Shown: positions 1 to 34,311 of the stretch, in pieces | Layout of the letters: every line of letters starts with the position of its first letter | Position numbering within the stretch: the first letter of the stretch is position 1 | Notes under the pieces: generated by a model | The model's input: only the letters and a program-made list of their open reading frames with translations | Told to the model about the DNA's origin: nothing | The model's database searches: none | NCBI GenBank assembly: GCA_003614675.1 | Contig: ML002393.1 | Location: 1 to 34,311 of the forward strand | Length of the DNA: 34,311 nucleotides | Reading direction: 5' to 3' | DNA from: Dimargaris cristalligena | Taxonomy: Eukaryota | Translations under genes and position numbers: made by a program

Positions 1-560
1 GGCTAGGCCCCCTATACAATGAGTTAAGTTATTCGCCGCTAGTTTGGCCCTAAATTTATCGGTGTATTTCTCCATTATCGCATGTATGTTTGCCACTGAT
101 TAGGCTGGTCTATAAACTTACGCGACTTCAGCAGCCCTAGATAGTGGCTAATTGCGAATGTACATTTCATTGTCATGGCAACAAGGCGAGTTAGCCGAGG
201 AAAAGTACACTCAATGACTAGGTAAATGGTATGGGCATAAAATGATGGCTCTCTTTACCTAATTTCACTAACCTATGCCCATCGTATCTGCTTTCGCACT
301 ACAGAGAATGCGTACTATACACTAATATCTAAAATAGAGCAGTTCAAACTACTATATTATACAATATAAAGGGGATTGGTCCGTTGTAACCATTGCACAA
401 CCATGGGTAGAGCGGCTGTTATCCTCCCCATGTCCTCCGATATTGTTTTTTTTCTGAAGGGGGGATGCCAAAATAATTCCCCATTGTGAAAATTGTTCAT
501 CCCTTCCGCCCTAGCGGACACTTGAATAAGCCGACTAACTAGGCCAGTCTCGAAAAATAG

Positions 561-570
561 TATATATAAG
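561..570 (+). promoter_or_regulatory. TATA box of paralog 1 (equivalents at 3928-3935 and 7211-7218)
   Basis: TATATATAAG / TATATAAG / TATAAATA at the aligned position, 190-200 nt before each ATG. Confidence 0.65.
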
Positions 571-752
571 TGCCAGGATTTCCCTGTTTACGCAAGTGTG
601 CCCCTTCATCCCCTCTTTAACTTATCAATAGATTCTGTTATTTACGATTCTATTTCCACTCTTGGAACAGGTCTGTTTATGCATTTATATAACTTGCATT
701 TGAGTTAACTACATTTTCGCTGGTCGGACCCTCTTCACCCCAACGTTAAGCC

Positions 753-1664
753 ATGCACATTTCCTATGCTGCTTTTCTTACACTAACTCTGGCCACGGGG
801 TATACCGTTGGTGGACGTCTTCGCCCACAAGCAGACACTGACAATGTCCCACTGGCATTGCTTTTAAACGGGCTATCGGGAAATTCACTGGACTCGGATT
901 TCCACGCTAAACCCTGGGGATTGTCGAATATTGACGAAGAAAGCGATGATAAACGCAGCGCGTATGGTGGCCAACGTCCTGAGATTGCGTTAGAGGACAT
1001 GACCTCGGAGTTTGCTGGGGGGGTTAGCAGCCATTATCTCCAAGCCGGTGATTCCCTTGAATCCGTATATTACGATGCACTCGATAGCAGCGCTTATCCC
1101 GAAGGTGTGAGTGAAATTAACGTCCAGCACTTCAATGACAATGGCTCCGGTGATAAAGAATCAGCACAGTCGTCCACAGCAACTACCCCCTCCCATTCAC
1201 AGGGCTGGCTCACCGATACTCCTGTAGGGCGCGAAAGTGAGATTAGCCTGGGAACTACCGTCAGCCAAATAATTAGCCAGATGCCTGCCCCGCCCAATCA
1301 CGAGATCAATCTCCATTCGCAGCAAATTCCCGACCATTGCCACACGTACCTCTCTCCACCGACTACGCCCAGTTCATCCGCGAACCTCGACATTGAAGAG
1401 AACAGCGGTACCCCGGTGATACCGATGGCTGGCAATGAAACGGTCAAAACGTCCATTAATGCCCGCCTCCCGAATGCGATCCCCCTACCTAAATCGACGC
1501 GTGGGGAGGAAAGGAAGCAAAGCAAAGATTTAGATCAAAAACCTGGTGGTTTGCGGGCTTGGTGCGTCCAACATAGCCGGGCTGAAGGCTGGCATGGTTG
1601 GACAGACCGGCGTAAGAACTGGATTAAATCACAAAAGGATAGAATCAAAAATAGTAGAGACTAG
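753..1664 (+). CDS. Secreted disordered orphan protein, tandem paralog 1 (303 aa)
   Basis: Intronless ORF; hydrophobic N-terminus (MHISYAAFLTLTLATGYTVG); acidic Ser/Thr-rich body; basic Trp-rich C-terminus; clear paralogy to 4128..5042 and 7409..8398; TATA about 190 nt upstream. Confidence 0.88.
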   Translation: MHISYAAFLTLTLATGYTVGGRLRPQADTDNVPLALLLNGLSGNSLDSDFHAKPWGLSNIDEESDDKRSAYGGQRPEIALEDMTSEFAGGVSSHYLQAGDSLESVYYDALDSSAYPEGVSEINVQHFNDNGSGDKESAQSSTATTPSHSQGWLTDTPVGRESEISLGTTVSQIISQMPAPPNHEINLHSQQIPDHCHTYLSPPTTPSSSANLDIEENSGTPVIPMAGNETVKTSINARLPNAIPLPKSTRGEERKQSKDLDQKPGGLRAWCVQHSRAEGWHGWTDRRKNWIKSQKDRIKNSRD

Positions 1665-4127
1665 AGATTTTCGACTTTGTACGCTATTCCTGGCTTTAAA
1701 TGTATTTCATTCCCTAAGAACCGACTTGCCTTGGGCTGCATTCTACGATAATACCAATACCAATATTGATATTGTTACATCCGCAGCCAATACAGAGTCA
1801 TACCCCAGGCGTCAAGGTAGCGAGACCTTAGTGGACCCCATGGACTCCACTGATACTGGTGTTCCAGCCGCAGCATCTTTGACTGAGGATTCATTCCAAC
1901 TACATGTGTCTAGCACGGGGACCCCTGGTGAATTATCACCCTCTGAGGATACCGCTAATGCTGTCATCTAGAACACTTTTCCAGAAGGTCCGATGAACAT
2001 ATTATTAACCTTCCTTGGCTATACTGGATGCCTGTGACGATTCATATAAATAAGCATTGGGTACATACTCTTGTTCTTCAGTTTACTAGCGCTCACATCG
2101 CTCCTGCAAGTCCATATTACTTATACTCGTTCCTTAATAAAAACCGCTCATACTTCACGCTCTTTAACAATATCGTTCCCCCCCCAGACCCACACATACA
2201 AGAGCATACACACGCCTACACAAGTCCACTATAGCAGTGCAATATTTTACCGACTAGTTGTTTTAAACATAGTCAGATCCTACCATTCCCATCTCATGTA
2301 TCTATCACTCCAATCTGTGCCCATGTCTTCCTATAGCAATACAGAACACACAGTAAAACATTAGGTATTTTGATTTAAATGAGAACTTAAAGAGGTGAGC
2401 AGGGCGTATATCGACCCGTAACAAATTTGTGAACTGCTCCTAATGCTGCTGACTTGATTGCCCTTGTTCTGGGAGAGCTATTATAGGATACAGTGTGGTC
2501 GTTAGCCAGGGTCAATTATCCGGAACTTGGATGATCATCTAAGCCTAACAGCGCAAATTAACATACACGTGGGTAACAACAATTACTCGCCTAATCGATG
2601 ATACAGACGAATCCGAATTAAAAGAGAAGGCGAAATATACGTCATATCCGGTTTGGTATGTTTCAATATATATATATATAACAATTTTATACTCATATTT
2701 CAAATAATCTCCCCGTAGAAAAGCATGTTTACGGCCAGGTCGAAGGGTGCTAAAATTAACAAACAATAGTCCTTTAACCACTAGTATATTTAGCGAAACA
2801 GAAATTCATAATTTAATACAGTTGTAATTCAAAAAGGTACAGCGCATTGAAAGCCCTTTTGGATGACTTTTATTTAAACGATAATACTCCAACGAGCAAC
2901 AAATGCCGAAAGAATTCAAGAATATTATTGACCAGCATTCCTTTAATAGGGCTTAGTTCGATACCGAATAAAAAACCATGTTGGATAAGTAGTGGATAGA
3001 GCAAAAAAAAATAGCAAAGGCCCAGCTGGTCAACATGTGGACTATGTCCCTACGTCCGATGCTTATAACGTTCCTCTTTCTGTATAGCAGCCCTACCCAC
3101 CAAAACCATCCACTATGCAATAATTAGAATTGTCCAGATGCGAAACTTCAGAAAGATACTTCACCAAAAATGGTTGGCCAAAGAACGGAGGTAGAATTCA
3201 ACGTCGTGTCTCGCCCAGTTCGACTGTCCTACTCGAAATGTCACTTGACAGTGAATAGGGTGCTACCTAATTGTGTGCCATCTGGAGTATAGGAGAAGAG
3301 CAGCGCCACTTCGTTATCCTCGACAGCAAAGTCCACTTCAACAGTCGGTTTTGGCCACCCGTTTTAGGCCGGGTCACCCATACAGTGAGTTAAGCTATTC
3401 GCCGCTAGTTTGGCCCTAAATATATCGGTGCATTTCTCCACCAGCGCGTCTATGCTCGCCACTAATTAGGCTGATCTATAAATTTACGCGGTTTCAGTCA
3501 CCTTGGATGGTGGCTAACTGCAAATGTACATTTCAATATCATAGCAATAAGGCGAGCTGGCCGAGGGAAAGTAAACTCAATGACTAGGCCAATGGTATAG
3601 GTATAAAATGATACCCCCTCTTCACTTTATTTCTCTAACCAACGCTCATCACATTTGCGGTCGCACTACAGAAAACGCGTACTATACACCGAGATCTAAA
3701 ATGTAGCAGTTCGGATTACTATATCAGACAATATAAAGGGGATTGGTCCGCTGTAACCATTGCACAACCATAGGTGGAGCGGCTGCATTCCTCCCCGTGT
3801 CTTCTCCGATATTGTTTTGGGGTGGAGAGCTCCAAAATAATTCCCCATTGTGAAAATTGTTCTTTCATTCCGCCCTAGTAGACACTCGTATAAGCCCAAC
3901 TAACTAGGCAGCTCTTGACAAATAGAATATATAAGTGTCAGGATTTTCCTGTTTATAAAATAGCCCCTCTACATTCTCTCTTTAACTTACCAATTGGCCC
4001 TCTGTTGTTTTTGACCCAATTCCGCTCTTGGAACAGCTCTGCCTTCGGAAATTTTGACCTTGTATTTGGGCTGCCTATATTCTGTCCGGTTGAAGCCTCT
4101 TTACCCTACTTACTCCAGCGTTAGGCC

Positions 4128-5042
4128 ATGCATACTTCCTACGCCACTCTTCTTTCACTGGCTCTGGCCACGGCGTATACCGCTGGTGGCAGTCTTCCCC
4201 CAAAGTTTAATATTGACGATCCCCCACTCGACTTTCTCCAAAAGGGGTTATTATCGGGGATTTTATTGAACCCACAAAGTGAGCCTGAACCCTGGCGCTT
4301 ATCAATAATTTTCGAAGAAAGCGACGATGAACACAGCACATTTGGCGGCCAACGTCCCCAGCAGGCGGTAGAGGGTACGGCCCCGGAGCTCGGTGGGACG
4401 GCGAGCAATAAGTATCTCCAACTCGGTGGTTCCCGTGAAACCATATACTACGACGCACTCGATAACAGCGCTTTTCCTACAACTCCGAGTAGTATCAACA
4501 CCCAGCCCTTGGATGACCATGACTCCAGCGATGAAGAATCGATCCATCCGTCGACGACAACTACCCCTTCCACTCTACGGGTTCATTTCCCCGCCAATTT
4601 AGCGGGGCGTAGAAGTAAGGATAGTTTAGAACTATCAATTAGGGAAATCATTAGCCAGTTGTCTCAACCGTCCTCTAACGATGCGCCTTCCTCTTCGCAG
4701 TTGGCGAGCAGCCTGTGCCCTGCGTACCTCTCCCCGCCGATTACGTCCAGTTCATCCGCGAACTTTGACGTTGAGGAGAACAGTGATACCCTGGCAATGC
4801 CAATGGCTGACAATGAAATGCTCGAAGCCTACTACAATGCCCAACTACTGAATGAAACCCCCCAACGGAAGTCTACGCGGGAGGATAGAAGGACACATAC
4901 CGAACGTCTAAATCAAAGGTTTAACGATTTTTCGACCTGGTGCGATCGGCATACGCGGGCAGAGGGTTGGCACGGCTGGAAGGGCCGGCGCAAGGGCTGG
5001 ATCAAGTCACAAAAGGATAAAATCATCAATAGTAGAGGCTAG
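4128..5042 (+). CDS. Secreted disordered orphan protein, tandem paralog 2 (304 aa)
   Basis: Colinear with paralog 1 along its whole length (signal peptide, LSIIFEESDD, IYYDALD, YLSPP, RAEGWHGW, WIKSQKD). Confidence 0.88.
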   Translation: MHTSYATLLSLALATAYTAGGSLPPKFNIDDPPLDFLQKGLLSGILLNPQSEPEPWRLSIIFEESDDEHSTFGGQRPQQAVEGTAPELGGTASNKYLQLGGSRETIYYDALDNSAFPTTPSSINTQPLDDHDSSDEESIHPSTTTTPSTLRVHFPANLAGRRSKDSLELSIREIISQLSQPSSNDAPSSSQLASSLCPAYLSPPITSSSSANFDVEENSDTLAMPMADNEMLEAYYNAQLLNETPQRKSTREDRRTHTERLNQRFNDFSTWCDRHTRAEGWHGWKGRRKGWIKSQKDKIINSRG

Positions 5043-7408
5043 AGTTATTCGACTTCATACGTTATCCCTGGCTCTTCATGGGCGTTATTCCCAAAAAGGA
5101 GCGACTTGGTTTCGGCTATATGATTCAATAATACTGACTCCCTTCCCCCACGAGCGCATTATTACGGCAATGCATCATTTTCGCCTTTAGCTGTTGGAAA
5201 TATAGCCAATCCTTATCACCGCCTTCTATTTCTAAGATATATCCCTTACAACCGTACCCACTCTAGTCCATAGCAATGCAGGGTATATAATAAACCCACA
5301 ATCATTTTTGAAATGATGACAAATAACCCGTAGATATGTCGATTTAAATGTAAAAAAGTGATAGTTGATAGGTGAAAAGTGGTGGGCAACGTTTGGGGAA
5401 CAGCAGCCGAATTCATAACGGGGTAGTTCTTGGAAAGTGGTCATTGGCGGTAGGCGAGCGGGGGGTCCTCCTGGGATTGGACTACCTGATATTCGTGAGC
5501 GGTTTCATATAGCCCAATAATGAACCACACAGACTGTGAATGAAAGATTGGCCCCGGCCCAATGTGGCTCACGTCCACTACCATACATTGGTATGTGCGT
5601 ACAAGGTCCGAGCCGGAAAAAAATTGAAGGGAATAGATGAAAACCAATTGTTACACGAAAAGAAAAAGCCTATTCAAAGGAAAACAATACCACGAAGGGC
5701 TAAGGGAGGCGTGAAGTGGACCGAGAAGGGGCGCCCTTAGCCCAAGTGCAATCGCCGAGTAGGCCTAATATCCAAAATGCCTATACTGTCGCCTATCCAC
5801 TTGAACTACAATGCACCACCCGAAGAACAATGAACGGCTACAATTCCAATCGACCATACTATACGACCCGGGTTAAAAATTAGCAAAAAAGTACACGACA
5901 TCCCGGCCGGATGATATCTTTGTAAATTGGCATTGAACTGCGTCAATTTCGGACCAGCTGTGTAAAGTTTTAAATAGTCTGGGTTAGTGCTCAGTGGCGA
6001 GAAATTTGTTTCCGACCAGTGGAATTGGCCCCATCCAATGGGGTTTTCGTTATTAAGTATGGTTGAACCTCCTCCATATGGGAGAAGTTCATCCAAGCTG
6101 TATAACGAAAAATCCATTAGATTCAGCCAATATTACTAGTGAAAAATACATTTCCCATATATTTTCCCATACACGTATAATGAATACCCTTATATAGCTG
6201 GGCCGAATTTCACCCATATTGACTAGCATCCCTCCAAATGGCCTCCACGCGATATAAATGTGAATTCTGGATAAATGGTGGATTGCGAAATAAAAAATGG
6301 TATAGAGCCGGGGGCCAACAAGCGGGGTATGACTCTATCTTCGATGTTTTTGGCAGGTTTGCTAATGTATAGAAGTCCAACCCACCAGGACCGCCCGATA
6401 GATACAATAATTGGAGGCCTCCGACTGCGAAATCAACCCCCCAAAAAATATTCCAACAATAGCTAGCCAAAGAAAGGGGGTTGAATTCAACACTGTACCT
6501 CGCCCAGTTCGACTGTCCCACTCGAAATGGCACTTGGCAGTGAATAGGGTGCTACCTAATTGTGTAACACCTGGAGTATAGGAAAAGAGCAGCGCCATCT
6601 CGCTACCCTCGACGGCGGAGTCCACTTCAACTGTCGGGTCTAGCCACCCGTTTTTTTGGATTAGGCTTCATTGAGCGAGTTGAATTATTCGACACTGGTG
6701 TCGTCGTAAATGTATCGGTGTGTTTCCCCTTCCTAATACTAACTATACTCACCACCACTTGGGCTGGTCCATAGTTTAACGTGTCTTTGGTCGCCCTGAC
6801 GTACGCCTGAGATCGAATAGATATTTTATTGGTATGGCAAAGAGGCGAGTTGAGCGAGGGGATGTAACTATAATGGTTAGGTCAAAGGTATAAGTATAAA
6901 ATGATGCCCTTCTTCCCTTATTTTGGCTAACCAATGCCTATCGCATAGTGTGTTGCACAATAGAAACCACGTACTGCATACTAACGTCCAAGGTGCGGTG
7001 ATTCCAGGATACCAGGTTGGGCTGTATAAAAAGGGATTAGGTCGTTGTAACCTATGTACAACCACTAGCAGAGCAGCTGCCCTCCTCCATTGCTTTTTTT
7101 TTGGAGGGTGAGGGTGCCTAAAAAAATCACGAATACGAAGGCAGTTCCTCCCTTCCGCTCTAGTCGACACTCGAATTAAGTTCACTTAATAGGCGAGGCT
7201 CAAGAAATAGTATAAATACCAGGATGTCCCTGTTTATAGTATAGCACCATTATATTATATTTTTAACTTATCAATAGTCACTCTGTTATTTTCAATATTT
7301 TCACCTCTATTCCACCCTTGGAACAGGTCTGTCTTCGCATTGGCATTACTTGCATTCGGGCTGCCTATATTTTCTTCAGCTGAACAAGCTTCACTCCAAC
7401 GTTAAGTC

Positions 7409-8398
7409 ATGCGTATTTCCTACACCATTCTTCTTTCACTGGCTCTAGCCACGGGGTATACCGTTGGTGGCTGTCTTCCCTCACGGTCTAAGCGCTACAC
7501 TGTCCCGCTCCCCAGTCTCACCAATGGTGAAGTGGAAAATGCTCTGTTATGCCGTTCTCCGATTGATGCTACGTTATCAGTCATTCACGAAGTGAGTGAG
7601 GATGACCTCAGCACGTATGGCGACCAAAACCCCGAATCGGCGGTAGAGGACATGGCATCGGGATTCGTTGAGGAGTTGGGCCATGGTGATATCCAGGCCG
7701 GTGATTCCCGTATAACCGTATTCTACGACGCACGCGGTGAAAGCGCATTTTCCAATGCTCTAAGTGACAGCAACTCCCAATACTTGGATGACAATGCTTC
7801 CAGCGACGATGAATCAGTCCATTCGTCAAACAGCATTACCCCTTCTTCCAGTCTACAGGGCCATTCGCCCTACCTCCTAGCAACACGTGAAAGGCTGGAT
7901 AGGGCCCGACCTGTCATCACGAAAATAGCCAAATCGCGATCTCTCCCGCTCATTACCGATATTCCGTCCCCTTCCCCGTCGCAGCTAACGAACAGACCTT
8001 GTCCCTGGTACCTTCCTTCTCCGACTTCGTCCAGTTCTTCCACGAGTGGCAGCGACGAGCCGAACAACAGCGGTGGTAGCCACGATTTAATGCTGAAGGC
8101 GATGGACGAGCAATTTTTTGAAACCAGCCAAGGTCGACTCCGGAAAGCCCCCCTCCAACCGAAATCGTTTCGGGCGGAGGCAAGACACCTACTCGAGAAT
8201 ACCAAGCAAAGGTGTCATGAGCTTGAAGAATGGGGCAAGCTACATTCTAAGAAAGAGGGCTGGCAAGGCTGGTCGGAAAGACGCAGAAACTCGGTGGCTG
8301 GGTCTGTCAACAAAATGGTGGTTAAGCCTGTCAGAAAAATGGTGGATGGCCTCGACTGGAAGATTTCGGCCATGCAAGCTAACAATAGCGGCTTTTAA
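7409..8398 (+). CDS. Secreted disordered orphan protein, tandem paralog 3 (329 aa, most diverged)
   Basis: Same signal peptide (MRISYTILLSLALATGYTVGG) and motif order: LSVIHEVSED, GDSRITVFYDA, WYLPSP, EGWQGWSERR. Confidence 0.87.
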   Translation: MRISYTILLSLALATGYTVGGCLPSRSKRYTVPLPSLTNGEVENALLCRSPIDATLSVIHEVSEDDLSTYGDQNPESAVEDMASGFVEELGHGDIQAGDSRITVFYDARGESAFSNALSDSNSQYLDDNASSDDESVHSSNSITPSSSLQGHSPYLLATRERLDRARPVITKIAKSRSLPLITDIPSPSPSQLTNRPCPWYLPSPTSSSSSTSGSDEPNNSGGSHDLMLKAMDEQFFETSQGRLRKAPLQPKSFRAEARHLLENTKQRCHELEEWGKLHSKKEGWQGWSERRRNSVAGSVNKMVVKPVRKMVDGLDWKISAMQANNSGF

Positions 8399-9415
8399 TG
8401 GGACTGCTTCATTCCCAAAACACACACACGCATAAATATATATATATATATATATTATTAAATACACGCGCGTGTGCACCTTTACTACAGCAGTACGACA
8501 TTTTATACATAGCCAACCATTCCCAGCACTACTTATACGTATCCCTTTAAACCGCACATAGCCATTCTCTCCCATAGCAATGCAGGACATGCAACAAACC
8601 CGCCATTTTTTATGACACATGACCAATAAAATCTAAGTACTTTGATTTAAATGGAATCAGGTGGAAAACAGTGTATGGATCGCCCACCCTACCACAAACT
8701 CTGTGACTGCTCTCCCTCAACGTTTCCTATTTGACACCTGTTCTGGGAAAGTGATCTCATAAGCCATAGAAGGGTGGGACCCCTGGTATTGGACTAATCA
8801 ATATTCGCCAGCAGTTTCATATATTATATAACCTATAGTGCTGAGCCAGATTTATCTGTGAGTAGCTTGATAAACTTCAACCCAGTGTTACTCGAACGAC
8901 AATTGAAGTGAATAGATGAAGAAGACCCACCAGCTGTCCCAGGCAAAGATATACGGTTTGGATGGAAACGATGCCGTCAACGGGCCAAAGAAAGTGTAAG
9001 TAAACCCGAAGAAGGGAATGGGGTGTCCTCTTTAGCGCAGTTTGGGGCTGTTGGAGCTTACACCTTTGCCACACTCACCATAACTTTCTCTATTAGGGCC
9101 AAATATATAAATACGTATGTGTATTTACAGCAAGTTCACATAGTTGATTAACCCTCTTGAACTTGCATGTCCCCGATCCATACCATCTATCCCAGTACAT
9201 CATCGCCTTTACTACACCACAGCCAGTTTGGCGGACCTTTAACCCCACTGGATTGTCCTGATTGACTTCGCTTGGATCGCTTGCCAACAACATTCCCTCC
9301 CCCCCAGACCGGCCTTTTGCTTTTTATATTTATTTTATATTTTGTTGTCATTTAACCCAAGTCCACCAACCACCACCACCGCACCCTCCGTATCCCCCCC
9401 CCCCTCACCACCACC

Positions 9416-10383
9416 ATGAGTATCCCTGTCGAATCGGCCCCTTCCCCCAGCAACCGTGCCCTGTTATTCACCAGTGCGTACCTGGTCTTACAACAGGGCA
9501 GTACCCTTCTCCGCACCCTCCTGCTTCCGCGCCCGGACCTCATGGTGCGCGAATCCCAGTACATCCCCGGAAGTACCATTGGCAAACACTTTCGCCACCT
9601 GTATGACCATTTCCGTTTGCTCTTGGAAGCCCTCCCAGCGAATGCCGCAGGGGCCACTTTGCCGAAGGAGGACCTCCTCCCCCCCAGCCCACCGCAAGTG
9701 TTCTACGATAAGAGGGATCGAATGGTACGTCACTTTTTAGCCTTGGTTTGATACGTTTATCCAGGAGGGGGGTTAAGACTCTTATATCCCCCCTCTCCCT
9801 TTCCCCGCCGCACCGCCACCTGCATTAACGCAATGGTCACACGGGTCGACTTCTGACTACGGCCATTATGACATCGCTGCTATTGACCGTCAGTTGATCT
9901 AATTATCGGCATTCTACCCAACCTTCTGATCAATAACTGCTTTAATACAAATACAGGTCCCTATGGAAAAGGACCCTAAGATCGCCGCTGAACTTATCGA
10001 GGACCTCGTTGAGAAGCTGCGGAAACTCGAGAATCGTACTGAACTTCCCCTGGAGGCTCCAATTCAGGTTCAAGCCCTCATAGATGGCAAGTCTAATTAC
10101 CAGCTACCCCTGGACTCCACTCTTGGTCGCGAACTTTGGTTCTGCGTCCACCACGCAAGTAAGTATTTATAAATATTCATAAATCTATATAAAATTATGT
10201 GTCCGGGATCTCCAGTAACCTTGACTAACCACCCATTGAACCACTTTTCCGCTGACTATGTAACCACCAGTCCACCATTACGCCATGATTAAAGTGGTTG
10301 GGGCAGAAAACGACATTCAAACCGCCAAAGACTTTGGGATGGCCCCATCCACGATCAAATATTATGATACTCTCTCTAGCTAA
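9416..10383 (+). CDS. DinB/YfiT-like putative metal-binding protein; exons 9416-9724, 9957-10158, 10271-10383
   Basis: GTACGT/GTAAGT donors and CAG acceptors keep frame. Motifs STIGKHFRHLYDHF, YDKRDR, STLGRELWFCVHHAIHHYAMI and FGMAPST are typical of DinB-family proteins. Confidence 0.85.
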
Positions 10384-10729
10384 GACCCATGGGTTTCGGA
10401 TGCAATTTATCAATAGAGACTGTTACAAAATGAAATGAAAAATCATAGAACACCTGGTGGGGTATATGTAAGTGTATGTATATGTATATATCGAATAATC
10501 AATGAGTGATGAGTTTAGAATACAATATCATAACAGCGGCCCCGAGCAGAGGGCGGTTAAAGACGAATATTCGCCAAATTGAAAATTAGCAGGACGATGC
10601 AAATAATAGTCAGTAAATAGTAAAATTAGATGGTTTAGGAAAAAAGCACATGGCTATTCTAATGGATAGATTACAGGGATCAAACACAACTACTACATTG
10701 CTAACCCAGAACCCCGTCTGAATGGGTAT

Positions 10730-12950
10730 TTAAGAGCGGAACCCCAGCTGGGAGTGAAGCATCCCAATGCCATTGTCGGCCTGGGGACTTATTGGGCGCA
10801 GGGCAACAGACACGAAGGACTAAAGCAATCGGTAATGTAGAAATGGGCCGAAGTTGTTACAAGAGTCGGTTTTGATGTAGAGTTCGAATAGGATATATAT
10901 TGGGTATATCAAATAGATGCAAAAACAAAATTTACATTAGAGACTGGTTCTATCATGAGCTAGTAATCCGATGCATATGTTAATGATTATTATTAGCCAG
11001 AGACAAGAAATGGGTAGGTGTAGTATCTTCAACTTACAATATTGCTTTTCCAGTTGAACCCAATGCTGATGGTCTCCGCAATGACAGTGGAGTATTCCTG
11101 GTCGGGCATAACCACAATGGGTTGCGGGGAAATGATGCTGGTGATTTTTTCTTTGGGGAACCGGGTGAATAGGTTCTCCTTGGGGCGGTAGTCGTGCTGG
11201 CTGCGGTTATACATCTCATTACGCTAGAAAAGTCAGAGAGGCGATAGAAAATGGGGCCGACCGTGGTAGATGCAGTTAGTATTCCATGGTCCCGAAAGTG
11301 CTGCCCCACGATTATTCGAGGCTATATTATGCACTGCTTGGTGGCTTGAGTGTATCGTGCACAAGACATACTACACATTGCTAATAAAACCAAATGACAG
11401 GAGTTGCAAAATTACCTTATAGACGAAAGAACGAAAGTTGATGTCACGGAACCCGGCGGTTTCATCGGTGATGTATACCTGCCATACAATCTGGTACACC
11501 CCGGCTGGGACACTGGGAAACATGGCAGCAATCTGTGCATGCAAGGGAGGTAGGAGCGGGCAGGAAAAGTCAAAGTATGGAAACCAATTGGGAGCAGAGA
11601 ATTATTAGTACTAATAAAGTCAGCCGACGGTCACCAGCGGAGGGAGGGTGCAGACCGGGAAATGTCTGACCACGGTCAAACAACCATTGGGGATTTATAC
11701 GTCACTGGCCGACTCTACGGCGATACAGTAAGTATGACGCGACGATGCCAGGGGGCTGGAGTTAATGTGTATAAAGATGACGAACCTTGAAATTGTTGGC
11801 GCATAGAACAGTCAATAGTTGGAGGTCGGCACTATAAATGAGCAGACAGGGGGGATGCATGGACAGTGGACATATGGCAGGGTCAGTAAGACTGCATAAT
11901 GTTTTCAGGAAATGGGATAGTCGGTTTCAAAGACACCCAGTGGGTGCCCCATCGTAGATGTGTTCTGGGAATGGTGATCCAGTATAGCCATTTCGGGTGG
12001 GCTCGTATACCCAGCCAGGGGAAGGGGAAATGGCCGTGAGAAAACCAGGCGTTGTGAGACGGTTACGGACGGGAGGGTCTTATGGTTCCCCGTACCATTA
12101 TAGAGGATGCCTCCTATATTGTGCGGAAGCAACCAGGGGGAAAGGGAATCACTATTTTACTTACATCTCGGGATGTGGGGTCACGATAATCCGGCCATTG
12201 GGGGCTTGGTGGTCGCAGCTTTGGGCGCAGGAGAATTTAAGATCCCCTAATGATACAAATATGGAAAGATTATCACCAAGCAAGCAAGTTAAAACCAGAA
12301 AAGGGCCGGGAAATACGAGAGAGATGGGGAGCGGGAGGAATACCAAAGGTGAACACGATGCATCATTCAATATAGGTGGGTGTACTTACGGGATTTGAGG
12401 AAGGCTAGGCGACAGGACCCTTGGTGCCGCATGATTTTGTCGAACTTGCGGATGGACAGGGGGTACCAAAAGCTTTCTTCTTGGGTGAGATCGTACAGAT
12501 GGCGGCTGGTCTATAGCGCGACAAGTGGGTATTATTGCACGGGGTAACATGATAGTTTCAAAGAGGGATTAATACGACATACTCTGCAGACTAAGCAGTG
12601 CGTGAATGATATGTCCAGCTGATACCATAAAAGGCGAGTGACGTGTGGGTATAATATCAAACACCATACATATTCAGCAGTCCTTCAGAGTAGAGAGGCT
12701 CTGGGTATAATTACAACAACAACATTGGTCACCACTCCCGACTGCTGTTCTGTTACATTCCGCATATACGTAAAGTAGCATATAGTATAGAGGCAATTGG
12801 CCATACCTGAGTGAGGCTGATAATGTCGTGCTCCCCGAGGTAGCGGGTTAGGCGGTAGAGTATGTCCTCAGGAAGGCAGTTGAAAAGACGGGGGGCGGGT
12901 TTGAGGGTGCTCAAGTGAGCGGAACGAGGTTGAGCCTGGGGCGAAGCCAT
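10730..12950 (-). CDS. F-box protein with PP2/Nictaba-like C-terminal domain, 261 aa; exons 12950-12807, 12510-12390, 12246-12165, 11831-11786, 11532-11416, 11223-11038, 10819-10730
   Basis: Spliced F-box LPEDILYRLTRYLGEHDIISLTQ|TSRHLYDLTQEESFW. All six GT-AG introns are phase-compatible. C-terminal VPAGVYQIVW and WKSNISFVSVALRP resemble PP2-domain motifs. Internal exons 3-4 are less certain. Confidence 0.72.
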
Positions 12951-13896
12951 GGTGACAGTGTAACTGGGTGGGCAAGGAATGTCGGTGGAATATGAAGGAT
13001 AGGTAGGTCTAGGGAAATGCAGGAGCGAGACGAGACAGACTAGGTTGGTGAAAGTGAAAAGTGGGCGGGTAAAACAACAAGTAGTGCTAGTTAAACAAAG
13101 AGGACGGGGTGGTGTGATAAATAATAATATGCTATGGGGAGGGGTTTGATACAAAAGGCGGAAGGAAGGGGGGTCTAGGAGGGTATTTATACGGGATACG
13201 CACACCCGCAAAATTGGAAGTACTTAAAACGACTTGGATAAGAGGAGACAGTAGTAGTACTTGAAGTGGAAAACGCCCCTTGCCGTAAAGGTGGGGAAGG
13301 GCATATAGTCAACCAGAAGAGAAAATATGAGAAGGAGGGGGAGTGGCTGCTATACAGAACCTCGCCCCGCCTATAGCATAGGAACCGACCTTTTTTACCA
13401 GCCGATGATAATAGGGTAGTGGAAAAACACAACCACTAAGACTGTAGCCAGTGCGGAGGAGCACAGCGCGGGTAAAAAAATGCATCCTGAGACAAAAAAC
13501 GGGTCCCATGGATCCGATGGCTATACTGTATATGATAGATAGATAGATAGATAGGGTGAAGATAATGTTACTTCTAACCAAACCAAACCACACATACCGC
13601 CAGCTTGGCACTACTAAAGGTGATTCGATCATTGAATATCACGAAAAAGGAATTTGGTAAGTTGCACTGAATTAACACCATTTCTATACCACTCATGCAG
13701 TGCAGTGATCGTGTCTCCCCATACTCTACTAATTTCCGAACTATCGCCTCATTTTTATCCGCCAGCCTCCCCCACCGCGCGTGCTAAACAGCCCCCACTG
13801 CTTGGCGGGTTTCTAATTTCACCCGCTAACTTACGACTAGACCGTGTATATATTTCGTGACAATAGCGGACGCCGGTGGCGAAATGCCACCCCATG

Positions 13897-16412
13897 TCAC
13901 CCGGAACCGCTACCTTCATCTTCCCCCAACCCCCGTCGCTTCCGCCGCTGTTCAGCAATGAGGGTCTGGGCCACGGCCAATTCGGATGAATTCAGTTCCT
14001 GGGTAAGCACCGATATCGCCAATATAATATTGTTGTTCTAAAATAATAGTATATATATATAAGGCGTTGGTAAATTGGTACATGTGATGCAATCCAGCCC
14101 ACATAATGGATTAAATTAGTACGCTAATCAATGGGCCATCTAAAAGCGTAATAATGATTGCCCGGCGTAAAAAGGCTAGGCGTTACTAAATCCACAGTGT
14201 CCATTCTGCCGATAGTATAGTATAACCACCGGATAATATATATATTACGACACACACACCTACACCCCCCCCTGATGATATATAATACCCCGGGTACCTT
14301 GACACCATTGGCCCGAATTTCCCTTCCCTATTTACCAGTCAACTCCCCGTATTCATTCCACTCGCAGCCGTTTCCTTCGATTCAGCATCACTCACCCCTA
14401 CCCCCATTCCACCCACCCACAGCTGTTGGGAATGAATAGGTAAGTAGTCCCGGCTTGGCGCATACTCATGCAGCTGGGGTATTGGTATAAGTATAGGTAT
14501 AGGAAGCAGCCGTCCATGGTTAGGGTTAAAAAAATACTACTACTACTGCGGGGTATAAAAACGGCAGAGGGAAATAAATGGGAGCAAGTTGCGCGTGGTG
14601 CGGGCAGGCACAAGGGTAAAAATACCAGCCCCTGTTTTACCCACATTCATCTCCGCCCACTACCCCAAACTCGTACTACAGCCCTGGTTGCTGGTTTCGC
14701 TCATATCCGACTGGGACTAATATGAACCGCACCTACAAATATAGGCATTTTCCTCTTCCTCATCCTAAGCACCTCCCCCCTCCCTCCCGCACCACTGGAC
14801 AGGGGGGAAACAGAAAATATTCCTCCCTGGAAATCTATCACACACTCTTACATATACACACACATGCCCTCTCTCTCTCTCTCTCCCTCCATCTCCCTCC
14901 CTGAACCAGCATCCCTTCCCTGGCTGTAACGCAAGGCTTAGGGGGAGCGACACCGAACGATAAAAAACCAAACCCTCAGGCATCCCCCAAAAAGAGAATC
15001 GGTAATGATGAAATAAATAGATGAAGCATAAAAAGCCTTGGCACGTCTACCTTAATAGTACCCTTGCGTGCAGTCGGCATAGAATTCGGCTGACCCGGAA
15101 CCGAGGGATAAGAGACGTCGCCAGTCACTCCGGGATGGGGGAGGCCGAATGATTTTACGGTGGTGGACGGGGGAGGAGGAGGAGGAGGAGGAAAGCTTGG
15201 CCGGGCCTGATCTGCGCCAAGCTGATCAAATTCAGGGGATAAACAGGGTGACGTCTCCGTAGGGTGGACACGAGTTGACGATATGGTCACTGGTCGTCCG
15301 TGGATTTCTTGGTTAGTGAACGTAGCCGAGGCCCTAGTTACTTGTCTGGTGGTCGTGGCAGTAGTAGTGGTGGTGGTGGTGATGAAATGGGCATGCACAT
15401 TCCGCCGTGTATCTCGGGATGGAGTCTGGGCAGGCGGCTGGGGTGGAGTAAGTCCATAGGGGCGGGCTGTCTTAGCATCGATAGGTTTGGAGACAGGAGG
15501 GGCCTCTAAGGGTATGGACGGATCCGTCAGCCAGTTAGAAATAGCTTGGCCCAAAATATAAGAGGGGTAATTGAAAGAAAAAACGGGGTGTTGGTAAGCA
15601 GGAGGCTGGACCCGGGCCAACGCATGGTTATGCATTGGTGAGCTGGAGGTATGAGGCTGGATTGTTCTGCTAAAGGGGATACTAAAGTGCAAACCGGCTG
15701 CTTGTCTGTGGTTCCCAAAGCAGTTGGCCAAGGCTATCTTATTACATGGGTGGGTGGACTTACATTTTCCGTCTAGACGCACAACCTGCGGTAGATGGCG
15801 GTGAATCCATTGCGTATAAGCCGGAACCAGGGCCTTTGGATCCGGAGTCGGAGTCGGAGTCGGAGGTAAGTTCTGCCAGGGATTACCAACAACGTGTAAT
15901 ACTTGCAGCTGCTGCAATCCAGTCAATTCGAGTAGAACCCGGAGATCTTTTAACCAATTGTAACTAACGTAGAGCTCGTTTAGAAAATGACAGCTGGCTA
16001 GCCCACGTAGATCGGTGAGATGATTATGGTTTAGACATAAAACCCGGAGTTGGGCCAACGGACGCAGGTGCACCACACTCGTCAAACCACGACCACTGTC
16101 CGGGTAGTCAACCGGGTGCAGATGGATATATCAAGTGATCAAAATATACACGCGGCTGTTTAGCATCGTCGGAAATAAAAGGGTCTACATTCAACCGGAC
16201 CCGCGGGCACATCCTGCACCGAGTCACCGCCCTCTAAAATGAATTGGTTATATTGCTGGGCCTCCTTGGGAAAATAAGCGGCCAAGCCGGGCTGATGTGC
16301 GCCGCCTCTGTACATTCCCATGCCTTTCCGCTAATACTTACCGTAGACTCAGCCGCTGTAGTTCCGGCGGAGGTGGGGGGCGGCGGGTGTCCTTAAACCC
16401 AGCGACGTGCAT
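13897..16412 (-). CDS. Leucine-rich-repeat protein with Pro/Thr-rich region; firm exons 16412-16342 and 16095-15764, probable last exon 14037-13897, middle exons unresolved
   Basis: LQRLSLR|GRGLTSV joins in frame. LRRs LRVLCLNHNHL, LNELYVSYNWL, LQVLHVVGNP, and an LRR-cap-like YTQWIHRHLPQVVRLDG followed by GTAAGT. Linkage of the 3' exon is inferred. Confidence 0.6.
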
Positions 16413-18031
16413 AGTAGTAGCTACTCAGCCAAAGTGTATAAAAGTATAATATGGGATTCAGTCGTAATCACCGGCTCCTTCGATGGAATCAACACTCGGG
16501 CATCTCAATAGACGAACACTGAACACTCATTATCATTCTCGGTTTACCTTAAACAGATGGTTACGCCGGAGGAGGAGGGACGCAGGAATCGCCTTGAACG
16601 ATTGAGGCAGGGTGGAAAAGGAGGGAGAGGATAGGGTTCAGTCACCAGCTACTGGGTGGTTAACAATCAGCGGCGACAGCGGCGGCGTCGACGGCAGTGA
16701 GAATGCAGGAGGTCACCTGCAGAAAGGTTCGGCGATGGAATTGATGAGCATGTCGGAGTTAGGCGGATGCGGTGGGATTTGGATATGCGATAATGAATAG
16801 AAGGCAACCCCGCCTTGCAGTAATGAACTAAGCGAAAAAAAAACCTGTATGAGTTCCGAGGTATTCTCTCTGGAATCCTGGAGTCGGTCAGGCTATAGTA
16901 CTAGATTACAATGGTTCGGACCTATGAAATAGACTCGCCACCCGCTTGACCCATAACGTCAGTCTTGTGTAAACGGCGATTGGCTTTTTTCTTTAGTTAA
17001 TGGGCCCTACCACTCTACTGGTACTCATGGCTCCTGTAAAAAAATCGAACTGAGCTACAATTGAGTAATGGTCTATACATTATTTTCGCTAATGCAAAAC
17101 GGCAATGAAATCGACCCGGGATCCCATTATGTTCACTGAATATGAAAGTGAAGTGAATACAGACAAATATAGGGATATCCTCTTAGCACTGGGCAATATA
17201 ACCTCAATAAAGGTACCATGGGCCTGGTTGGGAGTAACCTGGACTAATTTGTTGGTTAGAAATGTATTGGAAGCTCAGTCCTTCGATGGTCGTCTTGGAA
17301 TGGTATTCAATTAGAGGCTCTGGGGGCAATAATGTAACAATTGTGGTTATTGTACGTCTACAAGTCACCAACCTCATCATCTTGGTGTAGGCACGGCCGA
17401 CTGGTAATTAATGAACAAACTCGGTCTGATGTATGGGACTGTTTAAATCTATAGGTTCGATTAAAGGATCGCGGCCATGATTCGATGATTTACAGAGTAT
17501 TCGTGTTATATATACTGTAATACTCAGGCTGGGTTGGCGTTTGGGCGTTCAACAGTGCTGTAACGGGGAGAAATCGCACCCAAGTTCGGCCATCTACACC
17601 GATACCCCCTAAATTTCCAAAGATTCAGGTTGGATGATCCAAGTTTCGGAATACAGTTTGTTGCCTAGGAGCTGCATTAGCTTTGGGAAGCAACCAATGT
17701 CTTGGCTTATAATGCTGCCAAAGGATACTATGGCCTATACCAAATTACGTTGAGGTGGGTTGGGTAGATAGTCCTCCTGTAGGAATTGCTCCTGCTGGAA
17801 TGCGGCTGACTGAACCAACACATTGGACGTCAACATTCTCCTAGTCGCGCTGGCTCCGACTGACGTACCAAACCACCCAGCCCCATGAGCCCATTGAATT
17901 CACTATGCAATTACCTTTGCTCTCACAAGTCCTCATTTTAAGCCTTCTTCAATTCAGCATTCCTCATATCTTTTCCTTTTTTACCAGCCATCTTTAATTC
18001 TCCGCCCTTTCGGTTTAATCTTCTCCAGTCG

Positions 18032-19878
18032 ATGGCCTCCACCCAAGCGCCACCCGAAGGCTCGGCCCACAGCCATCGGCCCTACGCTAATCCCATCGAT
18101 CCCTCGCTGTCCCCCGATAAATTGGCCCAATTGAATCCCCTGCACAATGCCTTCGCCGGTTCCAGCGCGCTGCTCCAAGACCCCGCCAACGCGGCCCTGC
18201 TTCAAAACGGCGGTCTAGGCTACAGCCAGGGGTACTATACATCCGATCCGGGCTTGTACACGGGTCAGAGTGCCAGTCGGGGCCTGTTTAACTACGCCGG
18301 TATCCGTTTCCTCACGGTGGCTCTCTCGAATCCGTTTGAGGTGGGCCAAACTCTGCTCCAGGTGCAGCACTTGCCGAGTGACACGGAATTAACCGTAGAC
18401 GGCGTGGCGGCCCTACCCGAGAGTACTGGGGGGCGCGATGGAGGCTTCGATAGACACCATGTAAGTTTGATTAGCTAAGTTTCTAATTAATCCGATCCAC
18501 CATTGCATCTTGACAACTGCTTCGCACAATCGCTAGATTAATAGACAAGATAGTTTATTGATTTAACTCGGTTGTATTCCACCGATCTGGCTTTCCCTTT
18601 ATCTAATTTACCTCGTCGCAGGTCCCCGGTCCCGAAGACCCAGGCTACTACGAATACCTTCGCAATAATCCCCCCTCGGCCTCCGGAACCCCCCTTTCGC
18701 ATGCCTCCCTCACGCATGGCCGCCGCCGGGGGACCCCCCGAACCGACCACACCGGTTACTTTGTGCCCTCGGTCAGCACCCTAGATGATGACGGTACCCG
18801 CGCGGCCTATGAACTCGGTATCCTAGAAACCGGGGTATGGGGCACCATGCGGCGGCTGTACAATCACCCGCAGGAGGGCCTCCTGAGCCTGTTCAAGGGC
18901 CAGTTTACCGGGTGGGTCTGGGAAATGGCGCAGCTCTTTATCCAACCCACCCTGGAGGGCTACCTTAACGAGATGTTCAACCTCTACGACGACACCATTC
19001 CGCTGATGCACCTCGACCATGTGTGGCCGAATCTGAGCACGTTAATCGCCAGCAACGTCATTACCGGGGTGGCCCTGAGTCCCCTGGAACTGGTCCGCAC
19101 CCGGCTTATGCTGCAACCCGGGCAGACCAACCGGCAAAAATACAGCGGGCTGTTTAATGGTCTGAGTACGATTATGAGGGAAGAAGGAGGGTTGTGGGCC
19201 ATGTACTTTTCCACGGTGCACTTGATTCCCACCGTGGTTTTCCACTCACTGCGCCCGCTCTTCGAAAACACCGGCAGTCTGGTGGTGAATCGGGCTCTGG
19301 GCATCTCGAGCGAGGATACCCCTTTCACGTCCGCCGTGGCCCATATGGCCTATTCCATGCTGGAACTGCTGGTGGTGCTGCCGGTCGAAACGGTCCGTAA
19401 GCGCCTCCAGGCCCAGCCGCGCTATACCAAGGAATTCATGCTGACTGTCACCGCCGACCAGCGGGCCCGTTCGGCCTCCGGTAGTGGTAGTAATAACGGC
19501 AGTGGTGGAGCGGCCGCGGATTTCCGACCCTATATGACCAGTGTGCCCATTACCCCGGTGCCCTACACCGGCATGCTCAACTGTGCCTACCGTATCATTA
19601 CGGAGGAAGGTCGCTCGGCGAAACAAATCCGGGCGGCGCGCAAGGCTATGGACCCTTCGTTGAACTCTTCGAATAATAGCGGCCGCCATGACCCTCTGCA
19701 GGAACATGACGGCGGTGCCAGTCGGTTTAACCGTCGCCGACCCACCTCGGCCACTCCACTGCCCGTCACTTGGGGCCTGCGTGGTCTGTACCAGGGTTTC
19801 GGCCTCCACTGCACTAGTCATGTGGCGCTATTCCTGGTAAACCTGGTGGGACCCATTACCGTGGAGGAGGACTGGTAG
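18032..19878 (+). CDS. UGO1: Mitochondrial outer-membrane fusion protein Ugo1 / SLC25A46-like; exons 18032-18460, 18622-19878
   Basis: Degenerate carrier motifs NPFEVGQTLLQVQ, SPLELVRTRL, LPVETVRKRLQAQ, GLRGLYQG; N-terminal HRPY; GTAAGT..CAG intron restores one frame. Confidence 0.85.
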
Positions 19879-20630
19879 AGGGATAACCTTGCTTAATTTT
19901 TGGTATGGATTCCTGTGTTTTATAGTATCTTTTATTTTTATCTTCTTTATTATTTTATTTCGATAGGGTGCTGCTATTCGCCCCTTTTTTCAAAAAGAAA
20001 CCTTTTGCTGGGCCATTGAGTTGAGCTGGCTTTTTTAAGAATCTAAAATAGATGTTACATAGCGCTAAATTGAGACTGGGTAACTGACTGAAATTCGGTA
20101 TGTTCGAGAGTTACTGGGCCTGGGCATTGGTAAACGGCATCCCAATAGTAACTTGTCTCGGCTGGTGAAATAGAGTGCCTTTTTAAGCGGGGGGATTGTC
20201 TTTAAAGGCGATGTATTTAATCGGTGAGCTTCACTTAGATTTATGAAACTAGGAAATGTCTAGTAGTAGTGGTAATGGTAGTTGTTGGGTGTGGTTTGAA
20301 GTGAAGCCTATAGGTGCCCTAGATCCGGCTCCTAATCCGGACCACTTGGGGCTGATATAGTGAGGGAAATACATTACGGATCACGTGAATGGTAGGTAGG
20401 CTTCAAATTTCATTAGATTGAAGAGGAATGGCACAATATTTGGGATGCATTTTTTGAGAGGGGTCTATTTTTATGTGAAAGTTGTTCGAGACAACAGGTA
20501 GAAGGTATAAAGCCGAAAAGTGGCTCGCCCCACCCATCGATTCCACCTCTTTCGTTATTCGGGACATCGCCTGTCACATCCATCACATTCTATACCAACT
20601 TTACGGTTGCTATCCACTTCATCGACTCAA

Positions 20631-22364
20631 ATGGTACGTGCGAGTAGCCTAGACAAAGACACCGAAGGGAAACCCCATCCACTCGTCACCATACCCATCC
20701 ATCCATCCATCCATCCATCTATATATTCCGATACATGTGTACCGGCCAAGAGGGTCGATTCGGAACGATGAAACCGTCTCGATGGCATCCCAATCCCCCG
20801 CTTCACAATATCCGTAATAAGTACCAACCCTTCACGAGACTAACACTACGCCACTTCCTTTTGCTGATTCCCACTTAACCACTCCCCCGCATCGTCCACT
20901 TCTGTAGGCTCCCACTAAGCGCACTGGTAAGAAGGTGGCCCCCGCCCCTTCCGTGGCCCGTTCCAAGACCACTGGTCAGACCAAGAAGAACCCCCTCTTC
21001 GTGGCCAACCCCCGCATCTTCTCCGTCGGTAATGCCATCCAGCCCAAGCGTGACCTGACCCGCTTCGTGAAGATGCCCGCCTACGTGCGTCTCCAGCGCC
21101 AGCGCCGCGTCCTGAAGCTGCGTCTCAAGGTCCCCCCTGCCGTGAACCAGTTCACCAAGGTCCTGGACAAGAACACCGCCACTAACCTGTTCCGTCTGTT
21201 CAACAAGTACCGCCCCGAGACCCGTCTGGAGAAGCGCACTCGTCTCCGCACCGCCGCCGCCGCCAAGGCCGAGGGTAAGGACCTCCCCAAGTCCCCCAAG
21301 CCTTACTCCGTGAAGATGGGTATCAACCACGTCACTGCCCTGATTGAGGCCAAGAAGGCCCAGCTCGTCGTGATCGCTGACGATGTCGAGCCCCTTGAGG
21401 TAAGAACCACCCCCTTGAGTTGTGTGATATACCATGTGGTGGTGCTGATATTTTGCGAGTTGGTTTGATAATAGCTGGTGGTTAATCAACGACATTTTCC
21501 CCTCGTCAGTATGGCCTTTTTCGCTGGGGGGCTGTCCTCTGAGAGAATGGTCGCGCCTGGATCAGCTACATAATTGGTAGTTCCCTTCGAATTTATGCAT
21601 TCGATCCCAATCCCGACTGGTGATTCAATTACCATTGGTGAGGTTGGGATGTCCTTTCCCATTTTTCACCATTGGAGTCCCTCTTGGGACGACAGTGGCG
21701 TTGCGGAAGGGACTGGGGAACTATATCGCCTAAATATCGTTGGGTGTGTCGGAGGAAAATGAAAGGGGGTGGTGTAGTGGATTATTAGTTAGTGGGGTTT
21801 TCTTGCATGAACACCCCAATGCCTATTAATGCTATTCCCCCACCCCGTATCCTGGCTACCGACACATTAGAATAGTCGTCTCATCCACGCACTAATCCAT
21901 GACCCTTCGATACGGCCCGTTCATCAGAACTAGTACTTAACTCCGCGTCTATTTTTGGACTAATAGTGAGCAATGCTTTCCCCCCATTTTTTTTTGTATT
22001 ATACTGTATTTCTACTCGGTTACTACCACCACATCCCCTGTATATTATTGTATTGTGATAGCTCGTCATCTGGCTGCCCGCCCTCTGCCGTAAAATGGGT
22101 ATCCCCTACTGCATCGTCAAGGGCAAGGCCCGTCTCGGTACCGTCGTGCACAAGAAGACCGCCACCGTCCTGGCCTTCACCGAGGTCCGCGAAGAGGACA
22201 AGAACCAGCTCGCTACCCTGGTGTCCTCCATCAAGGCCAACTTCAACGACAAGTTCGACGAACACCGCCGTAACTGGGGTGGTAACACCATGAGCCAGCG
22301 TTCTCAGGACGCCAAGGCCAAGCGTCAACGCGAACTGGCCAGCTCCATCGCCATCCACGTCTAA
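20631..22364 (+). CDS. RPL8: 60S ribosomal protein eL8 (yeast L8 / human L7a); exons 20631-20633, 20908-21399, 22062-22364
   Basis: [67 protein letters not shown]-only first coding exon; strong codon bias. Confidence 0.97.
21468..21573 (+). ncRNA. Candidate intronic H/ACA-like hairpin in RPL8 intron 2
   Basis: ANANNA (ATAATA, 21468-73), lower stem gctggt/atcagc, internal pocket, upper stem gacattttc/gagaatggtc, ACA at 21568-70, 15 nt after the upper stem. No target established. Confidence 0.4.
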
Positions 22365-23586
22365 GATCTCTCATTATTTCCCCCGTTTTACTCGTTCGGT
22401 CTGCATGATCTTCGGAATGCCCACTAGTTGAGTCTAATAAACTGTCGTGGACGTATTTTGTATTTTTATAGGCTTGGTATCTGGTTGAATACATGTCTTT
22501 AGCAGGGGGGATATATTTAAACAGTTGGCTGTGGATTGTTGTGTTCCAAATTAGGACCCTGTATTCCGCGTTGGATTCATGAACGCTCTGTCGTAGGAGG
22601 GGGTTTACTGCTGTCGTGTGGATATTTGAGCGACACCTCCAGACTGTGCCCTCTAATTCCCACATACTTAAGTTTTCTATTTTGGCTGGAAAATAGGATA
22701 GTTGTGTTTAATAATGAAGGTTGGGGAGGGTGTGTAGTTGTTTTAGATGGAAGTATCCATTTCGGAATCGTATAGGCAAACCGTACCTGCCTTGTATTAT
22801 CTCCTTCTTGCTTGTGCGATGCTTAGCATTCCAGCGTGCTGCTTTGCTTGTAGCCCAGGAACCCAATGAGCGAGTTCCACGCTTGTTTTCCGAATAAACT
22901 GCAGCTCTCCATCTATATACCTCTATGGCTGAGACGGCAATACTACCCTAGTGATTCGGGTGAATCAATAATATACTGGAATCTTCTCCCATCCCAAGCA
23001 CCCGGCGGGACCAAATCCTTGTGTGAGTGATCAGAAAAGAACCCCTGCCTGCTCAGGTGGTTCCGAAACTCCGCATTAATTCACTCCCCCCTCCCCACAC
23101 CTGCAGCAGCAGACACCCATTTCCCTTGGGCTGAACGGGGGGGGAAAGAACGCTCCGCATATGCTGGCGTTCTTAAGGATCCCTCCTCCCGCGGTTCCCT
23201 TGATCCTTCGTTTCGGTTGTTTAATATTTTTTCGTTATTGCGTTGAGTTCGAGGTCCCATTCTCAAGGTAAGCAGGTGTTCTCGCTGGGGTCTGTGCCCA
23301 TCTACATATCTGCTCTACCACTGGACTATGCTATGCGCGGTTCTGGGCTGGCTACTCAGCTGCTCTGACCCTCATCTCGCTCTGATCTAACCTCCCCAGC
23401 CTTACCCGATCTCTGACTCTGCCCTTCCCCAGACGTTCCCCCCCATTTAGCGTCTTGGTCATCCCCTCGTTTCATCTTTGTTTTCTTCACGTACTGTCTT
23501 ATCGATCGATTTTCTGGTTTCGACCCGTCCCCGTTGCTGGTATTCTGTCTCGCTAACTTCGTCTGTTAACCGTACACGATCGCACT

Positions 23587-25683
23587 ATGCTGTCGGTCAT
23601 TGTCTTTGTCCTGGGCCTCTTGGCCGCGGGACTTTACTTCGCCCGCCCGGACCTGTTCGGTGCTGCCGGCTCCTCCAAGACCCGCTCGGGTCGCACTTCG
23701 GGGGGCTCCAAGCCCGCCAAGGACCAGAGCAACAGTGGTAAGAAGGGTAACACTTCCGCCCGAAGCAGCGGTAAGAACACCCACGCTTCGCCCAACGGCT
23801 TTGCCGACAAGACCAGCGTTTCCACCAAGAAGGTGAAGACCGCTACTGGTTCCGTGGAGGCTCCCGCCGCCGAGGCCAAGACCGCCACGAAGGCTAGCCG
23901 TAACCGCAAGAAGAAGGGTGGCGCTAAGAAGACCAACGCCCAGTTCGCGGCCAAGGCGGCTAGTGAATCGGAAGCCGAAGAGTCCGAAGAGGAAGTTTTC
24001 TCCTCTCGCGTTGCTTCGAGCAACCCCTTCGATCTGTTGGACGCGTCTCGCGCTGCCAAGTCGGCTAAGAAGGGTAGGAAGGCCCCCGTTTCGGACGCCC
24101 CCGTCGCCGCTAGCTTTAGCCCTGAATTGCCGTCCCAGGCCCACGCTTCGCTGCCCGCGACCACCGCTCCAATCAAGGCCTCCCGGTCCTCCTCCAGCTC
24201 CTCCTCCTCGCCCGCCACCGATTCGGACGGCTTTGTTCCCGTTAAGCGCGAAGGTGGTAAGAAGAAGGGCAGCCAGGTCCCTTCCAAGACCGCCGCTGCC
24301 CCTGCTGCCCAGCCCGCCCCGAAGGTCGTGGAACGTTCCGCGGAAGCCGAAATTGTGACTGCTGCTCCCGTCTCCGAGCCGGTCACCCAGGACCTCGCCA
24401 CCGGTGAATTGGAACCCGTGGCCGTCGATGCCCCTGCTTCTGGCGTGTCTACCGCTCAGCTGACCCAGCTCGAATCCGAATTGAGCCAGAAGAACGCCGA
24501 GATTGACGCACTGAACCGCCGCCTCCAGCAGAGCCAGACCGAAAGCCAGAAGGTGTCTAAGAAACTTCAGGACATTCAGAACCGTGTGTCCCACCAGGAT
24601 ACCGACCGCCAGGTCTACATCAACCAGATCAAGACCTTGGAGAACAAGGTCGAATCGCTGAATTACACCAACCAGCTGATGTTCAAGCAACTGGGAACCA
24701 ACAAGGAAGCCGAGAAATCCATGAAGCTCTCCAACGCCCAATTGGAACTTACTCAACAGCGCCTGCGCGAGAACGAGACCACCCTGCGCAACGAGATTGA
24801 CCAGCTCACTCGGGCCATGGATCAGCTCCGCAGCGAACGTATGTCCTGGTACACTGATAAGGACTCGACCAACCGCCAGATTCTGGACCTGCAGTCGAAC
24901 CACTCGGCTCTGATGTCCGAGCTTAACACCAGCCAGGCCACTATCGCCAAACTCGGTGCCGATATCGAGGCCAATAAGCATGCCCTCACCCAGAAGGAAC
25001 ACGCTATTGTGTCGTTGGAATCCCTCGTCCAGTCATTCAAGCAGGAAGCCGAGGACCACCGCAAATTCCGCGGAGAATACGAGCAGTTGCTGCCCGAATT
25101 CCAGACCCTCGAGGACAAGCACCGTGCCCTGATCCAGAGCCACCAGGAGATCCAGGCCCAACTTCGCGATGCCCAGGACCAGTCCTCCAGCCGCCAGAGC
25201 CAGGCTTCCAACGAAGCCGCCGAGCTGCGCCAGGAGAACAGTCGCCTCAGCAGTACCGCTGATGAACTCCACAAGGAGCTCGCTGAAATCAAATCGGCCA
25301 ACCAAGCTAAGCTTGGGGAAGCCGAGAGTCAGCTGACTGTCGCTGTTAAGACTGCCGAGAGTGCCGAAGCCACTGTCCAGCAGTTGAAGGATGAACTGGC
25401 CGCGGCCCGCCGGGCCCAGACTGACGCCCAAGTGCAGATTGACGAAGAGCGTGGCGCTGCCAAATCTTTTGAATCTACCCTGGAGTCCACCCGTGCTGAA
25501 CTGAAGGAGGCCGATGCTGCCCAGGCCGCTGCCAAGACCGCTTTGGAGTCCGCCACCGCGGCCGACCAGGCCAAGGCGGACCAGATCACCCAGCTGACCA
25601 AGGAGCTGCAGACCGCTCGCTCCCTGATTGATCTGCTGAAGACCAAGAAGGTCGAGACCGCTCCTGTGGTTGAGGCCGAGTAA
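23587..25683 (+). CDS. Signal-anchored protein with Lys/Ala/Ser-rich disordered region and long coiled coil (698 aa; kinectin/p180-like architecture)
   Basis: Long ORF with high-expression codon bias; N-terminal hydrophobic helix; heptad-rich E/Q/L/K region from about aa 290; upstream GTAAGC donor at 23268 suggests a 5' UTR intron. Confidence 0.85.
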   Translation: MLSVIVFVLGLLAAGLYFARPDLFGAAGSSKTRSGRTSGGSKPAKDQSNSGKKGNTSARSSGKNTHASPNGFADKTSVSTKKVKTATGSVEAPAAEAKTATKASRNRKKKGGAKKTNAQFAAKAASESEAEESEEEVFSSRVASSNPFDLLDASRAAKSAKKGRKAPVSDAPVAASFSPELPSQAHASLPATTAPIKASRSSSSSSSSPATDSDGFVPVKREGGKKKGSQVPSKTAAAPAAQPAPKVVERSAEAEIVTAAPVSEPVTQDLATGELEPVAVDAPASGVSTAQLTQLESELSQKNAEIDALNRRLQQSQTESQKVSKKLQDIQNRVSHQDTDRQVYINQIKTLENKVESLNYTNQLMFKQLGTNKEAEKSMKLSNAQLELTQQRLRENETTLRNEIDQLTRAMDQLRSERMSWYTDKDSTNRQILDLQSNHSALMSELNTSQATIAKLGADIEANKHALTQKEHAIVSLESLVQSFKQEAEDHRKFRGEYEQLLPEFQTLEDKHRALIQSHQEIQAQLRDAQDQSSSRQSQASNEAAELRQENSRLSSTADELHKELAEIKSANQAKLGEAESQLTVAVKTAESAEATVQQLKDELAAARRAQTDAQVQIDEERGAAKSFESTLESTRAELKEADAAQAAAKTALESATAADQAKADQITQLTKELQTARSLIDLLKTKKVETAPVVEAE

Positions 25684-26330
25684 AAAGGGCACTCCGTCTT
25701 GCTTTTACTTTATTTCCCTTCAATCTACTCCCGAACTACCCCGATCTCAGCTTATACCCATTTGATTTATTGATTTATATCCCTGACCGTTGTTAATGGC
25801 TATGTGGCCTGTCATCCTCCTTCCCCTCCTAGTGTGGGGCAAGTATTGGAAGACTTCAAATATGGACAGGTGGGTGTATGGTAAATCAACTCTTAAAAGT
25901 GCGATTTACCTCCACCCATGTTGTTTTTTATAAATATATAAAAATAGTTTATCCTTAAGTAAATTCGCTAAGCTGGTCCATCCCAAGAGACTATTTTGTT
26001 AAAGGGTCAACTGGCTATCATATTCTTGCAATGTCAAAATATTAAAATGTAGTCTCCCAAAAAGTAGCTAATAAATCAATTTGCTCCATTTTGTATCGAA
26101 GTCCAACCTGTATTTCTTAGCGCTACGACCCTTTTCCTCGCCAGTCTAATATCACAGAGTAGGCTCAATCAACTAAGATCGGTCAGGGTTGGCGTTAAGA
26201 TGTCTTTTCATTATTCCCACTTGGGCCATAGGAAACGTCGATATCAATGGGAAATCTACAGAGTAAAGTAAAGCATGTATGGAAAATGTAAATAGAACCT
26301 TTAATAGTAAGTTGGTGTTTCATAATATGC

Positions 26331-27751
26331 TCATCGTTTGGCATAATCGATTTGGAAAGAGTGGTCGTTCAAAGTGGGTTGATCGCCCAACTGCTTCTTG
26401 ACATCGACGGCCTGGCTCTCCTCTTCGTATTCAACGAACGCGATATCCGATTTGCCTGGCACAAGACGAACTTCCATAAAACCATCGTATCTAATCGGGG
26501 TGTGTGTGCGTGGGGAAGAGGGGGGAGGGAAGGGGAATACAAATCAATCAAATGCAGGGTTAGTAACAGTAATAATATACATCTTTCAAGTCCAGCTGAA
26601 TTAAAAGACCAACGTAATTCAAATTTAGCAACCGGACCATGTTATATATACCGGTGGCGCGCATTCTACTTACTTTTCAAAAAGCTCACGCAGCATAGTC
26701 TCGGTGATTTCACTGGTAAGGTTCTGCAGAAATAGAATCTTGTTAGGCGGGGCCGGCTGTACAACAGCGGGAGGACCCGCCATGTGAGGCATACCAGGGA
26801 ATAGGGCGCCAAGCATATGGGGAGGTAGCACACCCGGTGGGTAGGCCATTGGTCCACTCCCCACCGGTGGCATACCTCCTCCGGGCATTTGACCCCCCAT
26901 CCCTTCGGCCCCAGGCGCTAAAGCGCCCGGAGGGACCATCGGTACACCACCACCACCCATGGCGAAGGCGTATGGGTTATGTTTCAGCATTTCCAAAGCG
27001 GCCTGACGTTCCTGGTCGCGTTTTTCCTTGGCTTCCCGATGTTGCTTTTTATAGGCCTGTACATGGGCTTCCACTTTGTCTTCACTGTCACCTTCGCCAT
27101 CTTCATCGCCGTCGTTGTTGGTACTGCCATCTTCGTTTGTTTCGGCCAGGGCTTTGCGCTTGACGGTACTAAACGAATTTGTCCGGGCGTATTGGACGAG
27201 AATGGGCTTATCGAATAAAATAGTTTGTTTAGTGGCCTCGAGGGCTTTGGTGGCAGCCTCTTCGTCTTCAAATACAACGAAGGCTTGGCCACGCATGCGT
27301 AAATTGCCGTGGGCGACAATTTCCACTATTTTACCGTGTGGTTCGTACAATTTGCGAAGCGCTTCCTTGAGAGCTAAAACAGGGGAGAGTGGGAGGTGAG
27401 TCGATCAGTGGAAATAGAGTATGGAGTATTGGTTAGATAGTATAATTTTGCCTCTTCCATCGAGAGGACTGGTATATAATGTTACTAGGAGGTAAGTAGA
27501 AAGGCATAAATAGATCTATATTGATAGGAAACGGAGGTCTAACCTGGTATTTTAATTTTCTCGTTGAGGTTGCTTAAATACAACGTGCTGTTGGGGACAT
27601 TGCACGGTGGGGCTTTGGGTAGCCGTGGCTTCATCAGAGTAGCGGGCATGGGCGGAAATGGGGCCGGGTAGCCGGGCGGCATGTAGGGCGGTAAGCCCAC
27701 CATGGGCATTGGCGGTGCCATGCCGGACGGGGTGCTGGAGGGTGGCTGCAT
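26331..27751 (-). CDS. U1A/U2B''-family two-RRM snRNP protein (U1A-like); exons 27751-27544, 27373-26674, 26490-26331
   Basis: PNSTLYLSNLNEKIK, VAHGNLRMRGQAFVVF, PPNKILFLQNL, EVRLVPGKSDIAFVEY; introns are phase-compatible; start codon is the first in-frame ATG. Confidence 0.92.
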
Positions 27752-29258
27752 TCCAAATCGATGAAGCGGATTGGCGGGTGTTAATTGAATAGAAGGGGGC
27801 CGTGTGTTAGTCACTAATCCAGTCAGGCTAAAACAATAGAAAAACTAGAATAAACGATGGAGAGTATTGGGCGCATGTAACCCAAAGGAGGAATGTGGTA
27901 AAGTTACTATGGTAGGAATTAACAACGATTCAGAGTTTAAATGGAAGTATTGGTCTCACTATTTCGAGTGGTCAAGTTTTACATGTATAAAACGCGTTAA
28001 ATCTTCTGGCACTCTTGGCCGTATAACCTTGGAGTTGAACGAGACGACTATACGCTGTTACTATAGTGGTAGAGGTTCTTGGAAGCCCACTTCCATGGCC
28101 TAATAACAGGAATGAGAGGAATATATTCACGTGACTAGTTAAGGGTCGATCAACCTCATTTAGGGAAATTAACTTCCCTAGCCAAGAATAGAGTGTGTTA
28201 CTTCAACATCCGGCCAGACATATTTGAACACAATGTTAACTATTGGTCATTGAACCCCCAACTCCTCTGGTATAAACTACATATAATTTGAGGAACTAAC
28301 AAATAGGATCTAGTCGAGGGTGCCTGCAATCCAAACTCTAATATCCCGAATTACTCAGTATTGAGGGGGCCTTTATACATTTATTTGTTGCCGACCCTAT
28401 TAGTTTGTGGGTTAGTGTCGTTTTAGATTGTATTCAATGGGGGATACCAGTGACATACTGGAGCTCACAGATTAACATACATGTTTTTTGGTATTAGAGG
28501 TATATTGCTACTAATTAAGAACACACACGCTTGATACCTCCTCCCAAATAACCAAACTAGCAACCCCACGTACCCCGGTGATGGAGTAGCAGTTGCTAGC
28601 TGGTAAGTCCTATCTAATAACCAACTGTATTCACATAGTTTTGGTCCAGACGGTAGTGGTCGGAATGCCGCTGGTTTATGGAGTTTAGAATATAGTACTT
28701 TGAATGGTATGCTGTAGCAGGATAGTACGGCGGGGCAATGGGGTCAATTTCACGTCAAGGAATGGGTGAGGCCCTGGAGGTCTGGTGAAGTGGGCTTGAC
28801 TGGGTAGTAGTTTCCTCGCCAAAAGTACATGACGAGCGTTAACTTGAGCAAGAGCAGCAGCAGGCCCCAGTCGATTAATAACAAAACTTATCAACTCAGC
28901 CTATTGGTCCATGTAGCAGTAGGTGTCCTCTCCCTCCCTTTTTTGGCAGGAGAGACTGATTATACAGCTGGGAATAATTTTTGGCCCTGGTGGTACTTTC
29001 CCCCCCCTCCAATTGCAACGCCCAAGCCCACCAGCGGGAGAAACCCATCCACCACTATCACCACTGGCTGACTGAGAGTGTGGATCAGCCCAGCCCAGCC
29101 TAATAAATGAGCAGCTGGATGGATGGAGGGTGAAAAGTCGATTATAGATAGAATTATAAAATCAACATTTTACCTACACCCGCGGTTGAGCCCCCTCTTT
29201 CTACCCCGAATTACTCGTATCCACACCCTCCTCGTTTTCGAACCGCAGGATTAAAAAG

Positions 29259-29745
29259 GTATGCGTGCGAGCTATTCCGTCCATCCATCGCGGCCCCCTC
29301 CCCGTTCGTCAGCCCGTCAGCGTACCCCCTCCCCCATCGCCTTACTCCATACATCCGTCCATGCTATGCCCCGATCTCCGAACACCACTTTCCGACATCC
29401 GCCCCAGAGGTATCCGCACACACGCACGTAGGCATCCATCCATCCATCCATGGATGTGCCGCACGGGCGAACCATCCGTCCCCATTGTCGATAATCCGAA
29501 TCGGCGAAAGACCTACCGTCACGTAGACGAACAATGGTGAATGGGTCGTTCATGCCAACATGGGGCAACTCGCTGGACCAGGCCGCTGACGAATTATCGG
29601 CTCGATGGGATTCCTATTCTTAGAATCAGTTTTTGACCAAACCCATCTCCACCTCTCAAGGCCCGAATCAACCCGTTGAAGCCGAATCCGTTAACTAATC
29701 TCTTCCATTATTCCGGTTCTATCCCTCCCTCCCGTGACTTTCTAG
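29259..29745 (+). other. 5' UTR intron of RPS19 ending directly before the ATG
   Basis: AAG|GTATGC donor, ACTAAT branch near 29694, pyrimidine tract, TAG|ATG. Confidence 0.8.
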
Positions 29746-30408
29746 ATGGCTGGTGGTAAAACTCTTAAGGATGTCAGCGCTGCTGCTTTTATCAAGGCCT
29801 ACTCCGCTCACTTGAAGCGCTCTGGCAAACTCCCCGTCCCCGAATGGGTTGACCTGGTCAAGACCTCCACTGGCCGCGAACAGGCCCCCATCGACCCCGA
29901 CTGGTTCTACATCCGTACCGGTAAGTGAATCACCTTACTGTTACCATACCCAAACGAATGGCGCCAGTACCGTTATTTTACAATGGCCGTAGTCTGACTG
30001 TCTTCTTCCTCTCAGAATATTATTACTTTTGTGGTTGGCATGGCGTTGTATAATTTCTACCTGCGTGAAACCCCATTATTCCACGTGTATTTGATTTCAC
30101 TTGTATCTAATCACTCAAGGTCTCTATTCTATTTTCCCACTGTCTCCCTTTGCAATTCGATAGCTGCCATTGCTCGCCACATTTACGTCCGCGGCAATGT
30201 CGGTGTCGGCCGCGTCAGCAAGGCCTACGGTGGTGCCACTCGTCGTGGGCAGCTCCCCAACAAGCGGTGCGGTTCGTCCGGCTCCGTGGCCCGCAAGGCC
30301 ATCCAGGGTCTTGAGAAGCTCGGTGTTCTGGAAAAGGACGCCGCCGGTGGTCGCATCCTCTCCTCCCAGGGTCGCCGTGAACTCGACCGTATCTCCGCCC
30401 AGGCTTAA
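29746..30408 (+). CDS. RPS19: 40S ribosomal protein eS19; exons 29746-29920, 30164-30408
   Basis: [63 protein letters not shown]. Confidence 0.97.
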
Positions 30409-31423
30409 ATTTTTCTAGCTACATCTGGTTTTGAGAAAGCGCGCCCGTCTTCACAACTCACGTCTTGGGCCCGTTCTTTGTCTTAGGGGTTCCCAATGAT
30501 CGGTCTGTGTTTTATAAACCCATCTCAATAAATTCTATTTTCGAGACAATTCGCCACGGCCCCTGATCTCTGATTAGATTTACATTTGTCATTATTTGCT
30601 ATAAAGTATGCCGTTATTATTCGGGTATTCTTCCGAGTGGCATATTTTTTTCACGTTAATATCATACCCATTTCCGCCAATATTTAGATGCATAGATAGA
30701 GATTAGAAAAATCATCAATCCACGGTAATTGTTTCGGGAAATATAGGTACAGAATAGATTCAGACAATGTATTGTTTTATCAAATCGGCTGTATCTGCTA
30801 TAATAGCTAAATTTGGCGGTAGTGTTTAACGCTTACATCGTTATTTGTATTTGATTATTTCCTTTGAAATTATCGCACTTGATGGTCATTACATTTGTAT
30901 TTACTTCGCAGAGAATTTCCTTTGTTGAGCAAGGGGTGCTTTTATAGCGAGGTGTTGGAAACTAACGTTGTGGTTACTAGGTTTGAATTGATGGAACCCA
31001 TGGCCGTCAATTGAATATAGTTTTAACTCACCAAATAGCCAATTTAGCAGCAATATTCATAGTTTTATTCGCCACAATATGGGTGTAATTCGGCCCAGCC
31101 GTCCATAGTTTTAATTGATATTGGTATTGGAAAACAGGCGAGATAGTTAGATAACTATCAGTGTCGTTAATACACCCTACTCGTTCACCACCCCTGCATT
31201 TTTCTTCCCGTATTTATCACTAATAAATACCATATCAAATATTTCGTTTTGCCGTAATTTATTAAACATTAGCCCTGACAATAGGCAAGTGTTTTACGCC
31301 CCACCGCCTCCGCTCCCATAGCTGGGGCGTCATTCTCGGTTCCAGAAAACTCCGCCAAGGTCGCGAAGTATACCTCAAAAATAATAATAACCAAAGAGAA
31401 ATCCTTAGGTGACCTCTCATGAA

Positions 31424-31765
31424 TTAGGCCGGAACACCTTGCCAATTCAAAATAGGGCATTTATAGTCTATATGGTCGCGGAGGTCTGCCTTGGGAAGTA
31501 TTTTTTTACATCCTGGGCATGCTGTTAATTTGGGCTTAAAAAACGAAAAACATTCGTTGACCATTTGAGTGGTATCATCCAGATCCATGGTTTTGAAGTT
31601 CACGGGCAAGGAACCACTGCCGCCGAAACAACCGTCCATGGTATGGCTATCCTGAATCGAGTCTGGAAGAGTAGGGTGGGCCTGGGTAACGAAATTGGCA
31701 CCAGCCATTAGCAGTAATGCCGCCAAACATAGTCGAGTTAGGTTGGGCGAACGGGAGGAGTACAT
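31424..31765 (-). CDS. Small secreted protein (113 aa) with C-terminal C2HC zinc-finger-like motif
   Basis: A-rich start context; signal peptide RLCLAALLLMAGANFVTQA; CPGC-x11-H-x4-C; TATA-like element near 31899-31908. Confidence 0.7.
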   Translation of the reverse strand: MYSSRSPNLTRLCLAALLLMAGANFVTQAHPTLPDSIQDSHTMDGCFGGSGSLPVNFKTMDLDDTTQMVNECFSFFKPKLTACPGCKKILPKADLRDHIDYKCPILNWQGVPA

Positions 31766-33197
31766 TTTTCACTGGGTACGGAAATGTAAAAAATCAAAAA
31801 AAAAAACTATAAACAGCAGCCAGGGAGGATTTCCTCTGCAGTACTAAACCGATTGCGAATATAAAGGTAAAATGTATAACAAAATGCCGGAGAGACAGTA
31901 TATAAATATGAGATTGGGGGGGGGGTGTACGAATAGCAATATTTGGTAGGAAAAGGGGTGTCGAATAAAGCTCAAGTTACAAAAAACCGATTATACGGAC
32001 AGAGAAAGACAGCGGTGGCCAGTTGATATACCAGATATGATAATGCTAGTTCACTCGTCCCTTGTTCTCACCATGGCAAGTGGGGATCCCGCAAGTAGAG
32101 AGCGGGCCAATAATGGCCTATTCCGCCTAGGCCAAGAGAGTTGGCCAAACCTACTCAGGGCAAACCGGCTCATAGAACAGGGGCAGGTAACATAGCCACG
32201 GGAGTGGCTATAGGATGTGGGGGATGCGTGTCATGGGCGGGGTCAAGGAACACTTCGAAAGCAATGACCTCGATTACATGCATACGGTGGGTTACAGATC
32301 ATATACTTGTGTGTCATGTAGTTTGAACATGTTTCAAAGGAATTCAGTGGGTAAGTAGCACATTTAGGCCGCACTGGTCAGTTTAGCACATGGCTGGAGA
32401 CGGGGGATACTTGATAAAAAAAAGGGGGCATATCATATATCAATGTCGAGAGAGGACCATCCCCGCGGCCATGTGCCGTGTAACGTTCTCTGGCGAAGAG
32501 TCTGAGAAATGGAATACAATCCTCGCTCGAATGGAAAAATAGTCAAGAATTATTGGCGTTCCCATCGGGTGTTCTAAGTCCAGTTTCCTCTTTTGTCAAC
32601 ATGTTGTAGTCAGCGGAGGCTGGGGACGTATAAAGGATGTACTGCTATGGGTATGCTCAAATCGGCCCTCATGAAACACTCAACAAATTTTCGTGCGGTC
32701 AAAGGCAATTAACGGTATCATAATATCCCTGTTACATCACGGCCGTTGCTACCGTACTGGTCTAATAGGACGAATAGAGGTCATTTCGCATCATCCGGCT
32801 AGGTATTGTAGCCTACCCCGTCAACCAATTAATCCATTGTAGGAGCTTATTATTAGCGGAAGTGCGATGGTCTACTTATATTTGTGATAAGTGGGTGGTT
32901 TCATAGGATTATTATTAGCTAAAACTAACTGCAGATACCGGTGCCGTATTTTTAGGTAAGACTATTCCCCAAACATGGCTTCGAAAAAAAATAAGTAATT
33001 AACTGGTATTAAAGCCGTTCACCACCTTTAGGCGATGAAACAGTTGTATAGGTTGGCAATATCGGCATATCAGCTGGAACCTCAGTTTAGATTGTGAAAA
33101 TTCCAAGGTATATAGTTAAGCCCTTTGTTCGGCTTGGGTGAAGTCAGTCTCTCTAGCAGAGACAACCTCCTGGCCTCAATCCCTTATATATAGGCCG

Positions 33198-34077
33198 TTT
33201 GGACCAACCTCCCTGCTGGGGCCTAGTTCTCTTCCACCTAGCAGGGCCACTCTGAAACCTACTGGTCCCCTGGGTCCTGCCACTACAGATATATAGTGGT
33301 TATTTACATTTCCAGACCTGAGTTTCTTATTAGTAATAGTATTTTTGAATATATCTATTGTATATCATCTTTGTGAGCTTTATGCTCTTCTTATGGTTTT
33401 TTTTTTATCTTTAGTAATTGAATTATGATTATTACATACTCAGTGGGCTTAATAATTAGGGATAATAGAGTTGACCTAAATTTAGTTTCTAGATGCCATT
33501 ATCACCTAAACTCATTAATAAGAGTTGGGAATATTGCCTAGATCAACTACTCTTAGTCCATTAAGAGTCCTAAGGATAGGCTTCTAATAGTAGGCAGGGC
33601 TTAGACTCAGCTAAGTGGGCTACTAGCATTAGGTATGGGCTATGGTACTAACTAATAAAGGCTATGGTAGTTATATATAAGGGATATACAGTAGGTATGC
33701 TTACTAGTTAGTATAAGGGGGAGTGAGTGTATATAGAGTTTATTATGGGTAAACTAAGGGGTAAGAATAAGTTAAAGAATCTAACTAATCCCAATGGGGC
33801 CTAGTTATATATAAGCAGGGATAACTCCAGAGGGAGGTCCTAAGGTAAGGATACTACTAAGACTAAGGTATAGGTAAATAGGCTAGCCAGATGGCCATGT
33901 GTATCTGGAAGACTCTGATGGTAACCAGAAGAGTCTTTGGATTAGCACTTGAGTGATTAGTGTAAAGTGGTGGAGTCCAGAAGGGGAAGGGTTATATAAT
34001 ATAGGGTAATCCTATAGTACTGGGGGTGACTATAGGAAGGTTAATATGGTACTATAAGGCCTAATTGTTAGAATAAC
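33198..34077. mobile_element. Degenerate repeat/transposon relic, family not identifiable
   Basis: About 880 nt in which I found no CpG, with many TAG/CTA/TAA words and no ORF, unlike the flanks. Confidence 0.45.
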
Positions 34078-34311
34078 CGCAAGTTCTCTCATAGATGATA
34101 ATCCGAGATTGATAATAAAGCTTAAGTCAAAATTAGATAAAAGTAGGAAAGAACCGCAAGGAGATGATTAAGCTCTCCGCGATAGTTTTATTAGGGAAAA
34201 TCTGACCAATAGGAGGCCAATAAGCATGTACCACATCGGGAAAAATATTCCACACTCGGTGTAAAGAACTGAAATCAAATCCTTGAAAACTGAACTTTAT
34301 TTGAAAAGATA

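Follow-up and report, generated by a model that had tools for sequence, protein, structure and literature searches.

A species-restricted tandem family of candidate secreted, effector-type proteins with docking-like motifs in the mycoparasite Dimargaris cristalligena

Biotrophic fungi and oomycetes have clustered, lineage-specific genes for candidate secreted effectors, such as those of smuts and rusts. Other parasites are known to secrete FFAT mimics, e.g. Toxoplasma gondii, whose effector ROP1 (TgROP1) tethers the host ER through the sequence DDTFHDALQE and has been shown to bind VAP, as reported in the accessible part of PMC12669048. Further FFAT mimics, as far as the sources at hand extend, are Xanthomonas XopM, Pseudomonas HopN1, Coxiella CbEPF1, Chlamydia IncV and norovirus NS1/2. 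The docking rules of PP2A-B56 for LxxIxE motifs are laid out in PMC10970375, the accessible sections of which name as carriers the KARD of BubR1 and the viral mimics Ebola NP, HTLV-1 integrase and HBV core. D. cristalligena belongs to an order of fungi that parasitize other fungi via an appressorium and a haustorium, and haustorial, biotrophic mycoparasitism is described for this group in the available portions of PMC9866270 and PMC6784888; as a mycoparasite it is the kind of organism that a host-effector inference needs. In the literature searched, no effector is described for Dimargaritales.

The window analyzed here, i.e. the whole 34,311-nucleotide stretch of contig ML002393.1, had been described in a first-pass annotation as containing three tandem paralogs, and we found plus-strand ORFs with exactly the boundaries it had given (Table 1). 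They are intron-free and make up a 3.3-kb tandem array, whose members A, B and C share 37-49% identity; in the end-to-end alignment the identity to A is 49% and 37%, and 83 of 331 columns are invariant. A tblastn search of the window with B as the query retrieved the other two copies (E-values of 6e-86 and 3e-41) and no copy beyond A, B and C. Among the public gene models, the hypothetical protein H4R33_004197 from D. cristalligena (NCBI; P0004) differs from B by one residue, H4R33_004198 (P0006, a 190-aa model) matches the first 159 residues of C at 158 of 159 positions, and a 388-aa model at A (P0005) leaves the C-terminal frame of A. The models of A and C thus disagree with the uninterrupted ORFs; for A we favor the uninterrupted ORF, because the A-B constraint is strongest in the C-terminal frame. 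A fourth, partial paralog (P0007), named by NCBI in the same manner as P0004 and P0006, is a mosaic, A-like in some parts and B-like in others.

Table 1. Positions of the features discussed in the text, numbered within the window
Feature	Position	Strand	Remark
Paralog A CDS (P0001)	753..1664	+	303 aa, intron-free ORF
Paralog B CDS (P0002)	4128..5042	+	304 aa, intron-free ORF
Paralog C CDS (P0003)	7409..8398	+	329 aa, intron-free, most divergent; C-terminus ~25 residues longer
Candidate signal peptide, codons 1-21	753..815 (A); 4128-4190 (B); 7409-7471 (C)	+	sequence features
LSxIxE+acidic island	921..950 (A, residues 57-66); 4299-4328 (B); 7574-7603 (C)	+	
FFAT-like island	1065..1085 VYYDALD (A, residues 105-111); 4443-4463 IYYDALD (B); 7718-7738 VFYDARG (C)	+	
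Second, weaker FFAT-like stretch, DEQFFETSQ	8105..8131 (C only, residues 233-241)	+	wide pattern of PMC3261905
YLxxP island	1347..1361 (A, residues 199-203); 4725-4739 (B); 8009-8023 (C)	+	
Basic Trp-rich C-terminal 65 residues	1467..1661 (A); 4845-5039 (B); 8201-8395 (C)	+	holds invariant EGW.GW..RR block
Conserved upstream region of A	1..752	+	taken as promoter + 5' UTR
Upstream homologue before B	~3111-4127	+	homologous to A's upstream region
Upstream homologue before C	~6396-7408	+	homologous to A's upstream region
TATA-type box of A	563..570	+	~190 nt 5' of ATG
TATA-type box of B	3928-3935	+	~190 nt 5' of ATG
TATA-type box of C, TATAAATA	7211-7218	+	~190 nt 5' of ATG

A profile search of 1,835,955,588 representative proteins (E <= 0.001) returned four proteins, i.e. 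the models of A, B and C and the partial P0007, and the identical four were recovered among 8000 scored candidates from a set of 5.8 billion proteins. Neither Pfam (no credible family) nor PDB sequences (none at E <= 1) nor the ESM Atlas (no look-alike) yielded a relative. The earlier statement that no described family is recognizable is therefore borne out, with matches confined to D. cristalligena. A gene neighboring the array matches Tieghemiomyces parasiticus, from another genus of Dimargaritales, at 38%, which places that proteome in the database, and yet no family member was found there. Judged from these searches, the family is a species-restricted, tandemly amplified orphan; it has four or more members, and the window holds three.

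Our leading, although far from assured, interpretation of these sequences is that they represent an orphan, secreted, co-regulated and fast-evolving effector-type family at the parasite-host interface. Every gene comes with a conserved TATA-type promoter of its own and a product of ~300 residues, comprising a putative signal peptide, an acidic Ser/Thr/Pro-rich body predicted to be disordered and a basic Trp-rich, partly helical tail. The proteins would be released where the parasite meets its host, as host-interaction proteins; the genes would be expressed during parasitism and their products would touch the host. Since the proteins are Cys-poor and disordered, action via short conserved peptide patches would be likelier than action via a fold. 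The interpretation is weakened by the surroundings of the array, which is set among ordinary housekeeping genes (L7Ae, S19e, RRM, mitochondrial carrier) and not in a repeat-rich compartment.

The N-terminal hydrophobic segment is the most conserved window of the family (7 of 10 columns invariant). It contains a run of 21-25 residues, free of D, E, K and R in A and B but with R2 in C, an h-region with Kyte-Doolittle means of 2.05-2.81 over the best 8 residues, and small residues in A-T-G and V-G-G. By these features it resembles a cleavable signal peptide, as had been claimed, but the resemblance is qualified by the only moderately hydrophobic core and the absence of a basic n-region from A and B. 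A hydropathy scan of the rest of A, B and C revealed no second hydrophobic segment, their C-termini are neither HDEL-type nor hydrophobic GPI-type, and no uptake motif was recognized in the family sequences. Residues 25-240 carry a net charge of -23, -21 and -17; the body is Ser/Thr/Pro-rich, and Ser makes up 12-15% of the paralogs. The mature body is predicted to be intrinsically disordered by AF2 (mean pLDDT 39, with residues 1-265 below 50, from an alignment of only four sequences), by the ESM Atlas model (pLDDT 0.44) and by the charge-hydropathy plot, which places each mature chain beyond the boundary to disorder, C just marginally, in agreement with the acidic, low-complexity bodies described earlier. 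From residue 240 onward the net charge is +8, +9 and +10, and the last 65 residues contain 13-17 K+R versus 7-8 D+E and 4 of the protein's 5-6 Trp, which confirms the basic Trp-rich C-terminus. In the AF2 model, again from four aligned sequences, pLDDT of 70-79 is reached only in this tail, in a helix (283-301).

An unlikely but still credible alternative is a secreted protein that acts outside cells, is acidic, disordered and probably glycosylated or phosphorylated, and belongs to the matrix or the wall at the surface of hyphae or haustoria; the docking-like motifs would then be coincidental. Most secreted fungal proteins work outside cells, and the signal-peptide-like N-terminus, the strong charge segregation, the S/T/P-rich stretches SSTATTPS and TTPSSS as possible O-glycosylation sites, and 1-3 N-x-S/T sequons per copy agree with such a role; minerals or polycationic wall polymers might be ligands of the acidic body, and acidic polymers or membranes those of the tail. 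However, the sequon positions are not conserved, Pfam offers no wall or adhesin family, the GPI-type tail and internal repeats are both missing, and with 2-4 Cys per copy nothing would stabilize a disordered chain against extracellular proteases. It is rather unlikely that the proteins are not secreted at all, the N-terminus being a membrane anchor (N-out, C-in) or no signal of any kind and the body residing in the parasite cytosol. The protein would then be a tether or phosphatase adaptor of the parasite's own, specific to its lineage, with the B56- and FFAT-type motifs in their usual role. Disordered proteins of the cytosol and nucleus often have acidic Ser clusters and basic tails, and the presence of both here, together with the two types of motifs, makes the parasite's own cytoplasm a possible site; the paradox of compartments would vanish and no translocation step would be needed. 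The uncharged run of 21-25 residues could span a membrane and is followed by basic residues in A (R22, R24) and C (R26, K28, R29), but the best 19-residue hydropathy, 1.10-1.43, is under usual transmembrane values, the segment closes in a Gly/Pro-containing polar stretch resembling a signal-peptide c-region, and the flank after it is net negative in B. Moreover, fast divergence, tandem amplification and restriction to a single species would be unusual for housekeeping tethers.

A, B and C are real coding sequences, as follows from in-frame indels, dN/dS below 1, and an in-frame TAA and TATA-type box upstream. Gap runs with a length that is a multiple of 3 account for 1/1, 5/7 and 6/8 of those inside the CDS versus 1/7, 2/10 and 4/11 of those upstream, and the TAA lies two codons 5' of the ATG in A and C, the two inspected. 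The dN/dS values of the three pairs are 0.57, 0.58 and 0.73, with bootstrap 95% intervals entirely below 1 and no pair with fewer than 98% of its replicates under 1, i.e. the paralogs are under weak purifying selection; between A and B, omega falls to 0.30 in columns 256-331 and to 0.09 in columns 281-320. The GC content is 0.51-0.52 in the CDS versus 0.40-0.44 in the flanks and codon use is frame-specific, with GC3 of 0.50-0.55 versus 0.73-0.81 in the adjacent ribosomal, carrier and coiled-coil genes. Upstream units 1 and 2 are 79-87% identical along most of their length; the upstream region matches no Rfam family, and comparison between the units revealed no shared conserved ORF. With JC distances of 0.23, 0.43 and 0.44 versus dS of 0.63, 1.04 and 0.77, the promoters are better kept than synonymous sites. 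The non-synonymous divergence (0.36, 0.60 and 0.56) is no smaller than that of the promoters, which, together with the mosaic structure of P0007, in our reading suggests effector-like evolution. High dN/dS, weak codon bias and the lack of homologs would also fit young orphan ORFs of little or no function, drifting near-neutrally and carrying motifs by chance, but this is very unlikely: three frames of 303-329 codons are still open at dS of 0.6-1.0 with in-frame indels, the bootstrap and the A-B C-terminus argue for constraint, and promoters and TATA boxes are conserved.

Besides the N-terminal segment, the best non-overlapping 10-column windows are EGWHGW..RR (7 of 10 columns invariant) and LSxIxE+acidic (6 of 10), followed by [VI][YF]YDA, GGQRP..A.E, YLxxP..SS and DD..SSD.ES (5 of 10 each). 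The islands named in the first-pass annotation are thus among the most conserved stretches, but comparably conserved ones had been left unnamed. The motifs were chosen post hoc from about eight conserved islands, the clustering of invariant columns is modest (matched by 150 of 5000 shuffles), and conservation over four sequences from one species is weak evidence for any island. The LSxIxE patch has L at P1, S at P2, I at P4, E at P6, S at P8 and an acidic residue at P7 and/or P9 in all three full-length copies, in keeping with the proposed PP2A-B56 motif and with every sequence rule given in the accessible part of PMC10970375; L..I.E occurs once in each of A, B and C, at sites that align with one another, and a shuffled protein has one or more matches with a probability of 0.06-0.08. 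The core [FY][FY]DA, which fits FFAT positions 2-5, is present in all four members, arises in 0.1-0.5% of shuffles and has no match in 45 control ORFs (7,694 residues). The acidic tract that goes with this FFAT-like core is weak, with flank charges of -2, 0, -1 and -2 over the four members; position 1 is V/I, and in C position 6 is R and position 7 is G. The relaxed FFAT pattern in the available text of PMC12669048 matches the aligned site in 4/4 members, but also 22-42% of shuffles. The second stretch of C corresponds to E.YYN in B and P0007 and is lost in A. YLxxP is present in A, B and C and replaced by HLSPS in P0007. The calcineurin reading was rejected: the LxVP-type pattern (in its ELM form) occurs in 35-45% of shuffles and at 19 control-ORF sites, which makes it uninformative, and is absent from C and P0007, i.e. 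two of four members.

For the effector-type family that we prefer, the most specific mechanism that the sequence allows is that the proteins enter the host cytosol and dock there, LSxIxE on PP2A-B56 and YYDA on VAP/Scs2, although we regard it as a long shot; the docking-like patches, if true, would be tools for host manipulation and are an attractive hint. A fungal host should possess PP2A-B56, VAP/Scs2 and calcineurin, and Cys-poor disordered proteins suit cytoplasmic action better than apoplastic action. Even so, the full model of the first-pass annotation, in which translocated scaffolds dock all three partners and bring a phosphatase to ER contact sites, is highly improbable: the complete B56 patch, the rare FFAT-like core and the precedent of TgROP1 speak for it, but its calcineurin leg fails, the FFAT-like island is weak as detailed above, the choice of motifs was post hoc, and the literature searched describes host translocation for no Dimargaritales protein.

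Comparison with known systems reveals partial likeness to several of them. Like TgROP1, the family belongs to a eukaryotic parasite, would (putatively) use the secretory pathway and has an x-[FY]-x-D-A-L core (cf. ES-VYYDALD-S); it has no sequence homology to TgROP1, which, in the accessible part of PMC12669048, sits in the vacuole membrane facing the host cytosol, whereas the family has no known membrane segment. The LSxIxE patch has the residues of the high-affinity form and is near LSPIIEDS of BubR1, but the LxxIxE carriers in the available sections of PMC10970375 are cytosolic or nuclear, or viral and made in the host cytosol, while the family has a signal-peptide-like N-terminus. The bacterial effectors IncV, XopM, HopN1 and CbEPF1 are similar in concept, i.e. 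a VAP-binding motif borrowed in the host cytosol, and differ, as far as the sources at hand extend, in their bacterial secretion machines, unrelated sequences and, for some, demonstrated contact-site function. The effector clusters of smuts and rusts share with the family a signal peptide (here a candidate one), the lack of known domains, tandem duplication, a haustorial producer, and fast divergence alongside a conserved N-terminus and promoter; the host here, however, is another fungus, and in size and acidity the proteins exceed typical small Cys-rich effectors. Finally, the disordered RxLR effectors of Phytophthora with SLiMs (PMC9045269) resemble the family in combining disorder with candidate SLiMs.

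Three paralogous genes, here called A, B and C (proteins P0001, P0002 and P0003; see the table), are arranged head-to-tail with a period of 3.28-3.38 kb. Their products align over the full length, with identities to A of 49% and 37% and 83 invariant columns out of 331. A tblastn search of the window with B recovered A at E 6e-86, C at E 3e-41, and no copy beyond these three. Common to each unit are ~0.75-1 kb of upstream DNA, the coding sequence and ~100 nt downstream; the rest of the spacer, ~1.3 kb, cannot be aligned between units 1 and 2. As the window begins within the upstream part of unit 1, the array may extend past it.

A, B and C are real genes, and the three paralogs assigned to the interval 753-8398 by the first-pass annotation are upheld by end-to-end alignment, coding constraint and in-frame indels. 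Gap runs divisible by three make up 1/1, 5/7 and 6/8 of those in the coding sequences (pairs A-B, A-C and B-C), and 1/7, 2/10 and 4/11 of those in the upstream DNA. The dN/dS ratios (Nei-Gojobori, bootstrap 95% intervals in brackets) are 0.57 (0.41-0.77), 0.58 (0.40-0.80) and 0.73 (0.54-0.98); the A-B value falls to 0.30 in alignment columns 256-331 and to 0.09 in columns 281-320, which indicates that the C-terminal frame is translated. This constraint favors the plain ORF of A over P0005, a 388-aa public model that departs from that frame. An in-frame TAA lies two codons 5' of the ATG in A and C, the two copies whose upstream sequences were inspected. The GC content is 0.51-0.52 in the coding sequences vs 0.40-0.44 in the flanks, and codon use best fits the other genes of the window when read in the annotated frame; GC3 of the three genes (0.50-0.55) is well under that of the nearby ribosomal, carrier and coiled-coil genes (0.73-0.81).

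Positions of the array and of other features in the window
Feature	Length	Position	Strand	Remark
Paralog A (P0001)	303 aa	753-1664	+	uninterrupted ORF
Paralog B (P0002)	304 aa	4128-5042	+	uninterrupted ORF
Paralog C (P0003)	329 aa	7409-8398	+	uninterrupted ORF
Conserved upstream DNA, unit 1		1-752		non-coding
Conserved upstream DNA, unit 2		3111-4127		non-coding
Conserved upstream DNA, unit 3		6396-7408		non-coding
TATA-type box, unit 1		563-570		~190 nt 5' of the ATG
TATA-type box, unit 2		3928-3935		~190 nt 5' of the ATG
TATA-type box, unit 3		7211-7218		~190 nt 5' of the ATG
ORF overlapping A, entered by P0005	125 aa	1594-1971	+
Ala/Ser/Lys-rich protein	698 aa	23587-25680	+	hydrophobic N-terminal segment, long coiled-coil region
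Three TATATAAG matches	~630 nt	33183-33815		near the 3' end

The upstream DNA is more conserved than the synonymous sites (JC distance over 752 nt 0.23/0.43/0.44 vs dS 0.63/1.04/0.77) and no worse conserved than the non-synonymous ones (0.36/0.60/0.56). Rfam found 0 families in positions 1-10000, no upstream ORF is kept from unit to unit, and none of nine spacer ORFs (101-145 aa) matches a Pfam family. Since nothing of this kind explains the conservation, we read the upstream DNA, judging by its sequence, as constrained, common promoters driving fast-diverging products; alternatively, local gene conversion may have kept these segments alike. We also considered, and rejected, genes or transposons concealed in the spacers, the ORFs having no Pfam family and the spacer DNA being unalignable between units. 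Within the upstream DNA, a TATA-type box is followed by CCAGGAT.TCCCTGTTTA, and units 1 and 2 share a block of 65 nt at 89% identity.

In a search for relatives, a profile built from A, B and C was compared with 1,835,955,588 representative proteins at E <= 0.001. It yielded four proteins: P0004, which is B (NCBI hypothetical protein H4R33_004197 of Dimargaris cristalligena, one residue apart), P0005, P0006 (H4R33_004198 of the same species), a 190-aa model of C identical to it at 158/159 positions over residues 1-159, and P0007 (H4R33_006317), an incomplete protein of 180 aa that is encoded on another contig, of 13 kb, shares 53% identity with A and represents a fourth paralog. A word-indexed search of a 5.8-billion set gave the identical four among 8000 scored candidates. 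Pfam assigns the proteins to no family (the sub-threshold matches are only DUF3323, E 0.26, and ARS2, E 0.11), sequences from the PDB give 0 matches at E <= 1, and the ESM Atlas contains no usable feature match for B or for the tail of A, with structural neighbors at TM <= 0.24. Thus, in line with the first-pass annotation, which recognized no described family, these proteins belong by detectable homology to none, and as far as these databases go the family appears restricted to one species. The databases do cover, at least in part, the proteome of a second genus of the order, given that a 698-aa neighbor encoded in the window has a relative in Tieghemiomyces parasiticus (38% identity, the sole one among the matches listed); this neighbor search scored at most 7999 candidates and, unexpectedly, showed no entry of D. 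cristalligena. The 698-aa protein also shows a weak match to PUMA_CC (E 5e-4, under the Pfam cut-off); the remaining genes of the window are ordinary ones, encoding LRR, mitochondrial carrier, L7Ae, S19e and RRM proteins. Of seven TATATAAG matches in the window, three are crowded together.

The public models of A and C leave the conserved frame by splicing or shifting: P0005 has a 7-residue gap and then passes into the overlapping ORF, and P0006 follows C only up to residue 159. In the window, no obvious GT...AG marks the ends of the 21 nt that the A model lacks, so that the public models or the underlying assemblies differ from the window. P0005, encoded on a 3,267-bp contig, bears the public label Syncephalis pseudoplumigaleata (SYNPS1DRAFT_30622); leaving aside the gap and the frame-changed end, it matches P0001 at 280/298 positions of the aligned stretch. 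Both species were sequenced in one single-cell study (PMC6784888), and with a neighbor gene pointing to Dimargaritales the label looks like sample carry-over rather than a sign of gene transfer or of another host species. P0007 has a mosaic appearance, being nearer to B over residues 31-60 and 136-165 and nearer to A over residues 61-135, which suggests recombination or gene conversion between copies.

The N-terminal segment is the family's most conserved 10-column window, with 7/10 columns invariant. It comprises a run of 21-25 residues devoid of D, E, K and R in A and B (C carries R2), a hydrophobic core (AFLTLTLA, LLSLALAT and ILLSLALA), and a polar stretch with small residues, A-T-G and V-G-G. 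The only other hydrophobic window above 1.0 is a short PL..LL patch at 32-45, and the C-termini are hydrophilic and have no retention signal. A short uncharged core, a polar c-region and small residues at -3/-1 are the sequence features of classical secretion, and this N-terminus looks more like a cleavable signal peptide than a membrane span. The signal peptides proposed earlier therefore hold as putative ones for A, B and C as regards these features, with the reservation that the Kyte-Doolittle mean of the core, 2.05-2.81 over 8 residues, is only 1.10-1.43 over 19 residues, i.e. moderately hydrophobic. In the alignment downstream of this segment we found no conserved dibasic processing site and no RxLR-like or Y/F/WxC motif.

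The rest of the chain is charge-segregated. The acidic body carries a net charge of -17 to -23, 12-15% Ser and 2-4 Cys, and the tail has 13-17 K+R vs 7-8 D+E, holds four of the 5-6 Trp residues, and includes the invariant block EGW.GW..RR. The tail is also the sole part that AF2 modelled with some confidence (helix 283-301, pLDDT 70-79); residues 1-265 remain below pLDDT 50, and the model mean is 39 for an alignment of 4 sequences only. The ESM Atlas model has a pLDDT of 0.44, and relative to the charge-hydropathy boundary the mature forms of A, B and C are all on the disordered side, C by a narrow margin. The chain outside the tail is thus predicted to be disordered, in agreement with the disordered acidic bodies claimed at first reading. 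An amphipathic helix in the tail was considered and discarded, the hydrophobic moment of the last helix lying outside the top windows in A and B.

The first-pass annotation had singled out four conserved islands (LSxIxE with acidic residues, [VI][YF]YDA, YLxxP and the basic Trp-rich C-terminus) and assigned three of them to docking motifs for PP2A-B56, VAP/Scs2 and calcineurin. All four lie within the six best non-overlapping 10-column windows, so their conservation holds; their distinctness does less well, as GGQRP..A.E, DD..SSD.ES, TTPS and KS.R are equally conserved and the clustering of invariant columns is modest (matched by 150/5000 shuffles). The motifs were picked post hoc from ~8 islands in four sequences of one species. 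Each was compared both with its definition and with chance, using composition-matched shuffles and 7,694 control residues from ORFs of the window.

B56 docking follows the pattern [LMFI]xx[ILV]xE, in which E at P6 is invariant, L is favored at P1 and I at P4, at least one of these two high-affinity residues is needed, and phosphorylated or acidic residues at P2 and P7-P9 increase affinity (PMC10970375); the site should also be accessible, disordered and in the compartment of B56, the cytosol or nucleus. The family patch reads L-S-x-I-x-E-E-S-D in A and B (S2, E7, S8, D9) and L-S-V-I-H-E-V-S-E in C (S2, V7, S8, E9). L..I.E occurs once per full-length copy, at aligned columns in 3/3 (the region lies outside the fragment P0007), in a part predicted to be disordered (pLDDT <50), and in every one of these copies it obeys all of the B56 sequence rules. 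The pattern appears in 6-8% of shuffles and once in the control residues. The assignment to the B56 class is therefore sustained at the level of published sequence rules, and binding is a prediction.

The FFAT motif consists of six core residues and an acidic tract, with EFFDAxE as the canonical form and [FY][FY...]-[D/E/S/T]-[A/C/S/T] at positions 2-5; the tract (net negative charge over six residues before the core and two after) is the heaviest-weighted element (1.5 units), and position 1 is the least constrained (PMC3261905). Core positions 2-5 are matched by YYDA or FYDA at the aligned site in 4/4 members, and [FY][FY]DA is rare by chance (0.1-0.5% of shuffles, 0 matches in the control residues). 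All four members carry a sub-optimal V or I at position 1 in place of an acidic residue. At position 7, where an acidic or polar residue is expected, A, B and P0007 have D; C has R at position 6 and G at position 7. The flank charge is -2/0/-1/-2 in A/B/C/P0007, and phosphorylation of the 3-5 Ser/Thr residues there could make it more negative. The relaxed pattern of the study of TgROP1, the Toxoplasma ROP1 protein, is matched by all four members, but also by 22-42% of shuffles. A second FFAT-like stretch, DEQFFETSQ, is present in C, corresponds to E.YYN in B and P0007, and is lost in A. Of the proposed FFAT assignment, then, the core survives, and with V/I at position 1 and a weak acidic tract the motif is a candidate one.

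The LxVP docking pattern of calcineurin is L.[LIVAPM]P in its ELM form. A match at the aligned site exists only in A and B, being broken in C (YLPSP) and P0007 (HLSPS), i.e. absent in 2/4 members; such matches are common by chance (35-45% of shuffles, 19 in the control ORFs), and no copy has a PxIxIT-like site. On these grounds we reject calcineurin docking and with it the reading of YLxxP as a calcineurin motif.

D. cristalligena is classed as a biotrophic mycoparasite that can be cultured axenically if the medium is supplemented (PMC6784888), and Dimargaritales use an appressorium and haustorium to parasitise Mucoromycota and some Ascomycota (PMC9866270). The family is an orphan, tandemly amplified group of weakly constrained, disordered and charge-segregated proteins of such a haustorial mycoparasite. 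Together with the signal-peptide-like start and the conserved promoters, these traits form the signature usually seen in candidate effector clusters of biotrophic fungi, and the genes described here are lineage-restricted, domain-free, tandemly duplicated and fast-evolving. Since the array, the orphan status, the N-terminus and the promoters match that signature, the best reading, which we hold tentatively as a quite possible one, is that these are secreted host-interaction proteins; they may be regarded as lineage-specific candidate secreted effectors.

An extracellular acidic matrix or wall protein, with which the signal-peptide-like start and the acidic body would agree, is rather unlikely, as the low Cys content together with disorder fits cytosolic action better than extracellular. 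A GPI-anchored or repeat-linked wall mannoprotein in particular was rejected, the C-terminus being basic and hydrophilic, Pfam giving no match and the alignments no internal repeats; the match to a known cell-wall family that would have told against the first-pass annotation thus did not turn up in Pfam. The proteins could also be endogenous, the N-terminus serving as an anchor or being no signal at all and the motifs serving in the parasite's own cytosol; we consider this distinctly doubtful. For the B56 patch, the signal-peptide-like N-terminus argues against the producer's own cytosol. Near-neutral young orphans, to which the weak constraint would correspond, are very improbable beside the low dN/dS of the C-terminal columns.

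Within the reading as secreted host-interaction proteins, motif mimicry inside the host is improbable as it stands; it is kept alive by the low Cys content and the disorder, which suit a cytosol better than an extracellular space, by two motif matches out of three that agree well with published rules, and by the secreted FFAT mimics established elsewhere. According to this scheme, disordered proteins would be secreted from the Dimargaris haustorium and then reach the cytosol of the Mucorales host, where the LSxIxE patch, of the high-affinity type, would recruit host PP2A-B56 and the FFAT-like YYDA patch (two in some copies) would dock the protein at the ER through VAP/Scs2. Membrane or uptake affinity might come from the basic Trp-rich tail, and the outcome would be a host phosphatase positioned at ER or haustorium contact sites.

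In the literature searched we found no description of a Dimargaritales effector and nothing on host manipulation by haustorial mycoparasites of early-diverging fungi; the main text of PMC9391592 makes no mention of Dimargaris. The array offers a compact candidate set of three intron-free genes with their own putative promoters and two sharply defined patches; B56/Rts1 and VAP/Scs2, the partners predicted for them, are conserved and easily assayed in yeast. If the mimicry scheme is true, the order would have its first described effector mechanism, fungi would have their first double mimic of FFAT and B56 motifs, and at the haustorium a phosphatase would be tied to the host's ER contact sites. 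Should the motif reading fail, the family will still be a useful marker set of fast-evolving, species-restricted, putatively secreted proteins in a poorly known lineage.

The secretion of FFAT mimics is well established among other intracellular parasites, and the validated example, Toxoplasma ROP1, has the core FHDAL, which the YYDAL of the family closely resembles (PMC12669048). If true, the scheme would extend motif mimicry, used by viruses, bacteria, apicomplexans and oomycetes, to fungus-fungus parasitism (fungus-to-fungus SLiM mimicry). In function the family would then resemble TgROP1, the FFAT mimics of bacteria and the LxxIxE mimics of viruses, with which it shares the sequence features in part.

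Follow-up and report, generated by a model that had tools for sequence, protein, structure and literature searches.

An orphan, tandemly triplicated gene family of the mycoparasite Dimargaris cristalligena carries a conserved match to the PP2A-B56 docking rule

The phosphatase subunit B56 (Rts1 in yeast) is docked by short peptides of the LxxIxE type. The pattern printed in a yeast Rts1 study has L/F/M at position 1, I/V/L at position 4, and E at position 6, and candidates in that study were matches in a disordered region with two or more D/E among the six residues that follow (10.1101/2020.05.30.124925). According to a review, D/E or phosphorylated Ser/Thr at positions 2, 7, 8, and 9 strengthen B56 binding, and a basic patch is a non-obligatory enhancer (PMC10970375). 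An extra E following the obligatory E increased the affinity of the RacGAP1 motif (PMC8809670). The motifs of BubR1 (LSPIIEDS in the KARD) and RacGAP1 (LSTIDES) resemble the Dimargaris copies described here in the defined residues (L1, I4, and E6), in Ser2 and Ser8, in being acidic at positions 7 and 9, and in their disordered context. BubR1 and RacGAP1 differ in being cytosolic or nuclear cell-cycle proteins in which Cdk1 phosphorylates position 2 as part of an SP site, whereas the Dimargaris copies have N/I/V at position 3, a signal-peptide-like start, and no basic patch.

Mimicry of such docking motifs is known from viruses and from Toxoplasma. The nucleoprotein NP of Ebola virus, the core linker of HBV, and the integrase of HTLV-1 carry viral mimics (PMC10970375, PMC7327492), and the literature thus agrees with the earlier note on this DNA, which had named viral mimicry with Ebola NP as its example. 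These mimics are alike in being short linear copies directed at the same pocket, but they are made in the host cytoplasm and face no topological barrier. GRA18 of Toxoplasma gondii, a secreted dense-granule effector, has a pair of LxxIxE motifs within a disordered region and, once delivered into the host cell, binds host B56 (PMC6214654). It is like the Dimargaris proteins in being secreted by a eukaryotic parasite and in carrying LxxIxE in a disordered region. It differs in that its binding was shown by experiment, its export route is known, and its two motifs lie in the C-terminal domain; the Dimargaris proteins, likened to it by motif, have a single motif near the N-terminus and belong to a fungus-on-fungus parasitism. 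The (L)WY-LWY effectors of Phytophthora hijack the PP2A core enzyme (10.1101/2023.05.05.539533). They too are effectors of a filamentous pathogen aimed at PP2A, but a folded module replaces the B subunit, and no LxxIxE peptide is placed on B56.

Full-text literature on LxxIxE with effectors or fungi contained no secreted fungal LxxIxE protein among the matches listed. The fungal LxxIxE papers among these matches dealt with intracellular Rts1/B56 clients. The earlier note knew of no secreted example from a fungus, and this holds within these matches; GRA18 is a secreted example from outside the fungi. The Dimargaritales feed on Mucoromycota and Ascomycota hosts via an appressorium and haustorium (PMC9866270), and D. 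cristalligena was among the mycoparasites of a single-cell genome study (PMC6784888).

The window, that is the whole stretch of DNA analysed, comprises 34,311 nucleotides of D. cristalligena (contig ML002393.1, positions 1 to 34,311). Three paralogous genes were found in it, with the following features.

10 to 752, + strand: non-coding upstream part of the tandem unit, duplicated too (self-BLASTN).
561 to 570, + strand: TATA-like TATATATAAG, upstream of paralog 1 (read from the sequence).
753 to 1664, + strand: paralog 1, ORF without interruption, 303 codons and stop (ORF list, alignment).
4128 to 5042, + strand: paralog 2, ORF without interruption, 304 codons and stop (ORF list, alignment).
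7409 to 8398, + strand: paralog 3, ORF without interruption, 329 codons and stop, with an extended C-terminal tail (ORF list, alignment).

Self-BLASTN showed a tandem triplication of the gene with a period of approximately 3.3 kb. Positions 10–1695 matched 3377–5073 at 74.2% over 1725 columns, and 3164–4199 matched 6453–7480 at 71.6% over 1070 columns. The duplicated unit takes in 0.7–1 kb of non-coding DNA 5′ of the genes, at 72–74% identity. A fourth copy inside the window was not detected by TBLASTN (all other matches had E of at least 1.7). In the end-to-end protein alignment, the identity to paralog 1 was 49% for paralog 2 and 37% for paralog 3, and 83 of the 331 columns of the three-paralog alignment were invariant. 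The nucleotide divergence among the copies was 26–40%, yet the frames are open for 303–329 codons. The pairwise dN/dS values of the three paralogs were 0.57, 0.58, and 0.73 (dS 0.63–1.04). Long open frames despite this divergence, together with the dN/dS values, indicate that the paralogs are real coding genes under weak constraint. The family is under weak purifying selection and evolves fast. Antisense ORFs run across the motif region on the − strand (764–1000 and 4139–4444); their position is not kept in paralog 3, and they were taken as mechanical. Rfam and tRNA scans of the whole window gave 0 hits each. The rest of the window holds ordinary eukaryotic housekeeping genes, encoding L7Ae and S19e ribosomal proteins, a mitochondrial carrier, an RRM protein, and an LRR protein.

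Among 1,835,955,588 representative proteins, a profile search returned four at E ≤ 0.001 (P0001–P0004), all of them full or partial copies of the same family. By source name, three belong to D. cristalligena and one is filed under another fungus. Paralog 2 and the public D. cristalligena protein P0002 are one residue apart, and the N-terminal 159 residues of paralog 3 equal the public D. cristalligena model P0004 bar one residue. The protein filed under Syncephalis pseudoplumigaleata, from a 3,267-nt contig, is paralog 1 with the gene modelled differently. A fourth paralog is represented by P0003, a partial D. cristalligena protein that begins only at aligned residue 100, past the motif. A public contig matches 659–958 at approximately 86% and then switches back and forth between paralog 2 and paralog 1; it fits the missing 5′ half of P0003. 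Among shorter proteins, 0 of 740 candidates were relatives. No Pfam family was above the cut-off for the paralogs, and the ESM Atlas gave no usable match for the family. The lone match of a PDB sequence profile search (E 0.077) fell on the coiled-coil part of SbcC and was regarded as noise. On these searches, the gene family is an orphan restricted to Dimargaris.

Each paralog encodes a protein with three parts, of which the two ends are given here for paralog 1.

753 to 815, + strand: signal-peptide-like N-terminus of paralog 1, residues 1–21, ending in an invariant GG (hydropathy, conservation, AF2 helix).
1599 to 1655, + strand: basic, Trp-rich C-terminal helix of paralog 1, residues 283–301 (AF2).

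The 9-residue hydropathy maximum of each paralog lies at residue 6 and is 2.02–2.42 (2.02 in paralog 1). The maximum outside the N-terminus is only 1.36–1.79, there is no second stretch of membrane-spanning length, and the C-terminus is hydrophilic. Residues 1–23 hold 13 invariant columns, which places the N-terminus among the most conserved stretches, and the AlphaFold2 (AF2) model of paralog 1 has a helix at residues 5–16. Signal peptides end in small residues. In the alignment, small residues are read at −3 and −1 ahead of the invariant GG, after which a putative cleavage site was placed. Judged by eye and with simple scales, the N-terminus was read as a probable signal peptide. The earlier note had spoken of a fungal secreted protein, and both parts of this description agree with our results, since D. 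cristalligena is a fungus and the proteins have a signal-peptide-like start. The proteins would enter the secretory pathway and be released at the surface of the mycoparasite or at the host interface.

The other possibility is that the proteins are cytosolic or nuclear in Dimargaris, where the motif would dock the fungus's own PP2A-Rts1 and the proteins would be its clients or regulators. The hydrophobic core of the N-terminus is short and broken by Ser, Thr, and Tyr, and a clearly positive n-region is absent in paralogs 1 and 2. In common with many phosphoproteins, these proteins are rich in Ser and disordered by prediction. Endogenous fungal Rts1 clients also use LxxIxE (10.1101/2020.05.30.124925). 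However, the first 21–23 residues are both the hydrophobicity maximum of each protein and among its most conserved stretches, and the small residues stand before the invariant GG in signal-peptide fashion. Orphan, tandemly duplicated, fast-evolving genes would moreover be unusual as core phosphatase clients. We consider a cytosolic or nuclear location very improbable.

The body of the proteins is acidic and Ser/Thr/Pro-rich. The three paralogs have a pI of 5.1–5.8, 12–15% Ser, and 2–4 Cys (paralog 1: pI 5.26, 12.2% Ser, 2 Cys). The AF2 model of paralog 1, made from a three-row alignment, has a mean pLDDT of 41.0, and 256 of its 303 residues score under 50. The pLDDT stays below 50 over residues 1–167, and residues 39–157 are without secondary structure. 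The body is therefore predicted to be disordered, a prediction for which low pLDDT from a three-row alignment is weak evidence. The C-terminal helix is the sole confident AF2 element, with 10-residue block means of 75 and 85 at residues 281–300, and an invariant EGW.GW..RR lies directly N-terminal to it. Charge is segregated in all three paralogs, with −13 to −19 over the body of approximately 250 residues and +5 to +7 over the last 35–56 residues; in paralog 1, the net charge is −18 over residues 22–268 versus +5 over the last 35. The C-terminal tail holds 4 of the 5–6 Trp of each paralog (4/6 in paralog 1).

The family shows several traits of candidate effectors, being lineage-specific, without a known domain, duplicated, and under weak purifying selection. 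It is like the lineage-specific secreted candidate effectors of biotrophic fungi in its signal-peptide-like start, lack of a domain, orphan status, tandem copies, and relaxed constraint. It differs from them in that the proteins are not small (303–329 residues), not Cys-rich (2–4 Cys), and fully disordered by prediction.

The LxxIxE-type match lies shortly behind the N-terminus in each copy, and conservation continues beyond it.

921 to 950, + strand: LSNIDEESDD, residues 57–66 of paralog 1, LxxIxE-type match with an acidic tail (translation, rule check).
4299 to 4328, + strand: LSIIFEESDD, residues 58–67 of paralog 2 (translation, rule check).
7574 to 7603, + strand: LSVIHEVSED, residues 56–65 of paralog 3 (translation, rule check).
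951 to 995, + strand: continuation of the conserved stretch, residues 67–81 of paralog 1 (invariant S69, G72, Q74, P76, A79, E81).

The earlier note had reported the motif in all three paralogs, with L, S, I, and E invariant and positions 3 and 5 variable. The translations at these coordinates are exact and fall in the same alignment columns, and the alignment confirmed that positions 1, 2, 4, and 6 are fixed as L, S, I, and E, with variation at positions 3 (N/I/V) and 5 (D/F/H). The S at position 8 and the D at position 10 are invariant too. Codons of the invariant residues differ synonymously (L: TTG/TTA/TTA; S2: TCG/TCA/TCA; S8: AGC/AGC/AGT). Fixed defined positions, free wildcards, and synonymous L/S codons have the look of a used short linear motif. 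The motif region of paralog 1 (residues 51–70) has pLDDT block means of 34 and 41 and no secondary structure. It is predicted to be accessible and disordered, with the three-row alignment again making this weak evidence. The three copies probably inherited the pattern LSxIxE[E/V]S[D/E]D from their common ancestor. The reading of the segment as a SUMO-interaction motif was rejected, as the pattern [VIL].[VIL][VIL] gave 0 aligned matches.

The published B56/Rts1 rule was then compared with the three copies. All three paralogs match the published regex, with L..I.E at one aligned position, and the six residues after the motif contain 3, 4, and 3 D/E in paralogs 1, 2, and 3, which agrees with the acidic-patch rule. 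At the enhancer positions, every copy has Ser at 2 and 8; position 7 is E/E/V, and position 9 is D/D/E. The earlier note had called this pattern typical of strong B56 ligands; the rule and the enhancing residues are indeed found in all three paralogs. LSNIDEE of paralog 1 differs from the validated LSTIDES of RacGAP1 at positions 3 and 7 and at no others, and LSIIFEESDD of paralog 2 resembles LSPIIEDS of BubR1. By sequence, two of the three copies are thus close to validated human B56 motifs. The basic patch is absent, since the 15 residues preceding the motif contain one K/R versus two to three acidic residues in each paralog. Position 3 is N, I, or V and never Pro in the three paralogs, so that a Cdk1-type phosphorylation of Ser2 as in BubR1 is unlikely. 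The isolated peptide would probably bind B56 in vitro, which is distinct from a function. The match to the B56 docking rule is real as a pattern.

The conservation of the motif was compared with shuffled sequences. Single residue-shuffled paralogs gave an ELM-like match in 6015, 7278, and 7248 of 20000 cases and the strict L..I.E in 1281, 1815, and 1141 of 20000. When alignment columns were shuffled, with the B56 motif taken as fixed beforehand and conservation covering three paralogs only, an aligned match in all three was found in 17/20000 (strict) and 239/20000 (ELM-like) shuffles, and an ELM-like match with at least two acidic residues in the next four in 4/20000. These rare matches (17/20000, 4/20000) favour use of the motif over non-use if the motif is named beforehand. 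The alignment has three 10-column windows with at least 6 invariant columns, and 9640/20000 shuffles yielded three or more, so the motif block is not an unusually dense conserved island. Over a set of 24 motif regexes, the 14 whose mean was under about 0.06 alone add up to approximately 0.32 expected conserved matches. Across a full catalogue, with its few hundred classes, chance should give one conserved match of this kind. B56 is the least expected class that does match among the 24 classes. The claim of the earlier note that a docking motif is retained was therefore borne out only in part: the motif is kept in 3/3 paralogs, but with n = 3 its conservation fails the look-elsewhere correction.

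The extent of the conserved stretch also bears on the function of the motif. The lowest pN of the central region was found in alignment columns 61–90 (0.24, 0.24, and 0.28), and a moderately conserved segment of approximately 25 residues begins with the decapeptide. Conservation thus runs about 15 residues past the motif, beyond what a B56 motif of 6–10 residues explains. This may point to a sorting, processing, or host-uptake element located about 35 residues after the presumed cleavage site, which would not be a PP2A ligand. The RxLR-dEER of oomycetes is an N-terminal effector motif analogous to such an element by position. The block occupies residues 56–81, right after the variable linker behind the signal-peptide-like start, has a short conserved hydrophobic pattern followed by an acidic run, and exceeds the B56 motif in length while showing the lowest central pN. 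On the other hand, the searches gave no relatives outside the species by which a family-wide motif could be defined, and to our knowledge no such post-signal-peptide motif has been described in the Zoopagomycota. Only in paralog 1 is the acidic tail followed by a dibasic KR; conserved Kex2-type processing was accordingly rejected. We regard a sorting, processing, or uptake function of the block as improbable.

Once in the ER, a protein has no access to the PP2A-B56 of its own cell. The signal peptide would separate these proteins from the fungus's own PP2A, and so the B56 docking idea needs their delivery into a host cell. In that case, proteins secreted from the haustorium would reach the host cytoplasm, and LSxIxE with its acidic tail would occupy the conserved LxxIxE pocket of host PP2A-B56 (Rts1). 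They might act as a competitive inhibitor or as a scaffold redirecting the phosphatase, as Ebola NP and GRA18 do. In favour of this idea, the motif is canonical in 3/3 paralogs and is followed by 3, 4, and 3 D/E. It has Ser2, Ser8, and the acidic positions 7 and 9 (V at 7 in paralog 3) that are said to enhance binding, it is close to the RacGAP1 and BubR1 motifs, and its segment is predicted to be disordered. The motif is functional with fungal Rts1 (10.1101/2020.05.30.124925), expressed high-affinity motifs are competitive PP2A-B56 inhibitors (PMC7327492), the producer has a haustorial lifestyle (PMC9866270), and GRA18 provides a precedent (PMC6214654). The family is also orphan, tandemly duplicated, and fast-evolving, and its basic Trp-rich C-terminal tail could in principle aid interaction with membranes. 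Against this stand the three paralogs with conservation inside the look-elsewhere expectation, the missing basic patch in the 15 residues ahead of the motif, the absence of Pro at position 3 with its consequence for Ser2, and the conservation running past the motif. We consider host-delivered mimicry unlikely. As a whole, the PP2A-B56 interpretation of the earlier note is partly supported as a pattern, and on present sequence grounds it is a reasonable yet low-probability hypothesis on a real orphan gene family.

The explanation that we prefer, although we give it only about an even chance of being right, is that of an orphan family whose acidic, disordered proteins are secreted and carry a hydrophobic-acidic block that agrees with the B56 rule but does not serve PP2A docking. 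Three tandem copies would each encode a protein of approximately 300 residues with a signal-peptide-like start, an acidic disordered body, and a basic Trp-rich C-terminal helix, and these proteins would leave the cell by the secretory route. The decapeptide, probably inherited from the common ancestor, may be a hydrophobic-acidic segment kept by descent. Alternatively, a role during secretion or in the extracellular space, for example partner binding, may have kept it. Most probably, it is not used for PP2A docking. A PP2A role is doubted because the conservation is within chance once clustering and the many motif classes are considered, and because the conserved stretch outlasts the motif.

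Should host-delivered mimicry nevertheless be true, which we think unlikely, Dimargaris effectors would enter Mucorales hosts via the haustorium, dock PP2A-B56 (Rts1), and block or redirect the phosphatase, and the basic Trp-rich C-terminal helix might assist their entry. It would then be the first phosphatase docking site mimicked by a short linear motif in a fungus, and the first effector mechanism known at the molecular level in a zoopagomycete mycoparasite. Use of the motif would extend the phosphatase-docking mimicry of viruses and Toxoplasma to fungus–fungus interactions, and would give the poorly studied Dimargaritales a first testable effector–target pair. If the motif is unused, the locus calls for caution, as a textbook-quality motif in all available paralogs can fall within chance when motif classes are many and sequences few. 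The compartment, here suggested by a probable signal peptide, would then have to be weighed before docking in the cytosol is proposed. In both cases, the locus is a record of a tandemly triplicated orphan family of disordered, secreted-looking proteins in a haustorial mycoparasite.

The gene models of paralogs 1 and 3 showed that the public proteins P0001 and P0004 are not the same as the plain ORFs at 753-1664 and 7409-8398. Compared with its ORF, P0001 is seven residues short following residue 90 and shifts to another frame close to its C-terminus, and P0004 departs from its ORF after residue 159. In both cases the PP2A-B56-like motif lies within the part common to the public model and the ORF.

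P0001, which comes from a 3,267-nt contig and is named Syncephalis pseudoplumigaleata by its source, is paralog 1 under a different gene model. The stretch 614-3363 of the window was found with 0 differing letters in the public sequencing run X6 (organism B), where its depth was approximately 5, compared with 332 in run X1. This looks like DNA carry-over between projects rather than a gene common to both fungi.

P0003, the partial protein of a fourth paralog, is missing its N-terminal half. Alignment of contigs to the window showed that a 956-nt contig of run X5 (record 17) had approximately 86% identity to the 5′-end of paralog 1, beyond which it alternates between paralogs 2 and 1. Its matching pieces correspond to window 659-958, 3850-4024, 4403-4474, and 1244 onward. 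A shorter contig of run X2 (record 9) spans the first two of these pieces. This layout is consistent with the missing half of P0003.

Contig depth revealed a very high-copy element at about 6075-6220, in the DNA that separates paralog 2 from paralog 3. In bin 5880-6143 the contig depths summed to 78856 in X1, 37786 in X2, and 103750 in X5, and adjoining this bin the sum was only about 150-400. Many loose contig ends occur at 6075/6076, 6122, and 6219/6220, and 6001-6077/6078-6154 form an imperfect inverted repeat. Scans of the window gave no match of the element to Rfam or tRNA. It looks like a dispersed repeat.

The neighbours of the paralog array are housekeeping genes with introns (14976-30408):

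Neighbouring genes of the paralog array (window coordinates, strand, product)
14976-16085, -, LRR protein
18763-19878, +, mitochondrial carrier
20935-21468, +, ribosomal L7Ae family
23587-25683, +, coiled-coil protein of 698 residues
26670-27350, -, RRM protein
30031-30408, +, ribosomal S19e

The array therefore adjoins core genes, and its setting is not repeat-only.

At 31424-31765 (-) lies a 113-codon ORF whose product begins with a hydrophobic segment, contains several Cys, and matches no Pfam family; it is a further candidate small secreted protein.

Among the three paralog units, the non-coding DNA upstream of the genes (10-752, 3377-4127, and 6453-7408) showed 72-74% identity, equal to the similarity of the coding parts. 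Synonymous sites (pS 0.43-0.56) were less similar between paralogs than this upstream DNA, which suggests that promoter constraint or gene conversion has kept the upstream regions alike.

Follow-up and report, generated by a model that had tools for sequence, protein, structure and literature searches.

Several ribosomal protein genes of budding yeast, RPL22B, RPL30 and RPS14B among them, possess autoregulatory structures in their introns, and the known autoregulatory sites of ribosomal proteins often overlap splice signals. The RPL7B gene of yeast has been described as autoregulated via mutually exclusive intron structures, one of which is bound by the protein (PMC12311795), and the RPL22 intron has been described as an 'allosteric switch' (PMC13630204). 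On a broader scale, intron stems have been reported to change the levels of retained introns in S. cerevisiae (10.1101/2022.07.22.501175), and the structural distance to the branch point is described as correlating with splicing efficiency (PMC2536676). Such use of structured introns for the self-control of ribosomal proteins is well studied only in budding yeast, and an independent example would reveal how broadly this type of control evolves and in what different ways.

A second group of precedents comes from proteins of the L7Ae fold and the kink-turns (K-turns) that they bind. In archaea, L7Ae is reported to control its own mRNA by way of a K-turn (PMC5539422, PMC6298567), and this regulatory K-turn is described as one that does not fold in the absence of the protein (PMC6298567). 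In mammals, intronic K-loop RNAs bound by the 15.5K protein are reported to suppress the excision of the host intron (10.64898/2026.08.03.742641). Stable predicted structure has also been noted in introner-like elements, which are longer than ordinary introns (PMC3609843). Our searches of the literature on Dimargaris introns, the eL8 K-turn, RPL7A autoregulation and Zoopagomycota snoRNAs turned up neither an account of eL8 self-regulation nor one of the RNA described below; the matches listed for RPL7A intron autoregulation deal with yeast RPL7 (uL30) or with genes other than eL8, and in the search on eL8 and K-turns, eL8 was mentioned only within a listing of a family that binds K-turns.

The window analyzed here, that is, the whole stretch of 34,311 nucleotides of Dimargaris cristalligena DNA, contains at positions 20631-22364 of the forward (+) strand the gene for ribosomal protein eL8, all the features of which discussed below lie on this strand. 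The original prediction had taken the structured region to be intron 2 of RPL8 (eL8), and this assignment is backed by the match of the translations of both large exons to Pfam PF01248 (L7Ae/L30e) and by a 265-aa database protein (P0001) that consists of a methionine followed by the translations of exon 2 (20908-21399; 100% identity) and exon 3 (22062-22361). Exon 1 (20631-20633), accordingly, is the ATG alone, whereas exon 2 comprises 164 codons and exon 3, with its end at 22364, comprises 100 codons and the stop. Intron 1 (20634-20907, 274 nt) has the form GTACGT...ACTAAC...TAG and is unstructured (z = +1.24). Intron 2 (21400-22061, 662 nt) is a phase-0 intron of the form GTAAGA...TAG, with borders that agree with P0001. 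Its likely branch-point motif, recognized by analogy with the ACTAAC of intron 1, is ACTAAT (21959-21964), which is followed by a pyrimidine tract, and the 3' splice site in use is the next AG located more than 10 nt past this motif. The two other ribosomal protein introns in the window are shorter, at 274 nt (eL8 intron 1) and 244 nt (the S19e gene, 29921-30164). When intron 2 is retained, translation meets an in-frame TGA at 21466-21468, after 22 codons, so that eL8 output would drop with any block of splicing.

The intron itself appears to be older than the structure that it harbors. A scan of metagenomes with exon 2 retained 80 loci, the best of which shares 66% amino-acid identity, and 77 of these 80 match both exons. 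Among the 77, 64 have no intron at the exon 2/exon 3 junction, whereas two (L002 and L003), in which eL8 is 59% identical, contain an intron of 55 nt at the very same phase-0 junction. The position of the intron is uncertain in 10 of the 77, where the exon matches lie 369-627 nt apart and the alignment ends before the junction; among the remaining loci, one is anomalous and three match exon 2 only. The closest named relatives have eL8 proteins that are 65-68% identical. Because this site holds an intron, of 55 nt, in an eL8 with 59% identity as well, the intron looks old and the structured core looks like an addition.

The structured core (21578-21868, 291 nt) consists of two modules, a four-way junction and a long rod. 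The junction is a cloverleaf of 146 nt (21578-21723) with an MFE of -70.5 kcal/mol, compared with -43.1 +/- 3.8 kcal/mol in 200 dinucleotide shuffles, not one of which reaches this stability (z = -7.18), and its ensemble diversity is 6.6, compared with 34.5 in shuffles. In the MFE fold, to which the centroid is identical, a closing stem of 9 bp (21578-86 / 21715-23) encloses arm 1 (21588-21603), arm 2 (21604-21650) and arm 3 (21651-21713), which are only 0-1 nt apart. A linker of 19 nt (21724-21742) leads to the rod (21743-21868), a long imperfect hairpin with 45 pairs and a 6-nt apical loop (21803-08), in which a basal stem (21744-52 / 21859-67) is continued, farther in, by G-rich/C-rich helices. 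For the rod, the MFE is -53.6 kcal/mol, compared with -35.4 +/- 4.0 kcal/mol in 100 shuffles, none of them as stable; for the slightly larger region 21740-21880, it is -54.5 kcal/mol (z = -3.82), and none of 200 shuffles is as good. The core as a whole reaches -127.5 kcal/mol, compared with -89.6 +/- 4.8 kcal/mol in shuffles (z about -7.9), and its ensemble diversity is 15.3, compared with 70.5 +/- 20.9; none of the 100 shuffles attains either value of the core. Thus, the multi-stem RNA that the original prediction had drawn from the sequence, and for which it had proposed comparison with shuffled sequences as a check, is recovered in full: all the pairings listed there lie where they were placed and belong to the MFE fold, and the nested fold is far beyond chance in the junction, in the rod and in the entire core. 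Both modules survive the folding of the entire intron 2, where the closing stem and seven of the nine pairs of the rod stem have pair probabilities of 0.85-1.0, whereas the two outermost rod pairs are at 0.01 and 0.15. With its 146 nt, the junction is a compact, well-defined RNA that would lend itself to structural work.

This degree of structure is not a general property of the introns of this genome but is limited to the core, because eL8 intron 1, the S19e intron, the flanks of intron 2 on either side, 21400-21577 and 21877-22061, as well as exon 2 all yield z values between -0.74 and +1.27, the 3' flank specifically being at z = +0.56. In a sliding scan of both strands of the whole window with 146-nt segments (about 2,734 of these), the segment that starts at 21576(+) ranks third; by locus, the junction is second, the first being a simple foldback at about 6000. 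The core also is oriented. The antisense folds are weaker (-56.7 kcal/mol for the junction and -43.9 kcal/mol for the rod), so the sense MFE is better by 14 and 10 kcal/mol, respectively; there are 11 G.U pairs in the sense fold, as opposed to 2 in the antisense fold; the 1x1 mismatches of the sense fold include a single A.C; and a GA/GA internal loop in arm 3 is favorable on the sense strand only. Neutral transitions in a palindrome are expected to produce G.U and A.C equally often. With 11 of the 13 G.U pairs on the sense strand, the one-sided binomial probability is about 0.01, and this bias fits selection on the RNA.

The core is, furthermore, present in a single copy. A repeat search and two covariance models, each built from one sequence, R1 for the junction and R2 for the rod, found no second copy in the window; in the window and the 80 metagenome loci (308,231 bases), the models recovered only themselves, the additional matches of the rod model being its own antisense image and one chance match at E = 0.47. 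Among the contigs of four genome runs, at a likeness of at least 80%, positions 21578-21868 were covered only by the contigs of the locus itself, and there were zero differences from the window over 20600-22400. A MITE or another foldback transposon, which would be expected in multiple copies with terminal inverted repeats and a target-site duplication, is not supported at this level of likeness, below which older and more diverged copies may exist, and the TA dinucleotides that flank the structure are too short to count as evidence of one; an introner-like element, which would belong to a family of near-identical, recently gained introns in unrelated genes, is likewise at odds with the single copy and with the occupation of the same intron site in L002 and L003. 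Introner-like elements and MITE foldbacks come in hundreds of similar copies, in contrast to the single core in a site that is shared with a distant eL8.

These observations bear on the simplest explanation of the structure, namely, that it is neutral debris, the functionless remains of local inverted duplications or of an old foldback insertion that is kept by weak constraint on the intron. At about 6020-6150 (z -5.8), the same window has a plain foldback, and for the neighboring segment 6162-6221 there is a related copy in inverted orientation at 31075-31134, so this genome does generate hairpin DNA; the near-perfect helices of the core could reflect youth rather than selection; and the TA on both sides of the closing stem is compatible with a TA target site. 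However, a four-way junction with linkers of 0-1 nt is no single inverted repeat, the core is unique in the window and, at the likeness of at least 80%, in the four assemblies, and its G.U pairs are skewed 11 to 2 toward the transcribed strand, whereas those of the comparator foldback at 6020-6150 are balanced, 3 to 4. On balance, we regard neutral origin and persistence as a somewhat unlikely account. If it applies, the locus would be a caution that a z value below -7 combined with strand-biased G.U pairs does not establish function. In the folding models, at any rate, the core is an autonomously folding, single-copy, sense-strand-specific RNA domain inside an old and otherwise ordinary phase-0 eL8 intron.

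The original prediction could not place the structure in any known family and suggested a search of Rfam; in agreement with this, Rfam 15 gave no matches at the gathering score over the whole window and none at E<=10 over 20500-22600. The intron 2 core is a real, statistically exceptional sense-strand RNA fold without a match among the known families, and plausibly a functional one. ARAGORN found no tRNA genes in the window, which disposes of a tRNA or a tRNA-like RNA, and a scan for bacterial-type promoters and terminators returned nothing informative. A U1/U11-like topology and a tRNA-derived SINE were rejected as well, given that the RNA has no leader complementary to a 5' splice site, the order of the boxes is wrong, and there is no Rfam match. 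A box C/D snoRNA, or a klRNA/ktRNA of the kind described in mammals, would have RUGAUGA close to its 5' end, CUGA close to its 3' end and a terminal stem, and was rejected too: the sole sense-strand C box with at most one mismatch is the GTGCTGA at 21442, and CTGA occurs on the sense strand at 21445 and 21539 only, in both cases outside the core.

In box H/ACA snoRNAs, two hairpins are joined by an ANANNA hinge and followed by a single-stranded ACA located 3 nt from the mature 3' end, and a pocket complementary to rRNA around the target U lies 14-16 nt from the box. The large internal loop of the rod (21753-65 / 21847-58), which sits over the lower stem, is reminiscent of a pseudouridylation pocket; the rod has ACA at its 3' foot, at 21862 and 21864; and AGAATA (21869-21874), which fits ANANNA, follows directly 3' of the rod. 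The spacing from the upper stem to the ACA at 21864 comes to 17 nt. The arrangement of these elements, however, is not that of a canonical H/ACA RNA. The hinge (21724-42) contains no ANANNA; both ACA trinucleotides lie within the lower stem of the rod, where the majority of their bases are paired, with a probability of 0.99; and if AGAATA is taken as the hinge, it is trailed by the unstructured sequence 21877-22061, with the next ACA only at 22031. With the C box candidate at 21442 alone within one mismatch and Rfam empty, a divergent box H/ACA (or C/D) snoRNA in intron 2 is largely refuted by the box layout and seems to us highly improbable.

The eL8 protein itself belongs to the L7Ae family, and the original prediction therefore drew attention to the tandem G.A pairs in arm 3, with the hint that these might form a binding motif of the L7Ae type. 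The tandem G.A is indeed present at the tip of this arm (21675-21692), where the GA at 21675-76 faces the GA at 21691-92 around a 5-bp helix with a UCUU cap. The hint itself does not hold, because this is a symmetric 2x2 tandem sheared-G.A loop, and without a 3-nt bulge it is not a K-turn.

A different part of the junction matches the K-turn pattern more closely. Owing to a short direct repeat in arm 2, the 3' strand at 21642-50 has two possible partners, 21604-12 in the MFE fold and 21610-18 in a second register (21610-21650), and in the latter a descriptor that specified a C stem, a 3-nt bulge, tandem G.A/A.G and an NC stem identified a candidate C/D-like K-turn. It would consist of a 9-bp C stem (21610-18 / 21642-50), a GGU bulge (21619-21), the pairs G21622.A21641 and A21623.G21640 (21622-23 / 21640-41), a U21624.U21639 pair (3b.3n = UU) and a 5-bp NC stem (21625-29 / 21634-38) capped by a 4-nt loop; its strands read GUGAUUC opposite GUGA, with U.G as the -1b.-1n pair. 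The site was found post hoc, in a region that is palindromic anyway. This register is not the ground state: at -13.0 kcal/mol, compared with -20.7 kcal/mol for the MFE arm, it lies 7.7 kcal/mol higher in a model in which non-canonical pairs contribute nothing, and its formation would release 21604-09, that is, six nucleotides of the junction. Minimal K-turn patterns are not enriched in intron 2 (24, compared with 21.2 +/- 4.9 in shuffles), and matches that combine a C stem of at least 9 bp with an NC stem of at least 5 bp number two in 68,622 nt, the other being at 23144-23178. The alternative register of arm 2 is, then, a candidate protein-binding site by its sequence pattern and, as such, a testable lead.

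As in archaeal L7Ae regulation (PMC5539422, PMC6298567), the protein encoded by the host gene has the L7Ae fold (PF01248) and the candidate K-turn register is not the ground state. In archaea, however, translation is controlled from the 5' leader, whereas the candidate here, recognized by its pattern, lies in a spliceosomal intron. The candidate shares with the mammalian klRNAs and ktRNAs the location in an intron, the U.U at 3b:3n and a non-canonical -1b:-1n pair, which is common among those RNAs (10.64898/2026.08.03.742641). Those RNAs, however, are defined by RUGAUGA toward the 5' end and CUGA toward the 3' end, and their median length is 36 nt (10.64898/2026.08.03.742641), whereas in intron 2 the motifs are GUGAUUC and GUGA, located deep inside a junction of 146 nt, so that it falls outside that class.

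The original prediction had offered an intron-encoded ncRNA or an autoregulatory element as possible identities of the structure. The reading that we tentatively prefer, with a confidence somewhat below even, is that the core is a cis-acting structured domain of the intron that influences the splicing of eL8. In favor of such a role we count the exceptional stability and definition of the fold, the confinement of structure to the core and its second place in the scan of the window, together with the excess of G.U on the sense strand, the single copy, the appearance of a core added to an old intron, and the case that T runs within the fold make against transcription by Pol III; the arm-2 K-turn register and the precedents of yeast RPL7B, intron stems and archaeal L7Ae point in the same direction. 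In this reading, the core would offer proteins a stiff surface for binding and would thereby set or tune the efficiency with which the unusually long intron 2 is removed. More specifically, the two registers of arm 2 exclude each other, the second displaying the candidate C/D-like K-turn; a protein with the L7Ae fold, either surplus eL8 or Snu13, could capture this K-turn, and the capture would free the six junction nucleotides and thereby remodel the four-way junction. That this specific chain of events occurs, with surplus eL8 (or Snu13) on arm 2 blocking the removal of intron 2 so that the transcript meets the stop at 21466-68, we consider quite unlikely. If it does occur, it would represent a eukaryotic, splicing-level counterpart of the archaeal L7Ae self-regulation and an intron RNA architecture that has not been described, and it would add to the known cases an early-diverging fungus, the gene of a protein with the L7Ae fold and a four-way junction. 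Against the cis-acting, autoregulatory reading counts the location of the core apart from the splice signals, at a distance of 178 nt to the 5' splice site and of about 95 nt to the likely branch point. For the K-turn register, its post hoc discovery, its place above the predicted ground state, the U.G at -1b.-1n and the chance-level number of minimal patterns count against it as well.

The resemblance to RPL7B and the other autoregulatory introns of yeast lies in the presence of a structured element in a ribosomal protein intron and, by prediction, in the two registers of arm 2. The gene, the lineage (Zoopagomycota) and the architecture, however, are different, there is no sequence relation, and the structure in intron 2 is a predicted fold. 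The zippers and long stems of S. cerevisiae similarly occur in long ribosomal protein introns, with stable internal stems that are reported to affect splicing there (PMC2536676, 10.1101/2022.07.22.501175). In intron 2, by contrast, what stands out is a self-contained domain in the interior, and the pairing of the ends is at the level of chance. The best local duplex between the ends, about 21424-48 with 22021-49, has -23.3 kcal/mol and is matched by 18 of 100 shuffles; it is highly probable in the ensemble, and the full-length duplex of the flanks is at z = -0.88. The predicted structural distance that separates the 5' splice site from the branch point is 39 (sampled median 48.5), compared with a median of 55 and a range of 3-114 in 25 shuffles, and because it is no shorter than in the shuffles, a simple role in compaction gains no specific support. 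With the end pairing within chance and the distance unremarkable, a zipper stem acting as a splicing enhancer was rejected.

Apart from the cis-acting role, the core might be the precursor of a stable orphan non-coding RNA, namely, the junction of 146 nt, the rod of 125 nt or the two as a single RNA (about 290 nt), released from the excised intron, protected from exonucleases by closed helical ends and acting in trans. The T5 run at 21662-66 and the T4 run at 21798-801 lie within the fold and make a separate Pol III gene unlikely. The blunt and stable closing stems and the very well-defined fold are what would be expected of a product of this kind, and in fungi the introns of ribosomal protein genes have been described as a classical location of small RNAs (PMC8476143). 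However, snoRNA boxes are absent from usable positions, Rfam is empty even at E<=10, and a mechanism that would stabilize such an RNA is not known, so that we consider this alternative unlikely. Two complementarities between the modules, both recognized post hoc, may also speak for it: over 6 positions each, complementarity links the loop of arm 1 (21593-98) with the apical region of the rod (21805-10) and the internal loop of arm 3 (21660-65) with the lower loop of the rod (21756-61), which hints that the junction and the rod could pack into one particle.

Two stretches of complementarity connect loops of the predicted four-way junction in eL8 intron 2 (21578-21723) with loops of the rod, the predicted long hairpin that lies 3' of it (21743-21868). 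In particular, UUAUGC in the junction loop 21593-98 is complementary to GCAUGA in the rod loop 21805-10 (6 pairs, one of which is G.U), and CAUUUU in the junction loop 21660-65 is complementary to AAAAUG in the rod loop 21756-61 (6 pairs). Both pairings were noticed post hoc, from the lists of predicted loops together with the sequence, and, given the modelled folds, could represent candidate tertiary contacts linking the junction and the rod.

Shortly 3' of the rod, reading of the sequence reveals an additional ACTAAT at 21891-96, followed downstream by the AG dinucleotides 21926-27 and 21932-33. The segment 21885-21933 could act as a decoy for the branch point and offer an alternative 3' splice site, whose use would yield an unproductive mRNA. 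Further downstream, the 34-nt stretch 21943-21976, which covers the likely branch point ACTAAT as well as a U-rich motif, AUUUUUGG, has opposite-strand matches with 4 mismatches on other contigs, in two genome runs; this stretch could be either a short repeat or a motif that intron ends have in common.

In eL8 intron 1, a (CATC)n microsatellite is present at 20693-20722, and the same microsatellite is found shortly before the S19e start codon (29432-29452), where it lies within an apparent 5'-UTR intron with a TAG end at 29746. Ribosomal protein genes may share this (CATC)n microsatellite in their first introns or in their leaders.

Apart from the alternative register of junction arm 2 (21610-21650), the sole strong match to the K-turn pattern in the window is at 23144-23178, with a C stem of 9 bp, an NC stem of 6 bp and U.G at 3b.3n; this match lies upstream of a 698-aa ORF (23587-25683). 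A predicted structure on the minus strand, 26740-26990, ranks high in the window (z -3.4) and falls within a G+C-rich, low-complexity coding stretch of a minus-strand gene for an RRM protein, and is probably a composition effect.

The first 10 kb (1-10000) contain a ~3.3-kb unit in three tandem copies, with segments 64-89% identical, each copy containing an ORF of ~300 aa (753-1664, 4128-5042 and 7409-8398) for which Pfam gave no match. The same region harbors a long, near-perfect foldback hairpin at ~6020-6150 (z -5.8 for 5950-6230, minus strand), in which the G.U counts are balanced between the strands; the neighbouring 60 nt (6162-6221) have an inverted copy at 31075-31134 that is 72% complementary. 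The foldback, together with this pair, has the appearance of a small repeat of the foldback or MITE type.
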